This document shows, one piece after another, positions 1 through 64,000 of a stretch of DNA of 64,000 bases (positions within the stretch are counted from its first letter, which is position 1; the number at the start of each line of letters is the position of its first letter). The stretch spans positions 4,412-68,411 of the forward strand of contig URLJ01000005.1 of the NCBI GenBank assembly GCA_900548675.1, written 5' to 3'. A model generated the notes under the pieces. The model worked only from the letters and a program-made list of their open reading frames with translations. It ran no database searches and was not told where the DNA came from. This stretch comes from an uncultured Mollicutes bacterium (lineage in GTDB: Bacteria; Bacillota_I; Bacilli_A; ML615J-28; CAG-313). Position numbers and translations under genes: made by a program.

Positions 1-1859
1 GACATATTGCAGTTTATCTCGGCTATATCATTGCATTCAACACCAAAATTCGTGTATATAAATTCAGATATTTTTTTCTTTGTAGGGTTCTGATACACTA
101 AAAAGAAATCATTAAATATCTTTTCTTTTGCATTTTTGTCTATTAATGATCCACCTATGCGTAATTTATTTAGATATTGTAAACAATTATATTCACTAAA
201 TAATAAGGACATTTTTGGCAAACAGTAATCAGTTGGTCCTTGAAGATAAGTACATTTATTTTGCATTCTTTTAATAAAATTTGTTGCTGAAGCATCGATA
301 TTTATTACTTCGTTGAAATTCCATGGTCTTATTGGGTCTGGTTTTCTTTCTAGCCAACTAAATTGATTATTATTGGCATTCGAAAGAGGTCCTACATAAT
401 ATGGAATATGGTATTCAAATATCGATACTATTCTTTCTATTCTTGTTAAACCATTTTCTTTTTCTAATAAAAAAGGATGGTATTTGGCTTGTTTATTCAA
501 AATAATTCGTAATTCATATAAATTAAGTTGCATTGGTATAGTAGTATTTTGGCCACTATTTTGTTTTGGCAAAAAATCGCCATTATCAATTTTTTCAATA
601 ATTCTATTAACACTCTCTTGAGCTTCTACATCCTTTATTTCTGCTAATAGTTTTTTTATATATTCTTCAAATTTTTCCTTAGAACAATGACCAAATCTCT
701 TTATTTCACCATTAGAAGAAACACCACCTACATACTTAGAATAATTTGCTTTTTTTTCATCATTATATTCTTTGAAACATTCCTTGTATTTTGCAAGAGG
801 TAGATATGTTTTTATTACTCGTTTCAATTCTTTCAAATCCTTTTGGTGCTTATCGTATGTATTAACCATAGCATTACTAATTGATTCATTGCATTTCTTA
901 GTTTCATCATTTACACCTAATAAATCTAAAAGGTAATAATAGTCCGTAATTAATTTGATGTTATCAACATAATCAAATATTCTTGATAACTCCCTAATCG
1001 TTTTTTTGTTCTCTGTTATTTTTTCTTGTATCTCTTCGTCATCCAATTTGATTTCAGAAGTTTGATAGTTCTCTTCTTTTACAAACGCAAAGTTTTTTGG
1101 ATTAGTTTTACCATAAATAAGCAACTTAATTAAGAGTTCATTCGCAAGTGTCTTCTTCTCCACACCCATTAGTTCTCTTAACTGGTTTTCACGGTCAGAT
1201 TTTGAGCCCTTAGTTAGCATTATATTTTGTAATGTATTATAAAAATTATGTTTTTCAATATCAATGATTTGAAAATATTCTTCATCGTCTTCATATTGAT
1301 TAGCATATTCTTTCAATTCATCGTTGAAGTTTTCAAATATTTCTCTTACTATTTCTGAGTCAGAAGGATTAAATGTTTCTCCTTCATTCAAAAAATGACC
1401 ACGATATTTAATAATGTGATGAATAGCTAAATATAATTCTCTAATATCAGCTCTTTCTTCTTTTTCAAGTAATGCTTTTCTTAAATGGTAAATTGTTGGA
1501 TATTTTTCAAAGTAATCTTTATCAGTATAATTATCATCAAAAAAGGTATATTTATTTTGTAATCTTTTATCTTCTATTTTATAAAATGAATCATTCAATC
1601 TTTGAAAAAAGTTTTCATCTTGCTTTTCAATTTCATTTTTAAATTCTTCTTGTAACCACTCAATTCTTTGTCTTCTTCTTCTAAGTCTTCTTCTTGAGGA
1701 ACGGTTTGTTCTTCTCTCGGCTGCAGTTTGCGCTTCATCAAACATCCTAACACCCCAAAATCTAAAACCATTCTTCTTTACTATTTCCCCATTTTCATCT
1801 ACTAGAGCCCATCCTATTGAGTTAGTCCCTATATCCAATCCTAAATTCAATTCTTTCAT
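1..1859 (-). CDS. cas9: Cas9 (type II CRISPR endonuclease), N-terminal ~620 aa; C-terminus lies beyond the window start
   Basis: Reverse-strand translation starts MKELNLGLDIGTNSIGWALV (RuvC-I motif), continues ...YPTIYHLRK...IKYRGHFLNEG...IPYYVGPL...RKPDPIRPWNFNEV, collinear with SpCas9-like proteins. Start ATG at 1857-1859. The ORF track omits it because no stop falls inside the window. Confidence 0.9.
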   Translation of the reverse strand, partial: MKELNLGLDIGTNSIGWALVDENGEIVKKNGFRFWGVRMFDEAQTAAERRTNRSSRRRLRRRRQRIEWLQEEFKNEIEKQDENFFQRLNDSFYKIEDKRLQNKYTFFDDNYTDKDYFEKYPTIYHLRKALLEKEERADIRELYLAIHHIIKYRGHFLNEGETFNPSDSEIVREIFENFNDELKEYANQYEDDEEYFQIIDIEKHNFYNTLQNIMLTKGSKSDRENQLRELMGVEKKTLANELLIKLLIYGKTNPKNFAFVKEENYQTSEIKLDDEEIQEKITENKKTIRELSRIFDYVDNIKLITDYYYLLDLLGVNDETKKCNESISNAMVNTYDKHQKDLKELKRVIKTYLPLAKYKECFKEYNDEKKANYSKYVGGVSSNGEIKRFGHCSKEKFEEYIKKLLAEIKDVEAQESVNRIIEKIDNGDFLPKQNSGQNTTIPMQLNLYELRIILNKQAKYHPFLLEKENGLTRIERIVSIFEYHIPYYVGPLSNANNNQFSWLERKPDPIRPWNFNEVINIDASATNFIKRMQNKCTYLQGPTDYCLPKMSLLFSEYNCLQYLNKLRIGGSLIDKNAKEKIFNDFFLVYQNPTKKKISEFIYTNFGVECNDIAEINCNM

Positions 1860-1891
1860 AGATTCCTCCTTTATCTTTTAAAGTCATTTTC

Positions 1892-1920
1892 TTGACATAT
1901 CTTTCTTCATTTGATATACT
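1892..1920 (+). promoter_or_regulatory. Near-consensus sigma-70 promoter (TTGACA, 17 nt, TATACT) reading away from cas9
   Basis: TTGACA at 1892-1897, a 17-nt spacer, TATACT at 1915-1920. Confidence 0.55.
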
Positions 1921-1926
1921 ATTAGT

Positions 1927-2000
1927 GTATTTAGCATACCGAGTGCAAATAAGCATTATGTGCGATACTACATGGAGGCTGGTGTCAGCCTATTTTTTTT
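1927..2000 (+). ncRNA. Candidate tracrRNA / small RNA (~74 nt) divergent from cas9
   Basis: Predicted start is ~7 nt after the -10 box. It ends in a hairpin (AGGCTG-GTGT-CAGCCT, 1976-1991) followed by ATTTTTTTT (1992-2000). The internal segment AGCATACCGAGTGCAAATAAGCA resembles the anti-repeat/nexus part of the S. pyogenes tracrRNA (AGCATAGCAAGTTAAAATAAGGC). Upstream and opposite-strand placement relative to cas9 is the type II-A arrangement. The CRISPR repeat is not in the window, so the anti-repeat pairing is untested. Confidence 0.4.
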
Positions 2001-2509
2001 AGTCTTTTTTTGATTTTTACCTTTCTAGTTAATACACATTCGAGACTAACATGGAACTGTTTTTGTAAAAACTCTTCATCAAAATCAATAAACTCCGAAG
2101 GTATAAGAATTTGTGCAGCAAATTCATTTGCCTGCCAATCGATATTTTCATATGATTTACATTCATCTACTTCAACAAAATCGAAGTCTAATATCATTGC
2201 TTGAATAAAATGAAATAATTCATGACATAATGTAAAAGCTGATCTATATATGCCTTCTTCGTACTCATTAATAACTGATTCTTTTATATATATAAAATTT
2301 TCTTTTGGGTTATATATCGCAATAGTTGATTTATCGAGCATTTCATCATCGTCATTAATTATTTGATAAGATAAATATCCCTTTTCAAATAAATCATCAA
2401 TTACTTCTAAGACAGGAAAATAACTGTCTTTTTTTATTTCATAATACGCTCTAAATGTTTCAGCAATTTTTTCAATATCACGTACGCTTAAAGGATTAGT
2501 TTTTATCAT
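1985..2509 (-). CDS. ImmA/IrrE-family zinc metallopeptidase (HEXXH)
   Basis: HELFH motif (LCHELFHFIQ), ~170 aa, overlaps the upstream XRE gene by 14 nt; this is the classic ImmR-ImmA arrangement. Confidence 0.7.
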   Translation of the reverse strand: MIKTNPLSVRDIEKIAETFRAYYEIKKDSYFPVLEVIDDLFEKGYLSYQIINDDDEMLDKSTIAIYNPKENFIYIKESVINEYEEGIYRSAFTLCHELFHFIQAMILDFDFVEVDECKSYENIDWQANEFAAQILIPSEFIDFDEEFLQKQFHVSLECVLTRKVKIKKRLKKIG

Positions 2510-2855
2510 TTTCTAGCACTTCCCTTAATTTTTCTATTAGGTCTTTATCTGCGTTTTTTATTTTTCTTGCAAATAACAGTGTTATTTCTTTTTGGCTTTC
2601 GTTCATTTTTGAAAGTTCTAATGAAACTTTTTCATTAGTTTCTTGTATTACTTCTAACAATTCGCTTTTTTCATTTTCAGTTAAATTATATATATCTGAA
2701 ATTTTTTCTGCATAATTAAGAGGTATGTTTTTTCGCCCTACTTCCATGGCAGATAAAAAAGCAGCACTGATATCCATTTTTTTTGCCATATCTCTAAGTG
2801 AGTCATTTTCTTTTTTTCTTATTGTTCTAATATACTGTCCAAATTTACTTAACAT
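2496..2855 (-). CDS. XRE-family HTH transcriptional regulator (ImmR-like)
   Basis: N-terminal HTH (YIRTIRKKENDSLRDMAKKMDISAAFLSAME), 119 aa, translationally coupled to the ImmA-like gene. Confidence 0.75.
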   Translation of the reverse strand: MLSKFGQYIRTIRKKENDSLRDMAKKMDISAAFLSAMEVGRKNIPLNYAEKISDIYNLTENEKSELLEVIQETNEKVSLELSKMNESQKEITLLFARKIKNADKDLIEKLREVLENDKN

Positions 2856-3024
2856 TTAAATCACCATTTTAATTTTACACTATATTAAATTTATTGTCAA
2901 CTATTTTGGTTTACACTTCGCTATATTTTGACAAATATCAACATTTATAACCATTCCCATAAATAAAAAAGTTTTGTAATAAGCATTTTATTACAAAACT
3001 TTTATTTAATATATAAACTATTTT

Positions 3025-3774
3025 TTACAATTCTTTCAACAACTTTTCAAAAGCATTTGCATTTAGAATTGTATTTGAGACAAAGTTTCCTTTATAAAAA
3101 TTGGCCCAATTATTAATTACGCAAGGGGCATTTTTAGCTTTTTCTAAAGAATCAATTTTTACAAAATTTAACTTGATGTTATTATTTTCAGCAAATTCTG
3201 TTAATTCTTTTATTTCGTATACTACATATGGACATTCATTTGTGTAATAGATAGTAAAGTCATTGCTATCTATTTTCATAAGTTTCGCGGTAGAAGAAAA
3301 CTTTGGAGTTTCGTTATTATCAAATGATAATGCCAAAAGTTCATAATCACATATACTATCTACTACTTTAAAACCAAAGTGTTCAAAGAATTTCTTTTCA
3401 CCCAAAAATGGTTTTTTCTTTTTCGAGCTTAAAGTACAAATACCACTCATTCCTTTTTTCTTGGCATCTTCTATCGCATATTCTAACAATTCTTTGGCGA
3501 TACCTTGTCCCTTAAATGATCCTGCTACCCATAAACAATATATATATAAATAGTTTGCACCATTTACTGGAACCCACGCTGATGATAAGGGTTCATATTC
3601 GATAAAAGTTTTCCCTCTAGCATTTAGCTTTCTGAAAACATGTCCATTAGATAATTTGTCTTTTAACCATTCTTTTTTTGCTTCCACCCCTGTTTGGTGC
3701 TTTTTATCACCGATAGCACAACAGATATGTTCATTATCGATATTCTCTAATGTTAAATTAATATATTCATTCAT
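3025..3774 (-). CDS. GNAT N-acetyltransferase with YoaP-like C-terminal domain
   Basis: GNAT acetyl-CoA motif (VAGSFKGQGIAKELL). Likely start at MNEYINL (3774), which has a GGAG RBS; the ORF track extends to 3810. Confidence 0.65.
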   Translation of the reverse strand: MNEYINLTLENIDNEHICCAIGDKKHQTGVEAKKEWLKDKLSNGHVFRKLNARGKTFIEYEPLSSAWVPVNGANYLYIYCLWVAGSFKGQGIAKELLEYAIEDAKKKGMSGICTLSSKKKKPFLGEKKFFEHFGFKVVDSICDYELLALSFDNNETPKFSSTAKLMKIDSNDFTIYYTNECPYVVYEIKELTEFAENNNIKLNFVKIDSLEKAKNAPCVINNWANFYKGNFVSNTILNANAFEKLLKEL

Positions 3775-4287
3775 TTTAATAAATCTCCACTTATATTTCT
3801 CAAGATACAAGTTAATTATATCATTTTATGATGCTTTTCGTTAGTTTTATGATTATGTTTTAGAAAAATAGTTATTTTTAATTTATCATATTTTAAATTA
3901 TATTCCTTTTAAAAAAACTTCTTTAGTCATTTTACATAATTAATAAGTTATATAATTGGTATAACCTAACTTTAAATATGTTTATCTTGTGTTAAATCCT
4001 TTAAATTTGATTTCTTAGATTTTCTTATAATCAGAACAATTAATAATTATTTCGTTTATCTACCTTCCTTACTTTCAATTGCTAATTATTTAGTTAATAC
4101 TTTCGTTAATATTACTTTTTAAAAAAAGCGGTGGCAATAGTGTCACCGCGAATAATGATTATAAATTTACTTTTCTCCCTTACCTTTATTATTATTGGTT
4201 TCTGCAAACATGCATTGATTTTCAACAAATTTTTTTATAAATTTTCCTTTGGTTACACTATAGGCTATCATAGGTTACCTCCGATTG

Positions 4288-5115
4288 TTATATTATTTTA
4301 TTGCTTTTTTCTTTATTGCATCTCTTACATAATGTTTGTAAATTTTCATATGTTGATTTTCCACCTTTTGAAATCGGATAAATGTGATCTATTTCAAGAT
4401 ATTCTGGATTATATCTTCTATGACACATTCTACATCTATAACCATCTCTTGCATAAATAGAAAATCTCATTTTGTTAGAAACTTTTGCTCTTTCTACGCA
4501 GCATAAAGAATCCCATATTTCTCTATTATTATAAAACCTACCATTTCTATCATTCAATAAATCTATTGTATGGCAAACTTCATATTCACCAAAGGAACAA
4601 CTTTTCCTAGATATTAATCTTCCACCCATATTAACATAACAAAGTATAACATCCAACTTAAATTTTGTTATCGGCTTCAATTGTCTAGTTTTAACTAACT
4701 CTTTTTCAATGCTTATCAATTTATTTACGTTTAATTTTACAGAGTCAATATCAAATAAACCAAATTGTATATTTTTAATATTGTTTAAATACTCAGTGTA
4801 CATATACTGATTATTATTTGCTTTATTAATAACATCTAAATATAATTGCCTATTATTTGGAAACTGCAAATCGTAAACTAAATAATTATAACAAGATACA
4901 CTATCGTACATTTTTTCATTATCATACGTATGAGTTAATTTGGGATTATTAACTACTTCAAAACGATAATTCTTATTAAGTTTAGTTATTTCTTTAATAG
5001 CTTTGCTGTGTGTTTTAACAAAATTATAATATCGTGTGTGAAATAAATAATATGATACTACGATGACTACATTAACTATGATAATAGTCATTACAAATAA
5101 TAGAAACCAAAGCAT
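4288..5115 (-). CDS. Membrane-anchored HNH endonuclease-domain protein
   Basis: N-terminal TM helix (LLFVMTIIIVNVVIVVSYYLF). C-terminal HNH (CRMCHRR...LEIDHIYPISKGGKSTYENLQTLCKRCNKEK). Confidence 0.7.
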   Translation of the reverse strand: MLWFLLFVMTIIIVNVVIVVSYYLFHTRYYNFVKTHSKAIKEITKLNKNYRFEVVNNPKLTHTYDNEKMYDSVSCYNYLVYDLQFPNNRQLYLDVINKANNNQYMYTEYLNNIKNIQFGLFDIDSVKLNVNKLISIEKELVKTRQLKPITKFKLDVILCYVNMGGRLISRKSCSFGEYEVCHTIDLLNDRNGRFYNNREIWDSLCCVERAKVSNKMRFSIYARDGYRCRMCHRRYNPEYLEIDHIYPISKGGKSTYENLQTLCKRCNKEKSNKII

Positions 5116-5687
5116 CTAATCAACCTCCTTCAAATTTATTATACTTTTTTAAATAATGTCTTAAGAGTATCATCTTTTCTTTTCCGATATTCTTTCAGCA
5201 TTTTTTCAAAAAACTACAATTTTTACCTATTATATACATATTATAACATTATTTTTTCTACAACACAAATAAAATTTTTCAAAATAACATATTTTTATAT
5301 AAAAAAACTATGATTATTTCAAAACACATCATAGTCATAATTAATTTTTTCAAAAAAAGTTACTTAGATTATTTAAAAACATTATTTATTGTTGTATATT
5401 GAATATTCCATACATTTTTCGCTTTTTCATCTATATTCGTGTATAATCTAAACTGAAATATTAAATGAACAGTTTAGATAAAAACACGATTTTTTTATTT
5501 ATGATATACTTTTATTGAAGTTATATCAGCTTCATTTAATATTTTATTATACCATATAGTTTTTTTGATTCAATCCAATCATATTCCAATTTACTCTAAG
5601 AACCTTAGAGTTTTTGTTTTTTATCCATTTTTTTAATTACTAAATTAAAAGAGGACACTTAAGTCCTCCATTAGTTTGATATATTAA

Positions 5688-7007
5688 CTAGTTTAATGTA
5701 TGGTCAAATTTATAGATGTACCCAAATTCATCTACTAATTCAAATGAGTATCGCTCTCCTAAATAAACTTGTTTAGAACTTATCTCAGGACCAACTTTTT
5801 TTATGATGCAGTAGATAGTTTCTTCTTGGACACCTTTGAATTTATTTTTGAATTCTCCCAAAGTAGAAAAATTTGTTTCTTTAACTAATTGGTTGTTAGC
5901 ATCATATTCATATATTATATATTGTTTTGGTGAATACTCATGAACAATATTTAATTGATAATTCATTTTAGTGCTGTAACTAGGATACTTTACATCTTTA
6001 GAGTTTTTTAATTTTTCACTTATTACATACCCACTCACATCTATTTTTGTAGTTTTAGAAAATAATTGTGGTTCTACTGATTGAACCAGTGTAAAACCTT
6101 TTTCTGAGTTATCGATTACAAATATGTTCACTTTTTTATTCAGTAAAACCCTAATTACTAATTCAATATCAATACTTACAACTCCATTATCGTTTTGAAG
6201 AAAATCATAATGATAATCAGCAAAATAATTATGTACGACAAGGGTTTGATTATAGTCACTACCAAGTGCAATTATATAGTATGGGTATTCGTCATCGCTA
6301 GGTTTATCAAATCTATCATTATTGTCCCATGAAGTACCCCAAAGAGGAATACTTGTAGGACTAGTATCATTTAGTGTAATTACAAAACCATATATAACAT
6401 AATCATCTAAATATTCTTCAATAACTATAAGTTTTTCAAAACTATACTCTTTATGTGTCACATTATACATTCCCGAAAGTTTAACATAATATCCTTTTTT
6501 TAAAAAATTGTAGTTAATCTCGTTGCCATATCTATCTAGTTTAAATTTTAATTGATTCCAAACCACTTCATATTGATTCAAACTATCAGACACTATTACC
6601 TTATCGCTTTCTATTTTCACAATTTCTCCACGAGTACTAAAATCTTGAAAAATAGGTTTTTCATTATTTATCCTATTAACTCGCCCAATTATGAATAAAA
6701 TTACAAATGTCAAAATCAAAATTGAAATTGCTCCAACAATTATTGTGATTTTTAAATGTTTTTTATTGTGTTCAACTTCTTGATTATTCTTAAGCGTAAT
6801 GCATTTTATTTCTTCTTCAGTAATCAAATCATTAACCGCCAATCCAAAAGTCGCCGCAATATTATTAAGCATATCAATACTTGGAATACCTCTATTTTGT
6901 TCCCATTTAGCAATTAATGATCTTGAGACAAATAGTTTGTTCGCCATTTCTTCTTGAGTAAGATTATTATCTACTCTAATTTTTTTTATTTTTTCATAAA
7001 ACTTCAT
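5688..7007 (-). CDS. Membrane-bound XRE-family HTH regulator with large extracytoplasmic domain
   Basis: N-terminal HTH (LTQEEMANKLFVSRSLIAKWEQNRGIPS), a single TM (ITIIVGAISILILTFVILFII), then ~330-aa unknown domain. Confidence 0.65.
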   Translation of the reverse strand: MKFYEKIKKIRVDNNLTQEEMANKLFVSRSLIAKWEQNRGIPSIDMLNNIAATFGLAVNDLITEEEIKCITLKNNQEVEHNKKHLKITIIVGAISILILTFVILFIIGRVNRINNEKPIFQDFSTRGEIVKIESDKVIVSDSLNQYEVVWNQLKFKLDRYGNEINYNFLKKGYYVKLSGMYNVTHKEYSFEKLIVIEEYLDDYVIYGFVITLNDTSPTSIPLWGTSWDNNDRFDKPSDDEYPYYIIALGSDYNQTLVVHNYFADYHYDFLQNDNGVVSIDIELVIRVLLNKKVNIFVIDNSEKGFTLVQSVEPQLFSKTTKIDVSGYVISEKLKNSKDVKYPSYSTKMNYQLNIVHEYSPKQYIIYEYDANNQLVKETNFSTLGEFKNKFKGVQEETIYCIIKKVGPEISSKQVYLGERYSFELVDEFGYIYKFDHTLN

Positions 7008-7498
7008 AAGATAGTTTCCTCCTCGTCAGTATCATTATATTGTATAACTTATATATATTCAAGATACTATTTGAAATGATACGATTTATATCATTATATA
7101 GTTATTAGCTACATTTCAATTTTATCAAATTGTTTATATTTTTTTAGTATTTTAAATAAGAAATAATGTATTTTCGCAAACACTTTAATAAAAGTTAGTA
7201 TTTTTTCAAAATTATTTTAAATCATTGCGTTGAAGTATTTCAAATTACATTAAACATTAAAAACAGGAACCAGTTTGATTTACTGAATCCTGTTATTTAT
7301 TAAAAATTCTTATTATTTGGTATGATTCATTCTATAATTTGATTTTGCAAATGATATATAAGTTTTTATTGATATTATTAAACTTTAATACTTTATCTTT
7401 TGAATTTGATACTATACTTTTTCAATGATTAATAAAACGAATTACAACATTTTTTCAAATATGTAATTTTCTAATTAGGAAATAATAAATGAAGTTTT

Positions 7499-8098
7499 TT
7501 AGCTAATTTTAGTAAGAAGCGGTAATAAAGCTATTCCGACATCAACGCTTTTATCAAATATCCATTTACCAATATTTTTTAATTTCAACCATTTTTTCTC
7601 TTTTGTATCTTTTGATTCTAAAATCGTCTGGATGAGTTCAATTTGATTTTTTATTTCTTCTTTTTCTGCATCCGTCATTTGTAAACCATCAATTTTATTA
7701 ATAGCCTCTGAATAAATATTTCCATTATTTATAATATTATTATTCCCATAAATATTATAATTGGTCGTACTAGGGATTCTTGTATTTTCTTCAGTTGAAA
7801 AATTATTTTCACATATATCAGTAATATGCATTTCCAATACTTTAAGGTTTTTTAAAAGTATGGACTTGTCGTGAATTAATGGTTCATCGCAGTTCACATA
7901 TGTATACACATTCCTAGTTTCTGATAGTTTAAATGATGCAACAGACTTACCATTTTTAACATTACTCGATCTTTTGGTATAAAATTCTGCTATAGGCATG
8001 TATTCATCACCTATTTTATTAATAATGTTTTGGTCGCTTTCATTTTCTAGTTGTTTGATTAATTTTTGAACTTTTATTAAATTATCATTATGTAACAT
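7499..8098 (-). CDS. Hypothetical protein with C-terminal hydrophobic tail
   Basis: 199-aa ORF. No recognisable motif. Confidence 0.4.
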   Translation of the reverse strand: MLHNDNLIKVQKLIKQLENESDQNIINKIGDEYMPIAEFYTKRSSNVKNGKSVASFKLSETRNVYTYVNCDEPLIHDKSILLKNLKVLEMHITDICENNFSTEENTRIPSTTNYNIYGNNNIINNGNIYSEAINKIDGLQMTDAEKEEIKNQIELIQTILESKDTKEKKWLKLKNIGKWIFDKSVDVGIALLPLLTKIS

Positions 8099-8361
8099 TT
8101 TCTTCTCCTATTAACTTATATATAATCGTGAGTAATTCATTTCATTTTTCAAAATGTACATAAATATTATATCATAAATTAAATATTTTTAACTGAATTA
8201 ATGATTACAATGTTTTAGTTATTTAACTTTGATAATTACGTAACTATTCTTTCTAACTCTTAAGACTATAATCTATATGTTACTAAATTTAATATGACTA
8301 CAGTAATAATATTATTTCACATTGTTAGCATTTTTAAAATTGTTAAGAATTTTTTAAAAAG

Positions 8362-8396
8362 AAAAAGCTGATACTTTTTATTGTATCAGCCTATCT
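8362..8396 (-). terminator. Rho-independent terminator of the helicase operon
   Basis: GCTGATAC/GTATCAGC 8-bp stem followed by a T-run when read on the minus strand, just downstream of the helicase stop. Confidence 0.55.
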
Positions 8397-8688
8397 ACGT
8401 ATCATGTGTAAGATTAGCTATTATGATGCAATTTGCGTACACCCCTTAAAAAGTGCGTACAGTCTGGCAAAATTTATGTACACTTATTTTGCTTATCTTA
8501 ATCTCTACTTTATGCCAAATAGTTCTTTGAGTAGTGTAACGCTCTATTTATGAATTCTTTCCCATATTCAGATAATAAATCGCATAATTTCAAAAATTAA
8601 GCATTCCTCGATTTTTTTGTCTGTCGTTTAGATCAAGTATATAATAATACTTTTTTTCCTTTTCTAAATTTTTATACTCATTATATTG

Positions 8689-11418
8689 TTATTTAGACCC
8701 CAGTAATTTTTTCCTTTGTTTCAAAATATTTGCATCATTATCATAGTTTTGAATTTTAAAAGAAGAAACAATTTTCTCTTCTGTTTCAGGTGTCCAATAA
8801 ATAGTTAAATTCTTTTTAGCTCTTGTAATTGCAGTATAAAATATATTATGCGTAATATTTTCCTCAACCTCATTTGAAATCAATATTTTTACCGAATCAT
8901 ATTCTAATCCTTGAGCTTTGTGAATAGAAAGTGCATAGGCTATTTGAAATGGGATTGACAAATTGTATCCTGTGTCTTTATCGTAAACATCTTCAGAATA
9001 CTTATTAAATGCAAATCTAACTATAGATTCACCATCTACTATTGATAATAATTTAACGTCACAATTTTCACATAATACTGGATTAAGTACTTTATTTATA
9101 CGAATGGTAAATAAAAAACCATTAGAATTTTCTTCTATTTTTTCAATTACACCTTTAAGATTGTTATAAAAAACATCCTTATATTTTAAAGAATCATGAA
9201 AAATTATAGGGTCACCTTCTTTAAAGATATATTGTTTCCATCTATGTACTTCATTTTTATTTGCATTTTGCAAAACTTTATTTAAATTATTGATTCCATA
9301 TAATCCATCATAATTTAAACATAAAATTATTTCATCTCGATAATTTTTCGCAAAAAGACTTTCATCAAATTTATGTGATATTTCAATCATCGCAAGCTTT
9401 TCTTGAATATTAGGTCCTAGATTTCTAACTTCTTTCCAAAAATCTATTAATGTTTCACTATCCGTCCTATACTGTGATTTTAAATCTACAATACATCTTT
9501 TAGGTAAAAATTTTCTTAAAATCGCAAACCAATTACCAAATGTAATTGACTGAATTTGAAATATATCTCCTAACAGAAGCACTAATTTTGGCTTCGTTTG
9601 ATTAAAAATATTAAATGCTTCTTTTGTGCTAATTGTTGAACATTCATCAATTATCAATAAACCAATATTTGAATTTGAATCATATTCTTTTAGATACTTA
9701 GTTGTGGTCATATATTGGGCAGTATTGTCTTCGAACTTTCTCCTCATATTATCTACAGCCGGATTTGTAGATGCAATACAAACCTTAGTTATATCTTTTA
9801 GTACTTTTAATACATAATTTGCAAAATATGATTTCCCTGTTCCTGCCGCACCATATACTGCAAAAACGCTACTATTTTCAAAAAGTGATTTAAGTGCGCA
9901 TTCTTTATCAATATCAATAAAAACTAATCCTAATTCGGATATTCTTGCTTCGCAGTATTCTTTATAGCAAGAGAAATTAATTGCATCAACATAACTATTA
10001 ATATGATTTAAAACATTAATGGTATCCAATTCATTTTCAGCCAAATAAGTATAATTGCCAAATTGAAGAATTCTTCTATGCAAAAGAGATGATTTTTGAA
10101 ACTGCGAATTATACCGCTCAATTGTATCTTTTAAGTTCCCACTACTGATCCTTTCATTTGGAATATAAATACAAGAAGACTCGTTTGAAATGTTAAACAC
10201 TGTTCTAGCCATTATCTCAGTAGCATGTTCTTTATAATCAAACAATTCTATTAAATCCCCAAATGAAGGATTGTGCCCTAATAGGCCAGATGAAAAAGGT
10301 GATTTTTCAAATGCATAAACCCCTCTTTTTAAATTCATATCACTTAAAGAATCTTCCTCATTATAAGAGATTTGTTTTCTTAAAATATCATTGTTCATAG
10401 AATGCAACAAATACAAAAGTGTTTTATATCCTGTTTTCTTACTTTCGATAATTTGTCTAGATTTATCAAGCGTTTTGGATATAATAGTCCTTTTATTTGT
10501 GAAAACAATATTATAAAATTCTTTATAATCCTCATCATTGAATTTAATAATATCTACAAGGTTTAGTTTGTTAGTTTTTAAATAATCCATCAATCTACAA
10601 TAATCGCTAGATTTACTAGAATATGATGTAGAAGCTCCAACAATAAGACTAAGTTTTTCTATTTCACAAGGCCTAATAGCAATTGTAAATCTGGTAATTA
10701 CAACATAAGAAATCATTTGGTCAAAAAAAGTTATTTGTTTTAGAAGGTAATTTGCTTTAATTGCATAATTATCAGGAATATCTAACAATGAAAATGCAAT
10801 AAATCTATCAAATTTGCTATTATTATCAAGTGCATCGGTAAGTACGTATTCATAAAATAGAACATTATCAATATATATCAATTTTTTCTTTTGAATATAA
10901 TATGTTCCTTTTTCCCCTGAATTTTCAAGCATCTCTTTCTTGCTTAAAATTTTAATTATTTCTTTATAATATTTTTGGAATGAATCATCCAAATCGAAAG
11001 GAAATAATGAAAGATTAGTTAACACCTCAATATGATATTTACTATGCAAAAAATCTTTAACTTCAAAAAGTTTAGAAGCATATTTTAAGCCTAATCGCTC
11101 AGCATATTCACCAACAAATATCTGATGTCCAACCGAAGCATTTAAGTTGTCGTAGAATTTAGATAAGAAATTTAAATTGCTATTTGATTTACAATATTTA
11201 TTTGCCGCATCCATTTCTGAATATCTTGCCTCATATGATTTATTTTCATGCGCTTTAGCGACAAAACATTCAACAGAACTAACAAAATCTCTTATTCCTT
11301 CCAACAATGATTCTGTAAGTTTTATTCTATCTTTTAATGAGTTGAAAGTTTTATTAACGCTATTACTATACTTTTCTATCTCTCTTTTCCAATATTCTAA
11401 ATCTCTATGTTCAATCAT
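8689..11418 (-). CDS. RecD/Pif1-like SF1 helicase (AAA_30 plus UvrD_C_2-type) with ~480-aa uncharacterised N-terminal domain
   Basis: Walker A VYGAAGTGKSYF, Walker B LLIIDECSTIS, C-terminal motif ALSIHKAQGLEYDSV...YTAITRAKKNL. The N-terminal half shows no recognisable motifs. Confidence 0.75.
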   Translation of the reverse strand: MIEHRDLEYWKREIEKYSNSVNKTFNSLKDRIKLTESLLEGIRDFVSSVECFVAKAHENKSYEARYSEMDAANKYCKSNSNLNFLSKFYDNLNASVGHQIFVGEYAERLGLKYASKLFEVKDFLHSKYHIEVLTNLSLFPFDLDDSFQKYYKEIIKILSKKEMLENSGEKGTYYIQKKKLIYIDNVLFYEYVLTDALDNNSKFDRFIAFSLLDIPDNYAIKANYLLKQITFFDQMISYVVITRFTIAIRPCEIEKLSLIVGASTSYSSKSSDYCRLMDYLKTNKLNLVDIIKFNDEDYKEFYNIVFTNKRTIISKTLDKSRQIIESKKTGYKTLLYLLHSMNNDILRKQISYNEEDSLSDMNLKRGVYAFEKSPFSSGLLGHNPSFGDLIELFDYKEHATEIMARTVFNISNESSCIYIPNERISSGNLKDTIERYNSQFQKSSLLHRRILQFGNYTYLAENELDTINVLNHINSYVDAINFSCYKEYCEARISELGLVFIDIDKECALKSLFENSSVFAVYGAAGTGKSYFANYVLKVLKDITKVCIASTNPAVDNMRRKFEDNTAQYMTTTKYLKEYDSNSNIGLLIIDECSTISTKEAFNIFNQTKPKLVLLLGDIFQIQSITFGNWFAILRKFLPKRCIVDLKSQYRTDSETLIDFWKEVRNLGPNIQEKLAMIEISHKFDESLFAKNYRDEIILCLNYDGLYGINNLNKVLQNANKNEVHRWKQYIFKEGDPIIFHDSLKYKDVFYNNLKGVIEKIEENSNGFLFTIRINKVLNPVLCENCDVKLLSIVDGESIVRFAFNKYSEDVYDKDTGYNLSIPFQIAYALSIHKAQGLEYDSVKILISNEVEENITHNIFYTAITRAKKNLTIYWTPETEEKIVSSFKIQNYDNDANILKQRKKLLGSK

Positions 11419-11436
11419 AATTATTACCTTTTATCT

Positions 11437-11820
11437 TTAATTGCATAGTGTGATTTGTCTCTTAACATACTTTGAAATCTTTTTTATGAGAATTGTGACT
11501 CTCTTAAACATCATACTTTCTAAAGTTTTCAGCTTGTTCCAACACTTTTTCATATACTTCGGCATTCCATTCTTATAATCAACCTCAGGCTTAGAAGTAA
11601 CAAGGATTACGCATCTTTGGTTGCCAATAACACGTTTGATTTCGACACTTATATATTGAGAAAAATCTCCATTATTAAAACCATTTAATCTAACTCTATC
11701 TATAGCATTTCCTAATTTTAATTCTTTATATTTACCAACAAACTCTGTTACAGGCACCCATCTACTAACTCCTTCGGTATTAGGTTTTACCAATTTTATA
11801 AACAATTCTACCTTAATCAT
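11437..11820 (-). CDS. Small hypothetical protein, upstream partner of the helicase
   Basis: 127-aa ORF, 18 nt upstream of and co-oriented with the helicase gene. Confidence 0.45.
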   Translation of the reverse strand: MIKVELFIKLVKPNTEGVSRWVPVTEFVGKYKELKLGNAIDRVRLNGFNNGDFSQYISVEIKRVIGNQRCVILVTSKPEVDYKNGMPKYMKKCWNKLKTLESMMFKRVTILIKKISKYVKRQITLCN

Positions 11821-12336
11821 TTTTATTAACCATCCTATAAATAAGTTAAAAACATACGAAAATTATAACACTTTTTTGAGAAAATTACAAGTAGATTGCG
11901 GAATAATGACAGAACTAAAAAAAGTTTTTATAAAAAATATAGTTTGTTCCGTAGGAATATATAAAAAGAAAAAGAGCCTCGTAAAAATGCCGTTTTGCAC
12001 TTCTACAAGGCTCTATAGTTTGTTGGCGGAAAGGATAAAGGTTCCTATCCACAAAGAAAAAAGGCTTGATAACAAATGTATCAAACCTATTGCTTCTTTA
12101 ATGTGAAAGGTAAGTTTTGTTAATACAATGCACCCTCTATAGATGAAGGTGCACCCTCTAACCCTATATTTTTAAGCATATACACAAGTGACGTGTGACT
12201 AGCGTGACAGATGTGACACTTAGGTATGATATGCATATTTTATACAACAAAAGTATTTGAAAAACAAGTTTAATACAACTTGACTTTAAACCTCTTTAGA
12301 GTGATAGATAGACACAGCTTTAAGGAGGTTTTTATT

Positions 12337-12516
12337 ATGCGTCATAAACAAATTGAAGGCGAAATAAAATATAGATTTGCATGTCTTCTTCTAAATCAAA
12401 TGCTTAAAGATAAATTTATAACAAAAGATGAACTTATATTATTTAAGAAAAAGCTCATTAAAAAATATAAACCTATAATTAGTGTGTTGGAGGAAATCGA
12501 TGAAAAAGATAATTAA
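12337..12516 (+). CDS. Small hypothetical protein preceding the recombinase remnant
   Basis: AAGGAGG RBS before ATG (MRHKQIEGEIKY...). About 60 aa. Confidence 0.4.
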   Translation: MRHKQIEGEIKYRFACLLLNQMLKDKFITKDELILFKKKLIKKYKPIISVLEEIDEKDN

Positions 12517-13945
12517 AGAAATTACTCCAATAAAGAAAAAGGTTGAAAATGCACCTACTAAAAAGTGAGTCGCAGCATATGCAAGAGTATCAACTGAACA
12601 AGATGAGCAGCTTCATTCTTTACAGGTTCAAAGAGATTATTATGAAAATTATATTAAATCTAATCCTGACTGGGAACTCGTTAATATTTATTATGATGAA
12701 GGAATTACAGGTACTTCTTTAAAACGTAGAAAATGATTTAATCAAATGATAACAGATGCTCTTGATGGGAAAATAGATGTTATATTAGTTAAGTCAGTAT
12801 CTAGATTCGCTAGAAATACAATTGATGCTCTTCAAACAACAAGAGATTTAAAATTAAAAGGCGTACCTGTATTTTTTGAAAAAGAAAACATTGATAGTAT
12901 GGATCCTAAAGGTGAATTCATGCTTACACTATTCTGTTCTTTCGCTCAGGAAGAATCCAAATCAATATCTGATAACATTAAATAGTCAGTTAGAAATGGA
13001 TATAAACATGGGAAATTCACAATGCATACTGAGCATTTATTAGGTTTTAAGAAAACAGCAGCAGGTAAAATTATAATTGATAAGGAACAGGCAAAACTTG
13101 TTAAAATGATTTATAAACTTTTCTTAGAAGGTTTAAATAATCATCAATTACAAGTATACCTAAAAAACAATAATATCTTAACACCTCTAGGTTCTAAAAA
13201 ATGGACTTATGCAGTCATTAATTCAATTCTTACTAATGAAAAATATTGTGGAGATGCAATACTTCAAAAGAAATTCTCAATTGATGTAGTACTTCATACT
13301 TTAAAAAAGAATGAAGGTGAATTACCTCAATATAGAATATATAATAATCATCCTGCAATTATACCAAAGCCAACATGGGAATATGTTCAAGAATTATATT
13401 CAATTAAATATAATGATAACTCATATCCACTAAGTAATAAAATTGAATGTGGATTATGTCATAAATTTTATCAGCCTAGAAGAAATGATAGAAAAAAGGA
13501 TTATGGCAAAGTTCTTCTATATTGGGTTTGCAATTCAAGATACAAAAGAAAATGTAAGGGAATACTTATTCATGATGAACAAATGATTGAAGCATCTACT
13601 TTAGCATTTGAAAATTTATATAGTTCTTATAAAGATGAAATTATAAATGATATAAGATTAATTGCATCTAAAACAATAACCACTAAAACCAAACAAAAAG
13701 AATTTAGTAACAAGTTATCTTCTATCTATCCCTTAAATAAGGATATTATAGATTACTTTACTAAATTCTTAATTAGAAAAATATATGTTGTTGATGATGA
13801 CTATCTTCTTTATGAATTTATTGACGATACCTTATATCGTTATGAACTAGGTACATGGTCTATAAAAGAAAACAGAAAGATTAATCGTAAACGCAGAGAG
13901 TTTAGAAATAAAGACTATTGGGGAAAGAAACCTGAAGTAGATTAA
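12503..13945 (+). pseudogene. Large serine recombinase (resolvase/invertase N-domain plus recombinase domain), disrupted by at least 3 stops/frameshifts
   Basis: Frames give MKKIIKEITPIKKK...TKK*, VAAYARVSTEQDEQLHSLQVQRDYYENYI...GITGTSLKRRK*, ...IDVILVKSVSRFARNTIDALQTTRDLKLKGVPVFFEKENIDS...*, then the 307-aa ORF 13022-13945 (recombinase/zinc-ribbon-like: CGLCHKFYQP...C). The serine-recombinase catalytic region (AYARVS) is split across frames. Confidence 0.7.
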
Positions 13946-14253
13946 TCCTCAATAATTTCATAAGCAACTCTAGAGCCTTTTACTCTTACTGCATGGAATC
14001 TTCTATTATTTGCTTTCCAATGAGGAAACTTATCAGCTTTTTCTTCATTAGTATCACGATAGCAAATTATAATATTATCTAAAACATCAGCTCCACCTTT
14101 TGATAATGGTCTAATGTGATCTAATGTAGGATGATAATTACTATTAGGATTTCCACAAGCAGATTTTTTCATTAATCTACCAGCATAGTCCTTTACATCT
14201 TCTTTTTTGCCATAATAATGATTCCAGACATCGATTGTATTGTACTTTGACAT
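13942..14253 (-). CDS. Small HNH endonuclease-family protein, partner of the viperin-like gene
   Basis: HNH motif YHPTLDHIRPLSKGGADVLDNIIICYRDTNEEKADKF. Likely start MSKYNT at 14253 with AGGAGG 7 nt upstream; the ORF track extends to 14313. Confidence 0.65.
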   Translation of the reverse strand: MSKYNTIDVWNHYYGKKEDVKDYAGRLMKKSACGNPNSNYHPTLDHIRPLSKGGADVLDNIIICYRDTNEEKADKFPHWKANNRRFHAVRVKGSRVAYEIIED

Positions 14254-14278
14254 TTTGAATACCTCCTTTCTAAAGTGA

Positions 14279-15103
14279 TTAAATGTATCTTTTAATATAA
14301 TTGGCATAATCAATATTTAATAGATTAATTGCTTCTTCTATATCATAATCAAATATTGAAATATTGCTTATATGGGCATTATTTGTTGAAATATTACCTT
14401 GTGAGTCAATAATTATATATGAGTTTTTCATCTCATCAGAACTTTCAAATATATGGTCAAATTTGATTTTTGATAAGAAGGCTTCTGCTTCTTCTTTATT
14501 AACCATATTATTTTTATTTTTTAGGTCATTATCATCACAATGCATCTGAAGAATTTTATATCTATCTGGTTTAATTTCATTTATAAACGAATTAAAATCC
14601 TCATCAATATTTAACTTAGAAAGGCAAGTATTAATTTTTAATTTAATACCTGCTTTTTTAATGCTATTACAGATGTGAATTAATTGTTCTTTAGATAAAG
14701 TATTAGCTTTAAAACATCTTCCAATTAAAACATTTGTATCATAATCTAAAGAATCTACACTAATTCCAATTGTACTTATTTGATTTTTGTATCTTTCAAT
14801 AAATGAATCATCCAAATAATAACCATTAGTAATAATAGATACTTCAATACCTTTTGATGCAATATAATCGATTAATCTATCAATATTTCTAGACATTAAG
14901 GGCTCCCCTCCTGCGAGATTGATTCTGCCCTTAATTTCATTATCGTTAAAATATTTATAAATTTTATCTACTGCAACCTTTAGTTCATCAAATGACAACT
15001 CACAATTTTCTTTTTTAACAAAGCAATGCTTACAATGAAAATTACAGAAATCTGTAAAATGAAGATTTATACAAGAATACATTTCCATCACCTCGGGCTT
15101 CAT
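14279..15103 (-). CDS. Prokaryotic viperin (pVip)-like radical SAM enzyme
   Basis: CNFHCKHC (CxxxCxxC) inside NLHFTDFCNFHCKHCF (compare viperin NYHFTRQCNYKCGFCF). GGEP SAM motif, NVLIGR, KINTCLSKLN, RYKILQMH. The C-terminal MKNSYIIID matches the viperin-specific tail (MKDSYLILD). Confidence 0.7.
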   Translation of the reverse strand: MKPEVMEMYSCINLHFTDFCNFHCKHCFVKKENCELSFDELKVAVDKIYKYFNDNEIKGRINLAGGEPLMSRNIDRLIDYIASKGIEVSIITNGYYLDDSFIERYKNQISTIGISVDSLDYDTNVLIGRCFKANTLSKEQLIHICNSIKKAGIKLKINTCLSKLNIDEDFNSFINEIKPDRYKILQMHCDDNDLKNKNNMVNKEEAEAFLSKIKFDHIFESSDEMKNSYIIIDSQGNISTNNAHISNISIFDYDIEEAINLLNIDYANYIKRYI

Positions 15104-15187
15104 TATATATTAATAAATAAATTAATATCGGGCCTTCAGGCGAAAATAAAAACATCAGCTAAATTAATAACTGATGCTTCAATCACT

Positions 15188-15391
15188 CTATTTCGTTAGA
15201 GTATTATGTAAAATTTGTAAATTAAGGAAATTATCAGCTTTTGGTATATATCCTGAACGCCATTTGTAGATTGTTTTTTCATTAACATCTAGTAGAATTG
15301 ACATTTCATAATAAGAATACTTAACTGTTAAATCTCCTATTAATCCGATTACAATTTTACGAATTTCTTCCTTTGATATTAAATCAAACAT
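15188..15391 (-). CDS. Small HTH DNA-binding protein
   Basis: 67 aa; EKTIYKWRSG HTH-like segment. Sits between the viperin and nucleotidyltransferase modules. Confidence 0.4.
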   Translation of the reverse strand: MFDLISKEEIRKIVIGLIGDLTVKYSYYEMSILLDVNEKTIYKWRSGYIPKADNFLNLQILHNTLTK

Positions 15392-15471
15392 TGTAACAAC
15401 CTCCTCTGGTCAAACCAGGGCGGTCAACAATCAGAAAATTGTTACAGGTATATTATATCATCTTTTTTAAA

Positions 15472-16137
15472 TCATTGGAATCTTATACCAAAATGTTTTA
15501 ATGTTTCAACGACTGATTCATTTAACAATTGATAGGATTTCTTCTTATTTGGTTCAACATCATCTTTATGATCATGACGTTTCTTTTTATATACTTTTCG
15601 AAGATACTCCCACATTTCAGGGCCTTCAATAAGACTTAATCTTTCACGATATTTATTCATTTCTTTTCTTTTAGCCCATTCATAGTCTTCGTTATTAGCA
15701 TTATTAGTATTTTTCTTATTATAAAGAATATAGAAATTACCGTCTTCATCATATGTTGTTATAATGATATCAAAGCCATATCCTTTGTTAATATTTTTTG
15801 TAGTTAAGGCTTGAGTGCTATCCTCACAGAAACTGAATCCTTTAGGTTTAAACTTATCAAATGTAGTTCTAAATATATCTTTAAATTTTTTACAGTCTCT
15901 ATTCCAATTATAATTATTCGGAATAGATTGCATAACAATTTGGAAATCTAAATCAAAGAAATTCTCATTGCATTTTCTAATTACCATATTTCTACTACCA
16001 CTACCAATTGGAGAGTGTGAAAAAGTAATTTTATAATTCTTTTTTATATATTTTTGAACACTATTAATCCAATTAATAAATGTATCTCTTGGAATCTCTA
16101 GTTCCTTTTTCTTTACATAATCACACATAAAAATCAA
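15472..16137 (-). CDS. Pol-beta-superfamily nucleotidyltransferase (minimal nucleotidyltransferase / SMODS-like)
   Basis: HSPIGSGSRNMVIRKCNENFFDLDFQIV (GS...DxD) plus a downstream acidic GFDIIITTYDEDG. Overlaps the upstream HEPN gene by 4 nt. Confidence 0.55.
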   Translation of the reverse strand: MIFMCDYVKKKELEIPRDTFINWINSVQKYIKKNYKITFSHSPIGSGSRNMVIRKCNENFFDLDFQIVMQSIPNNYNWNRDCKKFKDIFRTTFDKFKPKGFSFCEDSTQALTTKNINKGYGFDIIITTYDEDGNFYILYNKKNTNNANNEDYEWAKRKEMNKYRERLSLIEGPEMWEYLRKVYKKKRHDHKDDVEPNKKKSYQLLNESVVETLKHFGIRFQ

Positions 16138-16820
16138 TCCTCCGTATATAGCAAGAACTTATAATAAGCACTTGCTATATTTTCTTTTGTCTTTTGATTA
16201 GGTACTTTAAGATTTTTGATACACCCATCTTTATAATCAGATGGCAGCATTTCAACTAAAGCACCTATTCCTTTTAGTGTTTCTTCAACCGTCGATTCAA
16301 AATTATAATCAAATAATAAAGGTGAGTGATGCATTACACTATTTCTTAGATTTATTGTTAAATCTAATTTGCTAGTATCATAAGTTTGTGAATCATAATC
16401 TTTTATAAAAGACACTAAATCTCCAAAGTTTAAAGCAAACTTTTTATAAAAGTCTGTTATTTCATCCGTTGGATTAGTCTTTCTAATACACTTTGGCAGT
16501 CCTTTAAAATAATGATATTCTGGTTTCTTTAATTCAGCTTCAGGATCGAAATCAAATCTTAGTAAAATATCATTTCTGATATATTCTTCCAAAGTACCTA
16601 AATATTTAAATAGAACATCTTTTATTGCCTTATCGAGGATAACAAATGAATTGACATCAGCAAAAATAACATTAGAATCAACCTTACTCAATGCTTCAAA
16701 TATAATTCTATATTGCTGAACACCTCGAATTTTAGAATACTTCTCAAATGTGCTTTTATCATCATTATTAAGTTTTTCAATAAATTCTTTAAATCCCATA
16801 TTCTTCCTCCGTTTTAGCAA
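16134..16820 (-). CDS. Abi2 (AbiD/AbiF-like) HEPN-domain protein
   Basis: R-x4-H HEPN motif in LRNSVMHHSPLL. ~228 aa, typical of the Abi_2 family. Translationally coupled to the nucleotidyltransferase gene. Confidence 0.5.
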   Translation of the reverse strand: MLKRRKNMGFKEFIEKLNNDDKSTFEKYSKIRGVQQYRIIFEALSKVDSNVIFADVNSFVILDKAIKDVLFKYLGTLEEYIRNDILLRFDFDPEAELKKPEYHYFKGLPKCIRKTNPTDEITDFYKKFALNFGDLVSFIKDYDSQTYDTSKLDLTINLRNSVMHHSPLLFDYNFESTVEETLKGIGALVEMLPSDYKDGCIKNLKVPNQKTKENIASAYYKFLLYTED

Positions 16821-16873
16821 TTAAATATCTCAGGTTATTTAAATACTATAATTTTGCCATTTTTCACACGTTT

Positions 16874-17749
16874 TTAGTCTTCATCAGAAATACTAGAATA
16901 ATCAATTTTTTTAATACTTCCATCTTTATTGAAGTGATAGAACAATTTATCATCGATCTTTAAAACTGCTTTTGTGTCAGATTTTATAATACTTGTTGAA
17001 GAATGAGGTTCAGTTTTGATTGCGCCATAAGAAACACCTTCAATTCTATCGAGTTCTAATTTTGTAATAAAACTTTTAAAAACATCATACTCATTGTTTA
17101 CGTATTTTCTTTTTCCGGTTACAAATGGACCTTTGTAATTAATTAAATCCTCAATTACTTTTCCATAATTATCAAATAATTCATAATAACCCAACACATA
17201 TTCTGGTCTTAAAATATTGCCTCTATCATCATTGGTAAAGCCATCAATACAATCAGCTTTAACATTTCCTTTTAAATATACTCCTTTTATTTTAATATTT
17301 GGTCTTATGGATGACTCTGTGATTGTAATTTTAAATGTTTTATTAGATACATCACATAAATCTAATGGAGCAATATCATAATAAATTAATATCTTTACTG
17401 CTCCACTTTGAAATCCTAAATTTGAAGCAAAACAGGGAATAATTTTCCAATCATTATGTTTTTCTTTAATATCTCTTATAACAGTAACAAATGAGCATGC
17501 TTCTGTTTTTTCAACAGGACCATTATGTGATTTACACTCACACAACAAATGGTAATCAGGATTGTTTGAAGATAAAAGATGAATATCTATTTGATGTTTT
17601 GCTCCTGATATACCTTCTATTTTATCAGTGTGGTCATCTGAAACCTTATCGAATATTATTCCCCTATCCCAGCTTATTTCTTTCAACAGTAAAATACTTT
17701 CAGAAAAATCTTCATATTTTTTTCCTTTTTCTTGATTTTTAGTCGGCAT
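16874..17749 (-). CDS. Mrr-like PD-(D/E)xK restriction-endonuclease-fold protein with unknown C-terminal domain
   Basis: N-terminal region GISGAKHQIDIHLL...LLCECKSH fits the Mrr_cat D...ExK catalytic core. Confidence 0.5.
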   Translation of the reverse strand: MPTKNQEKGKKYEDFSESILLLKEISWDRGIIFDKVSDDHTDKIEGISGAKHQIDIHLLSSNNPDYHLLCECKSHNGPVEKTEACSFVTVIRDIKEKHNDWKIIPCFASNLGFQSGAVKILIYYDIAPLDLCDVSNKTFKITITESSIRPNIKIKGVYLKGNVKADCIDGFTNDDRGNILRPEYVLGYYELFDNYGKVIEDLINYKGPFVTGKRKYVNNEYDVFKSFITKLELDRIEGVSYGAIKTEPHSSTSIIKSDTKAVLKIDDKLFYHFNKDGSIKKIDYSSISDED

Positions 17750-17795
17750 CGAAATCCCCCCAAATTTGAATAATTTGCCTTATTGTCGCTTCATA

Positions 17796-18335
17796 TTATT
17801 TCAAATCCATTGTTATAACAACATCTTCATCACCAAGTAAATCTATTAATTCACTTTTGGATAAATTGATATGTCCTAATTTTGTATAAGACCATGTATT
17901 AGAGTCATAGAATAATACTATTTGATTTGATGAGTATAAAACTATATCTCCTGGAGATGTAGTTAAACTAGCATCACTTGATGCAATACATTTACCAAGT
18001 GAACCTACCTGTTCAAAGTTACCATACATACTCATATTTATAGTTAGTCCATCTTTAGCAAGTTCTTTTAAAGCTTTAACTGAATCATTATCCAGCCAAT
18101 TAACATCTACTATAGTATTACCAATTTTTAGTTCAATTGCCTTATTCGCATATGGGGCTTCTTCTTTTGGTTCAATAGTTGTAGGATTTGAATCAGTTGA
18201 TGAACATGTAGTAAATGAAGGTGTTGTTGGAGTATCAGGCAGTGTTGTAACTTTGTTGTTAGAGCAAGAGGAAGTAATTAAAATTAGAATGATAAAAAGA
18301 AATAGTAATGGTGTTTTTCTAATATTGATTCTCAT
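17796..18335 (-). CDS. Lipoprotein (cyclophilin-like fold family)
   Basis: Signal peptide with lipobox-like LITSSC. Overlaps the upstream ORF by 4 nt. Confidence 0.5.
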   Translation of the reverse strand: MRINIRKTPLLFLFIILILITSSCSNNKVTTLPDTPTTPSFTTCSSTDSNPTTIEPKEEAPYANKAIELKIGNTIVDVNWLDNDSVKALKELAKDGLTINMSMYGNFEQVGSLGKCIASSDASLTTSPGDIVLYSSNQIVLFYDSNTWSYTKLGHINLSKSELIDLLGDEDVVITMDLK

Positions 18336-18799
18336 AATAAATCTTTTTGCTCATCTATCCAACTCAGCCATTTTATAACAGTACTTGCTCTTCTTTTGCA
18401 TACCTCATAATTATCTATTTTATAGAGAATACTTATCATTTGAGATATTTCATCAATTGTTGGATTTGAATTATAATAATAACGCATGAAAAACACTTCG
18501 CCAAAAACAGGCATTGATACAATTAGTTGAGATAGTTTTAAAACCCTTGTATCATTTGAAACACTTTTAAGTTCTTTTGCGACCTCTGTGAACTGTCTTT
18601 TTAATATTAAACCTAAAAATTCACATGCGCTCAAATAATAAGATATTTGTCTATCGGTTCCTAAACTGAGCAACTCTTTAAGGTAGTCGTTGTCTTTTAA
18701 TTTATCCTCATTAACTTCTAATAATTTGATGATCTTTTCAAAATCATTTGCTTGTGGAAATGGAACACTATTTCTTTCTTCCATAAATAAGCACCTCAT
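18332..18799 (-). CDS. Hypothetical protein, translationally coupled to the Dam methyltransferase
   Basis: 155-aa ORF. Overlaps the methyltransferase 3' end by 32 nt. Confidence 0.4.
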   Translation of the reverse strand: MRCLFMEERNSVPFPQANDFEKIIKLLEVNEDKLKDNDYLKELLSLGTDRQISYYLSACEFLGLILKRQFTEVAKELKSVSNDTRVLKLSQLIVSMPVFGEVFFMRYYYNSNPTIDEISQMISILYKIDNYEVCKRRASTVIKWLSWIDEQKDLL

Positions 18800-19616
18800 C
18801 TACTTTTTTTCTCTCTTTCTTACTATTAATGTTTCTATTTGCTTTTATAGTTTTAGTAGAATATACTATTTCATAATTATCAGATTCATTAAATAATTCT
18901 CTAACAAACTTAGTATCATTATTTGATATTAAAACAAAGCAACCCTTTGATATTAATCTATCACACGTTTTTTTCAAGCGGATTAAATCATCATGAGTAA
19001 AGCCTTCTTTAACATAATTAACAAAACCGGAAATTTCATAATCATATGGTGGGTCAAAATATACCCAATCTCCAGTTTTAGCAGTCTTTGTAGTTTCAAC
19101 AAAATCTTCTGATAATATTTTTATCTTATTTGTGTTCAAATAATTAGAGATTTCTATTAAATTGTTTTCATCACATATTAAAGGATTAACATATCTTCCA
19201 ATAGGAGTATTAAAATAACCATTTTTATTTACTCTGTATAAACCATTATAGCAAGTTCTATTTAGATAAATTGTTCTAGCTGCTTTTTCTACATCTGTCA
19301 TTGATCCATATAAGTATGGATCTCTGTCTAAGCTTCTAATATAATAGTAATAATCTTTGCAATGTCTACTTGCATGCTCTTTTAGCTTGGTAATTAAATC
19401 GTTGACATTATCTTTTATAACCATATATGCGTTGATGATTTCCGAATTTAAATCATTTATTATGCAATAATTATGTTTTAATTCAAAAAATACTGAGCCT
19501 CCACCTAAAAACGGTTCAAAATACCTATTATCACCAATTTTATCATTGGTTACAAATTCTTTGATATATGGTATCAACTGTCTTTTACCACCGGCCCATT
19601 TTAAAAATGGTTTCAT
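18768..19616 (-). CDS. Dam-family (D12 class) N6-adenine DNA methyltransferase
   Basis: KWAGGKRQL N-terminal motif and DPPY catalytic motif. Confidence 0.85.
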   Translation of the reverse strand: MKPFLKWAGGKRQLIPYIKEFVTNDKIGDNRYFEPFLGGGSVFFELKHNYCIINDLNSEIINAYMVIKDNVNDLITKLKEHASRHCKDYYYYIRSLDRDPYLYGSMTDVEKAARTIYLNRTCYNGLYRVNKNGYFNTPIGRYVNPLICDENNLIEISNYLNTNKIKILSEDFVETTKTAKTGDWVYFDPPYDYEISGFVNYVKEGFTHDDLIRLKKTCDRLISKGCFVLISNNDTKFVRELFNESDNYEIVYSTKTIKANRNINSKKERKKVDEVLIYGRKK

Positions 19617-19627
19617 ACGCTCACTCC

Positions 19628-22135
19628 TTATTCGAATTCCATTTCATCATTTCCACCAAAAATGAAATTGCCCTTTCTTATAGATTTTTCCATAAGTTCC
19701 TCTTTTTTCTTTAACGCTTTATAGATATCATAATCTTTGGATTTTTTCATTTCATCATCATAATAATTCAAATATATATAATAATTTGTTTTATCTGAAT
19801 CTTTTAGGCCAAGTCTATGAATTCTATCTCTAGATTGAAGGTATTGGTATAAGTTATAATTTAATTCAAGATAATGTGCATCATGGCACGCTTTATGTAA
19901 AGATACAGATTCCGCTAATGTTGCAGGATTTGTTACCAAAATTTGCAATGTACCATAGTTAAACTCATCTATTATTTTTTCTCTTTCAGATTGTTCTGTA
20001 TCTCCATAAATCGTTTTTACATAATATCCTTTATCTTTTAAAACCTTATAGATCACATTGATCGTGTCTACGAAGTTGCACCACACGATTGACTTTCTAT
20101 TGTTTTTTTCCAATATAGACAAAAACTTACATATCTTACTGGTATAATAAATTTCTCCATCTATATCTGTATTTTTTTCATTAAATTCAATACTTTGATT
20201 ACATTTAAATGGAACACAACCTATTTCTACTAATTTAATTGTGCTTTCAAACGAATTCATCTTTTTTGAAATAATTTGATTATATAGTTCTCTTTCATAA
20301 CTGTTTGTTTGAACTTGAATTAAATTATCATGTTCTGGGAGAGGTACGTTCAAATCTTTTTTATCTACTCTCACAAAATATGGATATAAAATATGGTTTA
20401 AATCAGAGTTCTGTAATCCAGTCTTTCTATATCTTGAATCATCAGATTTCAAAGTTGATTCAAACATTTGAAAATATGATTGTGCATAATCATCATGTAA
20501 TAGAGACATCATATTAAATAGATCTATATAGCCGTTTGGCAACGGGGTACCTGTCAACGCCATTCGATATCTAGTTTTATAAGCTATTTCTTTAAGACAT
20601 GCATATTTCAAACTGTCTATTTTTTTTATTCTATGAATCTCATCAAAAACAATCATTGTCTTTGAATCAACCAACTTTAGTAGTTCATTTTTCACTTTTG
20701 TAATAAGCTCATAATTCACTATAATAAGCCTTGATGTAGAGTAGTCGTGTAGCAACACATCGCTTTTTTCACTAATGCTATCGTTATTAATTAAACATAA
20801 TGGTGCATGATTATCGGACTCAAACGAAACCGCATTATATTCATCTTTCCAAGACTTAGCACAATTGACTGGACCAATAACAAGCAATTTATCTACATAA
20901 TTTTGATTTAGACTGCATTCATTAGCCAAATATTCAAATGCCCCAAGAACTGTTGCGGTTTTTCCACTTCCAGGAACAGAAAAGTTAAGTGATTTTTCCA
21001 TCTTTACCAAATGGATTGCTGACTGTATCTGACTATCTTTAAGCGGACGTTTAATTAAAGAATTAATACCAGCTTTCAATGATGCAAAATCAGAAGTTGA
21101 CGTATAATCAGTTTTCTTTATTTCAGTTCCTTTTACGGATAATTCATCATAATTTCTATAATGCAAATCAAAATAATCTTTTGCTTTCTTTGTTAAGTAG
21201 AAAGAAATACTATTGTTGTTACATAGTTTTTCAATTTTAAGCTTAAAATCCATCAATTCAGTTATACGTTTGATGTTTTTAAGTTTAAAGCATTTTTCTT
21301 CTTTACTTAAAAAATTAGAGGTTGAAAACTCACCAATATTTTTATAATTAAGCAAAGGTATCATATCGATGTTTGATGTTAAAATTACTTCTCCAAATTC
21401 ATTAAAATCAAATCTGATATAGTTAGGATTTTTAATGTATTGTTTAATTTCTTCATAATCAATTTTTTCTATCATTTTGGTAATAATAGGGTCTGGTAAA
21501 TCAACAGTTATAACATCATCCTTCTCATTATTCCAAATATTATCAAACAGATTATTGAGCTCATTTATGCTGTTTAATTCTCTTTTGCTTGGATTATCCC
21601 AGTCGATAGTAACTTGAAAAGCCTCATCATTAATTCCTGCCGCTGCTTCTGTGAAATTAGGCGAACCAATGTAAACTAGATTATGTATTCCATCTGATAT
21701 AATTCCAAACTTATCATGAACAATACCCGAAATTTTATATACCAATTTTACATCTAACTTTCCAACCGCAATTAAATAAGAAAATAAGTTAACATCATCT
21801 TGCTCACAAAGCTCGTTAATTCTTTCAACAATAATTGTTTTAGATAGTGCTGTTGTTAAAGAACTTTTTTCAGAATACCCTTTATTAATTTGCTTAATTG
21901 TTTCAGAATCTATATCTTCTGACAAAATAAGTTGCATATACCCGTCATTTTTTATAAATTCAGATATTCCTTTTTTTAGATACTTAAAAATTCCAACCGA
22001 AAAATAAGCTGTAATTCTCTTATATAGATTGGCATTCAACAATGCTTTTGAATAAAAGTCTTCAACATCTTTCTGGTTAAAATAAATAGTATTAAAATTA
22101 ATTTTTGACAAATCTTTATTCATTTTCGTTTTCAA
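19628..22135 (-). CDS. PLD-family (HKD) nuclease fused to an SF2 (SNF2/ResIII-like) helicase
   Basis: HKD motif HDKFGIISDGIHNLVYIGSPNFTEAA. Walker A NFSVPGSGKTAT, DExH MIVFDEIHRIK, a C-terminal helicase domain with QSRDRIHRLG. Confidence 0.8.
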   Translation of the reverse strand: MKTKMNKDLSKINFNTIYFNQKDVEDFYSKALLNANLYKRITAYFSVGIFKYLKKGISEFIKNDGYMQLILSEDIDSETIKQINKGYSEKSSLTTALSKTIIVERINELCEQDDVNLFSYLIAVGKLDVKLVYKISGIVHDKFGIISDGIHNLVYIGSPNFTEAAAGINDEAFQVTIDWDNPSKRELNSINELNNLFDNIWNNEKDDVITVDLPDPIITKMIEKIDYEEIKQYIKNPNYIRFDFNEFGEVILTSNIDMIPLLNYKNIGEFSTSNFLSKEEKCFKLKNIKRITELMDFKLKIEKLCNNNSISFYLTKKAKDYFDLHYRNYDELSVKGTEIKKTDYTSTSDFASLKAGINSLIKRPLKDSQIQSAIHLVKMEKSLNFSVPGSGKTATVLGAFEYLANECSLNQNYVDKLLVIGPVNCAKSWKDEYNAVSFESDNHAPLCLINNDSISEKSDVLLHDYSTSRLIIVNYELITKVKNELLKLVDSKTMIVFDEIHRIKKIDSLKYACLKEIAYKTRYRMALTGTPLPNGYIDLFNMMSLLHDDYAQSYFQMFESTLKSDDSRYRKTGLQNSDLNHILYPYFVRVDKKDLNVPLPEHDNLIQVQTNSYERELYNQIISKKMNSFESTIKLVEIGCVPFKCNQSIEFNEKNTDIDGEIYYTSKICKFLSILEKNNRKSIVWCNFVDTINVIYKVLKDKGYYVKTIYGDTEQSEREKIIDEFNYGTLQILVTNPATLAESVSLHKACHDAHYLELNYNLYQYLQSRDRIHRLGLKDSDKTNYYIYLNYYDDEMKKSKDYDIYKALKKKEELMEKSIRKGNFIFGGNDEMEFE

Positions 22136-23408
22136 TTTGTAACTTAAGCGTTCTTACCTTGTTTTCTATTTCTGTTAATGCATTTTTTATCTCTTCCAAT
22201 TTTTGATTTGCTATAGTGTTTGATGCATTGATCAAAGGTTTAACATTAACATTATCAAGGCTTTTTAATGCATTTTTACATTCTTTAAGAGGAATATCTA
22301 TTTGGTTCTTTGCAACTTGCTTTGAAACAACTTTTTCATAGTTTTCTTTGTCCTCAGTTGCTTCATCTGAATTTCTTAATTCTTTAATCGATTCATTAAA
22401 ATCATCTATATCAGTTGAATCTTCGATGATTGTTTGAATCTTGTCTCCAATTGTTTCTTTATGCTCATCAATTAGTTTTTTAGTTTCAGCTGAATCCTTG
22501 AAAACTTTCTTAATTAAACCATCTCTTAAATTTTGGGTAATTAAAGCAACATCTAAAGTTAATAAATAATCAAAAAATAGATGTTTTCTTTCTTGCTTTT
22601 CTAATTCAGTCAGATTTTTACCATCGTTCATAAAATATGTTACAAGCGGTTCAAGAGGCCAGTAAATTTTCATATCTTCAGCAATTTGATACTCACCACT
22701 TTTTCCTATGTAATCCAAGAATTCATCAACCAATTTACATGTTTTGCATATCTTACTTACATCACCTGCGGTAGTTCCATTACCTAATAGTTCAGCAATT
22801 GATGTATAATCAAAGCTATTTTCTTTTTCTATTAACCAATATATGCTCATATTTTTGTTAATAACATTGTATCCAACCTTCTCATCTGCACCAAATTGTA
22901 CTCTTAATTCATATTCTTTTAGCAACTGCCTTGTAATCTGCTTGCCATCTACTTTAATTATTGCAGCTAAAAAATATGCGAATCTTTCGTCACTTGGAAA
23001 TTCTCTATGTAAACGTCTAATACAAGTAAATCTTCTATTTCCGTCTACAACTGTTCCATCGTCTAGTACAACCCCAGGTTCTATCTGCCCAAACTTTTCA
23101 ATATCTCTTTTTGTAGAAAGATTCCTTTCTTCGTTAGTAGACCATATTAAATTTTCAACTTCATCATTATACTTTTTTGGATCAATGTTCTTTAGGGTTG
23201 CAAGGTTTGTGTGCTCTTCGTTTTCAAATCTTTTAGCCTCCATGAACATTCTTCCATTCGTTGGATTATACACTAGGATATCAACAGGAATTTTATACAC
23301 ATCATATTCTTGGGAACTATTTTTTAAAACTATAGTTTTTTGCTTAGCTGTACGTTTTATTCCCCACTCTTGATAATTATCATTTACATTTAAATTAAGA
23401 ATCTCCAT
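22116..23408 (-). CDS. DUF262 / ParB-like nuclease-NTPase domain protein with coiled-coil C-terminus
   Basis: FGQIEPGVVLDDGTVVDGNRRFTCIRRL matches the DUF262/ParB DGQQR-type motif. The C-terminal region is helical, coiled-coil-like. Confidence 0.65.
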   Translation of the reverse strand: MEILNLNVNDNYQEWGIKRTAKQKTIVLKNSSQEYDVYKIPVDILVYNPTNGRMFMEAKRFENEEHTNLATLKNIDPKKYNDEVENLIWSTNEERNLSTKRDIEKFGQIEPGVVLDDGTVVDGNRRFTCIRRLHREFPSDERFAYFLAAIIKVDGKQITRQLLKEYELRVQFGADEKVGYNVINKNMSIYWLIEKENSFDYTSIAELLGNGTTAGDVSKICKTCKLVDEFLDYIGKSGEYQIAEDMKIYWPLEPLVTYFMNDGKNLTELEKQERKHLFFDYLLTLDVALITQNLRDGLIKKVFKDSAETKKLIDEHKETIGDKIQTIIEDSTDIDDFNESIKELRNSDEATEDKENYEKVVSKQVAKNQIDIPLKECKNALKSLDNVNVKPLINASNTIANQKLEEIKNALTEIENKVRTLKLQIENENE

Positions 23409-25842
23409 TTAAAATCTCCTCCATTTCCTTTTCATAATATTCTTTTGTTAAATATATTTTTTCCGAAGACTTCGGACAATAATAACCCATTTCAGACAAT
23501 TCAGAGTTACTAAATTCTTTCTTTATTTTATATTCATCCATCATTTTTTCTTTTAAATCTATTAATGTTAGTGAACCATATTCATTAAGAATGTCATCCA
23601 ACAATATCTTCATAGATAGTTCTGATTTAGAAAAAATAATTGTTCCCAATGAATTAAGATAATTTACACTTCTAATTGTCATAACCAAGTATGATACTAT
23701 TGCTTTCGTATCAAATGAATATAACAAGTCTTTATATTCACTGTTAGTATCTAATACTTTTTTAAACTCATATGAATCTAAATAATCGTCGATAGTATAT
23801 ATCCCATTATTATCAAGATTATCTTCAATATCTTTTTTTAAATTCTTAACAACACACGTTTGTTCTCTTTTAACTACATTTAAATAATTATTATCAGATA
23901 TTTTTACTACCAGGCATTCATCGACTAGATCAAACATCTTGTAGTAAAAGTATTCTTTGTTAGATATTTTAGAAAGTTCATTTTCGCTTAAAATATAATC
24001 TAGATCTAATAATTCATTTTGAACCGCTTCCAACCTATTGTTAAATAAATTCGAATAAATTGCCGTATTAGTTTTTATATAACCTATCTTTTTTAGGTTG
24101 TTAGAATTTAATAATAGTTCAACTTTTTTCGTGTCTGAGCCATATCTGATTTCTAGCTTGTCTCGCAAATAATTGTATCCAATACATTTATGTTCATTCA
24201 AGTCTTGGCAAAGTCGTTCATAATCTTCTTTTGGTATCTCATCATCTAAAGATATCAGACCGGTCGAATTTTTATATCTATTTATTACATCACAAAAATT
24301 TGCTAAAACAGAGGCTTCTTTTAATCCCGTTACATCACGTATGTGAGAAAGATAATCTTCAACAGTACAAGGTAGTTCCATATCCAAAATCATATTTTCT
24401 ATGAATGCTTCTTTGTCTACTCCTAGCGATACTATAACTGGATTTCTTACAAATTCTATTTTTCTACCATATTTTGGGCCAAATAATCTTTTCATCAATG
24501 CAAAAAGTTCAAATTCATCATTGATAAAATTTTTATTACATAATTCCTTGTTATTATCATAAAAAAATGAAACCGACCCATAGCCATAAAAATTATCTAG
24601 ATACTTATCCATAGCTTCTATGAAATCAAACGACAAAGAATCTTCTTTATAAATCAAGAATTTTCTTCCTGTAACAGAAATAAATAATCTTTGGTGTTCG
24701 ATTTTTCTAGTTTTAATTTTAATATCATCAATGTTCTTTCCTATGCAAAGCTCTTCACTATAAATATTTAATTTTGATAAAAACTTGTTATAATCATCCG
24801 CAATATCATCAACACAAAAACTATGAAGAGAATTACTAATTACATATTTTTTAAATAGCGTAATAAAATCAAAACTTACTAATTCATTTCCAATAATTAT
24901 AAGTTTGTGTTTTCTTAATACTTTTTTGCCAAGATCACTATCAAATAAGTTTAGATCATTAATATAGTCAATTGAATTCTTTAATGGTTTTATTTCGTAT
25001 TTTAAGAAGATATATTCTATTAAGACATAATCAGTTAACCCTACAAGGGCGAATTCTTCTTTTTCAAAATCATAAATGCTCAAGAATTTATAATATTTAA
25101 TTTCATTATAAAAAATAGGATACGAGCTTATTCTTTTCTTTATTATTTGCCTAACTCTTTCTCTAGTTATAGACATTTCTTGAGCTATAGATTCCAGCGT
25201 TGCTCCTCGGCATTTTTTTAATACCAATTCATCCCTCGGATCGCTTGATTTTAATAAATAATCACCGATCTGCTCTTTTCTAATTTTATAGCCATCAAAC
25301 GTATTACTTATCTTATTTTCAGCAATTAATTCATCTATTATTGAATCAAATTCATATACACTCACTAAAGGATATTTATTAAGTATTTTTTCTTTTAGTA
25401 CGTTATTCAAAATAGGTTCATTTTGCTTGATTTGATTTAATATTTCAGTTTTAGGACTAATCTTTATTACAGAAGATAATTCATTAATTGCAAATAATAT
25501 TTTATCGTATGATCCCTTTTGTAATTTTATCTTCTCAGAAAATTCTTCAAATTTAGAAGATAGTAAATCGCAAGTATCATAATTTTCTTTTATTTTTTCA
25601 ATTATAAATATATTGATGTCAAAGAATAGCAAACAATATATAGAATAGTAATTTGATTGCATCAAGTATAGATCATTGATTATATTCTCTGCTGTTGGTG
25701 TTTTTCCTAAAACATTGTATATATCATCTTTTTCGATAATTTTATCTTCTATTACTGACAAAATTCTCAATAAAGTCCTACTTGAGTGTCCTTTCTCAAT
25801 CAAGTTAAGTAACTTTATGTTTCGTAGTTTTATTTCATCCAT
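23395..25842 (-). CDS. Large hypothetical protein (815 aa) with internal sigma-70 region-4-like HTH
   Basis: GATLESIAQEMSITRERVRQIIKKR resembles the sigma-70 region 4 HTH. The rest is unrecognisable. Overlaps the DUF262 gene by 14 nt. Confidence 0.5.
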   Translation of the reverse strand: MDEIKLRNIKLLNLIEKGHSSRTLLRILSVIEDKIIEKDDIYNVLGKTPTAENIINDLYLMQSNYYSIYCLLFFDINIFIIEKIKENYDTCDLLSSKFEEFSEKIKLQKGSYDKILFAINELSSVIKISPKTEILNQIKQNEPILNNVLKEKILNKYPLVSVYEFDSIIDELIAENKISNTFDGYKIRKEQIGDYLLKSSDPRDELVLKKCRGATLESIAQEMSITRERVRQIIKKRISSYPIFYNEIKYYKFLSIYDFEKEEFALVGLTDYVLIEYIFLKYEIKPLKNSIDYINDLNLFDSDLGKKVLRKHKLIIIGNELVSFDFITLFKKYVISNSLHSFCVDDIADDYNKFLSKLNIYSEELCIGKNIDDIKIKTRKIEHQRLFISVTGRKFLIYKEDSLSFDFIEAMDKYLDNFYGYGSVSFFYDNNKELCNKNFINDEFELFALMKRLFGPKYGRKIEFVRNPVIVSLGVDKEAFIENMILDMELPCTVEDYLSHIRDVTGLKEASVLANFCDVINRYKNSTGLISLDDEIPKEDYERLCQDLNEHKCIGYNYLRDKLEIRYGSDTKKVELLLNSNNLKKIGYIKTNTAIYSNLFNNRLEAVQNELLDLDYILSENELSKISNKEYFYYKMFDLVDECLVVKISDNNYLNVVKREQTCVVKNLKKDIEDNLDNNGIYTIDDYLDSYEFKKVLDTNSEYKDLLYSFDTKAIVSYLVMTIRSVNYLNSLGTIIFSKSELSMKILLDDILNEYGSLTLIDLKEKMMDEYKIKKEFSNSELSEMGYYCPKSSEKIYLTKEYYEKEMEEILNGDS

Positions 25843-25845
25843 AAG

Positions 25846-26046
25846 TTACTCCACCTCAATATTAATGTTCTCTTTTTCAAAATAATATTTTAATAATCTC
25901 TTTATTTTCATTGTAGGTTCATGAGAACCAGCTTCCCACCTATTAACAGTTGCAAAACTAACATTAAAAAGAGCAGCAAATTCTGCTTGAGTTAAACACA
26001 TTCTTAATCTTAATTTCTTAATTGCTTCACTATATTTCATAGTCAA
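25846..26046 (-). CDS. Small XRE-family HTH regulator at the head of the operon
   Basis: LTQAEFAALFNVSFATVNRWEAGSHEP. Stop is 4 nt from the 815-aa gene start. A TATAAT -10 box and GAGGG RBS lie upstream. Confidence 0.75.
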   Translation of the reverse strand: MTMKYSEAIKKLRLRMCLTQAEFAALFNVSFATVNRWEAGSHEPTMKIKRLLKYYFEKENINIEVE

Positions 26047-26443
26047 CCCTCACAAACGGAAAAATATATAATAATTATAACACTTTTATATAAAAATTGC
26101 TAGTAAGCAGCTGATAATTCAATATAATTTTTCATTTTTTCTCAAATTAATAAAATATAAATCGCTCTGCAAACCGATGAGGCACAAATTATAACCATCA
26201 AATTTTTATATTAATTGTCTCTAAGCAAATAAGTACGCCTTGTCATTGATGCCTTTAACCACATTGAGAAGCGTCTTTCATTGATGTAATTTTAATCAAT
26301 TTATTGGAACTTTTCTTTTCAAATATGTGCTAGCGAGACTTGAACCCTATACCTATAAATGTATCTATTGATGTTGCTTATGCTCCTATAGGTAAAGTTA
26401 CATCAATATTTTCATAAATATTAATTGAAAATACCTATTTTCA

Positions 26444-26550
26444 AAATGCAACCCCCTCTAAATTTTGCTCTTTGAAAATGCAACCCCTTCTTTTTTGGCA
26501 TAAAAAAATGCAACCCCTAGCGTTTTGAACCTTTAGAATTGCAACCCCAT
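26444..26550. repeat. Four direct repeats of AA(A/T)TGCAACCCC at 30-32 bp spacing (iteron-like)
   Basis: Copies begin near 26446, 26478, 26508 and 26538. Confidence 0.7.
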
Positions 26551-26702
26551 AAATTAATGATTTGATTTATGCTATTAAAAATGATGTTAAAAATAAGGCA
26601 AATTTCTTATTGGTGGGACTTGTACTCTGGTGATTTTATCTTTTTTTACCCTAAAAACAAAAAAATTGTGACAGATTTCTCGTATCACAATTCTAGTTCT
26701 TT

Positions 26703-26779
26703 TATGGGGCGAATGAAGGGATTCGAACCCTCGAGTGACGGAGCCACAATCCGCTGTGTTAACCACTTCACCACATTCG
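26703..26779 (-). tRNA. tRNA-His (GTG)
   Basis: Cloverleaf with anticodon loop TTGTGGC, TTCGAAT T-loop, 8-bp acceptor stem including G-1:C73, encoded CCA. Confidence 0.85.
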
Positions 26780-26780
26780 C

Positions 26781-26856
26781 CATGGCAGGGGATGCAAGAG
26801 TCGAACTCGCATTGACGGTTTTGGAGACCGGTGTACTACCATTGTACGAATCCCCT
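26781..26856 (-). tRNA. tRNA-Trp (CCA)
   Basis: AGGGGAT acceptor, anticodon loop CTCCAAA, TTCGACT T-loop, encoded CCA. The CCA anticodon argues against UGA=Trp recoding. Confidence 0.85.
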
Positions 26857-26946
26857 ATAGATTGCTTTTATATTATATCAAAAATTAACTTTTATTGCAA
26901 GTGTTTTGGTTAAAAAAGAAAAGGCACGTAAATTTACGTGTCTTTT

Positions 26947-28593
26947 TTATTGTTTATTTTGAAGTTTCTTTAATTTTAAACGACGATATCTAGCTTTATC
27001 TGATGCCTTTTTATAGATTGTTATAGCGACAAAAATTCCAATAATTGCGATGATTACCGATATCCAAATCCAGTTAATTTCATTTCCTTTTACACTTAAC
27101 CACATTTTAATAACATCTTCTGTAGCATCTCCAAAGTCTTCCATGATGCCACATCTGTTTACTTCTTCTTCAGTGGGATACTGAGCTGTAAACTGGTTAC
27201 CGATGTAGGTTTTGTTAATGTAAAACTCGGCTTTATCAGTTGAGGTATCTTCACAGAAGAAGTAACTTAAATCCACTACTTCCATAAAGTCGCACCACTT
27301 TAATCCGGTATTTTCCGTATCGATATATATATATTCACCATTTATAGTAATTTCAGCATCATCTAAACTTTCTATTGCGTCTTTTTTAACACTTGTATCT
27401 TGGCCATCAAAAATTATATAGTCATTATCATCTAGTGTTTCAATTTCAAAACTATTAATGCCATACCATTCATCAATTATCGTTTTGATATCTTCGCCTC
27501 CGATTGCGGAAGTATAACCAATCTTGTTCATATTTCTAGCAGCAATACTTGGAATACACAAGAAATTAAGAAAAGCTTCTGATAATTCAACATTAGCTCC
27601 TTTAGGCATAACCCAACCATCGAACCAAATGTTGCTTCCTTCTAGTGGTATTTGATAACTTAGACCAATTCCTTCTTCTTCGGCTAACTGCATCGAGTAA
27701 ACTGCATCACCACTCCAAGCAAGGTTCATATATATTTGGCCAGTAACTATATCACTTTTAGCACTATCTACTTCAAAGCCACGAACATTCTTTTTTAGGG
27801 TTTCTAAACGTTTTTCAACTTTAGATATCGTTTTTTTATCATGGCGATTAACAATTTCATTTAGTTCTTTTTGATAGGCTAATTTTGAAATCTCCCCTGT
27901 TTCGTATTTATCTCGCAAAGTTTTTAATTCATCTTGATATTCATTAACAACTCCGATGAAATAAGTATCGCGAACTGAATCTTTTGTAGAAACATTACCT
28001 TTTAGTTTGCTATCCCACATTACATTCCATGAAGTGAGATCTAATCCTTCAATTTGGGATATTTTCTCTTCATTATAAACGATACCTAATGTTCCCCACA
28101 TATAACCGATTGAGTATTTGTCCCAACCTCTTTCTTTAAAAAGTTTTTTAAAGAAAGGTGAGCCATATTTAGCATAGTTAGATAACGTTCCATCTTCTTT
28201 GATATTACCTTCATCATCAAAAGCATTAGTTGAAAATTTTTCAAGCATATCTTCTCTTATCATTTTTTGAATCATATAGTCAGAAGGACAAAGAAGATCA
28301 TATTTAGCACTACCACTTTTTACTTTATTGTACATTGTTTCAGGTGTATCAAAAGTAGAATATTCTATTTTTACTTTTTTACCAGTTTCTTTAAAATAGT
28401 ATGCTTCAAAGTCCTCAATAACTGAGGAAGTTCTTTCGGTATCATCATCGCTTATACCATCATCAATATAATCACCCCAGTTATAAACTCTAAGTACTAA
28501 GGTTTTATCTTTACCACATGATGCTAAACCGAAAGATGCAAAGAAAATAAGACTAACTAAAAGGGTTATTTTTATAAATTTTATTCTTTTCAT
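26947..28593 (-). CDS. potD: Spermidine/putrescine ABC transporter substrate-binding lipoprotein (PotD-like), C-terminally extended with a TM anchor
   Basis: Lipoprotein signal (LASCGKD). VYNWGDYI PotD-like motif. C-terminal TM WIWISVIIAIIGIFVAITIY. Confidence 0.75.
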   Translation of the reverse strand: MKRIKFIKITLLVSLIFFASFGLASCGKDKTLVLRVYNWGDYIDDGISDDDTERTSSVIEDFEAYYFKETGKKVKIEYSTFDTPETMYNKVKSGSAKYDLLCPSDYMIQKMIREDMLEKFSTNAFDDEGNIKEDGTLSNYAKYGSPFFKKLFKERGWDKYSIGYMWGTLGIVYNEEKISQIEGLDLTSWNVMWDSKLKGNVSTKDSVRDTYFIGVVNEYQDELKTLRDKYETGEISKLAYQKELNEIVNRHDKKTISKVEKRLETLKKNVRGFEVDSAKSDIVTGQIYMNLAWSGDAVYSMQLAEEEGIGLSYQIPLEGSNIWFDGWVMPKGANVELSEAFLNFLCIPSIAARNMNKIGYTSAIGGEDIKTIIDEWYGINSFEIETLDDNDYIIFDGQDTSVKKDAIESLDDAEITINGEYIYIDTENTGLKWCDFMEVVDLSYFFCEDTSTDKAEFYINKTYIGNQFTAQYPTEEEVNRCGIMEDFGDATEDVIKMWLSVKGNEINWIWISVIIAIIGIFVAITIYKKASDKARYRRLKLKKLQNKQ

Positions 28594-29399
28594 TTGGCAC
28601 CTCTACTAACAATACTACGATTTCTTTTAGCTACCATATTAGTTCTAATATTGTATATTATCAATAAACCAAGGGTTATAACAAAAATAATGGTTGTTAA
28701 AGCTCTTAATTCGATCGGAGCTCCACTTCGCATTAGGCGGTCATAAACAAAAGTACTAATAGTATCAAAACTAGAAGGTTTAGTGAAAGCTGTTATAATA
28801 AAATCATCGAGTGATAGTGTCACAGATAGTAAGAAACCTGAAAATATTCCTGGCATTATTTCTGGTAGAATTACTTTTCTTAATGCGAAACCTGGTTTAG
28901 CTCCAAGATCAAGAGCGGCTTCATAAATGTTAGGATCCATTTGTTTTAGTTTAGGCGTAACACTTAAAACTACAAACGGAACGGTTAACACAACGTGGCC
29001 AACGAGGAGAGTAAAGAAACTTGTTTCCATATTTACTACTGAAAATAGTATTAATAAAGATAAAGCTATTACAATTTCAGGATTCATAACCGGTATTTGA
29101 CCTACCATTTCATAAACTGTTCGCATTTTACGATTAGAATAGAAAATACCTATAGCTCCAAGCGTACCAAGAACAGTAGAGATAACGGCGCTAACACCGG
29201 CTATTAAAAAGGTATTTTTAGTAGCAGTCATGAGTTCTTTATGTTTGAATAATCTAAAGTACAAATCAAATGTAAAATTCCCCCATAAGCCTTGAACTTT
29301 ACTATCCGTAAAACTAAAGACAATTAGATAAATGATAGGGGCATATGCTAGTAAAAGTACTAAATATACATATGTTTTTGATAGAATTTTCTTTACCAT
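28590..29399 (-). CDS. potC: Spermidine/putrescine ABC transporter permease
   Basis: Six-TM ABC permease with the EAA-loop region (EAALDLGAKP). Confidence 0.8.
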   Translation of the reverse strand: MVKKILSKTYVYLVLLLAYAPIIYLIVFSFTDSKVQGLWGNFTFDLYFRLFKHKELMTATKNTFLIAGVSAVISTVLGTLGAIGIFYSNRKMRTVYEMVGQIPVMNPEIVIALSLLILFSVVNMETSFFTLLVGHVVLTVPFVVLSVTPKLKQMDPNIYEAALDLGAKPGFALRKVILPEIMPGIFSGFLLSVTLSLDDFIITAFTKPSSFDTISTFVYDRLMRSGAPIELRALTTIIFVITLGLLIIYNIRTNMVAKRNRSIVSRGAK

Positions 29400-30214
29400 A
29401 AGCCACCTCTAACATTTTCAGTTTTATCTTTCTTACGCGTTAAGAACATGCTAATACCCATAATAATTAACATAATAAGAGCCATAAAGCTACCCATATT
29501 TTGGCTTAAAGTTGTAAGTACTAAATTAATAGAACTTCCGATTACTGATACTTTAGCATTACCTAAAATGTCTGTTATCGCATACGACGACATTGTTGGA
29601 ACAAAGACCATCGAAATAGCTGATAAAATACCTGGATATGACATAGGAATAATTACTCTAAAAAATGTTTGATATGGTTTAGCTCCAAGATCATTAGCAG
29701 CTTCTATCACACTTTTATCCATTTTAATCATCGTTGTATATAATGGTAAAATAACAAATGGTAAGAAGTTATAAACCATACCAATCATTGTTGATACAAG
29801 TGAGTAATTAGATAAATGTAAAATATGTAATAAATCTCTTGTAGCATATGTTCTTAAAATAAAATTAATCCACATCGGCATTATGAATAAAATAACCATA
29901 AAGAAATTAAATTTGTATTCTTTTTTAGCAAGGATATATGCAAGAGGATATCCAATAAGAAGGCAAATAGCAGTATTTGCAATACCAATTATAGCACTTG
30001 TTACAAGCGAGTTAATATAATCAGCATTAGTGAAGAATTCTACAGCATTTTTAAATGTAAAATGACCATTTCCATCACTAAAAGCATAAATTATAATTAA
30101 GACTAAAGGTACAGCAACAAAGACCGCAATAAAGGCTAAATAAGGGATTGCGAGAAGTTTTCGTGAAAAATGAACTTCTTGTGTTCTAACTTTTTTCTCA
30201 TTATTCTTTAGCAT
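29393..30214 (-). CDS. potB: Spermidine/putrescine ABC transporter permease
   Basis: ABC permease; EAANDLGAKP EAA loop. Confidence 0.8.
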   Translation of the reverse strand: MLKNNEKKVRTQEVHFSRKLLAIPYLAFIAVFVAVPLVLIIIYAFSDGNGHFTFKNAVEFFTNADYINSLVTSAIIGIANTAICLLIGYPLAYILAKKEYKFNFFMVILFIMPMWINFILRTYATRDLLHILHLSNYSLVSTMIGMVYNFLPFVILPLYTTMIKMDKSVIEAANDLGAKPYQTFFRVIIPMSYPGILSAISMVFVPTMSSYAITDILGNAKVSVIGSSINLVLTTLSQNMGSFMALIMLIIMGISMFLTRKKDKTENVRGGLW

Positions 30215-31706
30215 ATTTCTTTACCTCATCTTTTAAGGTAAGTTTAATTTTAGCTGGATCTACTTTAACACTTACACGGTCAAATTCATTCCAAGTATAT
30301 TCTGTATCTACGACGAAATCTTCATCATTGGCGGTTCTAATGATTACTTGATAGTGGTCACCTTTATATATTATTGAAACAATTTCCCCTGCTACTATGC
30401 CATCTTCTTCGTTATCGATGATTTCAATATCATGAAGACCTATTTCAGCTTTAACATCAGCATCAGTTAAATCATATTTAGTGCCGGCAGCATCCACTAG
30501 ATAACCTTCTTCATCAAGATGAGAACCTGGCAATAATTGCGTTACATCACATTCAAAAGCACCATCATCTATTACTACGCGATTTTGTTTATCAATATAT
30601 GCTTCATATATATTACTAGTAAATAATTTTTTCATAATATGAATGTTTTCAGGAGTTATGGAAATGGAAGCCATACAATCAATTTCATGGTTTTTTGTAT
30701 CTTGAATAATAACTTCATTTTTACCGACCATCATAATGTATTCATAGTGTACCCCTTTGAATACTTTACTGATCAGTTTTCCGTCAACCATTCCTGTTCC
30801 AGGCGCACTAATTTTTACATCTTCAGGACGAAGAACAACATCCACTTTTTCATTTATTGGAAATTCATCAACACAATCAAAAACTTTATTTAGAAAACGA
30901 ATCTTTTTGTCCCCAACAATTGTTCCTTCATATATATTACTTTCACCAATAAAGTCTGCGACAAAAGCATTTTTGGGTTCGTTATATATATCTTCAGGTC
31001 TACCGATCTGTTGAATGCAACCATCTTTCATGACAACAATTGTATCACTCATCGTAAGTGCTTCTTCTTGGTCATGGGTAACATATATAAAAGTTATTCC
31101 TAACTTTTTATGCATTTCTTTTAATTCCATTTGCATGTCTTGACGCATTTTTAAATCAAGTGCGCCTAGAGGCTCATCAAGTAATAAGATTTCTGGTTCA
31201 TTAACGATTGCACGAGCGATTGCGATACGTTGTTGTTGCCCACCACTTAATGTTGAAATGTTACGATATTCAAATTCTTCTAGATCGACAATTTTTAAAG
31301 CTTTTGTTACTTTTTCATCAATTTCATCACGAGTAAGTTTTCTTGTTTTAGTAACAATATTACCATTTTTATCTTTTACTTCTTCCGTAATTTTCTTAAG
31401 TTTTAAGCCGAAAGCGACATTATTATAAACATCAAGATGAGGAAACAAAGCATAGCGTTGAAAAACAGTATTAACAGGTCTTTCATATGGAGGAAGATGA
31501 GTTATATCTTTTCCATTTAGTAAAATTTTTCCTTCAGTTGGGAGTTCAAACCCTGCGATCATTCTAAGTGTTGTAGTTTTACCACATCCAGATGGACCTA
31601 GGAAAGTTATAAATTCCCCTTTATTAACATATAGATTAAAGTTTTCAACGGCATATACATCATCATATTTTTTAGATACATTGATAAGTTCAATTATTTT
31701 TTCCAT
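30201..31706 (-). CDS. potA: Spermidine/putrescine ABC transporter ATP-binding protein with ~130-aa C-terminal extension
   Basis: Walker A GPSGCGKTT, signature LSGGQQQRIAIARA, Walker B LLLDEPLGALD. 501 aa. Confidence 0.85.
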   Translation of the reverse strand: MEKIIELINVSKKYDDVYAVENFNLYVNKGEFITFLGPSGCGKTTTLRMIAGFELPTEGKILLNGKDITHLPPYERPVNTVFQRYALFPHLDVYNNVAFGLKLKKITEEVKDKNGNIVTKTRKLTRDEIDEKVTKALKIVDLEEFEYRNISTLSGGQQQRIAIARAIVNEPEILLLDEPLGALDLKMRQDMQMELKEMHKKLGITFIYVTHDQEEALTMSDTIVVMKDGCIQQIGRPEDIYNEPKNAFVADFIGESNIYEGTIVGDKKIRFLNKVFDCVDEFPINEKVDVVLRPEDVKISAPGTGMVDGKLISKVFKGVHYEYIMMVGKNEVIIQDTKNHEIDCMASISITPENIHIMKKLFTSNIYEAYIDKQNRVVIDDGAFECDVTQLLPGSHLDEEGYLVDAAGTKYDLTDADVKAEIGLHDIEIIDNEEDGIVAGEIVSIIYKGDHYQVIIRTANDEDFVVDTEYTWNEFDRVSVKVDPAKIKLTLKDEVKKYAKE

Positions 31707-31716
31707 TTGTTACTCC

Positions 31717-32250
31717 TTAAAAATTTGGTGGACTACTTACCCAAATAATTTTGGCAGGTTTGTCCTTCATATTTTTTAAATAGTGATTTTTATTAGTTAC
31801 AAAATAGAATGCTTCACCCTTTTTGCATACTTCTTTTCTATTTCCGTACACTACCACTATTTCCCCTTCTAACACATACCCAAATTCTTCGCCTTCATGT
31901 GGCATATCAATATCCGATGTTGACTTTGCATTAATCGTGTAAAGTATCGGTTCCATTTCATTTTTCTGACTATTAGGAACGAGCCATGTCATCGTTGAAT
32001 CAGAAGATGTTTTGACAAAGAAATCTTCTTTTTTAAAAACGATTGCTTCATCTTCTTCTTCCGAAAAGAATTCTTTTAAATTAGTACCTAGCGCTGACAA
32101 AATATCCGTCAGAGTACTTATTGAAGGACTTGTCAAATCATTTTCAATTTGAGATATATATCCTTTAGTTAAATCGCAACGATTAGCAAGCTCTTCTTGG
32201 GTTAAACCATATAGAGTCCTCAATTGTTTTATATTGCTGCCAATACTCAT
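31717..32250 (-). CDS. XRE HTH plus cupin-domain transcriptional regulator (PuuR-like)
   Basis: N-terminal HTH (LTQEELANRCDLTKGYISQIEND) and a C-terminal cupin (GEEFGYVLEGEIVVVYG). Confidence 0.7.
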   Translation of the reverse strand: MSIGSNIKQLRTLYGLTQEELANRCDLTKGYISQIENDLTSPSISTLTDILSALGTNLKEFFSEEEDEAIVFKKEDFFVKTSSDSTMTWLVPNSQKNEMEPILYTINAKSTSDIDMPHEGEEFGYVLEGEIVVVYGNRKEVCKKGEAFYFVTNKNHYLKNMKDKPAKIIWVSSPPNF

Positions 32251-32388
32251 ATGTCCTCCTCTACTAAACTTTTTGTTTAGTATTATTAAACATATATATT
32301 ATATATTATTTCTCCATTTTGTCAAGTGATATACGCTAAATAAAAGGAATTTGCTTTTAATCTGCAAATTCCTTTTTCACTTTATTTT

Positions 32389-32733
32389 TTACACATCTTT
32401 GCTTTCAAAAGTTTTACACATCGTAGTAGCGGCATTTTTGGCTTGATCGCCATCTGCGGTCTTTTTTATTTCAATTCTATCAGCTCTACATCTTGAATCA
32501 CATTCAAATACGCAGTTTACAGCATCACAATATACTGATGTTTCAGGTTTAAATGTTTCTTCAAATTTTGCAAATTCATAGTTGTAACTCCCTCTACCTT
32601 TAGGGACGAAACTTAAGCAAGCAGTATCTTTTTTGCATCTTGCTTCTGGCCCTTCAACATCAATTGCACCTCTTGCGCATAGATGATCTGCATTATAACT
32701 GCATTCTGAAACTTCACATTTTAATTTTGGCAT
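32389..32733 (-). CDS. DUF1540 cysteine-rich protein
   Basis: Repeated Cys-containing modules (CEVSECSYN...HLC; CDAVNCVFECDSRC). Confidence 0.55.
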   Translation of the reverse strand: MPKLKCEVSECSYNADHLCARGAIDVEGPEARCKKDTACLSFVPKGRGSYNYEFAKFEETFKPETSVYCDAVNCVFECDSRCRADRIEIKKTADGDQAKNAATTMCKTFESKDV

Positions 32734-32821
32734 TGTTTTTCCTCCTTTTTGTTATTACTATTTTTTGATAAATGTTTGAAAATATACAATTTTTTTTATT
32801 TTTATTTATTTATCATATCGT

Positions 32822-32850
32822 TTGACAAAACAGGTGAAATAACGTATAAT
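32822..32850 (+). promoter_or_regulatory. Consensus sigma-70 promoter for the tRNA-Ser/tRNA-Glu operon
   Basis: TTGACA, 17 nt, TATAAT directly upstream of tRNA-Ser. Confidence 0.7.
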
Positions 32851-32860
32851 ACTATAGCCT

Positions 32861-32951
32861 GGAGCAATACTCAAGAGGCTGAAGAGGCGCCCCTGCTAAG
32901 GGCGTAGGTCGGGAAACTGGCGCAAGGGTTCAAATCCCTTTTGCTCCGCCA
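32861..32951 (+). tRNA. tRNA-Ser (GCT)
   Basis: GGAGCAA acceptor, anticodon loop CTGCTAA, long variable arm, TTCAAAT T-loop, encoded CCA. Confidence 0.85.
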
Positions 32952-32955
32952 TCTT

Positions 32956-33032
32956 GGTCCATTGGAGAAGTGGCTTAACTCACATGCCTTTCACGCATGC
33001 ATTCATGGGTTCGAATCCCGTATGGATCACCA
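32956..33032 (+). tRNA. tRNA-Glu (TTC)
   Basis: CATGC/GCATG anticodon stem with loop CTTTCAC, GGGTTCGAATCCC T-arm, encoded CCA. Confidence 0.8.
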
Positions 33033-33048
33033 TTAATTGAAATTTATT

Positions 33049-33078
33049 AGTCTTCTTTAAAGAAGGCTAATTTTTTGT
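33049..33078 (+). terminator. Rho-independent terminator of the tRNA operon
   Basis: TAGTCTTCTTT/AAAGAAGGCTA hairpin followed by ATTTTTTG. Confidence 0.6.
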
Positions 33079-33269
33079 TTTACAAATTTGGAAACTTTAG
33101 TTTCTATGGGATTCGAACCTATAAGAGATAAAGAAGGAAATTAATTTGAATTTGGTATATAATACTTTCAGTTTAGTTTGATTTTACTCATCTGTTGATT
33201 TGTAGTTTTATATAAATTTATAAAGTATAATTATATTGTAAGCTTACAATTATAATATTAAAAATTATC

Positions 33270-33500
33270 GTTTAGCTGAAGGTATGACTCAAGAAAATTG
33301 GCTGAATATACAAGAGTTAGTTCGCGTGATATTTCAAGATGGGAAATAATACTTACCATGATATTTCATTACTTCTAGTACTTGCAGATACCTTTGAAGT
33401 TACTGTGGATGCATTGCTTGATGCAAATGTTTATAAAAAAGAACATGATTTAAAAGTATACTTATTGAAAATCAAAAATATAAATACACTGGTGATAAAG
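33270..33500 (+). pseudogene. Possible decayed XRE-type HTH gene fragment
   Basis: Different frames give YRLAEGMTQENWLNIQELVRVIFQDGK and LLLVLADTFEVTVDALLDANVYKK, an HTH then a helix-3/ELL-like motif, interrupted by stops. Confidence 0.25.
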
Positions 33501-33898
33501 AATATAGTCTTTTTATAAAATAAGCGACATATTTTTATTGAATACACCCCTCAAAAAAAGAAAACATTTTTGTAAATATTATTTATCAGAAAAATCAAAA
33601 GTATGATATAATATTATTGAACCATGGGAAGGCTTGGGTAATGCCTGAATCCAAATATTCCATTTATGGGAAAAGTAGGTTTATACAGCCTACTTTTTTT
33701 ATTTGTTTCATATTTTTGGTACAGTTTTTAAAAAAGAGTGAAACTATAAATGTTAAAATAAAACATTTCGTAGTAATGACACATTAGTTGAAATCTATCA
33801 GTCTTCTAATAAAGAAAACTAATTTTTAATATATGGAGTATATAAAAAGGTAATAGATCCTAAGATGTTTTCGTATCTATTACCTTTTTTTATTTTAT

Positions 33899-35320
33899 TT
33901 AATTATTTTCAATTATTCTTATCGTGTTAGTAACACCATGTTTTTGACCAAAGCCACTCGTAATAATGATGTTAGCATTTTTATTGATGCCTAGACTTTC
34001 AGCAACTTCTTTAGCTATCTCATCACACATACTGATGTCATCAATATAATTAACAATAACTGGATATACTCCCCAGTAATAACTAAGTTTTCGGCAAGTT
34101 TCAGGAGTATTCGTACAAGCAACAATCGGTGCATTAGGACGATATTTACAGATTCTTTTAGCTGTACCACCTGTTTCTGTAAAAGCCATAATCGCTTCTA
34201 CTTTATCAAGGGTTAAACAACATTGGGCAACGCAAGCACCTATAGCATCATTTTTAGAATGTTGATTATATTTTTGATTATCGTTTAAAAGTTTTTCATA
34301 ATCAATTGTCGCTTCTACAGCTCTCGCAATTTTATCCATATATTTGACACTTTCAACAGGGTATTTACCGATCGCCGATTCACCACTAAGCATTATCGCA
34401 TCGCTACCATCTAAAATGGCGTTAGCAACATCGCTAGTTTCAGCTCTTGTTGGACGTGGTGATGATATCATAGATTCCATCATATGAGTAGCTGTAATAA
34501 CTGGCTTTCCAAAATGATTAGCCATTTTTATCATTTGTTTTTGGTATAATGGCACCAACTCTTGAGCTATTTCCACTCCCAAATCTCCTCTTGCTACCAT
34601 TATTCCATCGGCTGTTTTAATAATTCCTTCAAGATTATTTAAAGCTTCTTGACATTCAATTTTAGCTATTATTTCCATATTAGGACGGCCAAACTCTTTT
34701 AATAGTTTTCTTACTTCAAGAATGTCTTCTTCTCTACGAACAAATGACAATGCGATTAAATCAAAACCTTGTTCACAGCCAAATTTGATGTCGTTATAAT
34801 CTTTTTCTGAAACGAAAGGCATGGAAAGTTTTACACCAGGAACATTGATGCCTTTTTTGTTTTTAATGACACCACTTGTATTAACACGGCAATTGAATTC
34901 TTCATCAGTTTTACTAATGACGCTTAAAGACATCTTACCATCATCAATAAGTACTTCATCACCTACGGAAATATCACTAAAAAGTTCTTTACAATTGACG
35001 TAAAAACGTTCGTTGTTTCCAAGGATTTCTTCACTTACTATTTTAACAATGTCTCCTTCGTTAAAGTAAACTTCATCATTTACAAAATTACCTGTTCTAA
35101 TTTCAGGGCCTTTTGTATCAAGCATTATGCCGACATATTTATTTGTTTTAGCACTAGCAGTTCTAATTCTCGCAATTCGTTTAACGGATTCACTGATATC
35201 ACCATGTGAGAAATTTAATCTAGCAACGTTCATTCCCGCCTCAAACATTTTAATTAACATTTTCTCCGATTCAATTGCAGGTCCTACTGTGCAAATTATT
35301 TTTGTTTTACGTATATTCAT
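33899..35320 (-). CDS. pyk: Pyruvate kinase
   Basis: MNIRKTKIICTVGPA...NFSHGD...; full-length 473 aa. Confidence 0.9.
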   Translation of the reverse strand: MNIRKTKIICTVGPAIESEKMLIKMFEAGMNVARLNFSHGDISESVKRIARIRTASAKTNKYVGIMLDTKGPEIRTGNFVNDEVYFNEGDIVKIVSEEILGNNERFYVNCKELFSDISVGDEVLIDDGKMSLSVISKTDEEFNCRVNTSGVIKNKKGINVPGVKLSMPFVSEKDYNDIKFGCEQGFDLIALSFVRREEDILEVRKLLKEFGRPNMEIIAKIECQEALNNLEGIIKTADGIMVARGDLGVEIAQELVPLYQKQMIKMANHFGKPVITATHMMESMISSPRPTRAETSDVANAILDGSDAIMLSGESAIGKYPVESVKYMDKIARAVEATIDYEKLLNDNQKYNQHSKNDAIGACVAQCCLTLDKVEAIMAFTETGGTAKRICKYRPNAPIVACTNTPETCRKLSYYWGVYPVIVNYIDDISMCDEIAKEVAESLGINKNANIIITSGFGQKHGVTNTIRIIENN

Positions 35321-35332
35321 TTACTTTTTCTC

Positions 35333-35860
35333 CTATTTTAAATTGTTAGGTGATAATTCATAACAAACTGCTGTCTGCCAATTTCCGAGTTGATCGATAA
35401 AAGCATTCTCATTTATTGCGGTTTTGATGAATCCTATTTTTTCATAAACATGTTTAGCACGTTCATTGTTAATATTTGTATCTAGCACTATTTTTTTGAT
35501 CTTCTTTTTATCAAAAAGATATCCAGCCAGTAACTTTATACTAATTGTACCATATCCTTTATTTTGATAATTCACATCACAAATCTTAATGCCTATTTCA
35601 GCAGTACCATCATCTTTAATATTATAGTTCATTTCTCCCACAGGTATCCCACTTATTTCAATAATTAATAATACATTTTGAGGATTTTCTACGGCATTTT
35701 GATCAATTATTCTTTTTGTCAATTCAGGAATGTTTGTTTTAATCCCATTAGGGAATCCTGCATGAGCCATTATTTTACCATTAGCCCACCAATTTGCAAG
35801 CAACATAGCATCACTAGGACGCGCTCTTCTTATTACCACATTATCTCTTGACAAAAACAT
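35333..35860 (-). CDS. GNAT family N-acetyltransferase (RimJ/RimL-like)
   Basis: GNAT fold motifs. Probable start MFLSRDNVVIRR; the ORF track extends to 35968. Confidence 0.65.
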   Translation of the reverse strand: MFLSRDNVVIRRARPSDAMLLANWWANGKIMAHAGFPNGIKTNIPELTKRIIDQNAVENPQNVLLIIEISGIPVGEMNYNIKDDGTAEIGIKICDVNYQNKGYGTISIKLLAGYLFDKKKIKKIVLDTNINNERAKHVYEKIGFIKTAINENAFIDQLGNWQTAVCYELSPNNLK

Positions 35861-36220
35861 AATTATATATAACCTCTCTTTTTCAAAAGTATTATAGCAT
35901 TTTTTATTACTTTGTCTAATAATATGCCATTTTTTGTTATTGTGAAAGTAATGTTTTTGAATTAACACACTAATTATTCAGTCATAGTAAATTTATTTAG
36001 ATAAAGATATCGCTAGATACAGCTATAAACTTTATTATAACATCTATCATCTGCTTATTTTTACTGAGTCTAACTATAGTTTTTCTTATTTTCTATACTA
36101 ATTACTTTTTGCATCGCAAGTTAAATTTTTTTTCAATAATTATGATGAGTATGATCTAAAGTGCAAGCGTAAAATTAAAAAAGATGAAGGTTCCTTTCTT
36201 CATCTTAAGATTAATCAATT

Positions 36221-36745
36221 TTATTTAATTTTATTCATTGCGATAAGGATATGATCTAATACTTTTTTATTTTCAAAATATTGCTTAACTTCTTCTAAAT
36301 CAACATAATATTTACCACTATTAATTCCCTGCAGCAATACTTCAGCAACTAATATTTTTTTGTAGTGTTGATTATTCAAACTTTCCTCAAGATTTAAATT
36401 CATTTTATTATTTATGCCCTCAACCATACCTATATAAAACAAACTGTTTTCGCCAAAATAATTTTTAACATCTTCAATTGCTTTAAATCCACTTTCAACA
36501 TCCTTAATAGTCATGAGTTTTCTATTGTTCATAATATACGTTCCACCATGTAATAATAAATCAACGTTGGTTCCTAGAATCTCACAAAGTTCTAATAATA
36601 TTGAATAATCAGGTAATGTTTCACCAGATTCCCACTTGCTTACAGCTTGAAAAGTAATACCAAGTTTATCTGCTAATTGCTTTTGAGTTAGTTCTTTATC
36701 TTTTCTTAATTTTTGAATATATTTTCCAATTTTGATTTGATCCAT
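36221..36745 (-). CDS. XRE-family HTH transcriptional regulator with C-terminal domain
   Basis: LTQKQLADKLGITFQAVSKWESGETLP. Confidence 0.7.
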   Translation of the reverse strand: MDQIKIGKYIQKLRKDKELTQKQLADKLGITFQAVSKWESGETLPDYSILLELCEILGTNVDLLLHGGTYIMNNRKLMTIKDVESGFKAIEDVKNYFGENSLFYIGMVEGINNKMNLNLEESLNNQHYKKILVAEVLLQGINSGKYYVDLEEVKQYFENKKVLDHILIAMNKIK

Positions 36746-37396
36746 TATTTCTAATCCAACCTTTCACTATTTTTTATCTGATAATATATATATTATATCA
36801 GCATATTTTAAAAACTCTATTTTATGTGTAACAGACATAATTATGTATCCATCATTACTTGATATTTTTTAGTATCTCTTTTAATTGTTTCTTTTGACAT
36901 AAATATAACCTCTCTTCATGTTTATAGTTATATTATATAATACAAATATATACTAAACAATAACTAGAAAGTTGATTTAAATCAACTAAAAATAGAATAC
37001 ACATAAAAAAAGATGTACTACAAATTTAATAGCTTCATAAAATTTTATAATGATTAATTTTTATCAAAATCTATTTAATAATTAAGTATCAATTAATTCT
37101 TACTTTTCCATATTTTAAATTTCTAAAATAGTGATGTTTGTATTTATTTTTCTATCATTGTTCATTATCCATATTTAGTTTTGACATCTAATTATAACAT
37201 AATTTAAAAATAAAAGGAGCTATTAATAAAAATTAATAGTTCCTTTACTATGCATAATAAAATGCCGTACTCGCAATTATGCGATCTAGTAAAAACGATC
37301 TCTCGCTATACTACCTTCAATTGTTAACAACATTATACAACAACAATTAATAAATGTCAAGTAGAATGATGTCATTATTATTATATGTATATCAAA

Positions 37397-38854
37397 TTAT
37401 TTTATTACATATTTTTTTCTTTGATTTACATATACTTCAATATAACCATCAGTCGAAATTTTTATGGCCATTGCATTTGAAGATAATTTTTTGGCTGCAG
37501 CTCCTCGTCCTCCTCCTGTAGAACCACTATCATTTTGAATTATAGCTCCAAAAGAACATACAATACCTTCTTTATTAACAATGCATGCACCATCTAAACT
37601 CACTAACTCACTTCTCAATTTCCTGTTAATTTTAGTGAATTCATAATTTTCATTTAACATCTTTTTTATTATTGCTCGCTTCAATAGTTTTTTATTTATA
37701 TCTGAAACTAATTCATCTTGACTTAATTTTCTTTCATCAGCCATTTTTTCATTTTTTTCAATTAAATAATTTTCTAACGATTTGAGTTCTTCAGTTGATG
37801 ATATATAGTCACATATGTCTAAAATTCCGCCATTAGTGGTAGATAGTATTTTATTTTCATCAGGAATAATCGCAATTATTCCACCAGTATGACTAAAGGA
37901 AACGTCCAATGCAGTAGAATAAACCTCGTTCACCAAATTTTGATCTACATTATTTGATGCAATAAACTCTTTTATTGAATTATTAAAGGCTTTTATATTA
38001 AAATTCAACCAGTGTGAATTTCTTTTTACAAACAAAATCTGTTTATCTTTGGCCAAAATGATATCTCCATTATTTAGTAAAAAAATGCCTATTTTATCTG
38101 GGCTATCAACTGTTTTCGATATTATATTAGAAAAACGGAAAGGTAAATTATTAATTAATTTATATCCTTCTACATAATTAGTACATTTTTCATCTATAAT
38201 TGTTCTATAATTTAGTAATTTACAATTGACACTTAATTCAAAAACAGATGTAATTGGATCAGTAATAACTGCGCTAAATTCATCATTTAAAAAAGTTAAA
38301 AAACTACCATATTGAGAAAAGTCATTATCATTTTCTTCATTTTTTAAATCAATAACTATTCCATATGAAACGTTTTTACCTTCATAAGTTTTTGATGACC
38401 ATGATTCCAATATCGCAAATAAATTTTCTATTTTTTCTAATTTTCTTTCATCACCAACCACCCAATTACATATTCCTGACTGAATTGCATATTCGTAATT
38501 TAATTTTTCATTTAAATTAGAAATATATTCATGTTGTTTTTTTCCACTCTTATTATATATTGATATCTTAAAATATTTATTGAGAATACATTTAAGCAAT
38601 CTAATATCATCATCCGATAGTATATTGCTCAGTTGCACTTTAAAAAACATTTTCTTTTTAACACCAAATACAAGTTCTTTCTCAGAATTATCAAACGATA
38701 AAATTTCGAATTTTTCATCTTCTAAAAACCAATCTATAAACATTTCTTCCATCTTTGTATCAACTGTTTCTCCAATTAATTTCAAAACATATTTATATAC
38801 GAATTTTTTATATAAAATAATAAAATTTTTTTCTTCTTTTACTCTCTTCTCCAT
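37397..38854 (-). CDS. Hypothetical protein with C-terminal DisA_N/DAC (diadenylate cyclase)-like domain carrying a degenerate RHR motif
   Basis: C-terminus DGACIVNKEGIVCSFGAIIQ...GGGRGAAAKKLS...AIKISTDGYIEVY parallels DAC DGA...GTRHRAA...VSEETGxISV. The first ~400 aa are unassigned. Confidence 0.45.
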   Translation of the reverse strand: MEKRVKEEKNFIILYKKFVYKYVLKLIGETVDTKMEEMFIDWFLEDEKFEILSFDNSEKELVFGVKKKMFFKVQLSNILSDDDIRLLKCILNKYFKISIYNKSGKKQHEYISNLNEKLNYEYAIQSGICNWVVGDERKLEKIENLFAILESWSSKTYEGKNVSYGIVIDLKNEENDNDFSQYGSFLTFLNDEFSAVITDPITSVFELSVNCKLLNYRTIIDEKCTNYVEGYKLINNLPFRFSNIISKTVDSPDKIGIFLLNNGDIILAKDKQILFVKRNSHWLNFNIKAFNNSIKEFIASNNVDQNLVNEVYSTALDVSFSHTGGIIAIIPDENKILSTTNGGILDICDYISSTEELKSLENYLIEKNEKMADERKLSQDELVSDINKKLLKRAIIKKMLNENYEFTKINRKLRSELVSLDGACIVNKEGIVCSFGAIIQNDSGSTGGGRGAAAKKLSSNAMAIKISTDGYIEVYVNQRKKYVIK

Positions 38855-39204
38855 ATTTACTCCTTAAAACATTTATATATCCATTTAATACATCTTATAA
38901 TAGCAACTTCATTAATAATTTTTCCTTATCTTTTTCTCTTCATAATAATTATAGTTAACTATTATTTCTACATATTCTAAATAATTATTACTATGAAATC
39001 TCAAATTTTTATTTAATTTATCTTCTGGAGAATACTTGAATCAAAAAAGTATTTTTTTTAAGATCATTTTTATCAAAGTATATAATCCATATAACAAGAA
39101 TTATTCCTACTATAGCTAAACCAATAGCTAATCCATATACCTCTTCATGCGTATGTCACTATGATCAACATACATAATTGGATTAAACAATAGAAATTTA
39201 TTTT

Positions 39205-39345
39205 TTTATATATCACACTTATATTATACCGTATAATATTCTATAAACAAATATAATTTTTATTTATTTTATAAAAAAAGGTAAGTCTACTCATAAAGTA
39301 AACTTACCTAGTTTTGCTTGTGAAAGTAAGTTGCTATTCACTTGT
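39205..39345. repeat. ~125-bp direct repeat, copy 1, containing a minus-strand terminator hairpin
   Basis: Near-identical to 40475-40612. Contains AGGTAAGT...ACTTACCT hairpin plus a T-run on the minus strand, immediately 3' of the immunity gene. Confidence 0.75.
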
Positions 39346-39372
39346 TATTTTTTATTAATTGTAAGTTTTCAG

Positions 39373-39654
39373 TTACATTATTTCTCCACTAGCTACTTCT
39401 TTAGCACCTTCAAATAATTTAAATTTAACGCCTGATTTTAATAAATGATGCGGTGCATTTTCCATCAAAAATCCGATTTCAGAAATAGTTTCATAATCTG
39501 AAATGAATTGCTTATTAGTCAAACACAAACTCCAATTTATCATTTTATTATCATCATTTATTTTTATCATAGGATAAAATGGAAATTCTATGGTAGGTAT
39601 TTTTTTCTTACCACCATCTTCAGGTTTAAACCAAACAATCAATGCCTTCGCCAT
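39373..39654 (-). CDS. Putative immunity protein for the orphan RHS toxin tip
   Basis: 93-aa ORF immediately downstream of the orphan C-terminal toxin module. Standard polymorphic-toxin cassette position. Confidence 0.5.
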   Translation of the reverse strand: MAKALIVWFKPEDGGKKKIPTIEFPFYPMIKINDDNKMINWSLCLTNKQFISDYETISEIGFLMENAPHHLLKSGVKFKLFEGAKEVASGEIM

Positions 39655-39673
39655 TACTATACCTCCTTGCCTT

Positions 39674-40460
39674 CTAGAATACAGTACAAATTCTGGAAAT
39701 CAATTGATTAACAGCATCAATATCCATAAAATATGCTCTACCAATATCATCTAAAGATGACCAATAATATGCCGTGCCTCGACTTAGAGCGTTTTTAAAT
39801 CCTGAACGAGAAATTCTAGAACCTATAATTCTATACGTATCATCTGCCATACCCATTTTAGAGACAAATGCTCTCGCACTAGATTTAGATGACCAAAAAT
39901 ATTTTCCTTCAGAAAATCCATTTGACGCAAATTTACCTGTACGTGCAATATCATCATATTCATTCAATCCAACAACACGAAATCCACGTGTGTATTCTAT
40001 AGCACCTATTCCTGCGCTTACAAGAGAAAATATTCCTCCCCACATCGCGCCATCAGCAGCGCCATCTGCAAATCCAGACCAGAATCCTTCTCCATTATAA
40101 GCATTTATACTGCCTACAATTAAGGCACTGGATGCAATGCTAACTCCCATACCAATAAATACCGGAGCAAGAGAACCCCCAGATATAATAGTCAATGCTA
40201 CTGCTCCCGCAAAGGCAACTCCTCCAATAACCCATTTAGACCAGTTAGGTAATGAGAAATGTCCTGTTGGGTCGTAGTCATTAATTGGATCATTCCCGCA
40301 ATACGCATATAAGTTCAACCCATTAATAGAACTTGGATCTAGATAATCTACATCATCAGGTTGGATGAATCTGCAAATCTCTGGATTATAATATCTACTA
40401 TTTAAATAGTAGAAGTTTGTTTCTTCATCTTTATAGTATCCCTTGTATACAAATGTACTA
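39674..40460 (-). CDS. Orphan RHS C-terminal toxin cassette (no own start; retains RHS core homology)
   Basis: Frame reads YKGYYKDEETNFYYLNSRYYNPEICRFIQPDDVDYLDPSSINGLNLYAYCGNDPINDYDPTGH, then a distinct ~190-aa C-terminal domain. The upstream 90 bp is near-identical to 41757-41845 within the full-length RHS gene. The ORF-track start at 40318 falls at the M of MNLYAYCGND. Confidence 0.65.
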
Positions 40461-40474
40461 TGACTTCTATGTAT

Positions 40475-40612
40475 TACACTTATATTATACCATATAATAT
40501 TCTATAAACAAATATAATTTTTATTTCATTTTATAAAAAAAGGTAAGTCTACTCATAGAGTAAACCTACCTTGTTTTGCTTGTGAAAGTAATTTGCTATT
40601 TGTTTATATTTT
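40475..40612. repeat. ~125-bp direct repeat, copy 2
   Basis: Near-identical to 39205-39345 with the same terminator hairpin. Follows the 152-aa immunity gene. Confidence 0.75.
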
Positions 40613-41062
40613 ATCAACTACTTCTGCAATTTTGCAGTTTTTCAAATAATTAAATTTATATGTTTCGCCCACCATAATTTTATCATTAATAATTAATTCA
40701 ACTTCTTCGCTTGTATCTAATATCAATACAATTGGTTTATCATTAATTTGAACTCCTGATTCGGGTTCTCTATTTCTTTTAAATTTCAATACTTTTCCTA
40801 TGATAGAAACATAATCCTTATTTTTTAATGATTTGAAATCTTTTAATAGAATCACAATTACTTTTGTTGAAAAGAAAATTAAGACAATAAATAATCCAAT
40901 AACAAAAATTAGAAAGATTATACCTAATGTTTTTCCAACACTTTCGATAAAGCTGTTGTAATTAATGGCCATAATTACACTAGCAACAATACCACATATT
41001 AACACGAAAATATGGCATATCATTGTAAACCAATATAATTGACGAATAGATGTTTTTTTCAT
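40604..41062 (-). CDS. Membrane immunity protein cognate to the full-length RHS toxin
   Basis: 152 aa with 2-3 TM helices. 21 nt downstream of the RHS toxin stop. Confidence 0.5.
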   Translation of the reverse strand: MKKTSIRQLYWFTMICHIFVLICGIVASVIMAINYNSFIESVGKTLGIIFLIFVIGLFIVLIFFSTKVIVILLKDFKSLKNKDYVSIIGKVLKFKRNREPESGVQINDKPIVLILDTSEEVELIINDKIMVGETYKFNYLKNCKIAEVVDKI

Positions 41063-41083
41063 TGAATCACCCTCTTAAATAAA

Positions 41084-44000
41084 TTATGCAAAATAGCCTT
41101 GCTTATAAAGATCCCACATACTTCTAAATCCACCTCTATAGAATGCTTTCCAAGGAGATGGAGCAAAGGTAGTTATCCCTCTTGTAACAACATCATAAGC
41201 ATATTTTTCAACATTAAAGGTTTCAGTTCTGTTTGTACCAATCTTAATAACTTGATTAATTGCTGGTCTTAAAGCAACGTCATAAGCAGTTTTAACGATA
41301 CCTTTCATACCTAGTCCTTTAATCAAACCACCAGATATAAATGCTACAGCATAATCTTCCCACGTTCCAAATGAAGTACCTGTTAATGCATATGCAAATA
41401 AATCCGAAATAAATTTGTTAGTAACAGAAGACATTGCACTTGTTAATACTGCTCCTCCAGCGCCAATGATTCCACCAACGCCAGCACCAAGAACAGCACC
41501 AGTTACTGTTCCTCCTACATATTCATACCATTTGACACTTCCATTAAAGATTTGTCCATCATCTTGATAATCGGTATAAGCAACAGTTCCAAAACCAATT
41601 CCTGCTCCAACAATTGCACCAATAATTAATCCAATTAAAATAGCGCTATGTCCACTTGGATCGGCATAGTTGATTGGATTATTATAACAATAACAATATA
41701 AATTCAATCCATTAATAGTACCTGGATCTAGATACTCTACATCATCAGGTTGGATGAATCTACAAATTTCTGGATTATAATATCTACTATTTAAATAGTA
41801 GAAGTTTGTTTCTTCATCTTTATAGTATCCCTTGTATACAAATGGGTTGTGTTTCGATACTATCTTTTGTTCTATTATGTTAGTAGTTGCGTTTCCCCAC
41901 GCATCATACTCATATTTTACCACATAGTTTCCTTGTTTGTCAATTATTCCTATTATATTTCCTGTTATATCTCTTTTATAGAAGTAATTCCCCTCACTCG
42001 TTGTTACTCCTATCAACATGTTATCTATATCATATGTGAAATCTAATGTAATTGTTTCGTTAGTTATTTCTTTCTTCATCGATATGATGTTTGTTCCTTC
42101 TAACTTATATGTTGTTTCTTCATGTGGGGTTATTTTTTTCCATCTTATTCCCTGACTGTTATATTTGTATTCTATCTCATCTGTATTAATGTTTGTTAGT
42201 CTATTTCCTTGCCACGTTAAGCTTTTACTAATTCCTTTTATTTTCATTCTTACTGGATAGAATTCATTATTTGTTTGATATTCATATGTATCTACTATCT
42301 GATTTGCTGTTAAGTTCTTTAGCTGTTTTAGTTTGTTTTTTATAACGTTATCATATATATATTCTTCTTTGGTTATTAGTCCATTGTTTTGATATAGTTC
42401 TTTATATTTTATGTTACCATTAGGATAATATGTATATTTCTTAGTCGTCGTATCATCTAGGCTTTCTTCTATCAATCTATTAAGTTTATCATATGTGTAA
42501 GTATTTGTTTTTTCTCCACTACTAGTTCTAAAAGTTTTACTCGTTATATTTCCTAATGCATCATATGTATATGATATTGTTTCAGGGTTTGTTTCTGATA
42601 CAGTTTTATAGTATTCTTCACTCGTTATTCTGGTTTTAATATAATTATATTTAGTTTTACTTTCATTATCATCTATGATTATTTTTTTATTTCTTATACG
42701 GCCGATTGTATCCATATCGTTTCTTACTACTATCGTTTTTCCTTTTTCAAATATCGCGGATATTTCTTTGTTTTCTGCTAGTTTGGTTTTATATGCTAAC
42801 ATTTCTATGCAGCCGTTTAATGCTTCTATTCCTGTTGAGGTTTTTCCCAAATATATTGTACTATTTTCTAACGATATTTTTCTTGTTATATCACATACAA
42901 CGTTGTTGATGTTATCTAAATATACTTGTAGTTCATTTGTTTCATATCGTATGAATAGATGATGCCAATTTTCATCATTTATTACTATGTTGCTGGTGCT
43001 GGTATATCCTCCACTAACATTTCCTACTAGTTGGTTGCCGCCACTACCTCCTATTACTACATTATCCTCTTCATCTAAATAGTTTTTATCTTCTTGTACT
43101 TTTAAGGTGTTACCTACAAATTTTATCTTTAAAATTCTATTTTCTTCTGATATCATTTCTAGTAATGTTCTATTTCCTGTGTATCCTTGATCTATCCTAA
43201 ATCTTACCGCTACTGCTCCACTTTTTGTTGTTGGCAGTTTATATGCTAAGGCACTTGCTTTGTTCCCTGCTAAACTTAATGTTTTACTGTAACTTCCAAA
43301 TACATGTTTCTTCGATGCTTCATCATACATAAAGAGTCTCGCTTTGTCTAAAGCGTAGGATTTATCAACCGGCGCTGTCTTACATGGCATTATTCCTTCA
43401 GCTGATTTTAATGTGCCATTTAATGTTATTACATCATACCCCGCATACGTCTTGGCATCATAATATATTGTGGCATTTGATTTTTCTGGTACTTCTTTTG
43501 ATAAATATCTCATTCCTTCTTCATATATTCCTTTGAAATCATCCGCTTGATAATTGTATGTTCCAAAAGACATAAAACAAATTCTTAATGGCATTTCTAA
43601 ATCTGTATTTGGTGCGGATGAAGGTACTGATGAAGTAAGCGATGTGGTTGTCGATTCTTGATGCGCTACCAATAAGTAGTCCATTAAATCGACACTTTCA
43701 TCGATATTTACTTCTTCACTCATCTCACCATTTAATATGATACACGCTTTATATGTTACTATCTCTCGCGTCTTTCCTTCTATTGTTACTTCTGTAACAA
43801 TTTTTTTCATCTTTATTCCTACTAGATTCCATTCATTTAATTTTACCGTTCCCCTACTCGTTACTTTTACTGTCCCTTCTTCTGTTTCATAAATCACTTT
43901 ACCCGCATTTGTTATCCATATACTAGATAGTGTTTCTACGCCATTTTCTTTCTTTTGGGCGAACGATAAAAGTTTCTCTTTGTGATATTGTACGGTTGGC

Positions 44001-47000
44001 TTTACAAACATATAGAATGTTTTGTTGTTCTTAAATTCTTTTTTCCAACTCTCTTTTCCTTTATTCTTGTTAAATGTATTTACTTCGTATGATATAAAAT
44101 CATAATTATCCATCATGCTGAAGACTTCCATCCCTGTAGTAGCGTCATGTTGTCTTGAACAAGTGTCAAGATCAGGTGTCGCCCCAAAGAATCCTTGCGC
44201 ACCATTGCTACTTACCACTATTTCATCACCATATAGTTTGGCTATGCGGCTGAAATAGCCTTCACGCGAATATTCATTTAATTCATAATCATAGGCGTAA
44301 TCTACCGCACTTACTGCTTCATCATTTTTGTATATCGCCTTTTCAATATTCCCCATTCCATCATATGAGTATTGTATCTCATCACCTTCACTCGTAACCA
44401 TCTTGATGAGTTTTCCTTCCATGTCATAGGTGTAGTACGTTGTTATATTCGTTCTTTTATCTTTTAATTCATATATATTCCCATTTTCATCATACCCATA
44501 TTCCGCTAGTATCTGGTTGTTTAGTTTCGCTTTTATTACTTGTCCTATTTCATTATATTCAAATTCATAGCTTCCCCCGTTTTCTCCTACTATTCTTTTT
44601 AACATTAACCCTTTTCTATAACCATCTACTAAACTATCATATTGGTATTGTTCTAAATGTTTATTACCATTTTTTACTCCTGTTACTCTACCAAAGGTAT
44701 CGTATGCCATGTTATATATATCATCGCTATTTGCTTGCAGGGTGGTTATATATCCGGCTTGGTTATATGCAAGCGTGTTGCTGCTTTCTTCACTGTTTAC
44801 GGTGGCTCCTACTTTGATTAATTCTGATTTTTTGTTATATGTATAATTTGTTTCTAAATCATTTGAATTTATTATCGCGGCTAATCGGTTCAAATTATCT
44901 TTTTTTATTACCATTTGATTCCCAAATCCATCGGTAATAGTTTCTTCTTTAGATTCCGCATCGTAACACTTACGGTTTAATATTTGCTCGTTTGCTTTAG
45001 TCGTTATTTTCGATGTCGTTACTCTATCATCACTATCATATCCAAATTCTATCATGTTGCCGTTTAAATCTTTAATTTTAATTAGATTCCCTCTCGTGTT
45101 ATATGTGTACTTATAATACGTTCCGTCCATCAAATATATCTCTTTTATTTTGTTATCACTATCATAAAAAATTGTCGTCGCTGTGCCATCTTCTCTTTTT
45201 ATGCTCGTTATGTTCCCTCTTTTATCATAACTGTAATATTCGCTGAAGGTATCTTTATATAATTGTATACTATCAACTAATACTTGAACATCTCCTTCGT
45301 AATATATCCCTACCTTTATTTTCGTATAGTTGTCTTCGGCTGTTATTGATCTTGTTAATACTTGCCAGTTTTCTTGATATTTTTCAAAACTAAATTCGTA
45401 GGTCTTAGTTCCTTTATTTTCATATACAAAACTAACAAACGCTCCCAGTAACATATTGCTGGTAAAACAACTCTGCACAAAACAACTGAATATAAATTGG
45501 TCTTTCGCTGTGCCTTCAATCGGGATTTCTTGTGAAATCGTTCGATAACCACTATGCGGTACATCTGCTGATGATCCTAAACCTGTCCGCGGCGCTATTT
45601 TTAAAACATTTCTGCCAAGCATACTTGGATGACCACTTTCTTCATCAACCTGTACTCTCGTTACTTCGGCATTATCAAATCCACTATCTGTAACCCAGTG
45701 TGTTGGTAAACTGTCAAACTGCGTTTGTTCCATATATCCATTCTTCACTAGATTGCTTCTCGTAATGTATGCTGAATCTGTTAGTTGTAAGTCATCAATG
45801 TAAAATACTGTACTTATTTGATTAGCCGTTATCGTTACTTTTACCCATTCGGCTACTTCAGTATATGCTACTTCGATATCGTTGATTTCAAATTTATACC
45901 ACCCTTCATTGTTTCTATTTAAGGTTGCGGTCTTTTCTTCTGCTACATAACTCGTTTTTCTTTTTATCGATACTTTTATCTTTATCTTCTCTATTTCTTC
46001 TAGCGTTAATTGTGGGTGCTTGATAAAACCTGTTAAAGTATACGTTCCTTTTCTTAAGTTATGGATCGTTTGTGATAGATTTACTTCCTCTGTTCTATCT
46101 GAGGTTATCTTTAAACATTTCTTTCCTATTATTCCCCCTGTTACTATCTCTATCTTTGATTTATTATAGTTTGCTTCTTTTTGCCAAACAGATGTTGTAG
46201 TTATTTCTTCCTCATTTTCAAAACTATGATTCTCTAGTAAATTCCGGGCGTTATTTTGAACTTTGGATACACCGATTAGTTTTCCTCCCCCTCTTTCTCC
46301 TACTTCATCATAATTGTACGCTATAGATCTTCCCTCATCATCCATTATCATTATTACTTTTCCATAATTATCAAAATAATAGTATAGTGTCTTCCCCATT
46401 CGGTCAGTAACTTCAGTATTTTTGGTATTATATTTATAATTTACACGATATTTGTTTTCCGTATCATCTATATTATATAAACCAACCGTCACAACTTTAT
46501 CGCCATTTCTACTTATATTTAAATGTTGACCCGTTAAGGTATCTTCTATTTTTATTAGCTCGTTATTATTATTATTAAAATATAATTTCACTTCACTTAA
46601 CTTTTCTATAGGTGTATCTGTATTTGATCCTGTTGCTGGCGACTGATTATATATCGTTATTATGATAACGTTGTCGCCTTCTTCCGTCCTAAATGTTACA
46701 CACTTTTCTGAACAAGGTAATGTTACCTTTTCGAGATATCCTTCACCCGTATAGTTAAACAACATCTCTTCTTTTTTCGTATTATCTATTTTTTCTAATT
46801 TCGCACCATCCCAGGAATATATCAATGTATCTTTCTTTGAACTTTCTATTAATTCTATTCGCGCGTTATTGTTATCAAAGTTTAGCTGCATATGCGTATC
46901 ATATTTATCGTATACATGCATCGTGCTATTCGTTCCATTATTAATTACATATAAATATGAGTAATCAAAATACGATATATATACGTCCTCCCTTACATTA

Positions 47001-47896
47001 TAATGCTTGATACCTAGATCTTGTAAAACGTATTTCTTAGTACTCTCTTCACATTCAATCTTTTTATAATAATTCCTAAACCCACTCGCATCTTCTAATA
47101 TATAATAGTCGTCGGCACCCTCTACCTTATAGTGAAAATTAGGTACTAGCTTTTTCTTTAAATGCACGATATTATCGGTTTTTTCAGAGTTTTGATAAAC
47201 TGAAAAAGTTATCGGCATTTTTCTATCAAAACTATTTAATAGATTTATCGCGTATACCGCTTTCCCTGTCGCTAAATTGACTCTTAATTTACCATTTCTT
47301 CCTATTTCATATTCATCGTATTTATATACCCCATTTAAACCTGATATATCTGTTAATGTTGCGACACACACTTCCCCACTTTCTTTTAAATAGTTTGGTG
47401 AATATACTTTAAAATCATCACAACTTATTCTTAACCTAAAAATTATCCCTATCATAATTGTTGGATTTTCTTCATTTTCCCTTTTTAAGGCATTCGTTAT
47501 ATCAAGCTTTCTACATTCTCTTCCTGGCGTAACGGTTAGTGATGATCCCTTTTTTTCTAACACTATTCTATCAAGAACCTCTTTTTCTTCTGTCGTCTCT
47601 TTCGCTAACCTTATTACTGAACTATCACTTATATCCGTACTATTGTACTTTACTACTTTTACTCCTATGTTAAAATAAGCATTGCGGTAATATAGGTTCA
47701 TGTATAGTTGATTCACTATTTGATTCTTCTCTAACCCGTTTAATCTTATTTTCACAAACAGTATATCACCGTCTTTTATCCTATCAAAATACTCGCTATT
47801 TAGTATGGTAACTGCTACTTTTTTTCTCTCCCTTACTAATTTTGATTCTATTTCTATATTTGGCTTATTTGTCTTATTACTAAATATTCTTATCAT
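41084..47896 (-). CDS. RHS/YD-repeat polymorphic toxin (2270 aa) with glycine-zipper/unknown C-terminal toxin domain
   Basis: Multiple YD repeats (YTYDALGNITSKT, YTYDKLNRLIEESL, YEYDAWGNATTNI). RHS core end-motif ...YCYCYNNPINYADPSGH, then a variable C-terminal domain. No obvious N-terminal signal peptide. Confidence 0.85.
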   Translation of the reverse strand: MIRIFSNKTNKPNIEIESKLVRERKKVAVTILNSEYFDRIKDGDILFVKIRLNGLEKNQIVNQLYMNLYYRNAYFNIGVKVVKYNSTDISDSSVIRLAKETTEEKEVLDRIVLEKKGSSLTVTPGRECRKLDITNALKRENEENPTIMIGIIFRLRISCDDFKVYSPNYLKESGEVCVATLTDISGLNGVYKYDEYEIGRNGKLRVNLATGKAVYAINLLNSFDRKMPITFSVYQNSEKTDNIVHLKKKLVPNFHYKVEGADDYYILEDASGFRNYYKKIECEESTKKYVLQDLGIKHYNVREDVYISYFDYSYLYVINNGTNSTMHVYDKYDTHMQLNFDNNNARIELIESSKKDTLIYSWDGAKLEKIDNTKKEEMLFNYTGEGYLEKVTLPCSEKCVTFRTEEGDNVIIITIYNQSPATGSNTDTPIEKLSEVKLYFNNNNNELIKIEDTLTGQHLNISRNGDKVVTVGLYNIDDTENKYRVNYKYNTKNTEVTDRMGKTLYYYFDNYGKVIMIMDDEGRSIAYNYDEVGERGGGKLIGVSKVQNNARNLLENHSFENEEEITTTSVWQKEANYNKSKIEIVTGGIIGKKCLKITSDRTEEVNLSQTIHNLRKGTYTLTGFIKHPQLTLEEIEKIKIKVSIKRKTSYVAEEKTATLNRNNEGWYKFEINDIEVAYTEVAEWVKVTITANQISTVFYIDDLQLTDSAYITRSNLVKNGYMEQTQFDSLPTHWVTDSGFDNAEVTRVQVDEESGHPSMLGRNVLKIAPRTGLGSSADVPHSGYRTISQEIPIEGTAKDQFIFSCFVQSCFTSNMLLGAFVSFVYENKGTKTYEFSFEKYQENWQVLTRSITAEDNYTKIKVGIYYEGDVQVLVDSIQLYKDTFSEYYSYDKRGNITSIKREDGTATTIFYDSDNKIKEIYLMDGTYYKYTYNTRGNLIKIKDLNGNMIEFGYDSDDRVTTSKITTKANEQILNRKCYDAESKEETITDGFGNQMVIKKDNLNRLAAIINSNDLETNYTYNKKSELIKVGATVNSEESSNTLAYNQAGYITTLQANSDDIYNMAYDTFGRVTGVKNGNKHLEQYQYDSLVDGYRKGLMLKRIVGENGGSYEFEYNEIGQVIKAKLNNQILAEYGYDENGNIYELKDKRTNITTYYTYDMEGKLIKMVTSEGDEIQYSYDGMGNIEKAIYKNDEAVSAVDYAYDYELNEYSREGYFSRIAKLYGDEIVVSSNGAQGFFGATPDLDTCSRQHDATTGMEVFSMMDNYDFISYEVNTFNKNKGKESWKKEFKNNKTFYMFVKPTVQYHKEKLLSFAQKKENGVETLSSIWITNAGKVIYETEEGTVKVTSRGTVKLNEWNLVGIKMKKIVTEVTIEGKTREIVTYKACIILNGEMSEEVNIDESVDLMDYLLVAHQESTTTSLTSSVPSSAPNTDLEMPLRICFMSFGTYNYQADDFKGIYEEGMRYLSKEVPEKSNATIYYDAKTYAGYDVITLNGTLKSAEGIMPCKTAPVDKSYALDKARLFMYDEASKKHVFGSYSKTLSLAGNKASALAYKLPTTKSGAVAVRFRIDQGYTGNRTLLEMISEENRILKIKFVGNTLKVQEDKNYLDEEDNVVIGGSGGNQLVGNVSGGYTSTSNIVINDENWHHLFIRYETNELQVYLDNINNVVCDITRKISLENSTIYLGKTSTGIEALNGCIEMLAYKTKLAENKEISAIFEKGKTIVVRNDMDTIGRIRNKKIIIDDNESKTKYNYIKTRITSEEYYKTVSETNPETISYTYDALGNITSKTFRTSSGEKTNTYTYDKLNRLIEESLDDTTTKKYTYYPNGNIKYKELYQNNGLITKEEYIYDNVIKNKLKQLKNLTANQIVDTYEYQTNNEFYPVRMKIKGISKSLTWQGNRLTNINTDEIEYKYNSQGIRWKKITPHEETTYKLEGTNIISMKKEITNETITLDFTYDIDNMLIGVTTSEGNYFYKRDITGNIIGIIDKQGNYVVKYEYDAWGNATTNIIEQKIVSKHNPFVYKGYYKDEETNFYYLNSRYYNPEICRFIQPDDVEYLDPGTINGLNLYCYCYNNPINYADPSGHSAILIGLIIGAIVGAGIGFGTVAYTDYQDDGQIFNGSVKWYEYVGGTVTGAVLGAGVGGIIGAGGAVLTSAMSSVTNKFISDLFAYALTGTSFGTWEDYAVAFISGGLIKGLGMKGIVKTAYDVALRPAINQVIKIGTNRTETFNVEKYAYDVVTRGITTFAPSPWKAFYRGGFRSMWDLYKQGYFA

Positions 47897-47921
47897 TTTT
47901 CTTTTCTTCCTTTCTTTTTCC

Positions 47922-48782
47922 TTAAATTAATGTAGTTATGTTTTCCATTTCTCTCAAATCAAGATTCTCCATCGCGTGGGTGAAATCTAACAAATCTACT
48001 GTTTGATTAAGTTTTTCACTTAAATACTCTTTTAAAATTTCGGCATACTGATTTTTTTTATAATTCGTGACATTCTCATTAAATATTATCAGCAAATCTA
48101 CATCACTCGTTAGTGATGTTTTTTCTTTTGCGTATGAGCCATATAAATAAAGTTTTTTTACACCATATTTGTTCTTTATAACTGAAACATTTTCTTCAAT
48201 CGTTTTTATTATTTTTTCTTTATTTAGTGTTGGTGATGCTTTAAATGGTTTATTCGTCGCTTCCATTTCCATATATATATACATTAGTTTATCTATATTT
48301 TTTTCTTTAATTGCTTTAAAATAAGGTTTATACACATATTCATATGGTATCACTACATTTCTCTTCTTCTTAAGCATCACTAAATTTGCGATCATAAAAG
48401 CAAATTCTATTTTTCTTGTTCTTACATTTTTTAATACCTCTAAATGCATAAGGGCTGCTAGATAGTGTGAAGATTCATCATAATTTCGGTAATAGGTTTC
48501 TAAGATATTTTTAATTTTTGCCTCCCTTAACATTTTCCCTGTTAATAAGTAATATGCGCGTTTTATGATGGTTGTACTAAGTATTTGGTTTTTATTATTT
48601 ATGATATATAAATAGGCTTCAGCGAAACTTTTGACTTCAAGTTCTGCTTTGGTTTCTGCTTTATAATTATCTAATATAATGAGTTTTGCACGCTCATGAG
48701 GTAAATCAATTTTTTTCATTTTAGATACATATTCAACCAATCGATAAAAAAATTTTATTTCCATTTCATTATTTACTATCAT
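47922..48782 (-). CDS. Nucleotidyltransferase (MNT)-domain protein with ~200-aa N-terminal helical domain
   Basis: C-terminal LYLYGSYAKEKTSLTSDVDLLIIF (GS...DxD). Probable start MIVNNEM at 48782, 3 nt after the holin stop; the ORF track extends to 48878. Confidence 0.6.
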   Translation of the reverse strand: MIVNNEMEIKFFYRLVEYVSKMKKIDLPHERAKLIILDNYKAETKAELEVKSFAEAYLYIINNKNQILSTTIIKRAYYLLTGKMLREAKIKNILETYYRNYDESSHYLAALMHLEVLKNVRTRKIEFAFMIANLVMLKKKRNVVIPYEYVYKPYFKAIKEKNIDKLMYIYMEMEATNKPFKASPTLNKEKIIKTIEENVSVIKNKYGVKKLYLYGSYAKEKTSLTSDVDLLIIFNENVTNYKKNQYAEILKEYLSEKLNQTVDLLDFTHAMENLDLREMENITTLI

Positions 48783-48787
48783 TATTT

Positions 48788-49072
48788 TTATTCTCCTTTC
48801 TTTTTTATTTGTTTTACTATTTGATTTGAACCAGTAGAACAAGACCCACTCATTATTCCTATTTCTAAGGCTATCCACATATTTTCAACATCAAATATCA
48901 TTTTAGGGTCTGTTATATATATCACTACTCCCATTACTCCTCCACATAGTGCTACTAGTATGGGAATTATTTTATACCATTCTTTTTTATTTTTAAATAT
49001 TACTTTGTATATCTCTCCTATGATATAACAACACCCTGCAATAATTGGTACACTCAGATAATTCATTTTCAT
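48788..49072 (-). CDS. Holin-like small membrane protein
   Basis: 94 aa, 2-3 TM helices, charged C-terminus (KQIKKKGE). Follows the XhlA-like gene as in PBSX xhlA-xhlB. Confidence 0.6.
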   Translation of the reverse strand: MKMNYLSVPIIAGCCYIIGEIYKVIFKNKKEWYKIIPILVALCGGVMGVVIYITDPKMIFDVENMWIALEIGIMSGSCSTGSNQIVKQIKKKGE

Positions 49073-49089
49073 CTCTCCTTTCTTATTTC

Positions 49090-49389
49090 CTAAGTGTCAT
49101 CTTTTTTGTAGAATTCATCAACTCTTTTCGTCACATTTGAAACTGACTCTTCCACTTTCGCGAGCCTTTCGGCGATGTTCCGATCTCGCTCTTCGACTTT
49201 CCCTAAGTTTTTTTCTACCCTATCAACACAAGCTTTGATATATCCGATGTCTGAAAACATTACCCCTTCTGTCTTCCCATCACTTTTTTGGCTTTCATTG
49301 TTGCTCCTTTTAAACGCTAAATATGCAAACACTATGCTTGATATTGACGCGATAAAACTACCTAGGGTTATTACCATTTCGATATTCAT
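49090..49389 (-). CDS. XhlA-like membrane protein (TM plus coiled coil)
   Basis: Start MNIEMVITLGSF with AGGGGG RBS. One TM then a coiled coil (VDRVEKNLGKVEERDRNIAERLAKVEESVSNVTKRVDEF). The ORF track extends to 49464. Confidence 0.55.
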   Translation of the reverse strand: MNIEMVITLGSFIASISSIVFAYLAFKRSNNESQKSDGKTEGVMFSDIGYIKACVDRVEKNLGKVEERDRNIAERLAKVEESVSNVTKRVDEFYKKDDT

Positions 49390-49583
49390 TTTTATCACCC
49401 CCTTAACTAAAAAAATAATATAATTTGTAAAAATATGGTTTTTTTGGTAGAATATAAGTACCAATGCTTATAGTTTTACACCAATTAACCACGCTAAAAT
49501 TATATCTTGGAAATTAAAAAAGACCGGTCCAAATCGGTCCAGATTTCGGTCCTTTTCGGATCAGGGGGAGTTAGGAGAGTAAT

Positions 49584-50558
49584 ATGAATTTAAAAAATTA
49601 TGTTGACATGATTATCAAATTAAAAGTTGAACCTAGAAAAAGTGACTTTTTATGTTCAATAGTAGAGGCTTTTATCAGAGACCCTTTCACTACTGAAATC
49701 GTTGAAAACCCTTTGTTAAAGTATGAAAACAACAATACTTTAAGAGCTATCTGTAATGGTAATAAATCACTTAGTAAAACTTGTGCTAGTGAATTATCCA
49801 ACCTTTATGATAAAGATAAAATGATGAATTTCTTTTATAATCGGACAAATGATTTTGAAGATTTTAAACAAACTATTCTTAAGTTTGGGTTTGAAATTGA
49901 ACGTAATGAAGAAAATGATGAAGATATACCTGCTACCTTAGCCGATTTACTCGCTAAAATATTTATTGATATATCTAATGGCTTTAAAGAAACTTATCCA
50001 CCACTTAAAAAAGTTAATATTCATAGTTTAGATAAAGATGCTTTCAAAGATCTTTATATAAGTGAAGAATTTCTTCATATCAATGGACAAGCTATCGCCT
50101 TACCTGAGCATTTTATGGATGTAACTTCTAAAAATACTGATGACCTTTTATATGTAACAGAACTTTTCAAAGTATATAGTGAGTTAAGCGGTAAAGATAT
50201 TAAAAGCGTTGCTGATCTTAAACTTTATCCTAAATTTATTGAACATTTCATTGAACAAAAAAGGTGTTACTATAAAGCAGAAGCAGCGTGCACGCTAGCT
50301 AAAATCCTATTTTCTGATGGTGATAAACATTTTGATATCTTAAAAGATGAAATCTTTAGCTCTGTATATGAAACATTTTTTGACCTTTCCTTAAAGGGAG
50401 GTTATCAAAGATTAAAAAACGTTTTAGAAATGGTTGTTAAAGCCAATCTAAATAATTCATTGTTGTTAAAAATTTCTGGTTTTATTACGGCTAAAGAAAA
50501 AAAAGGAATATGTCACATCTTAATTAATGAACGGCGCCTTAAGTCGTGGACTAAATAG
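49584..50558 (+). CDS. Hypothetical protein (324 aa)
   Basis: Long plus-strand ORF with GGAG RBS. No recognisable motif. Confidence 0.5.
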   Translation: MNLKNYVDMIIKLKVEPRKSDFLCSIVEAFIRDPFTTEIVENPLLKYENNNTLRAICNGNKSLSKTCASELSNLYDKDKMMNFFYNRTNDFEDFKQTILKFGFEIERNEENDEDIPATLADLLAKIFIDISNGFKETYPPLKKVNIHSLDKDAFKDLYISEEFLHINGQAIALPEHFMDVTSKNTDDLLYVTELFKVYSELSGKDIKSVADLKLYPKFIEHFIEQKRCYYKAEAACTLAKILFSDGDKHFDILKDEIFSSVYETFFDLSLKGGYQRLKNVLEMVVKANLNNSLLLKISGFITAKEKKGICHILINERRLKSWTK

Positions 50559-50725
50559 ATTATATTATCTACTTCAAAATATACGCAAAAAAAATATGTG
50601 GAGTTTATATTTCCACATATATGATACAAATGATAAAATTAAAAAGTATGGCTAGATTTTAAAGATTAAGCTATTAATAAATATAAATAAAAACTACTAC
50701 CATTAAATAATGGTAGTAGTTTTTA

Positions 50726-51217
50726 CTATTTGTTAACAAGACTATCTAATAGAGTGTTAATGTCTGATGGCGTTTTTTTAGTTGAACTAGTATTAACCGC
50801 ATTATTTTCAATTAATAAAAGCATTGGAACATCATTGTCAAAATCACCATCTAATTCTTTACTGATAATGTCTTTTAAACTATTACGATATTTTAAAATA
50901 TAAATTTTTTTAGCTTCTTTATCTTTTTTTGTATAATTGGCATACTCTAAAACTGATTTTTTAATTATATTGCTTTTGTAACTATCTTCTTGGTATATTA
51001 AAACATAGTAACTATTCGATGAGTTTTTAGGCTTTTCTTTAAGAAAAGAAGTCGCTGTTGTTTCTTTTAAATCTTTGATTTCTTTATAATCAAATGGTTT
51101 AGCAATTAGAATAATTGATGTTGTCAAAATAGCTACGAAAATAACTATTAGTGTGATAACATAAAATAACGACATCTTATTAATTTTTTTATTATTTTTA
51201 TTAACAATATTACTCAT
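50726..51217 (-). CDS. Membrane-anchored hypothetical protein
   Basis: N-terminal TM (LFYVITLIVIFVAILTTSIILIA), 163 aa. Confidence 0.45.
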   Translation of the reverse strand: MSNIVNKNNKKINKMSLFYVITLIVIFVAILTTSIILIAKPFDYKEIKDLKETTATSFLKEKPKNSSNSYYVLIYQEDSYKSNIIKKSVLEYANYTKKDKEAKKIYILKYRNSLKDIISKELDGDFDNDVPMLLLIENNAVNTSSTKKTPSDINTLLDSLVNK

Positions 51218-51234
51218 ATATTTCTTTCCTTTTA

Positions 51235-51702
51235 CTATTTAATTTCTTTTTTTATGGCTGTTGCTCCGTCAAAAACTTCTACTATTTTACCTTTTTTTAT
51301 CTTTATTAACACCGGTGAAGTTACTATTTTAACTTGATTGTAATCGGTTGCGTTAAGAGGTATCGTATTTTTACAATTATCTGTTGTAAAACATTTCCCT
51401 TTAATACCTTGATTTCGTTCTTCACTTGTATTAACTGTGTATACTCTAAATTTACCTGTATTATAATAATTAACAACTAAATCTTCAAGTGAAGCACAAA
51501 CTTCACAACCATTACGGTGGATATATATATAATATACCCTCTCTTCCATACTTAACATTTGTTTATATCCAATATGTTCCATCGTACTATAATCTGTAGC
51601 TTTTACTTGATCCTTATGATCATAACTACAGCTTGTACTAAGTACTAATAAAAAAATAATAGTTAAAGTAAGGAGAAAAGATTTAATACTTTTTTCACTC
51701 AT
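51235..51702 (-). CDS. Thioredoxin-fold lipoprotein (CxxC)
   Basis: Lipoprotein signal (LVLSTSCS). CEVC motif in the YIYIHRNGCEVCASLEDL context. Confidence 0.55.
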   Translation of the reverse strand: MSEKSIKSFLLTLTIIFLLVLSTSCSYDHKDQVKATDYSTMEHIGYKQMLSMEERVYYIYIHRNGCEVCASLEDLVVNYYNTGKFRVYTVNTSEERNQGIKGKCFTTDNCKNTIPLNATDYNQVKIVTSPVLIKIKKGKIVEVFDGATAIKKEIK

Positions 51703-51768
51703 AACATCACCTACTTTAACTATTATAACACATTTTTATAATTTATTCAACTAATTGATTATGTTTTG

Positions 51769-52764
51769 TTATTTTTCTTTAGCGGTTAGTAAAGAATCAC
51801 CAATTTTAATCATTTCTAAACTAGATAAAACATTTGAAGCAATCGTATATTCTAATCCTTGTTGGTAGAAGAAAACATTATTATCGTTAACAACTATGAC
51901 GCCATCTCCCATTACGATTATATCTCCTTCGATATATGTGGTCGCTACTTCATCACCTTTTGTCACAAATTCTTCAACGATTGTAAATGAAGTTGTTGGA
52001 CCATAATTCATTATTGCTGAAGTCGCACTAACATTCTCTTCTTTTAGGCTAACCCCTTCTGGAAAGTATGTTGGATAAGTTATCGAGCGTTCAAAATGTT
52101 CTTCAGCATCAACATATGTGAGGGCTACAGACTCAAGTACAGTTTTAGCATTAAAAATATCACTATTAAATTCAATATCCGTTTTTACATCGGTTACAAC
52201 AAACCGTGTTATTAGTTTTTTGTTTTCATCGTAAACTTGCACTTCATCAGGATATCCTGTTTCTTTATTAAAAACAATTATTTGTGTACTTGGTAAAGCA
52301 TTTTCGTGCATTTGGGCCTTTAATTCTACTGCTTGCTTGCCATCTACTTCCTTTTTTATTCTTGCTTCATCCTTAACAATATCATTAGCGAGTGATTGGA
52401 AAATATATGGATATGATGAAGCATTAGGCCATTCACTTTTAATTTGAAAAGTTTTATTCAAACTAGGAATTAAAACACTTACTCCTTCGCTATTTTTAAT
52501 AATTATTTGTTTATCATTCATATTGACATTATCAATTTCCACACGATAATTGTTTGGTTTTTGATAATATGAAGTAATTAAACATTCTTTTGTTCCACTT
52601 GGGAAAATGGTATATAATTTACCAGTAATTTTGTAACTATTAAGTTTGGCAACTTTTTCAGGAAATGACTCAACTGTTTTAGTCTTTTTACCACATCCTG
52701 TTAAAGAAAAACACGATACCACCGCTATTAAAATTACAACTAAACTTATTATTCTTTTTTTCAT
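51769..52764 (-). CDS. Lipoprotein (LolA-like/DUF4367-type fold suspected)
   Basis: Signal peptide MKKRIISLVVILIAVVSCFSLTGCGKK; the ORF track extends to 52782. Confidence 0.5.
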   Translation of the reverse strand: MKKRIISLVVILIAVVSCFSLTGCGKKTKTVESFPEKVAKLNSYKITGKLYTIFPSGTKECLITSYYQKPNNYRVEIDNVNMNDKQIIIKNSEGVSVLIPSLNKTFQIKSEWPNASSYPYIFQSLANDIVKDEARIKKEVDGKQAVELKAQMHENALPSTQIIVFNKETGYPDEVQVYDENKKLITRFVVTDVKTDIEFNSDIFNAKTVLESVALTYVDAEEHFERSITYPTYFPEGVSLKEENVSATSAIMNYGPTTSFTIVEEFVTKGDEVATTYIEGDIIVMGDGVIVVNDNNVFFYQQGLEYTIASNVLSSLEMIKIGDSLLTAKEK

Positions 52765-52860
52765 TTTATTAACCTCCATCAATTAATGATATGATAAATT
52801 ATAATTCTTATGAATAAAACATTTAATATCGAAAAAAATAAATAATATAAGGAGGAATTT

Positions 52861-53115
52861 ATGAAAACATTAAAATTAACAGCTTTAATTATTATGATTA
52901 TTGGTGCTCTAAACTGGGGACTTATTGGTATGTTCAATTTTAATTTAGTTGCTTTTCTATTTGATGGTTTAAGTGTTGTAGTATCACGAATCGTTTATTC
53001 CCTTGTAGGAATTGCGGGAATTACAGCTCTTGTATGTTTGTTTGTACCAGATACTGATGTTGAACGTGATTATAGTGAGCATGATTATAAATTAAATAAA
53101 TTTGAACATGAATAA
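52861..53115 (+). CDS. DUF378 small membrane protein
   Basis: ALNWGLIGMF... motif typical of DUF378; 84 aa. Confidence 0.6.
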   Translation: MKTLKLTALIIMIIGALNWGLIGMFNFNLVAFLFDGLSVVVSRIVYSLVGIAGITALVCLFVPDTDVERDYSEHDYKLNKFEHE

Positions 53116-53149
53116 TTGAAATAAACGTAATACAATATTTGTATTACGT

Positions 53150-54094
53150 TTATTCTTTTTCTTTTTGAGAAATTATCATCTCATAGTATTTCATAATTTC
53201 ACTCATACAGTGACTAATCCCCGATTTGGACATATTTTTGCCAAGTATTTTATGGGAAAATTCACCTAACTCTGCCAAACTAGAATCTGGATATTCTTTT
53301 CTTAAACGTATTGCATCTTGAAGTCTTCCTGTCAGTTTAGAAGTTAAATTATGATCTTCTAAATATTTTATAGCTTCTAACTGTTTTTGACAATATTTCA
53401 GTGATTTACTACCATTGGCGATATCACAATTCATCGTTCTGTTAACGTTATTGGCTAAGTCACGATAGATACGGGAATCTTCGAAATAAAGAACACCAAC
53501 ACTCGCACCGATATACGCTAAGAATTTGGATATTTCTTCACTTTTTTTAATATATAAGAGCGTTTGATTTTTTCTAGTTGTCAGTTTCGACTCTATGTTA
53601 TTTTCGTTTAAGATTTTGGATACTAAAGATGCTATTTCGATTTTTCTAAATAATATTTCTAAATGATAACTACTTTTTTTAGGATCATTAACTGAACCTT
53701 TAGCGATAAATATACCTCTTACAAACGCAGATTTACAACATTCTCTTTCCAAAAGTTCATCATCTTCAACAACTGTGTCAAATGGCATAAGATGAAAATC
53801 ATTAATAATCTCCTCGGCTTTCTCATCTATTTCCATATAATAAACACGATAATTATTTAATCCTTTTTTAGCTAAATAAGATATTTCCGGACTTATATCA
53901 TAACCTTTTTTAAATTCTGGTAAAAGAAACCTTAAAAGACTAGGGAGATATGTTTTAATTACTACTTTTAGCTTGCGATTTGTAATTACTACCTCACTAC
54001 TACCTTGAAGAATTCCCGCCATCATAGCTTTTTTACAACAGGAAAACATATCAAGCCCCATAAGTTCTTTTTTTACATCACCCGCAAAAGACAT
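53150..54094 (-). CDS. whiA: DNA-binding protein WhiA
   Basis: SFAGDVKKELMGL N-terminus, LAGLIDADG-like internal region, C-terminal HTH; 314 aa. Confidence 0.8.
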   Translation of the reverse strand: MSFAGDVKKELMGLDMFSCCKKAMMAGILQGSSEVVITNRKLKVVIKTYLPSLLRFLLPEFKKGYDISPEISYLAKKGLNNYRVYYMEIDEKAEEIINDFHLMPFDTVVEDDELLERECCKSAFVRGIFIAKGSVNDPKKSSYHLEILFRKIEIASLVSKILNENNIESKLTTRKNQTLLYIKKSEEISKFLAYIGASVGVLYFEDSRIYRDLANNVNRTMNCDIANGSKSLKYCQKQLEAIKYLEDHNLTSKLTGRLQDAIRLRKEYPDSSLAELGEFSHKILGKNMSKSGISHCMSEIMKYYEMIISQKEKE

Positions 54095-54102
54095 TTTTGC
54101 CT

Positions 54103-55011
54103 CTACTTCTTAACAGCTTTGATGATTTCAACCGCTGCTTTAGTACCCATTCCAACCGCAACGCTTATTTGCTTAATAGCATCTTTTACAACATCTCCTG
54201 ATGCGAAAAGATTAGGTACAACTGTTAAAACCATATCAGTCGTTTTAATATAATTGGCATCATCTAATAGTTTATTATCATACTTTTTATTTAAATCATA
54301 AAGCATATTAGTAGCTGGAGATTTACCAATACTTATAAAGGCTCCATCAACTAATATTTCTCCTTCTTCTAAAATAATTTTTTCTAAATGTGTTTTTCCC
54401 TCAAAAGAGCGAGGTACTCCATTATGCATAATTATTTTAGGGCTAATTGAAGTAAGATTTTTTAATACTTGTTTTTCTGATATATCCATTAAATGAACTT
54501 CACTAGCGATATCAGTTAAGACCTGTAATTCTGTTTTAACTGATAAATCTTTGGCTATTAAGGCTACTTTTTGATCTTTATAAAGAGGTCCATCACAAAG
54601 AATGCAATAACTTATTCCTCTTTCATAAAATTTATCTTCATTAGGAATGCCTAGTTTTTTTTCAGCAATGCCCGTCGCAATCAGGATTGTTTTGGTCTTG
54701 AAGATTTCTGTTTTATCATACGATGATGCTTCAACCATAAACCCTTCATTATCTTGTATTATTTTAGTAACTGCATCACTATGGTATGGAATATTAGTAT
54801 CTGCGAGTTGATCGTTCATTTCAGTCGCAAGTTCCACTCCACTAATTGATCTGATGCCAGGATAGTTATTTATTTGATCAATGCTTATTATTTTGCCACC
54901 AGGGGCCGATTTTTCAAGCACTGCTGCATTTATTTTAGTTCTTGATAAAGTTATAGCAGCTGATATTCCTGCAGGTCCTGCGCCAATTATTAGGCAATCA
55001 TATTTTTCCAT
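54103..55011 (-). CDS. Thioredoxin reductase-like FAD-dependent oxidoreductase
   Basis: DCLIIGAGPAGISAA FAD motif, CILCDG redox-Cys region, ALIAKDLSV NAD(P)-site-like; 302 aa. Confidence 0.75.
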   Translation of the reverse strand: MEKYDCLIIGAGPAGISAAITLSRTKINAAVLEKSAPGGKIISIDQINNYPGIRSISGVELATEMNDQLADTNIPYHSDAVTKIIQDNEGFMVEASSYDKTEIFKTKTILIATGIAEKKLGIPNEDKFYERGISYCILCDGPLYKDQKVALIAKDLSVKTELQVLTDIASEVHLMDISEKQVLKNLTSISPKIIMHNGVPRSFEGKTHLEKIILEEGEILVDGAFISIGKSPATNMLYDLNKKYDNKLLDDANYIKTTDMVLTVVPNLFASGDVVKDAIKQISVAVGMGTKAAVEIIKAVKK

Positions 55012-55027
55012 TTTTTATTTAACCCCC

Positions 55028-55678
55028 TTATTTTAAGCATTCTAATATCTCGATGGGTTTATCAACGATATAATCAGCGTTTATTTTTTCAAATTCTTTT
55101 CTAGTTGTTTTACACCAGGTAACACCGATTGTTTTAAAAGTAGGGAAAACTTTTTTAACATTTTCACCACATAAAATATCAAAAGCCGTATCACCTACCA
55201 AATATCCTTCAGTAATATTCTCACTTTGGATAAATGTAATAAGTCCCGTAGCATCTGGTTTAGGTTTTGGTAATTGCTCAACACCTAAGATTTTATCAAA
55301 GTCATTTTCTAAATCATTAACTTCTAAACCTTTTTGAATAGCAGAAGTCACTTTATTAGATACGATCCCTAATTTATAACCTTTTACTTTTAATGCGGTG
55401 AGTAGTTCTTTAATACCTTTAAAGCTTCTTACATATTTTTCTTGCATATCACTACTTAATGCCCGGTAATAATTAACAAGTTTTTTTACCTCTTCTTCAT
55501 TTTTAGCATATCTTGCGAATGACTCATCAAGCAGTGGTCCAAAAAAACTATGAATTTCTTCAATCGTATAATGATAATTAGGTAATAAATCATCAAAAGT
55601 TTTTTTAGTTGCCATTTCAATCATTTTAAACGTATCCAAAATGGTTCCATCACAATCAAAGAAAACCCATTTATTCAT
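55028..55678 (-). CDS. HAD-superfamily hydrolase (PpaX/phosphatase-like)
   Basis: VFFDCDGTILDT motif I; GIVSNK motif. Confidence 0.7.
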   Translation of the reverse strand: MNKWVFFDCDGTILDTFKMIEMATKKTFDDLLPNYHYTIEEIHSFFGPLLDESFARYAKNEEEVKKLVNYYRALSSDMQEKYVRSFKGIKELLTALKVKGYKLGIVSNKVTSAIQKGLEVNDLENDFDKILGVEQLPKPKPDATGLITFIQSENITEGYLVGDTAFDILCGENVKKVFPTFKTIGVTWCKTTRKEFEKINADYIVDKPIEILECLK

Positions 55679-56873
55679 TTTTTTCCTCATTTATGTTTTC
55701 ACATTTAGATGCTTTTAATGCTTCCTTTTTAGCTTTTTTTAGAGCTTCTTCTTCAAACACTTTCTGAACTTTTGGTGGTATTACATCACCTTTCCAAATT
55801 ATACCACCTTCATAAAGGAATTCTCTTGAACTTACTAAATGGTATTTAAATACTCTACGCAAAATTATAAATGCTAAACCTAAGGCGAAATATATAACCG
55901 ATTGAATTTGTGCTATTTTAAAATTAACTCCAAAGATGGTTACTGGTAAAGCATCCGTTCTTAGAATTTCAATCAAAAAACGTAATACTCCGTACCACAT
56001 ACCATAGAAGCCAATCGCATCACCGACATAAAGCTTTTTAGAATGTTTTCTAATTAAAATGAAACCTACTGCACCAATTAAGTTAGGAACAGATTCAAAG
56101 AAAAATGTGGGATAGTAATAGCCACTTATTGCTTCGTTTGCCATATACATATTATCGATTATAAAACTTGGAACAAGCATATGTCTGAGAATTTCTCGTT
56201 GGTGAAAGAGTTCAGCATCCGTTAGAGCTTTTGTGTAACCGCCAACCAAAGGTCCATACGCTTCATGATTACAGAAATTTCCCCATCTACCTAATGCTTG
56301 AGCAAGCATAAAAACCGGTAGAACGATTTCAATTAATTCTAAAAATTTAATTTTTTTAATATAGCAATATATTATTATAAAAATGATTACCGCAAGAAGA
56401 GACCCGTGTATCGCAAGACCTCCAGTGGTTAAATCAAACAATTCTTTTAAACCATTTAAAACGCCTTGTTGCCAGTAAGCTTTAGAAAAAATAGAATCCA
56501 TGGTTTCAGGTGGAAAACTCATATAATATATTCTTCCTCCTAAAACACCAACTATTATTCCCCAGGTTACTCCCGTTGTAGTCGTATCCGAATCAAATTT
56601 CACTTTTCTTAGGAAAAAATAATATCCTAATAATGAACACACAAGTGCTCCACCAATTACAAATACCGCATACCATCTAATATTAAGTTTATCCGTTATT
56701 TTGATAAATATGGGATCGATTTGCTTAGGTACTGTATGAACTACATCGCTCGGTGCTTTATAAGTTAGACTCACAATTACATATATTAATAATAATAAAC
56801 CTATAAAACTTAGTACTACTATAGCTGTTATTTTTCGACTTCTCTTATCAGTTTCATCTAACATTTGATTCAT
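55671..56873 (-). CDS. lgt: Prolipoprotein diacylglyceryl transferase, N- and C-terminally extended
   Basis: GRWGNFCNHEAYG signature; ...GGRIYYM...HGSLLA. Confidence 0.8.
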   Translation of the reverse strand: MNQMLDETDKRSRKITAIVVLSFIGLLLLIYVIVSLTYKAPSDVVHTVPKQIDPIFIKITDKLNIRWYAVFVIGGALVCSLLGYYFFLRKVKFDSDTTTTGVTWGIIVGVLGGRIYYMSFPPETMDSIFSKAYWQQGVLNGLKELFDLTTGGLAIHGSLLAVIIFIIIYCYIKKIKFLELIEIVLPVFMLAQALGRWGNFCNHEAYGPLVGGYTKALTDAELFHQREILRHMLVPSFIIDNMYMANEAISGYYYPTFFFESVPNLIGAVGFILIRKHSKKLYVGDAIGFYGMWYGVLRFLIEILRTDALPVTIFGVNFKIAQIQSVIYFALGLAFIILRRVFKYHLVSSREFLYEGGIIWKGDVIPPKVQKVFEEEALKKAKKEALKASKCENINEEKNE

Positions 56874-56881
56874 AATTCCTC

Positions 56882-57454
56882 CTATTGGGTACGATTTTTA
56901 AAGATATTAAAATTTAAGTGAAGATAATTTATTAAGAAACGTTTCAAAATTGTTATAACAATAATCACTGGTATTAAAACAAATAAACTCCTACATTCGA
57001 CACCTGGCATAAAATAACAATATGCAACACTTCCGATAATCAATAATACTGAGATTGTTTGACCAAAAGTCATTAAGGCATAAAGAGGAAAGAAATAATA
57101 AATTATTTCACATGTCACAACCTCTATTAGCGTAAAACCAGCAAGATATATTAAAACTTTATAAAATGAATCAAAGGTAATAAAGGAAGTATATCCTAAA
57201 GCGGCTACAATAAGCCCCAAATTAAGGACTAAATAGATTAAGCAATTGATGATAGGATTTTTAACAAAGCGACTTACTAAATGTAATTTTGTACGTTTTT
57301 TACCATTTTCATCAATACTATTAATGAGATTTTGTAAATCCTCAAAATCTTTAATTTCTATTTTAGTTATTTCATTTTCAGCTTTTTCAATCTTTATTTT
57401 TTTAGGTGTTTCACGATCTTTTTGTTCTTTGTTAGGATCTTTTTCATTTAACAT
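56882..57454 (-). CDS. Hypothetical membrane protein
   Basis: Four predicted TM helices after a charged N-terminus. Confidence 0.45.
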   Translation of the reverse strand: MLNEKDPNKEQKDRETPKKIKIEKAENEITKIEIKDFEDLQNLINSIDENGKKRTKLHLVSRFVKNPIINCLIYLVLNLGLIVAALGYTSFITFDSFYKVLIYLAGFTLIEVVTCEIIYYFFPLYALMTFGQTISVLLIIGSVAYCYFMPGVECRSLFVLIPVIIVITILKRFLINYLHLNFNIFKNRTQ

Positions 57455-57485
57455 TTATATATCCTCCCATACACTTTTTATTAAA

Positions 57486-58088
57486 TTAAAATATATTTTT
57501 ATTTTGTGAAAGTTTCTCCGTTAATGGTATTGATAAGAAAACGATTCCTATCACAACACCAATCATATTACATATAATATCAATTATATCAAATACTCCA
57601 AGACGTAAAATATATTGTAAAGCCTCAAGCACAATAATTGTAACAATAGCTAATAGGATCTTTTTTATTAATCCTATTTTATTGAAACTAGAAAGAATAG
57701 CTCCAAGTGGTATAAAAAGTAAGATATTGCCTATTAAATTAATGAAGACTATTCTATTAGTAAAGATAAGATTTTTCCACTTGATAATATAATCGATATC
57801 ACTGATAATCTTTTCATTCAAACGCGATCTATTAAATAGAACTATTATAAGTAATAATGCATATACCGGCATTAATAAATAAATTATCTTTTGATACCCT
57901 AAAAACAAAAGAAATGTCATATATATTACCACACCAGTTAAAAAGAGCCAAATGATATATATCACTACTTTCTTTTTTAAAAAGAGGAGGGTATTTTGCC
58001 AATCTCTTGTTAAAAGCATAAGTATCAAGATAATTAAGATAATTGAAGTTGTTATTTTAATTATTTTCTTTACCATATTATACCACAC
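57486..58088 (-). CDS. VanZ-family membrane protein
   Basis: C-terminal EALQYILRLGVFDIIDIICNMIGVVIG matches the VanZ conserved pattern. Confidence 0.6.
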   Translation of the reverse strand: MWYNMVKKIIKITTSIILIILILMLLTRDWQNTLLFLKKKVVIYIIWLFLTGVVIYMTFLLFLGYQKIIYLLMPVYALLLIIVLFNRSRLNEKIISDIDYIIKWKNLIFTNRIVFINLIGNILLFIPLGAILSSFNKIGLIKKILLAIVTIIVLEALQYILRLGVFDIIDIICNMIGVVIGIVFLSIPLTEKLSQNKNIF

Positions 58089-58138
58089 TTATTTGAAAAA
58101 GTCTTCTATAAGTATAGTATTCTAATTGTTTAAAATAA

Positions 58139-61006
58139 TTATTCCAATATTTTCTTGAGAAACATCCCCGTATATGATTTTTCTACTTTAGCTATTTCTT
58201 CAGGTGTACCACTCGCAATGACTGTTCCACCTTTTTCTCCACCTTCAGGGCCTAAATCAGTTATATAATCTGCACTCTTTATAACATCTAGATTATGTTC
58301 AATGATTATGACCATCGCACCATCATCGGCAATTTTATTTATCATTTTAATTAGACGGTTAACATCATCTGAATGAAGTCCTGTCGTCGGTTCATCAAAA
58401 ATAAAAACAGAATTTTCACTAACTTTTTTATACATTTCGCTCGCAAGTTTTACTCTTTGAGCTTCTCCACCTGATAAGGTTGTCGCACTTTGACCAAGTT
58501 TGATATAACCTAATCCTACATCATTTAAGGTTTTAAGTTTATTATATATATTGGGAATGTTTTCAAAGAAGTTTGTTGCTTCTTCAATCGTCATATCAAG
58601 CACATCCGCAATCGTTTTATCATGGTACTTCACTTCTAAAGTTTCATGGTTATAACGCTTGCCGTGGCACGCTTCACAAGGAACGTAAACATCTGGTAAG
58701 AAATGCATCGCTATACGAATTACCCCATCACCTTGACATGTTTCACATCGTCCACCTTTCACATTGAAAGAGAAACGACCTTTTGAATATCCTCGCATTT
58801 TGGCTTCTTTTGTTTCCGCAAACAAATCACGAATGTGATCAAACACTCCTGTGTATGTTGCAGGATTAGAGCGTGGGGTTCTTCCAATTGGGCTTTGATC
58901 GATAATGACAATTTTATCAATTTTTTTGTCAAGCACCATTTCTTCATATTTTCCAACATTTATTTTACTTTTGTATAATTTCTTTTGTAGGGCATTAGCG
59001 AGTGTATCGTTAACTAAAGTACTTTTGCCGCTTCCACTCACACCTGTGACAAGATTAATAGCTCCAAAATAAAAGGTAGCATCAATGTTTTTTAAATTAT
59101 TTTCAGAAGCACCTTTTACAGTTATTTTACCTTTATTTAAGGTTCTACGCGCTTGCGGTACCGCAATTTTTTTACGCCCTGAAAGGTAATCTGCCGTAAT
59201 ACTGCCCTTCATATTCACAAAGATATCTGGTTTAGCAGCAGCCACTAAGGTTCCACCATGAACCCCTGCACCAGGACCAATATCAACGATATAATCTGCT
59301 TCCTTCATGATTTCTTCATCATGTTCGACAACTATCAAAGTATTACCTAAATCACGCATTTCTTTTAAGGCCTCGATTAATTTGTGGTTATCTCTTTCAT
59401 GAAGACCGATCGATGGTTCATCAAGAACATACAAAACGCCTGTTAAGTGCGAACCTATTTGCGTCGCAAGTCTTATTCTTTGTGCTTCTCCGCCTGATAG
59501 TGTTCCAGCAGAACGTGCTAGGGTTAAGTATTCTAAACCAACATTTTTTAAGAATTGTAATCTTTCTTTAATTTCTTTTAAAATGAGCGAAGCTATTTTT
59601 ATTTCTTTTGAAGTTAATTTTAAGTTGTTGATAAAATCGAGCGCTTCTTCAATCGACATTGTTGTAAATTCATATATATTTTTGCCGCCAACTCTAACGC
59701 TAAGAACTTTTTCATTAAGACGGTGCCCATCGCAACTAGGACAAATAGCTTCTTTCATATATGAGCCATAGTATTCTCGTTGTATTGAAGATGAAGTTTC
59801 TTCATAACGACGTTTAATTAGATTAGCTAATCCTTCAATCGGTTTATTCTTTTTCATTGATATTCCACCAACCGAGTGAATTTCATAACTAATCGGTTCT
59901 TTTGAACCATTCAAAATTACATCTTTTTGAAGTGGTGTCAAGTTTTTATAAGGTACAAATAAATCGATATGATAATAATCGAAAAGTTTTTTGTACATTT
60001 GCCATTCAATGTTTTCGGTAAAAACAATATTTTTAAGATATCTAATTGCTCCATCAGCAATTGATAAATTTTCATCAGTAATAAGCAATTCTTCATTAAC
60101 GGAAGAAATGACTCCTAGTCCCTTACATTCTGGACAAGCACCTAGAGGAGAATTAAAACTAAATGATGCTGGTTCAAGTTTACCAACGGTAAAACCACAA
60201 TAAGGGCAAGCATAATGTTCACTAAAAAGAAGACGCTCACCATCTATTTCGGCGAATATTCGTCCTTCCGCAAGATTAGCAGCTTGTTCTAGAGCTTCAT
60301 AGATTCTTGAACGATTTTCTTCTTCAATTTTTACCCGATCAATAATAACATCAATATTATGTTTTTTGTTTTTATCGAGCGTTATTTCTTCATCTAACTC
60401 ATATACTTCCCCATCAATGATAGCTCTTGTATAACCATCTTTTCGAAGTAACTCGAGCGTTTTTTCAAACGTTCCTTTTCTTTCTTCAGCGATAGGAGCT
60501 AAAATTGTAAGTTTGGATGATTCTTTATAAGTATAAATTCTTTCAAGCATTTGTTCATACGTTTGAGCTTCAATTTCTATATGATGATTGGGACAAATAG
60601 GTTTTCCTATTCGCGCATATAAAAGTCTTAAATAATCATAAATTTCTGTAACAGTTCCTACTGTAGAGCGCGGATTTCTACTTGTGGTTTTTTGGTCGAT
60701 AGAAATCGCAGGAGATAATCCTTCGATCGCATCGACATCGGGTTTATCTAAGTTATCTAAGAATTGTCTTGCATAAGCTGATAAACTTTCTACATACCGC
60801 CGTTGACCTTCGGCATAAATCGTATCAAAAGCAAGACTAGTTTTACCGCTACCACTTACTCCCGACATTACAATTAATTTTCCTCGTGGAATAACTAAAT
60901 TAAGATTCTTCAGATTGTTTTCACGTGCTCCTTTAATAATGATATAATCATTTCCTGTTACTTCCGCATTAAAACCTTCAAGGTTGTTATTCTTATCAAG
61001 ATCCAT
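58139..61006 (-). CDS. uvrA: Excinuclease ABC subunit A
   Basis: Two ABC modules (GVSGSGKSSL/TLV), zinc-finger Cys clusters (CPYCG...CPEC; CETCQGDG...CEAC). 955 aa. Confidence 0.95.
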   Translation of the reverse strand: MDLDKNNNLEGFNAEVTGNDYIIIKGARENNLKNLNLVIPRGKLIVMSGVSGSGKTSLAFDTIYAEGQRRYVESLSAYARQFLDNLDKPDVDAIEGLSPAISIDQKTTSRNPRSTVGTVTEIYDYLRLLYARIGKPICPNHHIEIEAQTYEQMLERIYTYKESSKLTILAPIAEERKGTFEKTLELLRKDGYTRAIIDGEVYELDEEITLDKNKKHNIDVIIDRVKIEEENRSRIYEALEQAANLAEGRIFAEIDGERLLFSEHYACPYCGFTVGKLEPASFSFNSPLGACPECKGLGVISSVNEELLITDENLSIADGAIRYLKNIVFTENIEWQMYKKLFDYYHIDLFVPYKNLTPLQKDVILNGSKEPISYEIHSVGGISMKKNKPIEGLANLIKRRYEETSSSIQREYYGSYMKEAICPSCDGHRLNEKVLSVRVGGKNIYEFTTMSIEEALDFINNLKLTSKEIKIASLILKEIKERLQFLKNVGLEYLTLARSAGTLSGGEAQRIRLATQIGSHLTGVLYVLDEPSIGLHERDNHKLIEALKEMRDLGNTLIVVEHDEEIMKEADYIVDIGPGAGVHGGTLVAAAKPDIFVNMKGSITADYLSGRKKIAVPQARRTLNKGKITVKGASENNLKNIDATFYFGAINLVTGVSGSGKSTLVNDTLANALQKKLYKSKINVGKYEEMVLDKKIDKIVIIDQSPIGRTPRSNPATYTGVFDHIRDLFAETKEAKMRGYSKGRFSFNVKGGRCETCQGDGVIRIAMHFLPDVYVPCEACHGKRYNHETLEVKYHDKTIADVLDMTIEEATNFFENIPNIYNKLKTLNDVGLGYIKLGQSATTLSGGEAQRVKLASEMYKKVSENSVFIFDEPTTGLHSDDVNRLIKMINKIADDGAMVIIIEHNLDVIKSADYITDLGPEGGEKGGTVIASGTPEEIAKVEKSYTGMFLKKILE

Positions 61007-61121
61007 GATTTTTTCTCCTTTTGTCTATTTTATTATTATAACATATATCACTATTTTTATTTATTTTTATGCTGTATTAGTTTTTATCTTTATATAAGAA
61101 AAACCTAAAGGACGTTATCCT

Positions 61122-62360
61122 CTAGGCAGTAGTTTTTTTATTTATTTTAATATCAACAAACTTAGGCATCCCTTCTGTATATGGTATTTTCACTTCACCT
61201 TTTATTAAAGGAGTAATATAATCTATGAACTCACTAGAAACCATATTAGAAGATATAATCCATTCTTTTGGAAACATCTTTACTTTAGAGGCTAATTCAC
61301 TTGTCTTTACTGTTTCATATTTAATGTGATAATTATTCATTCGTTTCATAATAATTGTTTTACCGGTTTCTTGTCTTAATGCGGCTAAAACGGCTTTTTT
61401 ACCACACATATAGGCTTCATTTAAATCTGTTTTTGAAACAAGATGCATAGCAGCACGTTGAGGTAAATTTAACTCGATACTTCTAACCGGATATTTTAAT
61501 CTTTTATTTATTATTTCAGAAAGAACCATTCCCACGCCCCCTAGTTGTAAGTGGCCAAAATCATCATCATTGTTGTAATTACGTTTTAATAAGAAGTATT
61601 CACCATCTAAATCTTTTATACCTTCCGAAACAGCTATATATACCTTTTGTTTTTCTTTATAGATTTTATCAACATCCCTTAAAAATTGTTCTAAATCAAA
61701 AGGTACCTCAGGTAGATATATTAAGTCAGGTCCCATTCCGACTACCTTGCCAAGCGATGTCGCGGCGGTGAGCCATCCTGCATCACGCCCCATAACTTCT
61801 AGAATGGTTACGCGACCAACATCATACGATGTTATATCTTGATATATCTCGGTGGTAGTAGTCGCGATGTATTTAGCTGCCGAAGCGTAACCAGGGGTGT
61901 GATCGGTCATGATTAAATCATTATCAATTGTTTTAGGAACTCCTATTACAAAACACTTATAACAAACAGCTTGAAAGAAGTCATTAAGCTTGCTGCAGGT
62001 ATCCATCGAATCGTTACCACCGATAATAAATAAATAATGTATATCATATTTAATAAAAACTTCTAGTACTTTTCTGTAGTCTCCGTCATTTTTTCCATTA
62101 TACTTTTCAAAATGATATCTAGCAGTACCGAGCGCAGCTCCAGGCGTTAATTTTAAAAGATTTAGCTCTTTTTCATTTATTTTACTAAAATCAATTAGTT
62201 GTTCATTTAGAATCCCTTTTACTCCATACATGGCGCCATAAATGGTTGTAATCGAAGGTTCTTTTAAAGCTTTTTCAATTACACCACATAAACTAGCATT
62301 AATGACGGCCGTCGGTCCTCCTGATTGAAAAACAAGTGCTGCCCCCGTAAGTTTTTTCAT
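61122..62360 (-). CDS. pfp: 6-phosphofructokinase, PPi-dependent-like (Pfp family)
   Basis: GGPTAVINAS, IGGNDS, MGRDAGWL motifs; the ORF track extends to 62381. Confidence 0.75.
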   Translation of the reverse strand: MKKLTGAALVFQSGGPTAVINASLCGVIEKALKEPSITTIYGAMYGVKGILNEQLIDFSKINEKELNLLKLTPGAALGTARYHFEKYNGKNDGDYRKVLEVFIKYDIHYLFIIGGNDSMDTCSKLNDFFQAVCYKCFVIGVPKTIDNDLIMTDHTPGYASAAKYIATTTTEIYQDITSYDVGRVTILEVMGRDAGWLTAATSLGKVVGMGPDLIYLPEVPFDLEQFLRDVDKIYKEKQKVYIAVSEGIKDLDGEYFLLKRNYNNDDDFGHLQLGGVGMVLSEIINKRLKYPVRSIELNLPQRAAMHLVSKTDLNEAYMCGKKAVLAALRQETGKTIIMKRMNNYHIKYETVKTSELASKVKMFPKEWIISSNMVSSEFIDYITPLIKGEVKIPYTEGMPKFVDIKINKKTTA

Positions 62361-62459
62361 AAAGTGAATCCTTTCTATCATTTATCTTAAGTTTATTATA
62401 CTATAACTCTTGAAATGTTTCTTCACTTACTATTTTGAAAATGTTTTCTGTTATGATGT

Positions 62460-63143
62460 TCAACCGACTTTAGTCGCTTTGAAAAAATTTTTCCCGATAG
62501 AAAAGAGAATTTTTTTATCTTTAGCGTATTCTAAAGCCTTTTTAGAAATAGGAGCATTATCCTTTATTAATGATAACAATTTTTCATATGTTACTTTTTT
62601 CAAAGATTTTTTATTTTCATCATATATATATTCTTCATCTTTAAATAAATGGCATTTTACTTTATATCCTTTTTTTAAGAATTCTCCGGCAGTAAAAAGA
62701 GCGGTATAGTCGCTTCCCCCTCTACCAAGGGTCGTAAACGTAAATTCCTTTGAGATACCTTGAAAACCTGGAATAATTAAAACATCTACGTTTTTCAAAA
62801 TTTTTTCTAATTTATGAAAATCCATATATACTATATCAGCATCGCCATAAACTCCATTTGTAACAATGGGAATTTCGTAAGCATTTAAAAAAGCGGTCTT
62901 AATTCCCATGTTTCTTAAATAAGAAGTTAGCATAATTCCGGATTCTAATTCTCCTAAAACTGCTAATGCATCTTTTAAATCAGGATAATCTATTTTTTTT
63001 AAATAGTCATCTGTTTTATTTTTGAAAGCAGAAACGACGATAACATGTTTCATATTTATATTGTTTAAGACAAAATCACTTATGTAGTCAAAACTAGCTT
63101 CATTAGATAAGATGCTCCCACCAAATTTTGATATATAAATCAA
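62460..63143 (-). CDS. Amino-acid-kinase family protein (aspartokinase-like catalytic domain without ACT domains)
   Basis: KFGGSIL N-terminus and TLGRGGSDYTA motif; 227 aa. Confidence 0.6.
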   Translation of the reverse strand: MIYISKFGGSILSNEASFDYISDFVLNNINMKHVIVVSAFKNKTDDYLKKIDYPDLKDALAVLGELESGIMLTSYLRNMGIKTAFLNAYEIPIVTNGVYGDADIVYMDFHKLEKILKNVDVLIIPGFQGISKEFTFTTLGRGGSDYTALFTAGEFLKKGYKVKCHLFKDEEYIYDENKKSLKKVTYEKLLSLIKDNAPISKKALEYAKDKKILFSIGKNFFKATKVG

Positions 63144-63268
63144 TTAAATCACCTATTAATATATATATGCATATGAAATATGAAATGAAATTATAAAACC
63201 CCAAGTTATATAAAAAGGCCTCTAAAGTAGATTACTTTAGAGGCCTTAGCTCAAATCATAAAGGTTAT

Positions 63269-64000
<732 letters not shown>

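Follow-up and report, generated by a model that had tools for sequence, protein, structure and literature searches.

A six-gene AbiR-like operon with its own Dam methylase and a DUF7226 protein in an uncultured gut bacterium

A six-gene operon in the window (the whole 64,000-nucleotide stretch of DNA analysed here) is probably, with odds of roughly two in three, an AbiR-family cassette encoding a methylation-guarded, ATP-driven nuclease-translocase directed against under-methylated GATC DNA. AbiR is a lactococcal anti-phage system (Lactococcus lactis pKR223) described in 2000 (Twomey) and 2006 (Yang), reviewed in PMC13064643, and tracked by DefenseFinder; its mechanism is still unsolved. For the lactococcal system, anti-phage activity and a block of phage DNA replication have been shown, and a complex of the three proteins has only been predicted. 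AbiRi/a is sigma70-like, AbiRii/b is ParB-like and has been superposed on PDB 5K5D, and AbiRiii/c combines an N-terminal ATP-dependent-endonuclease-like domain with an SNF2 helicase (PMC13064643). The three-gene AbiR depends on the LlaKR2I methylase, in whose absence it is toxic (PMC13064643). An earlier note on this DNA had concluded that the operon fits no named defence system; that conclusion did not hold, since the three large genes match AbiRa, AbiRb, and AbiRc component by component, with the same three architectures in the AbiR order and with 5k5d also among our own fold matches. The likeness rests on architecture, gene order, and context, the pKR223 proteins having been compared by description only and not by alignment.

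The operon consists of genes for an XRE-family regulator, the AbiRa-, AbiRb-, and AbiRc-like proteins, a Dam methylase, and a DUF7226 protein, all on the minus strand. The genes are as tightly packed as the earlier note had described, with gaps of 3 nt (XRE to the 815-aa gene) and 11 nt (835-aa gene to Dam) and overlaps of 14 nt (815-aa and 430-aa genes), 20 nt (430-aa and 835-aa genes), and 17-32 nt (Dam and DUF7226; 32 nt by ORF coordinates). The operon first proposed was thus real, but its count of seven genes was one too many. The cyclophilin-like lipoprotein gene at 17796-18335, taken for the seventh, falls outside the operon, whose start had been given as 18332, and none of the related cassettes from other species includes it. 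Between strains the lipoprotein was 92% identical, as compared to 99-100% for the operon genes; this drop in identity at the DUF7226/lipoprotein junction places the end of the cassette after DUF7226, not after the helicase.

The AbiRa-like protein (815 aa; 23395-25842, minus strand) is a multi-HTH protein in which, as previously observed, a sigma-70 region-4-like HTH is the only domain recognised by sequence (Sigma70_r4, 4.2e-6); no enzyme domain was found in it. Its layout comprises an N-terminal helical module (residues 1 to ~155), the sigma-70 region-4 HTH (211-236), and about seven winged-helix domains in an array. The AlphaFold model (pLDDT 87.7) contained repeated helix-hairpin units, and its fold matches were UFL1, SelB, and Pol III C34, all with winged-helix domains in tandem; hhalign connected the protein to distant family members across residues 155-815 (E 3.7e-44). 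It evolves fastest of the components, with 48% identity where the ParB-like protein has 77%, and is best regarded as an AbiRa-like scaffold.

The AbiRb-like protein (430 aa; 22116-23408, minus strand), the most conserved component of the cassette, belongs to the ParB/Srx superfamily. The best solved matches of its model (pLDDT 90.7) were the ParB-CTP complexes 6t1f and 7bnr, KorB (8qa9), and pNOB8 ParB (5k5d). A nucleotide-pocket motif, GVVLxDGxxxDGNRR, is conserved, and within it DGNRR is invariant (invariant residues in the family: D117, G118, D122, G123, N124, R125, R126, E167, and Q171); the C-terminal part is a long helical or coiled-coil stretch. Searches of the protein returned no Pfam match, DUF262 (PF03235) included, and no match to the ParBc, DndB, or DpdB profiles. 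Its former assignment as a DUF262/ParB-like protein with a DGQQR motif was ruled out by the DGNRR motif, the ParB fold, and the lack of a PF03235 match, and the analogy to GmrSD, SspE, and BrxU, which depended on DGQQR, falls with it.

The predicted effector is the AbiRc-like protein (835 aa, or 831 aa with the ATG at 22123 as start; 19628-22135, minus strand), an HKD (PLD) nuclease fused to an SNF2 double-stranded DNA translocase. The fusion recognised earlier was confirmed by matches to SNF2-rel_dom (2.5e-29), Helicase_C (3.5e-14), and PLDc_2 (1.7e-5); the best PADLOC match was PbeA (1.7e-56). The HxK..D..GSxN motif at residue 140 is kept in every long homologue, the N-terminal profile matches the PLD nucleases NucT and MitoPLD, and the helicase motifs GSGKT, DEIH, TGTP, and QSRDRIHRLG are readable in the sequence and intact.

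Downstream lies a two-part dedicated methylase. The Dam-class call was borne out for the 282-aa protein (18768-19616, minus strand) by TIGR00571 (1.8e-73, 247 bits), and the closest solved structure, matched over the full length, was M.DpnII-1 (2dpm, 2.8e-69). With its FLGGG and DPPY motifs, it is a DpnM-like N6-adenine methylase, probably specific for GATC, that would serve in self-protection. Of all 4-mer palindromes, GATC is the one most strongly depleted in the window (O/E 0.52). The 155-aa protein (150-155 aa; 18332-18799, minus strand), previously left without a family, matches DUF7226 (PF23871, 8.7e-20). Its gene invariably follows Dam in this clade, and elsewhere DUF7226 forms the C-terminus of D12 Dam methylases (P0258, P0260, P0265) and of DUF6996-DUF6997 proteins (PADLOC REase_II PDLC03513 type). 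We consider it an accessory subunit of the methylase.

At the other end, the XRE gene (25846-26046 in the ORF list with a TTG start; 25846..26040 from ATG; minus strand) encodes 64 aa from the ATG, which is preceded by a GAGGG ribosome-binding site; the XRE domain was confirmed (HTH_3, 2.3e-8). It occupies the equivalent position in loci L001, L012, L013, and L093 and was not detected in all clade members; it would be the controller of the operon. Upstream, a conserved cassette leader (26047..26704, minus strand) begins exactly at the 3' end of tRNA-His. In the leader, GGGGTTGCAWTTT occurs four times as a direct repeat at 26443-26545, with a spacing of about 30 nt (3 exact copies versus 0.08 expected). 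A likely extended -10 promoter, gtgTTATAAT at about 26070-26080, is a candidate read by eye only, as a consensus scan is uninformative in such AT-rich DNA. In L001 the leader is ~99% identical, has five repeat copies, and lies behind another tRNA, such that an identical cassette follows two different tRNA genes. The placement of the operon in a defence island beside a tRNA was correct: it lies directly after tRNA-His/Trp, and Viperin, PDC-S53, and Abi_2 are encoded nearby.

The proposed order of events is as follows. Dam with DUF7226 would methylate GATC sites of the host. The AbiRa-like scaffold, the putatively nucleotide-binding AbiRb-like protein, and the HKD-SNF2 protein would form one complex, which would engage DNA bearing un- or hemi-methylated GATC, such as incoming or fast-replicating phage DNA. 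The SNF2 motor would then translocate, the HKD nuclease would cut, and phage DNA replication would stop. XRE would tune expression to prevent production of the toxic triad when methylation is lacking. No methylation reader was identified among the proteins of the window variant, from which the MutH-like domain is absent.

Simple restriction of unmodified DNA is argued against by the classification of AbiR as abortive infection, not restriction-modification. In a possible, if unlikely, alternative, the triad is a toxin aimed at its own host, and GATC methylation alone restrains it. Infection would lower methylation, either because replication outruns the methylase or through phage interference with the methylase or with SAM; host and phage DNA alike would then be degraded by the triad, killing the cell before progeny are made, and the cassette would stabilise itself by post-segregational killing. 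The history of AbiR as an Abi system that is toxic without its methylase favours such addiction, as does the mobility of the cassette, seen in the copies behind two tRNA genes and in its frequent presence on enterococcal plasmids. However, a table of the AbiR review enters the fate of infected cells as unknown (PMC13064643), and the usual interpretation of HKD-SNF2 fusions in related systems is that of restriction effectors (PMC10853773, PMC12839542). Nothing in the sequence distinguishes self- from phage-targeting; cleavage of phage DNA is presumed in the preferred reading of a methylation-guarded defence cassette.

Relatives of the ParB-like protein are encoded in 428 species-level genomes, archaea included, and a complete triad was present in 38 of the 80 loci fetched. 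The gene arrangement is far beyond chance: the triad-Dam-DUF7226 order, with 11-nt gaps or overlaps, is conserved in at least 10 loci whose flanks are unrelated (L005, L012-L018, L091, L093) and at identities as low as 24-37%. For the largest protein, identity falls to 24% among these cassettes of five or six genes. Among the two genes on each side of 41 complete triads in other genomes, the commonest families were C5 methylases (12), Dam (7), DUF7226 (7), and MutH/Sau3AI-like enzymes (7). A genuine Sau3AI (E 2.6e-250 to 4pxg) and its C5 methylase directly follow the triad in a Staphylococcus (L061). In L026 the AbiRa-like protein carries a Sau3AI-like enzyme fused to its N-terminus, and L030, L042, and L051 encode MutH-like nucleases fused to the C-terminal ~260 aa of AbiRa-like proteins. 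GATC is the cut site common to LlaKR2I, Sau3AI, and MutH (PMC4471560). For about half of the complete triads, the two nearest genes on each side did not include a methylase, and in ~15 of the 38 the helicase lacked an HKD domain; methylation dependence and the nuclease arrangement are therefore not universal.

Such triads without a methylase, the packing of unrelated systems into defence islands, and the occurrence of DUF7226 in the separate putative restriction enzyme family DUF6996-DUF6997 could suggest that an AbiR-like triad merely sits, uncoupled, beside an orphan Dam-DUF7226 pair or the remnant of a type II system. We judge this quite improbable, given the recurrence of the cassette, the position of its end, and the known dependence of the type system on a methylase. 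Conserved synteny and the methylase requirement and toxicity of AbiR instead support one functional unit with modification-based self/non-self logic; to this extent the unit of Dam and an ATP-dependent HKD-SNF2 effector proposed in the earlier note stands, apart from its supposed lack of a named relative.

Still less probable is a truly unnamed system that resembles AbiR by convergent domain content. The comparison was made without alignment to the pKR223 proteins, the two key proteins are unnamed in PADLOC-DB 2.0, NCBIfam 20, and Pfam, and no AbiR-type locus of Lactococcus was found among plasmids, the single Lactococcus plasmid match having different partners. Against this, the operon and AbiR agree in all three unusual architectures and in their order, the methylase dependence and GATC restriction-modification neighbourhood were recovered independently from genomes, and the family includes Lactobacillales plasmids. 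A role in partition, or in transcription control by a sigma-like factor, ParB, and a RapA-like SNF2 ATPase, is negligible in likelihood despite the RefSeq annotation 'sigma factor-like HTH DNA-binding protein' for the large protein and the ParB-like/SNF2 pair after ParA genes in Exiguobacterium plasmids, because sigma is represented by region 4 alone, the operon lies in a defence island, the triad is linked and fused to nucleases and methylases, and AbiR has a published anti-phage phenotype (PMC13064643).

Several known systems share parts with the operon. PbeABCD and CxC-ABC ATPase-DndE systems (PMC6459918, PMC10853773) pair an HKD-SF2/SNF2 fusion, PbeA, with methylases or phosphorothioation, but the CxC ABC ATPase (PbeC), the DndE-like PbeD, and the small PbeB are lacking here, and the partners are instead a multi-HTH and a ParB-like protein. 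In Type-2 BREX-related (DUF499) systems, DISARM, and NgoAVII/CglI, a methylase and a PLD nuclease likewise occur together with a helicase or translocase; DUF499, DUF3780, DrmA, DrmB (DUF1998), and a B3-like R protein are missing here. ParB CTPase clamps (ParB, KorB, Noc) and the DndB/DpdB-type ParB proteins of modification systems share with the 430-aa protein the ParB/Srx N-terminal fold, a conserved arginine-rich nucleotide pocket, and a C-terminal helical dimerisation-like region, but here there is neither a centromere nor a ParA partner, and nucleotide binding and clamp behaviour are putative. The C-terminal half of PglW (~residues 800-930) and MzaA resemble family members in RNAP alpha-CTD-like, sigma region-4, and winged-helix modules; compared with PglW, BrxA (BREX), and MzaA the likeness is only local, and a kinase, NERD or STAND module and adjacent BREX core genes are lacking in the operon studied here. 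The methylase is akin to that of DpnII (DpnM), and other family members carry genuine R and M genes of the Sau3AI/LlaKR2I type. The window operon has neither a DpnII- nor a Sau3AI-type endonuclease; unlike in type II GATC systems, cleavage is predicted to be ATP-dependent and performed by the HKD-SNF2 protein. With AbiR of pKR223 the operon shares the sigma70-like, ParB-like, and nuclease-SNF2 genes in the same order, a coupled methylase of a GATC enzyme family, and a mobile or defence context. Where pKR223 has the C5 methylase of an adjacent Sau3AI-type system, the window operon, headed by an XRE gene and without a Sau3AI/MutH-like nuclease, has an in-operon N6-adenine Dam with DUF7226. The operon also differs in its host, a gut bacterium that is uncultured, low-GC, and Bacilli/Acholeplasmatales-like. 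Its configuration of Dam, DUF7226, and XRE appears to be new, none of the papers searched describing it.

Six tightly packed open reading frames on the minus strand span window positions 26046 to 18332. From the upstream end, they encode an XRE regulator (25846-26046; 64-66 aa, the ATG at 26040 being the more likely start and giving 64 aa), an AbiRa-like large protein (23395-25842; 815 aa), a ParB-like protein (22116-23408; 430 aa), a helicase (19628-22135; 835 aa), a Dam methylase (18768-19616; 282 aa) and a DUF7226 protein (18332-18799; 155 aa). The XRE gene and the large-protein gene are 3 nt apart, and the helicase and Dam genes 11 nt; the other neighbors overlap, by 14 nt (large and ParB-like proteins), 20 nt (ParB-like protein and helicase) and 32 nt (Dam and DUF7226). 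The earlier note had proposed a seven-gene operon between 18332 and 26046; six of the genes stand, while the seventh, encoding a Cyclophilin_like2 lipoprotein (17796-18335), lies outside that interval, overlaps the stop of the DUF7226 gene by 4 nt, and is not a member of the unit. This gene is confined to contigs of the same species (L001-L003) and is missing from all other related cassettes; its product is 92% identical between strains, as compared to 97-100% for the six operon proteins. It marks the right-hand boundary of a mobile unit.

The XRE product matched HTH_3 (Pfam), and its gene was found in the related cassettes L001, L012, L013, and L093. In the 815-aa protein, the sole domain recognizable from sequence is, as had been proposed, a sigma-70 region-4 helix-turn-helix (residues 211-236). 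Its AlphaFold model (pLDDT 87.7) is a chain of helical modules with some seven helix/beta-hairpin units, and a fold search led to the tandem winged-helix proteins UFL1, SelB, and Pol III C34; no enzyme domain was found by sequence or fold searches. A search of solved structures with profiles of the 815-aa and 430-aa proteins yielded sigma region 4 and, beyond that, nothing but coiled-coil noise. Profile-profile comparison showed that the large proteins are homologous from the sigma helix-turn-helix to the C-terminus (residues 155-815; E 3.7e-44) and that the N-terminal ~150 residues form a variable module. In other phyla, this module consists of one to three domains resembling the RNA polymerase alpha-CTD, which also give local PADLOC matches to PglW and MzaA.

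The 430-aa protein had been assigned to DUF262 with a DGQQR motif, the N-terminal family of GmrSD also found in SspE and BrxU. That assignment was wrong, because the protein has no match to PF03235, carries DGNRR rather than DGQQR, and adopts a ParB fold. No Pfam, NCBIfam or PADLOC match was obtained for it at E<=0.01, and PF18763 was present in one homolog. Across 26 homologs the motif is GVVLxDGxxxDGNRR, in which DGNRR is invariant. The predicted structure (pLDDT 90.7) matches ParB-CTP complexes, KorB and the N-domain of pNOB8 ParB (5k5d); the Foldseek probability of 1.00 to ParB-CTP structures, together with the invariant arginine-rich DGNRR loop, places the protein in the ParB/Srx superfamily. 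In the model, a long C-terminal helical region follows the ParB fold.

Pfam searches bore out that the 835-aa protein joins an HKD nuclease to an SNF2 translocase. All long homologs, bacterial and archaeal, keep the HxK..D..GSxN signature of residue 140, and a profile of the N-terminal 250 residues matches the PLD nucleases NucT and MitoPLD. The motor is nearest to CHD1L and Rad54-type SNF2 enzymes, its motifs are intact (GSGKT, DEIH, TGTP, QSRDRIHRLG), and PADLOC classed the helicase as PbeA type (1.7e-56, 3e-54). The Dam call was also confirmed (PF02086, 6.3e-57; TIGR00571, 247 bits against a cut-off of 115). The best solved relative of this enzyme is DpnM (2dpm), the GATC methylase of DpnII, to which it aligns over its full length (2.8e-69); by profile, FxGxG and DPPY motifs, and closeness to a GATC-specific enzyme, it is a D12/DpnM-type methylase, probably specific for GATC. 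The 155-aa protein is DUF7226 (Pfam), a domain on which a literature search found nothing. A profile search of 1.84 billion representative sequences yielded 1200 relatives, many of ~425 aa with the domain at the C-terminus; Pfam scans resolved these into D12 Dam methylase-DUF7226 fusions and DUF6996-DUF6997-DUF7226 proteins, the latter family being the source of the REase_II match in PADLOC. Since DUF7226 is elsewhere fused C-terminally to Dam methylases, the small gene is a detached C-terminal module of the methylase. The locus also provides a context for two uncharacterized domains, namely DUF7226 and the C-terminal module of AbiRa.

Relatives of the large and ParB-like proteins were found together in many genomes. 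A word-indexed search gave 22 matches for the 815-aa family and 176 for the 430-aa family, often on the same contigs, and a scan of one genome per species located 428 loci with a relative of the ParB-like protein. Conservation of gene neighborhood, which had been suggested as a check, was confirmed: the complete order of large protein, ParB-like protein and SNF2 helicase (the triad) was present in 38 of the 80 loci examined, with an HKD domain in 23 of the helicases and none in 15. A further 13 of the 80 loci had the ParB-like protein and helicase only, and another 13 had a second arrangement of long ParB-like protein, large protein and HIRAN protein. Hosts of the ParB-like relatives include Bacillota, Bacteroidota, Spirochaetota, Fusobacteriota, Actinomycetota, an alphaproteobacterium, Gastranaerophilales and Methanomassiliicoccales archaea. 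The triad is carried by 52 Enterococcus plasmids, on which the genes bear generic annotations ('sigma factor-like HTH DNA-binding protein', 'hypothetical protein', 'DEAD/DEAH box helicase'); the window proteins align with these (5e-19 and 3e-86) and are homologous to the Brochothrix triad as well. The AbiR family thus extends far beyond lactococci, to archaea, enterococcal plasmids and gut Bacilli.

The triad followed by Dam and DUF7226 recurs between unrelated flanks (L005, L011-L018, L091, L093). Within this clade, typified on L005, L012 and L093/L094, the ParB-like protein is the best conserved (74-78% identity to the window), followed by the helicase (63-64%), Dam (58-60%), DUF7226 (53-56%) and the large protein (47-48%), which evolves fastest. 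In L005 (13714-16207) and L011 the HKD-SNF2 gene is split into PLD (~460 aa) and SNF2 (~384 aa) reading frames, which could reflect a frameshift or pseudogene or else be a natural arrangement as two genes.

In the second arrangement, the order runs from a ParB-like protein of ~580 aa straight to an AbiRa-like large protein and then a HIRAN protein (L007/L008 299-13743, L022, L029, L034, L036, L037, L044, L049, L057, L062, L076, L078, L082, L085); in L007/L008, BrxL and a double-AAA ATPase are interposed between the first two. PF18731 was present in two other ~580-aa homologs (P0126 and P0128), and no description of this arrangement was found in the literature. On Lactococcus lactis plasmid pIBB109_AgSa_3 (L097, 4002-12016), a methyltransferase and an annotated type III restriction endonuclease precede the ParB-like/SNF2 pair and take the place of an AbiRa-like protein. 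This order (Mod, type III Res, ParB-like, helicase) was the only match on a Lactococcus plasmid and differs from the triad; by profile, its 967-aa protein is not AbiRa-like. It suggests that the ParB-like/SNF2 pair is a portable core able to dock onto different restriction-modification modules. On an Exiguobacterium plasmid and chromosome (L096, 4707-15083, and L020), the ParB-like/HKD-SNF2 pair comes directly after ParA-CopG-ParA genes and is followed by a 1117-1501-aa protein of no known function, with no AbiRa-like protein upstream.

We examined the 123 proteins encoded by the two closest genes to either side of 41 complete triads; the commonest families were C5 DNA methylases (12), D12 Dam methylases (7), DUF7226 (7) and MutH (7). 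At a Staphylococcus locus (L061), Sau3AI itself (2.6e-250 to 4pxg) directly follows the triad and precedes its C5 methylase. Fusions were also observed: a complete Sau3AI-like enzyme is joined to the N-terminus of the large protein in L026 (1.7e-69), and a MutH-like nuclease is joined to the C-terminal ~260 residues of that protein family in L030, L042 and L051. These neighbors and fusions imply that the scaffold is physically linked to a nuclease module that can be exchanged. GATC is the cleavage site of LlaKR2I, Sau3AI and MutH, which are related enzymes (PMC4471560). Of all palindromic tetranucleotides, GATC shows the strongest depletion in the window (O/E 0.52). Judging from these sequences, the nuclease and methylase modules are interchangeable but centered on GATC. 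A literature search on combinations of ParB, SNF2 and MutH found nothing.

The operon does sit next to tRNA genes, as had been noted (tRNA-His and tRNA-Trp, 26705-26856; an Rfam scan found these two tRNAs and nothing further), and upstream of them lies an ordinary ABC transporter. A 660-bp leader (26047-26704, minus strand) and the operon are ~99% identical in L001, a contig of another strain, where the leader (6674-7368) begins exactly at the 3' end of tRNA-Gly in an Asp-Arg-Pro-Gly cluster; in the window it begins at tRNA-His. Two different tRNA genes thus directly precede one and the same cassette. It has no adjacent integrase, and no second copy of the tRNA 3' end turned up to define the island's far end. 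Between tRNA and XRE gene (26443-26545) are four direct copies of GGGGTTGCAWTTT, spaced ~30 nt, of which 3 are exact (chance expectation 0.08); in L001 there are five. These copies may serve as operators, iterons or recombinase arm sites. A scan for promoters and terminators was uninformative in this DNA of 27% GC.

Downstream of the operon, an Abi_2-like gene, a viperin and a PDC-S53 helicase bear out the claim of a defense island. At 14279-15103 and 15472-16820, the prokaryotic viperin (PADLOC pVip, 5.8e-68) adjoins a 221-aa protein with a weak oligonucleotide-cyclase match and the Abi_2-like protein, and a 291-aa protein (16874-17749) had no match in any library scanned. A 909-aa SF1 helicase (8689-11418) aligns over its whole length with PADLOC candidate system PDC-S53 (8.5e-274) and is followed by an IceA fragment (11437-11820; NlaIII-like, CATG); among 4-mer palindromes in the window, only GATC is more depleted than CATG (O/E 0.56). 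Inside the island, on the opposite strand, is a truncated serine recombinase (13022-13945) with Recombinase and Zn_ribbon_recom domains but without the Resolvase catalytic domain, which may be a relic of an element that delivered part of the island.

AbiR, encoded on lactococcal plasmid pKR223, has been known since 2000, and its mode of action is still called unclear in a 2026 review (PMC13064643). It defends against phages and interferes with their DNA replication, with an early block, and it needs the LlaKR2I methylase, being toxic without it (PMC13064643). These facts, combined with the anatomy of the operon, support a model in which the system would be a methylation-guarded nuclease-translocase. 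Dam and DUF7226 would mark host GATC, and the scaffold, the ParB-like protein and the HKD-SNF2 protein would act jointly on DNA lacking that mark, with the HKD domain doing the cutting in this variant, which has no MutH. Because AbiR behaves as an abortive system and not as classical restriction-modification, and because MutH-type nucleases recognize hemimethylated GATC, the trigger may be under-methylated, freshly replicated DNA that piles up when phage replication outruns the methylase. Alternatively, the system may be abortive or addictive, with self DNA cut as well. A bolder extension of the methylation-guarded model, to which we give little credence, is that AbiR-family systems are a class of their own, widely distributed, that keeps watch over GATC methylation: an SNF2 motor and a ParB-like clamp gated by nucleotide would patrol DNA and, wherever methylation lags behind replication, license an exchangeable nuclease (HKD, Sau3AI/MutH-like or type III Res), and the AbiRa copies of RNA polymerase surfaces (sigma region 4, alpha-CTD) might be decoys sensing phage proteins that hijack the polymerase. 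If that were true, the window would hold a self-contained form, with Dam and DUF7226, well suited to working out a mechanism that has resisted solution for 25 years. The main value of the locus and its relatives is a concrete, testable model for AbiR; at 7.7 kb, the whole cassette (triad, Dam-type methylase with its DUF7226 partner, and regulator) is handy for cloning, methylomes and structures.

As to known systems, PADLOC and Pfam, which had been suggested as checks, and NCBIfam returned domain matches only and no system-level name. PbeABCD (CxC-ABC-DndE) shares the PbeA-type helicase, but the CxC-type ABC ATPase PbeC and the DndE-like PbeD by which it is defined (PMC10853773) are absent from the operon. 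DISARM requires the DrmA helicase and DrmB (DUF1998), with DrmC or DrmD; the operon has no DUF1998 and only weak matches of the C-terminal helicase lobe to DrmD and DrmA (1e-10 to 1e-6). BREX-related DUF499, Dpd, Zorya, Hma and Mza, raised by helicase or helix-turn-helix matches, lack their defining partners here. The earlier reading as a modification-based defense unit was reasonable; the claim that it fits no named system is not supported, because the core is probably one. AbiR, which is listed in DefenseFinder, was first mapped as two loci with the LlaKR2I restriction-modification genes between them and comprises three genes, whose products resemble a sigma70 factor (AbiRi/AbiRa), ParB (AbiRii/AbiRb, superposed on 5K5D), and an ATP-dependent restriction endonuclease at the N-terminus with an SNF2-type ATPase at the C-terminus (AbiRiii/AbiRc); a complex of the three is predicted (PMC13064643). 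Compared by description, AbiR and the window share architecture and co-transcribed gene order, from sigma70-like large protein to ParB-like protein to nuclease-SNF2 helicase. As far as the literature consulted shows, the novel points are the wide range of the family, the scaffold's domain anatomy, its fusions to GATC enzymes, and the Dam, DUF7226 and XRE configuration. The core itself probably belongs to the AbiR family, because the triad, its order, and its methylase and Sau3AI-type neighborhood, each recovered independently from genomes, all match the description of AbiR.
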